A DNA stretch of 14,702 bases, taken from the NCBI GenBank assembly GCA_043810925.1, contig JBDRNT010000147.1:1-14702 (forward strand), written 5' to 3'. Under the pieces are notes generated by a model. It was given only the letters and a program-made list of their open reading frames with translations. It was not told the origin of the DNA and searched no databases. Of the stretch, positions 1 through 14,702 are shown one piece after another (within the stretch, counting starts at the first letter, position 1; each line of letters starts with the position of its first letter). The position numbers and the translations under genes are program-made. This DNA is from Candidatus Eiseniibacteriota bacterium. GTDB taxonomy: Bacteria; Arandabacterota; Arandabacteria; Arandabacterales; Arandabacteraceae.

Positions 1-104
1 GCTTCGATCTCGCCCTCCAGGTCATCGAGGAACTGGAAGCGTGCCGCCTTTCTCCTTCCCAACTCCGGAGCTGTATCGAACACACCGGACTTACGCTTTG
101 ACAT
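1..104 (-). CDS. Possible 5' part of a hypothetical protein running off the left edge (MSKRKSGVFDTAPELGRRKAARFQFLDDLEGEIE...)
   Basis: ATG at 104-102 on the minus strand opens a frame with no stop to position 1, and the translation looks protein-like. No clear Shine-Dalgarno and no recognisable family. Confidence 0.3.
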   Translation of the reverse strand, partial: MSKRKSGVFDTAPELGRRKAARFQFLDDLEGEIE

Positions 105-242
105 GCCCGCGTGTTGCATTACTTACGCAGCACTCAATAAGTTAGTCCCGCGACATTATGTAATCAGTCCTCGCTCACCATGGCCGCCAGTTCCTCGTCC
201 CTCAGCTCGCGCCGGAGCAGCTTCATCATGGAGCTCTTGGGG

Positions 243-318
243 TGTCACTAACCGCCCTATGGTCACCACCAGTTTCGCGGATAGGTCACCACCTGTTTTC
301 GCGGTGAGGTGAACCAGG
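243..318 (+). mobile_element. Orphan IS21-family-like terminal end (TGT terminus followed by three ~23-24-bp-period repeats)
   Basis: TGTCACTAAC at 243, then CGCCCTATGGTCACCACC (253-270), CGCGGATAGGTCACCACC (276-293) and CGCGGTGAGGTGAACCAGG (300-318). TG termini with multiple subterminal repeats are characteristic of IS21 ends. No istA/istB in the window. Confidence 0.45.
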
Positions 319-324
319 GGCGGC

Positions 325-410
325 GATCCACAGCGCGGGATAAGCGCTCCCTGCCGACCGCGATCAGGGGGGGGCGGAAAGAGCCTGCCGGGCGGGGGAG
401 CGGGGGAGGC
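325..410 (+). repeat. Two copies of the CCTGCC/G-rich intergenic repeat family
   Basis: GATCCACAGC...CCTGCCGACC (325-359) resembles 9134-9166. GCCTGCCGGGCGGGGGAGCGGGGGAGG (383-409) is nearly identical to 5728-5755. Confidence 0.75.
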
Positions 411-441
411 GTTTCCGCTTCAAGAACACGGTCATGGGGCA

Positions 442-2685
442 TCACGGCAATTTGCAGAACATCTCCCATTCTTCTTTCACCTTCACCATCAAGCGCCGGA
501 ATCTCCCATCCTCTCGGAGGGACTCGAACGACGTGTCACAGCTCGAAAGGAACGGATAGTTCACAAATCCGCACTTCACCGCATTCTCCAGCCAATCGAG
601 AGCTTCATCATGCATGCCTAGAAGGGCGTATCCCGCCGCGATCCTCCACGAGTACTCGAGATCCCTCCGAGAGGTTTTTGTCACCGCCTTGTCTATTTGC
701 ATCTCAGCCCTTGAACGCTCCCCGTTCCTTGCGTAGAGAAGAAACAGCAACAGACGGTCAAAGTCCAGCTTCGGCGAAGCGCCTTCTGACATTGCCATTA
801 ACGGGTCAGTCTCCGCCAACCTCCCTCCATATACAAGTGCGAAAGCATAGTGCATCCGAATTGCGGCATTGTCCGGCTCAAGCCCCCAGGCCACACGACA
901 GGCTTCAATCGCATGATTGAAACGGCCGCCCATGAAAGCAATCTCCGCACTGACGATGTGTCCGATCGGCGTCAGAGGATCTACTAGGAGAATTCTCTCA
1001 GGAATAGTCTCCGTCGCGGTCAGATTGCCTACCAGTGCATAGGTATGACAAAGCCAGTATAGACAGTCCACATTATTCGGCTCAATCTCCAGAGCGCGCT
1101 TCAAGTGCCCAATCCGAGAGCGCTGATCTCCCCGAAAAGCCCCGGACACCTGGCCTAGTACCAAATGGCCTAATGGTAGGTTTGGGTCGATTTCAAGGGC
1201 CTTCTGTGCCAATTCCTCCGCCTTGTCAATCTCTTCCTCCTGCCCCAGCCCCATGTTCACTTGGTGCCAGTACGCATAAGCCAACCCGGCGTACAATGCA
1301 GCATTCTCCCCGGCAATCTTCAATCCAGCTTCAAGGTATCGAATCGCCCCTCTTGAAGCGGACGCATTGTATCGCCATAGTTCACGGCGAGCCCGCAATA
1401 GGTATTCGTATGCCGTTACATTCGATACCTCTCGCGAGATCAGTTGCTGCCGTTCAACCGTGCTTAGTTTTAGCTTCAAGGCTTCGACGATGTCCTGGGA
1501 AACCTGCGTCTGCAGAGAAAAAACGTCGCCCAAGACACCCGTGTAGTGCTCCGCCCATACCTGGCTATCCCGCTGGGCATCGACCAAGCGGGATGTGATG
1601 CGCAGTCGGCCACCCGCTTTGCGTACACTGCCCTCAAGCAGATACTGGACATTGAGTCGCGCGGCGATCGTCCGAGTATCGTGCTGCGAACCTCGGAGCT
1701 TCATCGCGGAACTCCGCGATATTACTCTCAGGGGCCCAATTCTCGAGAGGTCTGTGATGAGCTCCTCGGTGAGCCCGTCAGCGAAGTACGCGCTGTCCTG
1801 CTCAGGACTAAGGTCTTCAAAGGGGAGTACGAGAATGGACATTTCGTCTGTATGTTCTGCTTGATTCTGTGCTCTGTCGGGCGAGTTGGTTATTGCGGAT
1901 TGGAACTCGTTGGCAGTCGCGAGACGTAGGTCCCTGTCCTTCGCGAGCATGTTTACAATTGCTTGCTCGAGATTCGTCGGGATCTCTGGTTGGAAGGCGG
2001 TGGGCGGCGTCACATCGGCATTGAGTATCAAGTAGATCAGCGCGGCCTCGTTGTCGGCACGGAAGGGACGGTAGGTCGTTAGCATTTCATAGAGGACGGC
2101 TCCGAGAGACCACAGGTCTGTCCGGTGGTCTACCGGTTCCCCCCGTATCTGCTCAGGAGACATGTAGGCGACTGTGCCGACCATAGTTCCCGGCCTTGTG
2201 ATGGCTGTGCCCCCCCTCATACGGGCGAGGCCGAAGTCCATGACTGTCGCTTTGCCTCTCGCCGTGAGCAGGATATTCTCTGGTTTGATGTCCCTGTGAA
2301 CGATCCCTTTCTCGTGTGCTTCCTTAAGACCATCAGCAATTTGGTCGGCTATTCTCACCGCTTCTTCAATCGGGACTGGTCCCCTCTGAATCTTGTTGCG
2401 CAGACTCTCCCCGTCGTAGTAGGCCATGACGATAAACAGACGTCCCTCCGGGGTTTCATCGATCTCGAAGATAGTGCAGACATTGGGATGGTCGAGGGCG
2501 GACGCTGCTTGGGCCTCGTGAAGGAATCGTTGTTTGGCTTGGTCGTCCTGTGTCAGCTCGGGAGGCAGAAACTTGATGGCCACGGTTCGCCTGAGCTTCG
2601 TGTCCTCGGCCTTGTAGACCACGCCCATCCCTCCCTCGCCGATCTTCTCAAAGATCTTGTAGTGGGAGATGGTCTGGCCGATCAT
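442..2685 (-). CDS. Hanks-type Ser/Thr protein kinase with TolB-like N-terminal-type domain and TPR repeats
   Basis: Intact kinase motifs GEGGMGVVY, VAIK, HRDIKPEN, DFG, MSPE and DLWSLG. These are followed by SILVLPFEDLS...YFADGLTEELITDL...LRVISRSS...LLEGSVRKAG (TolB-like module) and TPR-like helices. MIGQTISHY (ATG 2685) is the typical start of this family; the ORF track extends it to 2703. Confidence 0.93.
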   Translation of the reverse strand: MIGQTISHYKIFEKIGEGGMGVVYKAEDTKLRRTVAIKFLPPELTQDDQAKQRFLHEAQAASALDHPNVCTIFEIDETPEGRLFIVMAYYDGESLRNKIQRGPVPIEEAVRIADQIADGLKEAHEKGIVHRDIKPENILLTARGKATVMDFGLARMRGGTAITRPGTMVGTVAYMSPEQIRGEPVDHRTDLWSLGAVLYEMLTTYRPFRADNEAALIYLILNADVTPPTAFQPEIPTNLEQAIVNMLAKDRDLRLATANEFQSAITNSPDRAQNQAEHTDEMSILVLPFEDLSPEQDSAYFADGLTEELITDLSRIGPLRVISRSSAMKLRGSQHDTRTIAARLNVQYLLEGSVRKAGGRLRITSRLVDAQRDSQVWAEHYTGVLGDVFSLQTQVSQDIVEALKLKLSTVERQQLISREVSNVTAYEYLLRARRELWRYNASASRGAIRYLEAGLKIAGENAALYAGLAYAYWHQVNMGLGQEEEIDKAEELAQKALEIDPNLPLGHLVLGQVSGAFRGDQRSRIGHLKRALEIEPNNVDCLYWLCHTYALVGNLTATETIPERILLVDPLTPIGHIVSAEIAFMGGRFNHAIEACRVAWGLEPDNAAIRMHYAFALVYGGRLAETDPLMAMSEGASPKLDFDRLLLFLLYARNGERSRAEMQIDKAVTKTSRRDLEYSWRIAAGYALLGMHDEALDWLENAVKCGFVNYPFLSSCDTSFESLREDGRFRRLMVKVKEEWEMFCKLP

Positions 2686-2856
2686 CACAGCCCCCAAGCG
2701 CATGTGAGGAGTGACTTGTCGGTGATCATTGTAGCATCAGTACTGGAGGATTCCGACATGAAGGACTCGCGAGGAGGATCATCTGCTGGTGGAAGGAACG
2801 CGTCCTCCCCAACCTCCCATAGGCCGCGTTGTTGAACCAGACCGCTTCGCGGGACT

Positions 2857-3468
2857 CACGTAATCCGCTAGGAGTAAACGGAACGGTCGCAGGTTCGCAT
2901 TTCCGCAAACCGCGTCTCTGTAAGTCGCTATAATTATTGAAGATAGAACTGGCTCCCCAGGTAGGACTCAAATAACAACTTTTGGGCGGGAATGTCGGTT
3001 GGCTAAGTCGCGACGGACAGCGCGGTTACAGGCTTGCACTTTCGGGCTCTCGCCTGTGGCAGCAGAGACTCAGGGACTTTCGGCCGTTTTCACGGGATCA
3101 CGCCTGAGATCGGCCCTCTCGCGAGGCCGGGAATCGGGCCGTTTCGTCGGATTGCCCGTATGCTGCGGCCTTCCAACTCGCTCCTTGGCTTCAAGCTACC
3201 CCACCCATTGTGCCCGAGCCCCGTGCGCATTCCCGTGAGATCCCGGTACGAGATGCCTGCCGCCACGAGGCCAAACCGGCACAGCAGCCGCGCCTCCACA
3301 CACGCCAGTATTATTATAGAGGGCAAATCTATCGCAGCGCCCCCCCCGCAATCACTGAATCAGAGAGCCAGGGCCGCGAATCCAGCCTTGCTGGGGCAAA
3401 ATCGACCCAGATCTCGGCTTTCCGTAACCTCTGTGAATCCAACGCCGACGGAGTTTTCGATAGGCACA
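2857..3468. repeat. Copy 1 of ~610-bp diverged non-coding direct repeat (island junction / attP-like region)
   Basis: Collinear blocks shared with 13946-14553: CACGTAA, AACGGTCGCAGGTT, a 45/46-identical block (2947-2992), GGCTAAGTC, GCTCTCGnCTGTGGCAGCAGAGACTCAGnGACTTTCGG, CGGATTGCCC, GGCTTCAnGCTAC, ATAGAGnGCnAATCTATCGC, GGGCCGCGAATCC and GTAACCTC. Confidence 0.92.
2950..2969 (-). mobile_element. att core: 3' fragment of tRNA-Asn (T-arm 3' half, acceptor stem 3' strand, CCA)
   Basis: The minus strand reads (TTT)GAGTCCTACCTGGGGAGCCA, matching a tRNA end TTCGAGTCCTAC-CTGGGGA-G-CCA. A72/G73 with GGAGCCA is typical of bacterial tRNA-Asn. The 5' part of the tRNA is absent. Confidence 0.85.
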
Positions 3469-3570
3469 GGCGGAGCGGGCACCGTTCGGCGCGCTGCGTC
3501 TGAGACTCGGGTCCTTTGAGCGCTGGTTCATTCCTAGATTGCGGTTAGCCATGACGCAGCGGAGGAGGAA

Positions 3571-5340
3571 ATGAGCAATATAGGAGAGTTGCAGGTCTCG
3601 TACACAGCAAGGGGCCTGGTACGCTATCAGGTTAGGGTTGAGCACCAAAGCCTTCACAAGGTTCAGGAGATCAAGGGCGACAACCAGGCAATAGTGCTTC
3701 AGAAGGCGTATGCCGTGGCGGCGCGATGGGATGAGATGTGGGAAGCCCGCCAAGAGACAGAGAGGAAGCGCAAGGAGCGAGCAACCGCCGCCAAAGATGT
3801 CGAGGCGAAGAATCAACTTGCGGCGGAACGCACACGAGAGGCTCAGGAATTACACGAGTTTCTCAATCGGACTCTCGAGAACACACTCTCCATCGATGAC
3901 ACGATCGACTGGGACGGCCTGATTGACGATTCTGAGTACCCGGAGCCGGACCCCCAACGTCCCGCAAACCCTCCTCCCCCTGGAGCTCCCGAAGCTCCAA
4001 GAGAACCACAAGCGGACGAGCCTTGTTTCCAGCCGAAGCTAGGATTGATAGACCATCTGGCACGTGGGAAACGAGCGAGAAAGGAGACGGCTGCTAGGGA
4101 AGCGTTTGAAACAGCACACCGGGAGTGGGAATCAACCATATCCGACCAGAAGCAAAAGCACAGCGAGGCCATAGAGAGACACAAGCGAGCGTTACGAGAA
4201 GCGGGTCAGAAACACGAGGAGGCTCGGCGTCACTGGCAGGCGGAGCGGGAGAAGTACAAGAAGGCGCAAGGTGAGCGAAACGCTGAGGTTGAAACGAAGC
4301 GTCAAAGCTACGCAGCTGGAGATCCAGACTCGATAATGGACTACTGCGGAATGGTGCTGGATAATTCCTCCTACCCGGACTTCCTACCTCAATCGTACGA
4401 TCTCGAGTACAATCCCGAGAACCGCATTCTCATACTAGACTACCGCTTGCCGTCACCACAGGACCTTCCAACGCTGGTCGAGGTCCGGTATGTGAAGTCT
4501 AAAGACGAGTTCACTGAGAAGCACCTGTCAGATTCCAAGCTCAACCACCTGTACGACGATCTGCTGTACCAGATTGCCCTTCGCACGATACACGAGCTCT
4601 TCGAGGCCGACGTGATTCGCGCCATCGATAGCATTGTCTTCAACGGGTACGTCGAGTCAATCGATGCGGCCACGGGCCAGGAGACCAACGCCTGTGTTCT
4701 CACGGTGCAGGCTTCCCGCGAGGAGTTCGATGGTATTAACCTTGCGGCGGTCCAACCCCGAGCCTGCTTCAGGAAACTCAAGGGCGTGAGCAGCGCCCGA
4801 TTGCACAACCTGGCTGCTGTTGCTCCGATACTCGCACTTTCGCGAGAGGACAGGAGGTTCGTTCCTTCGCACGCTGTGGTCGATGCAATTGCGGAAGGAG
4901 ACAACCTTGCCGCAATGGATTGGGAGGATTTCGAGCATCTCATTCGGGAACTCTTTGAGAAGGAGTACTCGGTCGTCGGTGGGGAGGTGAAGGTGACTCG
5001 CGCCAGTCGCGATGGCGGCGTCGACGCTGTGATCTTCGACCCTGATCCGCTTCGAGGTGGCAAAACCGTAGTCCAAGCAAAGAGGTACACTAACACGGTG
5101 GGAGTCAGCGCCGTCAGGGACCTATATGGCACCGTATTGAATGAGGGAGCCAACAAGGGGATCCTCGTTACGACCTCGGACTATGGCCCCGATGCCTATG
5201 CGTTCGCGAAGGGCAAGCCCCTGGTCCTGCTGAGCGGTGGGAATCTACTGCACCTTCTCGCAGAGCACGGACACAAGGCGAGGATCGACCTCCAGGAAGC
5301 GAAGAGGCTAGCGGCTGAGAAACAGCAGGCAGAACACTAA
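3571..5340 (+). CDS. Mrr-family restriction endonuclease with long N-terminal coiled-coil/Pro-rich extension
   Basis: C-terminal Mrr_cat motifs WEDFEHLIRELF, SRDGGVDAV, VVQAKRY, VGVSAVRDLYG and KGILVTTSDY. SD GGAGGAGG lies at 3561-3568. Confidence 0.9.
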   Translation: MSNIGELQVSYTARGLVRYQVRVEHQSLHKVQEIKGDNQAIVLQKAYAVAARWDEMWEARQETERKRKERATAAKDVEAKNQLAAERTREAQELHEFLNRTLENTLSIDDTIDWDGLIDDSEYPEPDPQRPANPPPPGAPEAPREPQADEPCFQPKLGLIDHLARGKRARKETAAREAFETAHREWESTISDQKQKHSEAIERHKRALREAGQKHEEARRHWQAEREKYKKAQGERNAEVETKRQSYAAGDPDSIMDYCGMVLDNSSYPDFLPQSYDLEYNPENRILILDYRLPSPQDLPTLVEVRYVKSKDEFTEKHLSDSKLNHLYDDLLYQIALRTIHELFEADVIRAIDSIVFNGYVESIDAATGQETNACVLTVQASREEFDGINLAAVQPRACFRKLKGVSSARLHNLAAVAPILALSREDRRFVPSHAVVDAIAEGDNLAAMDWEDFEHLIRELFEKEYSVVGGEVKVTRASRDGGVDAVIFDPDPLRGGKTVVQAKRYTNTVGVSAVRDLYGTVLNEGANKGILVTTSDYGPDAYAFAKGKPLVLLSGGNLLHLLAEHGHKARIDLQEAKRLAAEKQQAEH

Positions 5341-5379
5341 CCTTGATTTTGCATAAACTGCGACACCGAATTCGGTGGG

Positions 5380-5514
5380 CGGGAGCCAGGGGGCCAGGGC
5401 TGGCTTGCTCAAACAGTCCTCGCGCGCCGACCCAAACATTTAGGCGTCCCGCCACAGAGGGTGAGGCCGGCGCGCTGCGGAACTCGCCGCTCAGCCCTAA
5501 CCCCCTGGCTCCCG
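5380..5514. other. Long imperfect inverted repeat (rod-like hairpin, ~135 nt)
   Basis: CGGGAGCCAGGGGGCCAGGGCTG (5380-5402) pairs with CAGCCCTAACCCCCTGGCTCCCG (5492-5514) at 21/23 positions. GCGCGCCG (5422-5429) / CGGCGCGC (5468-5475) is nested inside. A perfect palindrome CACCGAATTCGGTG (5364-5377) precedes it. Confidence 0.7.
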
Positions 5515-5707
5515 ACTTGGCCCGAGACGAGCGATTTTTTGGAAAATCGAGGCTAATCCACGCGGCGCGGCTCATGGTTCCGCTCATAGACCATAGGCTC
5601 TGCCGAGCTCCACGAAGAGCTAATCGGCGTGGTCGGCGTTTTCACGTCGACGCACATCAGCTGCGGCGCGTGTGCGTCGCACCGTGGTTTGCGGGGAGCG
5701 CCGCGAC

Positions 5708-5755
5708 GACCCACTGCGCCAATCTGCGCCTGCCAGGCGGGGGAGCGGGGGGAGG
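5708..5755 (+). repeat. CCTGCC/G-rich intergenic repeat copy
   Basis: GACCCACTGCGCCAATCTGCGCCTGCC resembles GATCCACAGCCAGGCAATCCGCGCCTGCC (9134-9162). Positions 5728-5755 differ from 383-409 by one substitution and one extra G. Confidence 0.8.
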
Positions 5756-5831
5756 GGTGGCCTATGTGGTATTGATGGCGATTGCATCTGATAGGCATAG
5801 CCCAATTCCCCGGCGAGGAGGTCTTCGGATC

Positions 5832-6506
5832 ATGAAATACCTGTTGATTCTAACCGCAGTGGCTATCTGCTCCCCCGTTTTCGCTCAGACCTTTTCTGAC
5901 GGGACGTTTTCGTCTTCAGACTGGTCACTCCTAGTCATTGAATTCGGCCCCGGCGGTTCGGCAAGCGCCTACCAGGAATCTGCCGGTGGAAATCCTGGGT
6001 CATTCCGCTGGTACACGCACACAGTAAACGAACCAACGCCCACTGAGGGCTCCCTAATTCACGTCTATCATATTCGAGAGGATGCGGTCTGGGATCCTTC
6101 TGCGGATGGACCCATCGAGTCAGTCGGCTTCAGCGAGGATCGGATGACGGAGGAGATCACTTCCACCATTATGATCGGGGGGACCATCGCCTTACGGCAG
6201 AACGGTGTGTTCTTCTGGTCTAACACGGCTTACACTATTGACCATGGAGGCTGGCAGACGCTGTCCGCAGGAGGTCTGCTGTCTTCTGACTTCCGGGCTT
6301 CTGTGGACTCAACGCTTCACCCTGACTTCACGACAATGGGTGAACCAATATACTTCGGATTCATGCGGGCGAATTCTCGCGATGCCGGATATCCCGGCAC
6401 TGTGACGACCAGTGGGGGCACTGACAACTCGTCGGTGAGCGTCACGCCCTCGCCTGTGGCCGTTGAGTCTGCATCGTGGAGCCAGATCAAGAGGCGGTTT
6501 CGCTAG
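5832..6506 (+). CDS. Secreted hypothetical protein (224 aa) with C-terminal W-x-x-I-K-x-x-F-R tail
   Basis: SD GAGGAGG (5815-5821) precedes ATG 5832. Signal peptide MKYLLILTAVAICSPVFA|Q, a beta-rich S/T/G/D body, and the end PVAVESASWSQIKRRFR. The upstream extension to 5343 in the ORF track is non-protein-like and crosses repeats. Confidence 0.85.
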   Translation: MKYLLILTAVAICSPVFAQTFSDGTFSSSDWSLLVIEFGPGGSASAYQESAGGNPGSFRWYTHTVNEPTPTEGSLIHVYHIREDAVWDPSADGPIESVGFSEDRMTEEITSTIMIGGTIALRQNGVFFWSNTAYTIDHGGWQTLSAGGLLSSDFRASVDSTLHPDFTTMGEPIYFGFMRANSRDAGYPGTVTTSGGTDNSSVSVTPSPVAVESASWSQIKRRFR

Positions 6507-6512
6507 AAGGCG

Positions 6513-6539
6513 CACGCCCTGCCGGGCCGGGAAGGCGTG
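6513..6539 (+). repeat. CCTGCC-containing hairpin directly after stop codon
   Basis: CACGCC-CTGCCGGGCCGGGAA-GGCGTG begins 7 bp after the TAG of 5832-6506 and has no U-tract. Confidence 0.5.
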
Positions 6540-6573
6540 ACGCCATGAACCCGTATTGCAGGAGGTTGTAGTC

Positions 6574-7338
6574 TTGACTCTTGTGTTGTCTGAATTGAGC
6601 ACGCTCGGGATTGCGATGGCTGCTGATTCCGCAGTGACCTATACCCATAGTCTGACCGGTCTAGCGCATGCACACCCAAACGCAGCTCGGAAGTTGCACT
6701 CCGTTCCCTATCTCAGCGCCGTAATTTCTTGCTGGGGAGTCGGCACCATCGATGATACGCCCACTGATGAGTGGTTGGCTTCATTCATTAGTAGCAGCAC
6801 CTCTGCCGGATCACTCACAGAGTTCGCTGAGTCCCTCGCAGATAGCCTGAACCGGCTTGTTATACCAACGAGCACGAACGAGAGCTCTCTGGGATTCCAT
6901 CTCAACGGATTCGAACCCCATGAGGGCGAGCGGTATCCTTCGTCTTTCCACATTCACGACGGTATGAGCACAACCCTTCGTGATCGGGGAATCTCAGTCG
7001 ATCCCCACAGATTCAACGCAAACCATGATATTCCTCCAAGTCTCTTTCGAGAGATGGCCGCACGCAACGAAGCGTGGATTACCCGGAACGGTGACTATCG
7101 CTTTTACGCAGAGATCTTCCAGCGGCTGGAGGCGTTCTTCGCCAGTCTTCGGTCCCACGGGATCATGATCCCTGATTCTCACACCATCGCTGACCGAGCC
7201 GAGTACTTGGTGTTTCAGATTCGCACAGTTTCACATCTATACCGCCTGAGCAATCTTGTCCCGGGCATCGGTGGAGGAATCCGGTACATGACCATTACGC
7301 CCGCCGGCATTGAAAGCGAAGGAGTACAATACTACTAG
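6574..7338 (+). CDS. Ntn-hydrolase fold protein, proteasome beta / HslV / Anbu-like (254 aa)
   Basis: SD GGAGG (6561-6565) precedes an in-frame TTG at 6574, giving (M)TLVLSELSTLGIAMAADS. This places Thr1 and Asp17 at proteasome-beta spacing, with an ARKL lysine motif and a C-terminal GIGGGI resembling the SGG motif. Confidence 0.75.
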   Translation: MTLVLSELSTLGIAMAADSAVTYTHSLTGLAHAHPNAARKLHSVPYLSAVISCWGVGTIDDTPTDEWLASFISSSTSAGSLTEFAESLADSLNRLVIPTSTNESSLGFHLNGFEPHEGERYPSSFHIHDGMSTTLRDRGISVDPHRFNANHDIPPSLFREMAARNEAWITRNGDYRFYAEIFQRLEAFFASLRSHGIMIPDSHTIADRAEYLVFQIRTVSHLYRLSNLVPGIGGGIRYMTITPAGIESEGVQYY

Positions 7339-7427
7339 AAGACTCTCTGGTCGACCGATCCTTGAGCACTGGTTTGGCACGGCTCTTCAGCGGAAAGGGC
7401 GTAAGATGGGCGTCTCAGAAAAGAAGG

Positions 7428-7694
7428 CTATTCTAGTTGGTCCTCCAACAACATCATCATGAACTCCAATTCTTCAACTTTGGCCTGAAGATCCGAGATT
7501 TCGGACTCCTGCCCCTTCAGTTGTCTTTCAAGATCATCGATACGCGACTCGGCGTCTTCGATGCGCATCGAGGCGTCTGCCAGGTTAGCTCTTAGAGCCC
7601 GACCTTCTTGACATCCACATGATCCGATTACAGCCAAGACAGCCGCCAGGCAGAACAGACGGTTCACCTTCCGAAATACAAGACTTCCCCCCAT
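7428..7694 (-). CDS. Small exported/lipoprotein-like coiled-coil protein
   Basis: Basic N-terminus, a hydrophobic stretch ending VIGSC (lipobox-like), then heptad-patterned IEDAESRIDDLERQLKGQESEISDLQAKVEELE. Confidence 0.6.
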   Translation of the reverse strand: MGGSLVFRKVNRLFCLAAVLAVIGSCGCQEGRALRANLADASMRIEDAESRIDDLERQLKGQESEISDLQAKVEELEFMMMLLEDQLE

Positions 7695-7726
7695 TGCGCA
7701 TTGTTCCTTCCTGAGAAGAATCTAAT

Positions 7727-7855
7727 CTACCGTAGGGCCGAGCTGAGCAGCGTGATCTTCCTCGTCACGACCTCATCCCCCGCCTTGAGCCTGGCGAAGT
7801 ACACGCCAGAAGCAACAGGTGCTCCTGTTGCATCGCGGCCGTCCCACTTTAGCCG
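7727..7855 (-). pseudogene. Remnant of a C-terminal FlgD Ig-like domain
   Basis: LKWDGRDATGAPVASGVYFARLKAGDEVVTRKITLL matches only the second half of the FlgD-Ig tail (compare LVWDGCDDRGIPLGGGLYFLRL...RKVILLR at the end of 10648-12417). The upstream residues are not FlgD-like, lacking the NPFNP motif. Confidence 0.75.
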
Positions 7856-8237
7856 CGGTTCCTCTGAAGCGGGTCGATCCGCTCCCGGCGGGTGCGCCTC
7901 TCGGATTCGCTCTCTCGTGAACCTGCCATGGCTCCTGAATGAGGCGGGGATCTCCCCCACCGGCTCGGTCGTTCGTGCTGCCCGCCTATTCTACCATCCC
8001 GCAAGGTGTTTGATTCACGAGAATTAGGTGTCCCTAGTGGTCCCGGCCATGTGGCGCAGGTCGACGACTGGCCTTTTCCTTTGGCCCGTCTAGGTTTACA
8101 GGTCTGGTATCTCGGCCGCGGCGAGTGATATTCTTCGAAGCAGCCGGTTATGCTGTCAGGTCCCAATCCGGTCGGGCCAGAATTCGACGGACCGAAGCAC
8201 GGCGGCGGATACTTTTCGAGAAACCGGGAGGTCAGTA

Positions 8238-9080
8238 ATGGAACAAGTCGACCAGGCCGCTCACGCCCAGAGAATCTGGAACGGAATCCACGAGACTTAC
8301 CGGCGACTTCAGACGAAACCCGAGGAAGCGATCGCCCCCCAGAATAATTCCGGTAGTGAGCCGCACCAGGAATACCTCCCGGACACCATGTGGCGAATCC
8401 CCGTGATCAAGAAGAGCGACGACCAGCTGTACAGCGACCTCTGCTTCTGCGTCTTTAACGCTGGGATAAAGGGGAGTCTTCTCGATTCAAAGTGGCCAGG
8501 TATTGCAAAAGCATTCGCTGGATTCCGAGTCGATGAGGTTGCGGCGTTCCCGCAAGACTATGCGGAAGTCATCCTCACGGATCCTACTGTCCTGCGGAAC
8601 CGGCGGAAGATCACGGGCTGTCTCAAGAACGCATTGGAAGTTGGCAAGTTGCGTCATCAATGGGGTTCGTTCGCCATATACCTTACGAACTACGCCCAAG
8701 AGCACGGACCCAACGCTCTCTCCGACGACATACAAGCTCGGTTTTCAGGAATCGGCCCTGCAACTGGTCCCCAGTTCCTGAAGGATCTCGGCTTCGACAT
8801 GTTCAAGGCGGACGCTCATGTTAGGAATATCCTATATCGGACCGGACTAATTACAAGCAAGAATGCGTCTGCACATGACGTTTCATCGGCCTTCGGGCTA
8901 CTCATTGGTGCAGAATCGGAGCGAACCGGGCGACGGAACATTTGGTTGAGTAGCATAGACTGGATCTTGTACTGCTTCGGAATTGGGGAAGAACTCGAAC
9001 ATCCCGTCTGTAAACCGGGAAAGCCTCTCTGTGACGAGTGCGGCGCTTCACCTTCTTGCCCTAAGAATGGGGTGAAGTAG
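8238..9080 (+). CDS. DNA glycosylase-like protein: 3-methyladenine glycosylase I (Tag)-like N-part, HhH-GPD-type D-x-H motif and EndoIII-type [4Fe-4S] motif
   Basis: SDDQLY..L...VFNAG.....KWPGIAKAFAGF....VA....DPTVLRNRRKI...LKNA resembles Tag. FSGIGPATGPQFL is HhH-like, followed by KADAHVRNILYRTG and CKPGKPLCDECGASPSC (C-X6-C-X2-C-X5-C). SD GGAGG lies upstream. Confidence 0.8.
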   Translation: MEQVDQAAHAQRIWNGIHETYRRLQTKPEEAIAPQNNSGSEPHQEYLPDTMWRIPVIKKSDDQLYSDLCFCVFNAGIKGSLLDSKWPGIAKAFAGFRVDEVAAFPQDYAEVILTDPTVLRNRRKITGCLKNALEVGKLRHQWGSFAIYLTNYAQEHGPNALSDDIQARFSGIGPATGPQFLKDLGFDMFKADAHVRNILYRTGLITSKNASAHDVSSAFGLLIGAESERTGRRNIWLSSIDWILYCFGIGEELEHPVCKPGKPLCDECGASPSCPKNGVK

Positions 9081-9085
9081 AGCAT

Positions 9086-9185
9086 GCCTGCCGACCGGGC
9101 TCGCGGGAGGAGGAGGAGGGGTGGGGCGTGTGTGATCCACAGCCAGGCAATCCGCGCCTGCCGACCCGAGCAAGCGGGGGAGAGG
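9086..9185 (+). repeat. Two CCTGCC/G-rich intergenic repeat copies
   Basis: GCCTGCCGACCGGGCTCGCG (9086-9105) starts 6 bp after the TAG and is identical to 9785-9804. A second copy GCCTGCCGACC lies at 9156-9166. Confidence 0.85.
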
Positions 9186-9203
9186 ATCGGTGGGCTGCGA
9201 GTA

Positions 9204-9212
9204 TGGTATCAT
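9204..9212 (+). promoter_or_regulatory. Possible extended -10 promoter element for 9255-9767
   Basis: TGgTATCAT fits TGnTAnnnT about 43 bp upstream of the GTG start. No good -35 element. Confidence 0.3.
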
Positions 9213-9254
9213 TCCATCACGGTTGAAACAGCGTTTGTGCCTAAGGAGTGACTT

Positions 9255-9767
9255 GTGCCCCCTTGGATCTCCATCGCCCTGCAGATTCTTGGCGTGGTCG
9301 GTGTGGTAGGCTCCCTTGTCCTTATCTGGTGCCAAACACGGGTAGACCACAAGCAGCGGCGGCGTGAGTCGACTATGTCGTTTATCGCGGCCATGTCCGA
9401 GTATCGCTCCATCGATCACGAGCTATATCCAACTGCGAGTGATTCGGAGACCGGTATGTCGCCACAGATGATTGATCAACTCCTCGCGGATCTGATTGAC
9501 TCGGCTAAGGCGGCGGAGTTAGTCGCTCAGCTTGAGAACTTTGCCGCCGGCGTGAACCAGGGCGTCTTCGACATTGATGTCGTCAACGCAGCGAAAGGCG
9601 GATATCTTCTCTCCTTCTATGAGCGGTGGCGGCCGTACATGCAAGCTAGAATCAGGACCTCGTCTTACCCCAATCGCCTTTTTGACCAGATTGAGAAGCT
9701 CGTAGCGGATATCGCCAAGAAGCGGGGCAAGCCAATCCAGGCACCCCTCGATCGGAGACAGGGATAA
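9255..9767 (+). CDS. DUF4760-like membrane-anchored protein
   Basis: SD AAGGAG (9243-9248) precedes a GTG start. N-terminal TM helix, RRRESTMSFI, LENFAAGVNQGVFDIDVV and LFDQIEKLV follow the DUF4760 pattern as I recall it. Confidence 0.65.
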   Translation: MPPWISIALQILGVVGVVGSLVLIWCQTRVDHKQRRRESTMSFIAAMSEYRSIDHELYPTASDSETGMSPQMIDQLLADLIDSAKAAELVAQLENFAAGVNQGVFDIDVVNAAKGGYLLSFYERWRPYMQARIRTSSYPNRLFDQIEKLVADIAKKRGKPIQAPLDRRQG

Positions 9768-9784
9768 AGAAGCGACAGCAGATA

Positions 9785-9894
9785 GCCTGCCGACCGGGCT
9801 CGCGCGGCGGAGCGGGCAGGATAGCCTGCCGAGCGGGCGGACCGGCCAGCATCGCCTGCCAGCCGGGCTCGCGGGCGGAGCTGGGCTGGAGGCG
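9785..9894 (+). repeat. Three tandem CCTGCC repeat copies forming imperfect hairpins
   Basis: GCCTGCC occurs at 9785, 9824 and 9854. CCTGCC...GGCAGG pairs over 9786-9820. CGCCT-G-CCAGCC...GGCTGG-AGGCG (9853-9894) forms an 11-bp stem with one bulged G. Confidence 0.85.
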
Positions 9895-10043
9895 GATGGG
9901 ATTTGCAGTTGGGAAAGGGCGAGTCAGTGACCCGATGAGGCCCACCGTTTCAACTCTAAGATCCGCTCAGAGCTGAAGAAACGAATTTACAGAAAAGATG
10001 TTACACCCCCAAGAACAAAGGGACAGTTCTCAACAAAGGGCAC

Positions 10044-10586
10044 TCAGCGGAACATCGTCTTGATCATGCCCCATGTCGACTCTTCTGTACCCGTAGGGCC
10101 GGTCTGGACAGTTCCACCAATGATCTCAGACCATAGGTCACCTATCCAACCGCACGTGTCATAACCTCCAGTCAGCCCGACGACTTCCGCCATTGAATTG
10201 TCTTCGACTGCTCGGTAGGTCACCGTGGCACAAAGATAGGGAAGCGCCATACAGTCTGCGAACTGCAGATCCGCACCCTGCACGATAATGCAGTCACCAG
10301 GAGTAGGAGGTACGCCAACCCAGCCGGGACCGAGCAAGAAGTACTCGCACCCCTGAAATTCCAAAGACCTGTCGTAGTTGCAGAATGTGACGCTATAAAC
10401 GAATAATCCCCCATCATGCGGGTTGCCAAGGAGCCATATATCCACCAATACATAGCTGTTGACCTCAACTTCGATGTGATCAGGGCCGTTGCCGACGATT
10501 TCGTCGAAGTCGAGTTCGACGTACGGTTCACTGGCCATTGTGGAAAATGCCATGCACAGGCCGCCTAGTATCGCCAATGTCTTCAT
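10044..10586 (-). CDS. Secreted protein (180 aa), beta-sandwich/cohesin-like domain, C-terminal TWGxIK tail
   Basis: SD GGAGG upstream, signal peptide MKTLAILGGLCMAFSTMA, and the end PTGTEESTWGMIKTMFR. The body is homologous to the N-terminal domain of the 13664 gene. Confidence 0.85.
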   Translation of the reverse strand: MKTLAILGGLCMAFSTMASEPYVELDFDEIVGNGPDHIEVEVNSYVLVDIWLLGNPHDGGLFVYSVTFCNYDRSLEFQGCEYFLLGPGWVGVPPTPGDCIIVQGADLQFADCMALPYLCATVTYRAVEDNSMAEVVGLTGGYDTCGWIGDLWSEIIGGTVQTGPTGTEESTWGMIKTMFR

Positions 10587-10647
10587 TATCTTCTAGACCT
10601 CCCTCCATTCATATCAGACGCGAAAGCTACCCATCATTAATCAACAG

Positions 10648-12417
10648 TTATCTCAAGAGAATTACCTTCCGGCAGATGTCCAGGTCATGCGCCCAAAGCC
10701 TCAAGAAGTAGAGACCCCCGCCAAGGGGGATTCCTCGATCATCGCAGCCATCCCAAACAAGCATTTTGGCGCCGGCTTCCTCATATCCGGCCACCAGACT
10801 CCTAACGTGCCGGCCCCGGATGTCATAAGCGTTGATTGCAATAAATCCGGATTTTGAAAGATAATACTGTATGGTGACAGCCGGGTTGAATGGATTCGGG
10901 TAACTCTGAAGGAACACACTTCCCAAGCCGGTGTGTGTGTTCAATACTGTGGTGGGAACATCGAAAAAGAACCTCGATATGAATCCATCCGTATCACTGC
11001 TGTCACTGCCGTCTCCCAGTGTAGTGTCGTAGACTTCAGGTGGGGTAGCCGGGAAATCTATAGACGAGGTTGTACCCCCAAGGACAACAATTCCTGTGGT
11101 GTTGGTGGCCAGTGAAAATCCACGATCGCTGCTGCTTCCCCCGATATAAGATGAATAAAGAAGTTCCTGACCACCGGCATCCAGCCTCGCAAGAAACGCA
11201 TCATGATCACCGCCACCAAACAGAGGATAATCCGCATCAGGCGTTACCGGAAAGTCGTTCGATTCCGTCTCGCCGCTGACATTTATGTTCCCGAACCTGT
11301 CAACTGCTAATGCCCAGGCCCGATCCTCATCGCTGCCTCCAAGATAGGTTGAATAGACCAAGGTACTGAGATCAGAACTTAACTTCGCTATGAACAAATC
11401 CCGGGGTCCGCCCAACGTGCCATAGAGACTGTCATCTGTCATTGGGAAATCGTCAGATCTTGTACCTCCGGCCACAACCACATTGCCCAGACTGTCTCTC
11501 CCAATGCCGTACGCCGCTTTTTCTAAATCGGACCCTCCTAGATATGTTGAGTGACGAAGGAAGCCTCCGGTTGAATCGATTTCCGAAATAAATATATCCA
11601 AGGTTCCGCTGAGGGATGTGTCATAGGCATCTGATGTAACAGGAAAATCATCGGAATCAGTCATTCCCGTTATGTATGCTTTTCCGGAATCACCTAGCAT
11701 TACCGAAAAAGGATAGTCTGTAGATGATCCTCGCAAGAACGTTGAATAGGTAAGTGTGTCTCCAGATGAGCCCAGTCTTGAAACATATCCATCCCAACCA
11801 TAATTCGGCGCGTGGTCTTCCTCGTAGGCTCCGGGAGTCGTTGGGAAATCTGCGGATTGCGTTCTCCCACACAAGAGAATACTGCCGTCGTGAGTCAACG
11901 CCAATCCGTACGCTCGATCAGAAAATTCCACGCACCCACCATCATCTTCACCGCCAAGAAACCTTGAAAATATCAGACTGTCTCCATCTTCATCAAGTTT
12001 GGTTATAAAACAGTCGCTGCTCCCACCATTGTACGATGATTCATCTGTAACGGGGAAATCTTCTGACATTGTCCAGCCAGATATCACTGGGTTTCCAGCG
12101 GGGTCAACGGCAATCGGATGAGGCCAGTCGCCACTCGATCCTCCTAGAAGCGTAGAATAAACAAGTACTTCGCCTTCCGGTTCGATTTTCGTAACGAACC
12201 CGTCATAGGGTCCTTCGAGCAGCGAATCATAGGCGCCGGGCGTAGTCGGGAACCCAGTGGATCTCGTGAATCCGGTAACATACGTGTTTCCCAGCGAATC
12301 GAGAGCTACTCCAAGGACTGTGTCGTAGTCGATCCCGCCGAGAAACGTACTCCAAACAAGACCCGGATCAATAACAAGCGGAAGCGAGGAATCGTAAGAA
12401 GAGGCTTCAAATCCCAC
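10648..12417 (-). CDS. C-terminal part of SBBP-repeat protein: repeated propeller blades plus FlgD-Ig tail
   Basis: Repeated units (Y/W)ST(F/Y)LGG...D....IAVD..GN.YV.G.T.S.DFP.T..AYD......D.FV.K. The tail is SYPNPFNPAVTI...WDGCDDRG...GLYFLRL. This is not a true start but the continuation of the upstream ORF. Confidence 0.85.
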   Translation of the reverse strand: MGFEASSYDSSLPLVIDPGLVWSTFLGGIDYDTVLGVALDSLGNTYVTGFTRSTGFPTTPGAYDSLLEGPYDGFVTKIEPEGEVLVYSTLLGGSSGDWPHPIAVDPAGNPVISGWTMSEDFPVTDESSYNGGSSDCFITKLDEDGDSLIFSRFLGGEDDGGCVEFSDRAYGLALTHDGSILLCGRTQSADFPTTPGAYEEDHAPNYGWDGYVSRLGSSGDTLTYSTFLRGSSTDYPFSVMLGDSGKAYITGMTDSDDFPVTSDAYDTSLSGTLDIFISEIDSTGGFLRHSTYLGGSDLEKAAYGIGRDSLGNVVVAGGTRSDDFPMTDDSLYGTLGGPRDLFIAKLSSDLSTLVYSTYLGGSDEDRAWALAVDRFGNINVSGETESNDFPVTPDADYPLFGGGDHDAFLARLDAGGQELLYSSYIGGSSSDRGFSLATNTTGIVVLGGTTSSIDFPATPPEVYDTTLGDGSDSSDTDGFISRFFFDVPTTVLNTHTGLGSVFLQSYPNPFNPAVTIQYYLSKSGFIAINAYDIRGRHVRSLVAGYEEAGAKMLVWDGCDDRGIPLGGGLYFLRLWAHDLDICRKVILLR

Positions 12418-12449
12418 AGTCTCAACGCCAAGAAGAACGTATCCACCGT

Positions 12450-13664
12450 TTACTTCCAGCCTTGCGCCGCCTCTACCTGGTACAGGGTAGGCTTGGCTTC
12501 AATCATGTCTCCAAGGGCCGTAAAAATCAACAGGGCTCCATCATCACGAATACAAAGGCTGTCGTGGCCTTCGTAGTCTAACGCGAATGCGCTCGGTTCT
12601 GTGCCGGGCTGCACGACCACATCGTATTTGAGATAGCCATCTGACCCTTGATAGTACTCGACATCAATCCCCGGACAAAGTTCTCTGTAGGTAATTCCAC
12701 TGTACGAAGGAACGTCTGTACACCAACGTGCTGGGTCGTTCCCTAGAAAGAAATTGAATTTTCCTGGAAGCTCCTCAGCTGTGTTAATCTGAGAGGCGTA
12801 TCTTGCACCTTCGAAATGTGTTTCAACAACAACTCCCTGAACATGAAGCGTAGTTGGAATAGGAGCGTCCCAACTTGGATCAGACCACGAGTCACTCACG
12901 AACTCACGCTCGAGCACTCGGAATCGATCAACTACTACTTCTGTGTCCAAGAAATACACTGTGCCGCCCGATCCCCTGATATAATACTGCACGGCATCAG
13001 GGAGTTGCCCCTCGTTTTTAATGAAACGAATGGGATGGGATGCAACACTCGCAAGACCATCTCCAGACCAGGCTGGCGATTCACCTTCGCCAGAATCTTC
13101 TCTCCCGCCACTTTGTTCCCCACCATCCTCTCCACCATCCAGCACCGAATCCACACAGATCGTCGGGCCTTCAAAGGCAACGAAGGTAGACTCGCCCACA
13201 TCCTTGTTGAACCAGGCAGACAAGTCCGGATTCCATTCCAGCGTCCCGCATGAATCCCCCGGAGTGACGTAGAATTTCAGTCGAGCAAACTCGTAGGGCA
13301 CCTGAATCGGTGTTGAGATGGAGAAATCTGTGGCCTGGAGAAGGAGCCAGCCCAGGGAGTCTTGCTGCACAGAGGTGTTCGTCCAGCCTGACGGTGAGTT
13401 GTAGATGGTGGCCGTAGTTTCTTCCACCCATGAGAGCGCGCCAGTCGTGTCTCCCACAGTGACGCCGTACGAAATGACCGAGTCGGTGCCGGTGAACCAG
13501 AGTCGCACGAGCACCGTATCGGTCGGTTCGATCTGGAGCGTGTCGGGACCGTTCGTCGCGTTCGAGTCCAGGTCGGCGACGATGGAGAGACCGGCCAGAG
13601 CCTGTGGAGCCGTAAATTGCATGAGAGCCACCAACGCCAGTACGATCGGCAATGAGCGACGCAC
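12450..13664 (-). CDS. N-terminal part of SBBP-repeat protein: signal peptide, cohesin-like domain, acidic G/E/S linker, and the conserved pre-SBBP domain
   Basis: SD AAGGAGG (13676-13670) precedes GTG 13664. Signal peptide (M)RRSLPIVLALVALMQFTAPQALA. Motifs FIKNEGQ, NFFLGNDPARW, ITYRELCPGIDVEYY, LKYDVVVQPG and DDGALLI. The ORF-track start at 13895 is probably over-extended. Confidence 0.85.
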   Translation of the reverse strand: MRRSLPIVLALVALMQFTAPQALAGLSIVADLDSNATNGPDTLQIEPTDTVLVRLWFTGTDSVISYGVTVGDTTGALSWVEETTATIYNSPSGWTNTSVQQDSLGWLLLQATDFSISTPIQVPYEFARLKFYVTPGDSCGTLEWNPDLSAWFNKDVGESTFVAFEGPTICVDSVLDGGEDGGEQSGGREDSGEGESPAWSGDGLASVASHPIRFIKNEGQLPDAVQYYIRGSGGTVYFLDTEVVVDRFRVLEREFVSDSWSDPSWDAPIPTTLHVQGVVVETHFEGARYASQINTAEELPGKFNFFLGNDPARWCTDVPSYSGITYRELCPGIDVEYYQGSDGYLKYDVVVQPGTEPSAFALDYEGHDSLCIRDDGALLIFTALGDMIEAKPTLYQVEAAQGWK

Positions 13665-14017
13665 AGGAGCCTCCTTTGTCAGGAACGAACCTTGGGATTC
13701 GGGTTCCGACACGCCGGGGATGGCCACTCGGTAGTGATCCATGGGCTCCTGAGCGTTGGAGTGGCCGGTGCCAGTACATTCAAGGTAGCAGCGGTTTCGC
13801 GGCTCGTCGAATGTCGGGGGGTAAAGTCTCTGGCGTGATCTCAGAGACCAGAGATCGGTGGCGGGTGGGCTGTGGAGTCCTGGCAACGACGCCACAAACG
13901 AGGGATGCGTGATGCTCCAGGATTGCTCCGGTCTTAGCCGTTGTCCACGTAACCCCTTACGGCTAGGTTTGTAAACTAAACGGTCGCAGGTTTGTTCTTG
14001 CGAATACCGTATCTCTC

Positions 14018-14030
14018 TAAGTCATTGATA
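14018..14030. promoter_or_regulatory. IHF-consensus binding site next to att core
   Basis: TAAgtcaTTGATA is a perfect match to YAAnnnnTTGATW, 15 bp from the tRNA-derived core. Copy 1 keeps only TAAGTC (2921-2926). Confidence 0.5.
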
Positions 14031-14045
14031 TTGCTGGAATTAAAC

Positions 14046-14065
14046 TGGCTCCCCAGGTAGGACTC
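14046..14065 (-). mobile_element. att core: 3' fragment of tRNA-Asn (second copy)
   Basis: Identical to 2950-2969 and lies within the 36-bp exact match 14043-14078 / 2947-2982. Confidence 0.85.
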
Positions 14066-14702
14066 AAATAACAACTTTCGGGCGGGAAGGTGCGTCGGCT
14101 AAGTCACAATGGAGTCGCCAGTTGCAGCGGCTGGGTTTCCTGCTCTCGGCTGTGGCAGCAGAGACTCAGAGACTTTCGGGCATTTCCGCCGGAACGCGGC
14201 CCCTTTCGGCCCGCCCCTGGGCACAGAAACTCGGCCAATTGGCGGATTGCCCCGGGTGTGGATCTGGCAACCCGTTCTGGGGCTTCATGCTACATCGCCA
14301 GGTGGGCTCGAAATGGCCATACATTTCCGGGTAAATCAGGTGCGGCACACGTACGGCATCAAGGCAAAATCGGTACAGATTGCGGGCCTCAGATGCCCCT
14401 TACATAGAGAGCGAATCTATCGCTGCAACAGCCCAGCCACTATTGGGCAGCGGGCTTGGGCCGCGAATCCCACACCACCGAATCCAAATCAGCCCCGAAC
14501 TCCCCATCTGTAACCTCAGCCAGCTCAGCGCGGACGAGTTTCCGGTAGGGACACCCCGTGCCTAGCCTGACTTCCGCAGTTTCGTGCCTCTCGCGGTTTT
14601 TTTCGAGGAGGGGGACGGTATAAGTGTGTGTCCTTGCGTGCTGGGTGGGCGCGGAGGGCCATGTAGTGCCGACCTACCCCCTTGCCTGAGCGGTTTTGAT
14701 CT

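Follow-up and report, generated by a model that had tools for sequence, protein, structure and literature searches.

A polar family of short CCTGCC repeats at gene boundaries in an island of a Candidatus Eiseniibacteriota genome

Introduction

Several described systems consist of short units placed between genes. The MIRU of mycobacteria are intergenic units of 40-100 nt that occur singly or in tandem, vary in number, are oriented with their flanking genes, and are found at tens of genome-wide loci with small coupled ORFs. REP and BIME elements reach tens to hundreds of copies genome-wide on both strands, with further copies on either side of the cognate RAYT gene. Sites of the attC type fold into a conserved imperfect palindrome with R and L helices and extrahelical bases. 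Integron integrases carry an extra domain of about 35 residues and adjoin the array, although they are not required for CALIN. The structural features described for attC sites include mutually complementary R'' and R' boxes with conserved AAC/GTT triplets as well as a variable terminal structure of 20-100 nt besides the boxes (PMC4889954).

Here we analyze a 14.7-kb window, the entire contig of a 3.85-Mb MAG (92% complete, 185 contigs), in which short units headed by CCTGCC lie between genes. Like MIRU, these units are intergenic and single or tandem, but the family is confined to 9.5 kb and a single unit-bearing gap has a spanning ORF (9084-9251). With REP, BIME, and BOX elements they share a short, GC-rich, intergenic, and modular build (leader, core, and tail) with some hairpin-capable copies, whereas they are not genome-wide, occupy one strand only, and are without a palindromic core. 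The resemblance to attC and CALIN lies in same-strand units behind the stops of short accessory ORFs, gathered in one region, with a polarity independent of reversed genes. Unlike attC, the units have neither AAC/GTT triplets nor R/L boxes, measure 25-42 nt, are accompanied by no integron integrase, and conserve sequence rather than fold, where attC does the reverse. Finally, they recall the tandem att repeats of tRNA-gene islands in being co-oriented direct repeats that bound accessory modules, yet they stand on the strand opposite to the window's tRNA-Asn fragments and show no tRNA likeness above chance.

Results

Definition and placement of the units

The bare CCTGCC hexamer is not enriched in the window, where 15 matches (13 on the + strand and 2 on the - strand) compare with a shuffle mean of 10.1 and 15 of 200 shuffles reach the same count. 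The longer pattern CCTGCCRRSC, which was chosen after the copies had been seen, matches nine times, always on the + strand, against a shuffle mean of 0.36, and none of 200 shuffles reaches nine. A leader, GAYCCACWGC, has three matches (0.12 expected), also all on the + strand, lying 11-15 nt upstream of a unit in three cases. Each unit is about 25-35 nt long and is built from an invariant 10-nt CCTGCC-RRSC head followed by a G-rich tail, often with GGAGCGGG; the tails drift, such that the units differ among themselves. The units and leaders are as follows.

325..334, + strand: leader 1, GATCCACAGC (GAYCCACWGC match)
350..380, + strand: unit 350, head CCTGCCGACC with a G8 tail; marginal member (head match, model; missed when held out)
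384..415, + strand: unit 384, sharing 96% identity with unit 5729 across 24 nt (head match, model, held-out test; fold z -1.35)
5708..5717, + strand: leader 2, GACCCACTGC (GAYCCACWGC match)
5729..5759, + strand: unit 5729, 103 nt upstream of the ATG at 5832 (head match, model)
6518..6547, + strand: unit 6518, in a strong predicted hairpin (6509-6544) with its stem from the flanks; marginal by sequence (head match, z -3.7; missed when held out)
9087..9118, + strand: unit 9087, 7 nt past the stop of the glycosylase-like gene; first 20 nt, with the preceding G, identical to unit 9786 (head match, model, held-out test)
9134..9143, + strand: leader 3, GATCCACAGC (GAYCCACWGC match)
9157..9188, + strand: unit 9157, 98 nt upstream of the GTG at 9255 (head match, model)
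9786..9817, + strand: unit 9786, first of three in tandem behind the DUF4760 gene (head match, model, held-out test)
9825..9849, + strand: unit 9825, short copy (head match, model)
9855..9894, + strand: unit 9855, predicted imperfect hairpin of 17 pairs, one G bulged (head match, z -2.4, model, held-out test)

All nine units lie outside long ORFs, in five intergenic gaps within one 9.5-kb stretch, singly or two to three in tandem (spacings of 34, 70, 39, and 30 nt). Their + orientation is independent of the neighboring gene, as units 350 and 384 directly follow the 3' end of a minus-strand gene. Three units come soon after a stop codon, at 7 nt (9080 to 9087), 12 nt (6506 to 6518), and 19 nt (9767 to 9786) from the last stop base. 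Some distant copies are nearly identical: 383-406 matches 5728-5751 at 96% over 24 nt, the two units bracketing 5.3 kb, and the 20 nt shared by units 9087 and 9786 bracket 0.7 kb holding the DUF4760 gene. An initial annotation of this DNA had listed the nine copies with their strand and intergenic location, the three leaders, the three copies behind stop codons, and the near-identical pair (as 383-409 and 5728-5755), and on all of these our counts agree with it.

In a sequence-only model the nine copies score 16.6-23.3 bits and the next best place in the window 4.7 bits, a separation that arises by construction because the copies are the training set. When each copy was held out and sought in the whole genome, seven of nine were recovered, ranking first (four), second (two), or fourth (one) among the non-training hits. 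Units 350 and 6518 were not recovered in this whole-genome ranking by the model of the remaining copies, so their membership rests on the 10-nt head and on position only.

Genes of the contig

The annotated genes around the units are listed below.

442..2703, - strand: Ser/Thr kinase carrying TolB_N and TPR domains (all 18 phylum genomes show an expansion of its family)
3571..5340, + strand: Mrr-type (type IV methyl-directed) restriction enzyme-like gene (E 4.9e-68)
5832..6506, + strand: 224-aa protein of no family, between units 5729 and 6518 (in 1 of 18 phylum genomes, the window's own)
6574..7338, + strand: 254-aa protein of no family, with no unit after the gene (family search)
8238..9080, + strand: methyladenine-glycosylase-like gene (family search)
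9255..9767, + strand: DUF4760 protein, between units 9157 and 9786 (in 1 of 18 phylum genomes, the window's own)

Two gaps between units contain one ORF each, namely 5729...6518 with the 224-aa gene (790 nt between unit starts) and 9157...9786 with the DUF4760 gene (630 nt). Those of 5.3 and 2.6 kb hold several genes on both strands, and the remaining gaps separate tandem units. The cargo between units is accessory, with the 224-aa and DUF4760 proteins each confined to one of the 18 phylum genomes, and the restriction enzyme-like, glycosylase-like, and DUF4760 genes give it the look of defence or accessory functions. The contig also encodes T9SS-tail/SBBP proteins.

The initial annotation had suggested a search for a linked tyrosine recombinase or HUH/RAYT gene, but the contig, whose ends are open, carries no recombinase gene, and the MAG has its 14 PF00589 and three PF01797 matches elsewhere. 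The 20 matches to TIGR02249 in the MAG all fall below the 265-bit cut-off, none on the window contig; the best, on contig C112, scores 111.9 + 81.1 bits and leaves model positions 179-236 unmatched.

Distribution

A 13-nt regular expression has 26 matches in the MAG, eight of them on the window contig and those eight all on the + strand. A profile built from the nine copies finds two other weak places in the MAG only (E 2.3 and 8.4), and the same model gives scattered weak matches in the 17 other genomes that, with the window's own, make up our phylum comparison of 18 (best E 0.024). Pattern scans of public collections detected the family at no second locus, with no clustered unit matches in 120 genome-collection or 25 metagenome loci. 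The units appear, as far as sequence searches reach, to be private to the 14.7-kb contig within the assembled MAG, the 17 other phylum genomes, and the public collections scanned; further copies may exist in unassembled DNA, given that the MAG is 92% complete in 185 contigs. The initial annotation had named a motif equally frequent in core DNA, in both orientations, as the result that would tell against it, and the rest of the MAG is without the motif beyond chance-level matches. CCTGCC units are a real, low-copy direct-repeat family private to this island.

Predicted folds

The initial annotation had described a hairpin family, of which a part holds. Pairing of CCT-G-CC with GG-AGG around a bulged G is predicted at units 384 and 9855, but only two of the nine units fold better as ssDNA than shuffles: 6518 (z -3.7 on the + strand and -2.9 on the - strand) and 9855 (z -2.4 and -2.0). 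Unit 384 gives z -1.35, the six remaining units fall between -0.9 and +1.5, and larger stretches between -1.75 and +2.44. The stems of units 6518 and 9855 are in different registers, that of 6518 being formed by the flanks rather than by CCTGCC, while at unit 9786 CCTGCC is predicted to pair with GGCAGG without a bulge. The family is defined by sequence and not by fold, and the proposed recognition as folded ssDNA finds no support: what the units conserve is the sequence of the head, without a common fold.

tRNA-Asn fragments and island context

The island context of the window is real. Its minus strand carries two identical 3' fragments of tRNA-Asn, separated by 11.1 kb and each within one copy of a repeated element.

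2874..3520, no strand assigned: element copy A, about 650 bp, non-coding, containing the tRNA-Asn 3' fragment 2950-2969 (minus) (repeat comparison)
13971..14600, no strand assigned: element copy B, 78% identical to A, containing the tRNA-Asn 3' fragment 14046-14065 (minus) (repeat comparison)

These fragments bear out part of the att junction proposed earlier, though the window itself contains no tRNA gene. In a relative (G011), co-oriented tRNA-Asn 3' fragments form arrays about 2 kb apart with one long accessory ORF between each, and no integrase domain was found among seven frames scanned there. These arrays indicate that repeat-bounded accretion does occur in the family to which G011 and the window belong.

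Known elements excluded

Strict RYYYAAC...GTTRRRY pairs occur once per strand in the window, neither with at least 6 of 7 complementary positions. The count of relaxed R-box pairs is 18 where shuffles give 29 ± 7, with none at any unit. With no such pair at any unit and no conserved palindrome fold, attC is ruled out, as the initial annotation had held. A REP/RAYT repeat is excluded by chance-level matches off the contig and by the RAYT-like genes of the MAG, which carry other repeats: the three PF01797 matches (contigs C14, C115, and C15) are flanked by TTTCGGTGACACC- and GGGGTCAGAGCT-type repeats, families that recur on several contigs, with no CCTGCC or GGCAGG within 400 nt of any of the three. 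IS200/IS605 ends, where subterminal hairpins enclose a Y1 transposase gene, are likewise rejected, there being no PF01797 match on the contig and no consistent hairpin. Intrinsic terminators are ruled out as no + strand terminator-like site falls at any unit; the window has 12 such sites against 12.3 expected, one of which, on the minus strand at 9792-9776, overlaps the first bases of unit 9786. A CRISPR array, with its identical repeats and unique spacers, does not fit units that differ from one another or inter-copy letters that, in metagenome contigs, are alike and leader-like. Local alignments of the units to 42 tRNA/tmRNA genes of the MAG, to tRNA-Asn of relatives, and to tRNA-Asn fragments, score no higher than those of shuffled units, which rules out a tRNA-derived att core.

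A k-mer array scan of the MAG returned REP-like clusters only, and the genome-wide REP-like families of the MAG are different sequences from the CCTGCC units.

Alternative joins in metagenome contigs

Short, low-depth metagenome contigs from three runs of one study contain alternative tandem arrangements, with three joins called at likeness 90, each at unit borders and each with a shorter matched side of 25 nt (depth 2-2.6). One leads from 9111 to 9786 with 30 other letters between, another returns from 9809 to 9087 across 33 letters, and the third leads from 335 to 9087. The inserted letters resemble one another and the GAYCCACWGC leader, and look like further leaders; a variant join whose leader differs from the window's is not a simple excision product. 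Joints of this sort, called at such a likeness, are unreliable and often stem from repeats or other organisms, and with matched sides of only 25 nt these are a hint of cassette movement rather than proof. Across three runs, the bins that contain units have a read depth of 0.6-5.5, without pile-up.

Discussion

We tentatively read the CCTGCC units as a polar, minisatellite-like repeat of gene boundaries that owes its spread to local recombination and also promotes such recombination. Units would be copied and homogenized locally via slippage, unequal exchange, or gene conversion, and recombination between two units could delete, duplicate, or swap the intervening gene module, which is possible because the copies share orientation. 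Such recombination, whether homology-driven or carried out by an unknown enzyme, would both spread the units and reshuffle the modules. This reading is favored by the excess of heads (nine against 0.36), the tandem copies, the near-identical flanking pairs, and the one-contig restriction, as well as by the gene-independent polarity, the accessory cargo, the metagenome joins at unit borders, and the differing REP-like families of the MAG. Against it, excision or insertion products are hinted at by short, low-depth joints only, homologous exchange does not explain the origin of the unrelated genes between copies, and units 350 and 6518 are weak members. Moreover, the invariant head with drifting tails looks like selection on a recognized sequence, as would be expected more of a protein-binding site than of passive DNA.

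The same contrast of head and tail would suit a cis-acting expression signal (an operator, transcript-end, or RNA-stability element) for the + strand genes of the island, read by an island or host factor, an account that we consider unlikely while giving it some weight. Three of the five + strand genes have a unit within 19 nt past the stop, two genes have a leader and unit upstream followed by a common TGGTATYRW (5767 and 9204) 46-60 nt before the start, and units 6518 and 9855 are strong predicted hairpins. Rho-loading sites are C-rich and G-poor, as is the minus strand of the units, such that antisense transcripts could be stopped there. However, its absence from the remaining genome rules the motif out as a signal used generally by the host, neither a sigma-70-like promoter nor a + strand hairpin-plus-T terminator coincides with a unit, and no DNA-binding regulator was recognized on the contig. 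Units 350 and 384 belong to no + strand gene, a unit is missing from the two + strand genes with stops at 5340 and 7338, and fold z is not significant in six to seven of nine units.

It is doubtful that the units are instead sites of a new site-specific system, distinct from attC, that moves single-gene cassettes in tRNA-Asn islands with a recombinase encoded off the contig. In its detailed form, which we find equally improbable, a sequence-defined core of about 25 nt would serve a second, finer tier of mobility inside an island lodged at tRNA-Asn. Same-strand sites limited to one accessory region are reminiscent of sedentary integrons, where attC repeats are species-specific, and the two single-gene segments, the polarity independent of gene direction, the defence- or accessory-like cargo, the 25-nt metagenome joints, the absence of the motif from core DNA in either orientation, and the relative's fragment arrays bounding accessory ORFs are all consistent with such a system. 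Weighing against it are the lack of a recombinase on the contig and of any MAG match reaching the integron-integrase cut-off, the absence of both a conserved fold and inverted arms, and an inconsistent layout, in which the leader closes the 5.3-kb segment but opens the 0.7-kb one. Of the five between-unit gaps, two contain several genes in both orientations; the variant join with its different leader is no simple excision product, and searches of the MAG, the 17 phylum genomes, and the public collections scanned turned up no further locus of the family. Least probable is a mis-binned or recently transferred contig whose units are the usual REP found throughout the true or donor genome. Its tetranucleotide distance from the genome mean, which ranks at the 97.8th percentile among 183 pieces of equal size, and the further variant copies in the source-like metagenome would agree with a foreign origin, but its GC (0.558 against 0.564 for the genome), its kinase of a phylum-wide expanded family, its T9SS-tail/SBBP proteins, the lack of a high-copy-repeat pile-up in read depth, and the lack of clustered matches in collection and metagenome loci do not.

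If, as the minisatellite-like reading would have it, the units merely mark local reshuffling, they offer a neat case of a strain-specific island kept fluid in an uncultured phylum, without a new principle. Were a dedicated enzyme to act on them, they would represent a cassette system outside the integron paradigm, and searches for cassette arrays would widen beyond attC-based tools; this is possible though improbable. More generally, the tRNA-Asn fragment arrays of the window and its relative suggest that the lineage commonly accretes modules of one or a few genes between repeats, a process that merits a systematic survey.

Sequence and placement of the repeat units

The nine repeat units of contig C147 (JBDRNT010000147.1), named by their start positions (350, 384, 5729, 6518, 9087, 9157, 9786, 9825 and 9855), open with a 10-nt head, CCTGCCRRSC, and continue into a G-rich tail, often with GGAGCGGG. 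The bare hexamer CCTGCC is not enriched in the window (15 matches, 13 on the plus strand; shuffled sequences averaged 10.1 and reached at least 15 in 15 of 200). CCTGCCRRSC matches exactly the nine unit sites, all on the plus strand, against 0.36 expected, and nine was reached in none of 200 shuffles, a probability that is optimistic because the pattern was written after the copies had been seen. The genome-wide regex comparison is free of this weakness: the head has 207 matches on both strands of the 3.85-Mb metagenome-assembled genome (MAG; 185 contigs, 91.7% complete), nine of them within the 14,702-bp window, itself one entire contig, and a 13-nt version has 26, of which eight are on C147, all on the plus strand.

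None of the nine units falls within the long ORFs listed here.

Genes and ORFs of contig C147
442-2703, minus: serine/threonine kinase with TolB_N and TPR domains
3571-5340, plus: Mrr-type restriction enzyme-like protein (PADLOC type IV methyl-directed REase, E 4.9e-68)
5832-6506, plus: 224-aa protein
6574-7338, plus: 254-aa protein
7428-7694 and 7727-7960, minus: two small ORFs
8238-9080, plus: methyladenine-glycosylase-like protein
9255-9767, plus: DUF4760 protein
10044-10586, minus: gene
10648-12417, minus: protein with SBBP repeats and a T9SS tail
12450-13895, minus: DUF7948 protein

Three units begin shortly downstream of a stop codon, 7, 12 and 19 nt from its last base, and the leader GAYCCACWGC occurs three times, always on the plus strand and 11-15 nt upstream of a unit. 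The initial annotation, which had described nine intergenic plus-strand copies, three of them shortly after stop codons, together with three leaders, is borne out in each of these respects. Several units stand in tandem, spaced by 34 nt (350/384), 70 nt (9087/9157) and 39 and 30 nt (9786/9825/9855), and near-identical pairs bracket one 5.3-kb and one 0.7-kb segment. A sequence-only model gave the nine units 16.6-23.3 bits against at most 4.7 bits elsewhere in the window, a separation that exists by construction. In leave-one-out scans of the whole genome, seven of the nine held-out units were recovered, ranking first (four units), second (two) and fourth (one) among non-training hits; units 350 and 6518 were missed when held out and are assigned to the family by head and position alone.

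A 55-aa ORF (9084-9251) covers both units of its gap, beginning 4 nt past the glycosylase-like stop and ending 4 nt short of the DUF4760 start codon. It is reminiscent of the coupled ORFs that MIRUs carry, and is probably a product of chance in GC-rich DNA. The motif TGGTATYRW (5767-5775 and 9204-9212), located 46-60 nt upstream of both genes preceded by a leader and unit, may be an extended -10-like element.

The composition of C147 is atypical yet within range: by tetranucleotide distance the contig ranks at the 97.8th percentile among 183 MAG pieces, and its GC content is 0.558 versus 0.564 for the genome. We take the contig to be native to the lineage because the kinase family is present in all 18 phylum genomes, its best non-self match having 48% identity. 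The DUF4760 and 224-aa proteins were found in one of the 18, the window's own, and no relatives of the DUF4760 or 254-aa proteins were found on viral contigs. ARAGORN predicted no tRNA genes in the window, and the sole Rfam match at E <= 1 was a snoRNA model (E 0.22), taken as noise.

Restriction of the family to one contig

A profile of the nine units found two weak places in the rest of the MAG (E 2.3 and 8.4), and a genome-wide REP family is excluded by its absence there in regex, profile and leave-one-out scans. The motif is therefore not equally common elsewhere in the genome, the outcome that the initial annotation had named as telling against its proposal. In the 17 other phylum genomes the unit model gave zero to six weak matches each (best E 0.024, both strands), those listed falling on different contigs. 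A 20-mer pattern allowing up to two mismatches matched these genomes 14 times versus 12 for its reversed control, and the 14 matches, on inspection, had no tail and were dissimilar to the units. In the genome collection the 20-mer matched at least 120 loci, all single and coding-like among the matches listed, and on our reading it may encode the peptide LPAGLA. A 24-mer had no hits in metagenomes; a gapped leader-core-tail pattern matched 25 metagenome loci, once each and never clustered, with the GAY of the full leader preceding none of the 25. Plasmid records held no match to 9075-9900 or 2870-3520. The family was thus not found anywhere searchable beyond C147.

Folding and known element classes

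The stretches around the units, as RNA, fold no better than shuffled sequences (z -0.03 to -1.55 on the plus strand, +2.44 to -1.75 on the minus strand). As single-stranded DNA, units 6518 (z -3.7 / -2.9) and 9855 (z -2.4 / -2.0) were the sole standouts, with unit 384 at -1.35 and the remaining six between -0.9 and +1.5. The proposed hairpin with a bulged G stood in part: the CCT-G-CC/GG-AGG stem is predicted at 384 and 9855, but not at 9786, where CCTGCC is predicted to pair with GGCAGG free of a bulge, nor at 6518, where the stem is built from flanking bases, and two of the nine units beat shuffles. The RNA and single-stranded DNA z-scores rule out a conserved hairpin for six or seven of the nine. 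The head is conserved in sequence and not in structure, which is the opposite of the logic of attC sites. That the units are not attC was correctly anticipated: they have no AAC/GTT box pairs, and the window has fewer such pairs than shuffles do, judged by defining features taken from passages of PMC4889954.

A linked recombinase or RAYT gene, which had been suggested, was not found on C147; the MAG's 14 tyrosine recombinase matches and three RAYT-like genes are all on other contigs. All 20 integron-integrase model matches in the MAG were below cut-off and none was on C147, the best (C112) lacking the stretch expected to contain the integron-specific domain. On that 3.4-kb contig a 55-aa C-terminal fragment (1917-2048) fits the end of the integron-integrase model at 70 bits and adjoins a 321-aa tyrosine recombinase (2303-3268), followed by a frame that, on our interpretation, begins an IS91-type transposase. 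The RAYT-like genes (C14, C115 and C15) are bordered by TTTCGGTGACACC-type and GGGGTCAGAGCT-type repeats, unlike the units; these recur as small tandem clusters on C38, C71, C106 and C148 and are the MAG's true genome-wide REP-like families.

Other classes were likewise rejected. The standard four-run G-quadruplex pattern matches no unit, its four motifs in the window all lying elsewhere. No sigma-70 promoter or hairpin-plus-T terminator was found on the plus strand at the units, the sole exception to this being a minus-strand terminator-like site overlapping the start of unit 9786. A CRISPR-like array was ruled out after unit comparison, metagenome joins and a MAG array scan. A tRNA-derived core was dismissed since unit alignment scores equal those of shuffled units; one unit has 11 nt in common with the 3' end of tRNA-Arg(ACG) on C94, a match we discount because the regex forced most of it and it aligns with the same score as the null.

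tRNA-Asn fragments and island context

A non-coding element of about 650 bp is present twice, at 2874-3520 and 13971-14600. The copies share 78% identity, patchily distributed, and the mismatches between them follow no codon phase (24/23/19 for the longest block). Both copies contain an identical 20-mer on the minus strand (2950-2969 and 14046-14065, 11,096 bp apart) that differs by two mismatches from the 3' end of the tRNA-Asn(GTT) found in two genomes of the class; no tRNA-Asn is among the MAG's 42 tRNA/tmRNA genes. The islands and att junction of the initial annotation therefore have a basis in these two fragments, with units lying either side of the first, but no integrase is present. The pair could mark where tandem islands meet, or represent a structured RNA that ends like a tRNA. 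A search of 60 relatives did not find the element, and metagenome contigs contain a joint from 2927 to 14142 and loose ends that suggest additional copies.

A relative of the same family has co-oriented tRNA-Asn 3' fragments near 8917, 11040 and 12985 of one contig (G011:C301), about 2 kb apart, separated by accessory ORFs with one long frame each (methyltransferase-domain, Big_5) and with core genes on one side; a search of the 1.5 kb around the 8917 fragment found no tRNA gene. A second contig (G011:C6) has fragments at 3601, 3630 and 5975, including a perfect 29-nt tandem copy.

Unit arrangements in metagenomes

Three runs of one study (X1-X3) contain parts of the window as short Logan contigs of such low depth that coverage gaps are meaningless; none of the runs listed is an RNA run. 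Three joints were found, each at the edge of a unit. In X1, position 9111 is joined to 9786 across 30 inserted letters, which also appear as a loose end at 9111 in X3. In X2 the sequence runs from 9809 back to 9087 through 33 inserted letters, and in X3 position 335 connects to 9087. The joints show that other unit arrangements exist, but were flagged as unreliable by the tool (matched shorter sides of 25 nt, depth 2-2.6, likeness set to 90). The inserted stretches are similar to one another and to the leader, implying that copies repeat in tandem about every 54-57 nt. The 9111-9786 form is not a simple excision product, because its leader differs from that of the window.

Interpretation of the family

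We tentatively favour a minisatellite-like boundary repeat, both product and substrate of local recombination, which would generate the units and act upon them. This reading fits best because of the invariant head, tandem copies, near-identical pairs, gene-independent polarity and confinement to one accessory stretch. A cis-acting expression signal is possible though doubtful; it would account for the conservation of the head and for units placed behind stop codons, but not for the lack of the motif elsewhere in the genome, nor for units 350 and 384.

Cassette recombination sites, as originally proposed, are unlikely: the idea survived the first refutation test set for it, the comparison with the rest of the genome, but is without an enzyme, a fold, a consistent layout or a second locus. 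Least probable is a REP family of foreign origin, given the composition of the contig and no pile-up in depth. Some of the probability is assigned to none of these four readings.

Additional features of the contig

Beyond the nine units, a 23-nt sequence (GGTCACCACCWGTTTYCGCGG) repeats about 2.5 times in tandem at 261-306 and was found only on C147; in one run, a loose end at 275 hints at a further copy or a different context. The 224-aa and 180-aa proteins share a similar C-terminal S-x-W-x-x-I-K-x-x-F-R (6468-6506; 10044-10085, minus), which may be a lineage-specific sorting signal. A 23-nt inverted repeat (5380-5402 / 5492-5514; 91% complementary, 89-nt loop) lies 3' of the restriction-enzyme gene; its loop varies in metagenome contigs (5430-5461), which stop at 5457 and 5513, hinting at alternative versions.

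Follow-up and report, generated by a model that had tools for sequence, protein, structure and literature searches.

The window analysed here, the whole stretch of 14,702 nt, carries two copies of the 3' end of a tRNA-Asn gene in direct orientation, which raises the question of how they came to enclose an 11,096-bp block in which no recombinase gene is found. On balance we favour the reading that the repeats are att junctions from serial integration at tRNA-Asn, and that they enclose a non-autonomous, CIME-like island of 11.1 kb. Site-specific recombinases would target the end of tRNA-Asn from the T-loop to the CCA, and related elements would insert successively downstream of the gene (tandem accretion), leaving junctions composed of a long arm, a 36-nt core and a short arm. 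The 11,096-bp block would then leave as a circle, or travel with a neighbour, solely by way of an integrase encoded elsewhere. We infer that the junctions were made by integrase action and that a trans-acting integrase exists; that the 11-kb unit is still mobile seems rather doubtful.

A repeat built around the 3' end of tRNA-Asn

A repeat search of the window places the two copies at about 2857-3480 and 13950-14560, with cores 11,096 bp apart, which confirms the distance and orientation originally noted. Direct repeat blocks pair at 2874-2926/13971-14023, 2947-3017/14043-14113, 3040-3116/14136-14212 and 3361-3383/14448-14470, with a spacing of 11,087-11,097. Identity by segment was counted in columns of one alignment of both copies: 399 of 632 columns (63%) are identical over the whole repeat (2857-3480), and 75% over the central 227 nt. 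At the centre is a core of 36 nt (2947-2982 and 14043-14078) that is the same in both copies (36/36). To its left is a short, P'-like arm (2874-2946, aligned with 13971-14042; 50/73 columns identical, 68%), and to its right a long, P-like arm (2983-3480), with 84 of 118 columns identical in the near segment (2983-3100) and 217 of 380 (57%) in the outer one (3101-3480). The flanks beyond the repeat agree at 18/65 columns (2800-2856) and 57/152 columns (3481-3620), and past either repeat end the similarity between copies does not exceed that of all 200 shuffles. The left arm, near right arm and far right arm each exceed all 200 of 200 shuffles in alignment score (for the far right arm, a global score of 54 against -66 ± 8.6), so that the left arm can be set at some 73-90 nt and its right-hand counterpart at about 500 nt. 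These extents agree with the ~90 bp and ~500 bp of homologous arm originally noted for the locus, although the outer 380 nt is just 57% identical. The 46-bp core originally described holds for its identical 36 nt, the rest being one mismatch plus nine further matching bases.

By our own arithmetic, the 68-71% identity of the neighbouring sequence would yield an invariant run of 36 nt about 0.001 times, and such a contrast is characteristic of a crossover or core-binding site. The motif CTTTYGGSC, which was picked after the sequence had been inspected, occurs six times in the window against 0.58 expected, always in the arms and on one strand, three times per copy (at 2979, 3039 and 3077 in copy 1).

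On the minus strand, a 20-nt part of the core (2969-2950 and 14065-14046, the same in both copies) is identical at 20/20 positions to the last 20 nt of the intact tRNA-Asn(GTT) in another MAG (L090), from mid T-loop to CCA. ARAGORN finds no tRNA in the window. Among 122 fetched loci, chosen for containing the 20-mer, there are 126 occurrences, of which, in a crude check, 91 followed a matching T stem and 35 did not. No fewer than four of these 35 still look like whole tRNAs, leaving about 30 bare fragments, and nearly all of them begin ..TTC/GAGTCC (the slash marks the break), which is the T-loop breakpoint found in the present repeats. Both the 20/20 match and the shared breakpoint bear out the description of the core as an integrase-type tRNA-Asn 3' fragment.

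The repeat might instead be the remnant of a duplicated gene or an old segmental duplication, as ORFs of 105-161 aa overlap both copies. However, the ORFs in question have no Pfam match at E up to 1, the arm mismatches fall 67/63/56 by codon position and so have no codon periodicity, several frame pairs are about equal in tblastx, and indels break the frames. The repeat arms are non-coding, and we consider such an origin very improbable. Just as little credence is given to the view that the repeat is a structured non-coding RNA, about 500 nt long, whose 3' end resembles a tRNA. A two-sequence consensus fold does keep 6-7 pairs through two-sided changes, and the plus strand has one terminator-like site (14582-14596), but the apparent covariation is similar on both strands, as expected when just two sequences are fitted, and terminator-like sites are no commoner than in shuffles. 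Fold z-scores for the two copies on both strands are +1.26, -0.52, +2.36 and -0.37, and no Rfam covariance model matches the repeat, the sole match in the window being a chance-level snoRNA at 162-234 (E = 0.22).

Accessory cargo and the missing recombinase

The first gene inside the repeats encodes a type IV methyl-directed restriction enzyme with a C-terminal Mrr_cat domain (3571-5340, plus strand; Pfam Mrr_cat 5.6e-32; PADLOC mREase_IV 4.9e-68), which is present in one of 17 other genomes of the phylum. It is followed on the same strand by a secreted protein of no known family (5343-6506, with a likely start near 5832 and the C-terminal motif WSQIKRRFR) and a 260-aa protein (6556-7338) that has no Pfam, PADLOC or NCBIfam match and is found in none of the 17 genomes. 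A short minus-strand ORF (7727-7960) has a weak match, short of the curated cut-off (E = 0.003), to the last part of a FlgD_ig secretion domain and is probably a gene remnant. Next on the plus strand are a DNA glycosylase-like protein of the Adenine_glyco fold (8238-9080; Pfam 1.4e-15; PADLOC OGG 2.7e-6) and a DUF4760 protein (9255-9767; Pfam). The minus strand then encodes a small secreted protein ending WGMIKTMFR (10044-10586), an SBBP beta-propeller repeat protein with a FlgD_ig/T9SS-type C-terminal domain (10648-12417; Pfam, NCBIfam) and a secreted DUF7948 protein (12450-13895; Pfam). At 0.525, the GC content of 10001-13950 falls under the 1st percentile of 5-kb windows, and the tetranucleotide distance of the 11-kb unit is at the 96th percentile, a mildly atypical composition. 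In both distribution and composition, the cargo between the repeats is accessory.

A six-frame search of the whole genome gave 14 matches to PF00589 and four to PF00239, none of them on the present contig, in agreement with the claim of a recombinase-free stretch between the copies. Nor did any recombinase turn up in Pfam scans of 19 window ORFs, with ORFs under 80 aa scanned in part. Integration and transfer genes were found neither by Pfam nor by the six-frame search nor by PADLOC within the unit, at the same partial coverage of ORFs under 80 aa. Given that no recombinase is present in the 11,096-bp block, it would be a non-autonomous, CIME-like island. CIMEs are recognised by att-like sites on both sides and by the absence of integration and transfer genes, and this is what is found here. 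Of the features of tRNA-associated islands, the locus has a repeat that is the 3' part of a tRNA, patchy presence or broken synteny, and atypical composition, but not an integrase gene inside the element. A tyrosine integrase had been expected nearby; the 14 PF00589 matches sit on eight other contigs, which have no sequence link to the repeats; C17, the contig with the tRNA-Asn locus described below, is not among them.

Outside copy 1 is a Ser/Thr kinase with TolB_N-like and TPR regions (442-2703, minus strand; Pfam), for which relatives give paralogue-level matches only, and which either belongs to the native flank or begins a further unit. The original prediction of at least three units is weak: its basis is the 73-nt arm at 68% identity, which the capture of flank during imprecise excision would explain equally well. 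Such a capture is also part of a different account, in which the junctions do stem from tRNA-Asn integration and are now fossil scars in a fixed region, with a native kinase, at most two units and no movement. The strong divergence of the arms, a mark of their age, the probable gene remnant within the unit and the lack of any integrase linked to the repeats would all fit. The exact 36-nt core amid 68-71% identity argues on the other side, for continuing constraint or homogenisation, and we consider fossil scars unlikely.

Relation to known islands and integrons

The reading as att junctions around a CIME-like island follows arrangements already described in print, namely the Dehalococcoides ssrA islands, CIME accretion and the microcin H47 island, to the extent that we draw on those accounts; the locus is no new class of system. 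The proposal of stacked integrase-less islands at a tRNA gene thus matches a known kind, and as an idea it had already been published.

In Dehalococcoides, multiple islands stand in tandem downstream of a single small-RNA gene, whose 3' end recurs as a 20-bp direct repeat bounding each island; insertion is in the T-loop region, and extra conserved sequence surrounds the repeats (McMurdie et al. 2011, PMC3146451). The same paper reports 15 islands without an integration module, interpreted as cis-mobilizable elements. As portrayed there, the Dehalococcoides target is the tmRNA, with a serine recombinase gene overlapping the repeat and dozens of repeats compared across strains, whereas the present site involves tRNA-Asn and no known integrase, and has two junctions visible. 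The conserved arm is also much longer here (about 500 nt) than in the islands so described. CIMEs of the ICESt1/ICESt3 type share the 3' end of a target gene with related elements arranged in tandem, and the internal att site is chimeric (PMC5704250, citing Pavlovic 2004 and Bellanger 2011). In that account they have a functional ICE or IME neighbour with a matching integrase, and cis-mobilisation was shown by experiment, whereas the present island is known from its sequence alone. The 13-kb microcin H47 island of E. coli is flanked by extensive imperfect direct repeats and lacks recombination genes; its excision and integration depend on functions provided in trans, with recombination inside identical repeat segments (Azpiroz et al. 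2011, PMC3191183). Its mobility has, by that account, been demonstrated experimentally, in contrast to the sequence evidence on which the present case is built.

With integron cassette arrays, the shared logic is limited to the stacking of recombinase-less units at recombination sites that are repeated. Neither IntI nor attI nor Pc is in view, and the repeat gives no hairpin-type folding signal (z -0.5 to +2.4) of the kind expected of attC. An integron cassette is a promoterless single gene, whereas the present unit is 11 kb long, with nine or more genes spread over both strands. The label "integron-like" given to the locus is therefore a poor fit.

If the att-junction reading is true, a known route of island building, in which non-autonomous islands accrete in tandem at a tRNA gene, would also operate in an uncultured phylum that has barely been studied, and tRNA-Asn would be this lineage's hotspot for gaining secreted proteins and defence genes (the type IV restriction enzyme and the glycosylase-like protein). 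In that case the conserved arm, unusually long and bearing a reiterated motif, would also provide a handle for locating the matching integrase.

The resident tRNA-Asn and junctions elsewhere

The genome has 41 tRNAs, none of which is a tRNA-Asn, and one of its contigs, C17, terminates 18 nt into a tRNA-Asn. The flank on C17 is orthologous to the tRNA-Asn locus of a sister species (G001), at 84% identity over 4.86 kb and 88% over the final 110 nt. No collinear match to G001 follows downstream of the tRNA-Asn, and synteny stops exactly at the tRNA. The present contig ends 140 nt past copy 2, and C17 would lie to its right. As the resident tRNA-Asn is cut off by the end of C17, it is plausible, as to both position and orientation, that the intact gene lies beyond the right edge of the window, as was predicted.

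The tRNA-Asn of the sister species ends AAGTCCTGCCCGGGGAGCCA and agrees with the core at 17 of 20 nt, which makes it unlikely, as judged from these sequences, that the core is a plain copy of the end of the resident gene. The 5' end of C17 (TCCTCGG) would pair better with the sister-species ending than with the core, and integration carrying the present core would give a C-A mismatch in the T stem of the resident tRNA. The 3/20 differences would also suit fossil scars, as would the Ser/Thr kinases that follow a tRNA-Asn or its fragment in L090 and on contig C48 of G001, since the kinase could be an ancestral neighbour. However, the kinases of the present contig, L090 and C48 are paralogues, not orthologues, and the community contigs discussed below give hints of different flanks and of further junction variants.

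More co-oriented copies had been expected, but the 3.85-Mb, 91.7%-complete assembly contains two only and the 17 other genomes of the phylum none, nor was the repeat matched in phage and plasmid collections or in two collection scans. Hints of others come from community contigs, which are short assembled contigs from three runs of one study. One of 280 nt is identical to 2840-3119 throughout. Some short contigs join a left-arm variant to copy-2-like sequence, and another combines copy-1-like left-arm blocks with copy-2-like right-arm blocks in a scar-like topology, with its middle unaligned. These variant joints point to at least one further junction variant in that community. The topology of an excised circle (copy 2 left arm with copy 1 right arm), for which joining reads had been anticipated, is absent from the community contigs listed, which cannot reveal rare forms.

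Community contigs with different flanks begin at 2888 and 14562, the repeat edges, and this would also be compatible with a repeat that is dispersed and non-coding, or with a shared regulatory module, containing a tRNA-derived 20-mer and copied to two places other than by tRNA-targeted integration, the intervening 11 kb being ordinary chromosome. Each copy lies just upstream of a minus-strand gene (the kinase, starting at 2703, and the DUF7948 gene), the boundaries are fuzzy and without sharp ends, and the fragment behind a peptidase gene described below has a housekeeping context. Nevertheless, the repeat search found no terminal inverted repeats or target duplications around the module, neither copy has a promoter-like site, there is no further genomic copy, the tRNA breakpoint is that of integrase-type fragments elsewhere, and the enclosed genes are accessory. 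We thus hold a dispersed module to be improbable.

Returning to integration at tRNA-Asn, we can also speculate, with little confidence, that this gene may anchor a longer array, in which a single distant integrase would shuffle, excise and re-insert recombinase-less multi-gene islands by way of ~620-bp modules, each comprising the 36-nt invariant core and CTTTYGGSC-reiterated arms. The window would then hold one complete and two partial units, and the community junction variants would represent further units. Such an array, if real, would be a kilobase-scale counterpart of the integron, trading defence and surface-protein genes.

Fragments of the tRNA-Asn 3' end are not confined to this contig: among members of the family, G001 has three and G011 three, and the present genome has two more (on C103 and C154). 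In two species a tRNA-Asn-like fragment also comes after the gene for an M20 peptidase, within a housekeeping context that is conserved.

Paired repeats with a tRNA-Asn 3' end in their core

A repeat search of the window gave four direct blocks in collinear order, spaced 11,087-11,097 nt apart, and blastn aligned the two copies of the repeat, each made up of a short left arm, a core and a long right arm, over 226 nt at 76.5% identity (E = 2e-39). An identical stretch of 36 nt (AACTGGCTCCCCAGGTAGGACTCAAATAACAACTTT) lies at 2947-2982 in copy 1 and at 14043-14078 in copy 2. Aligned with each other, the copies are identical in 50 of 73 columns of the left arm, 36 of 36 of the core, 84 of the 118 nt next to the core and 217 of the outer 380 nt of the right arm; sequence beyond the repeat edges is 28-38% identical. 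Every repeat segment, unlike the flanks, outscores all 200 shuffles, which delimits the repeat to approximately 2857-2874 to 3480 and 13950-13971 to 14560. The original observation of paired direct repeats is confirmed. By our own arithmetic, an exact 36-nt run inside sequence of about 70% identity has approximately 0.001 expected occurrences; the core is constrained or being homogenised.

The minus strand of the core reads ...TTTGAGTCCTACCTGGGGAGCCA, and its last 20 nt are equal, at 20 of 20 positions, to the 3' end of the intact tRNA-Asn(GTT) of L090, a locus from another metagenome-assembled genome, which upholds the identification of the core as a tRNA-Asn 3' fragment. Four further relatives have tRNA-Asn genes that differ from this 20-mer at no more than two positions. 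In at least 122 public loci fetched with the same 20-mer it occurs at least 126 times, and by a crude check 91 of the 126 matches listed have a matching T stem before it and 35 do not. At least four of these 35 (L045, L067, L087 and L094) resemble whole genes with a variant arm, leaving about 30 bare 3' fragments among the matches listed. Nearly all of the latter begin at the same breakpoint as in the window, between ..TTC and GAGTCC. A breakpoint in the T-loop is a signature of integrases whose crossover falls there. In a viral contig collection, the 20-nt tRNA part gives three matches, all of them intact tRNA-Asn genes.

The repeat arms are non-coding: mismatches fall at the three codon positions in the proportions 67/63/56, several tblastx frame pairs score alike, and indels interrupt the frames. 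With no codon periodicity and no Pfam family matched by the arm ORFs, the repeat does not have the character of a decayed duplicated gene, the alternative raised with the prediction. Rfam searches at permissive thresholds gave no match within the repeat, folding of both copies on both strands gave no stability signal, and promoter and terminator scans found no more sites than in shuffled sequence; two-sequence consensus folds were set aside as uninformative. The motif CTTTYGGSC, picked post hoc once the sequence had been inspected, has six occurrences in the window where 0.58 would be expected, always in the arms and on the plus strand, with three sites per copy that sit partly at non-aligned positions. 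Together the six have the appearance of binding sites for a protein, reiterated and subject to turnover. A 25-nt likeness to an arm block at 6446-6470 (repeat family D5) was taken as chance.

Proposed junctions of tandem elements

In anatomy, the copies fit junctions (P arm, core, P' arm) formed where related elements integrated in tandem, with a non-autonomous island enclosed between them. Recombination of core with core would release an 11,096-bp circle; the gene content of the unit between the copies means that an integrase would have to act in trans, and we infer both the existence of such an integrase and present-day mobility. No tyrosine or serine recombinase is encoded anywhere on the contig (C147), in agreement with the earlier claim that none lies between the copies; the tyrosine recombinases of the genome amount to 14 PF00589 matches on 8 other contigs. 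The further claim of at least three units holds only if another element begins with the 73-nt left arm of copy 1, and that arm could instead be captured flanking DNA.

The phenomenon itself is already described; this example comes from an unusual lineage and has an unusually long conserved arm. Tandem islands at ssrA in Dehalococcoides are described as bounded by 20-bp repeats of the ssrA 3' end, with conserved sequence around the repeats, and 15 of the islands treated in that account carry no integration module and are read as cis-mobilizable elements (PMC3146451). Such elements (CIMEs) and their accretion are defined in a review (PMC5704250), and the 13-kb island H47, as presented in its report, has extensive imperfect direct repeats at its flanks and moves via trans-acting functions (PMC3191183). 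The prediction is thus partly supported: junction anatomy fits tandem integration, but the likeness to integrons fails, since these differ from the window in site structure and unit size and the window lacks an adjacent integrase.

The additional co-oriented copies that had been expected did not appear: there is no further copy, single conserved blocks included, in the rest of the 3.85-Mb assembly of G000, the metagenome-assembled genome to which the window belongs (185 contigs, 91.7% completeness), nor in any of the other 17 genomes in the phylum comparison set (18 species-level genomes of a small, uncultured lineage). The repeat has no blastn match among phages and plasmids, a 23-nt core pattern has no match in a metagenome contig collection, and a 20-nt arm block has none there or in a viral contig collection.

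Parts of the window, which spans the entire 14,702-bp contig, are found in three DNA sequencing runs of one study, as short contigs only; no RNA run is listed among them. Junction 1 is confirmed by one 280-nt community contig that spans 2840-3119 without differences. A contig from a second sample has a variant of the left arm linked to copy-2-like sequence that runs from 14013 onward. Further contigs depart from the window at two repeat edges, with another flank at 2888 and two forms of flank at 14562. One contig follows the left arm of copy 1 to 2927 and continues in the right arm of copy 2 from 14142, followed by a 79-nt skip, with its middle unaligned; it has the topology of an excision scar, and is read as a further, diverged junction. 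No circle-type joint is listed among the short community contigs of the three runs, which cannot show rare forms and are uninformative for the parts they leave uncovered. Two samples each have a contig that matches 14562-14702, the final 140 nt of the window, and differs from it immediately before 14562, the outer edge of copy 2, and so this last segment occurs in more than one context.

The resident tRNA-Asn locus and other fragments

With the fragments on the minus strand, an intact gene would be expected to the right of the window, as predicted; the orientation fits, but no sequence joins C147 to C17, the contig with the native locus. ARAGORN finds 41 tRNAs in the whole G000 assembly, none of them tRNA-Asn, and C17 terminates 18 nt into one. 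The sister species G001 has an intact tRNA-Asn whose upstream 4.86 kb is 84% identical to C17 (88% over the last 110 nt), while the 5 kb downstream has no collinear match in G000. C17 therefore carries the native locus, with an assembly break inside the gene, and synteny within the genus stops exactly there. The G001 gene ends in AAGTCCTGCCCGGGGAGCCA, sharing 17 of 20 nt with the core 20-mer, and the 5' end of the gene on C17, TCCTCGG, pairs better with the G001 ending than with the CTGGGGA of the core. This mismatch and this pairing count against a simple account.

tRNA-Asn is a probable hotspot in the lineage, with tRNA-less fragments also in G001 (three), in the relative G011 (three) and on two more contigs of G000 (C103 and C154). 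These are of a different sequence type (..TTCAAGTCCTG[T/C]CCGGGGA..), with short upstream motifs of their own in common. In both species of the genus, the sequence right behind an orthologous M20 peptidase gene is a tRNA-Asn-like 3' fragment with the full T arm and acceptor strand (G000 C103:22790-22817, L169; G001 C197:15820-15845, L162), in a region 83% identical over 1.25 kb. For this fragment the choice is between an old secondary attachment site and a conserved tRNA-like tail; its position behind a conserved gene means that fragments do not always mark a recent island.

Gene content of the unit and its neighbour

On its plus strand the 11.1-kb unit encodes a type IV methyl-directed restriction enzyme, a glycosylase-like protein, a DUF4760 protein and two proteins that belong to no known family, one of them 260 residues long. 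The minus strand has genes for two small proteins, one coiled-coil and one secreted, and for an SBBP/T9SS-type and a DUF7948 protein. A 77-residue minus-strand ORF at 7727-7960 retains the final strands of an FlgD_ig-type secretion domain (E = 0.003, under the curated cut-off) and is probably the remnant of a secreted-protein gene, marking a point of rearrangement inside the unit. Composition of the unit is mildly atypical. The restriction enzyme is found in one of the 17 other phylum genomes and the 260-residue protein in none. Against five relatives, the window gives only paralogue-level kinase matches and one restriction-enzyme match; the homologue of this enzyme in the relative G002 has neither a tRNA-Asn fragment nor a repeat arm within 1.5 kb of it.

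FlgD_ig has 145 six-frame matches in G000, and proteins with this C-terminal secretion-type domain account for a large part of the genome. Proteins with this domain as special cargo of tRNA-Asn fragments were rejected, because with 145 matches adjacency is expected by chance. Both small secreted proteins of the unit end in W[GS]xIKxxFR right before the stop codon (6477-6503, plus strand; 10047-10073, minus strand), and G000 has 58 six-frame matches to W[GSA]x[IVL]Kxx[FYL][RK], of which 56 lie within three residues of a stop; this ending looks like a C-terminal sorting-type tag common to about 56 proteins.

Three genomes have a gene for a Ser/Thr kinase on the same strand as a tRNA-Asn gene or its 3' fragment and 230-400 nt downstream (window 442-2703; L090 5940-8000; G001 C48, L164 8849-9769). 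The window kinase has only paralogue-level relatives, and kinases are abundant in the relatives, each with 4 to 20 DNA matches to the window, nearly all at the kinase gene. The L090 and G001 kinases are 41-45% and 56% identical to it as proteins, in the kinase domain only; being paralogues, they were rejected as evidence that the kinase is an ancestral neighbour of tRNA-Asn.

Six intergenic copies of a GC-rich repeat of about 27 nt (GCCTGCCGACCGGGCTCGCGG-like) lie just 3' of genes at 349-409, 5728-5754, 9086-9112 and 9785-9880, and community contigs link copies to each other (joints 335 to 9087 and 9111 to 9786). Genome-wide enrichment was rejected, a loosened motif giving 77 matches against about 69 expected (10 matches in 0.555 Mb of shuffled sequence, scaled up). 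Just after the restriction-enzyme gene, at 5380-5514, there is a 23-nt inverted repeat, 91% complementary, with its halves 89 nt apart. In community contigs, differences cluster at 5430-5461 and there are loose ends at 5457 and at 5513; a variable hairpin is one possible identity of the segment, a small inserted element another.
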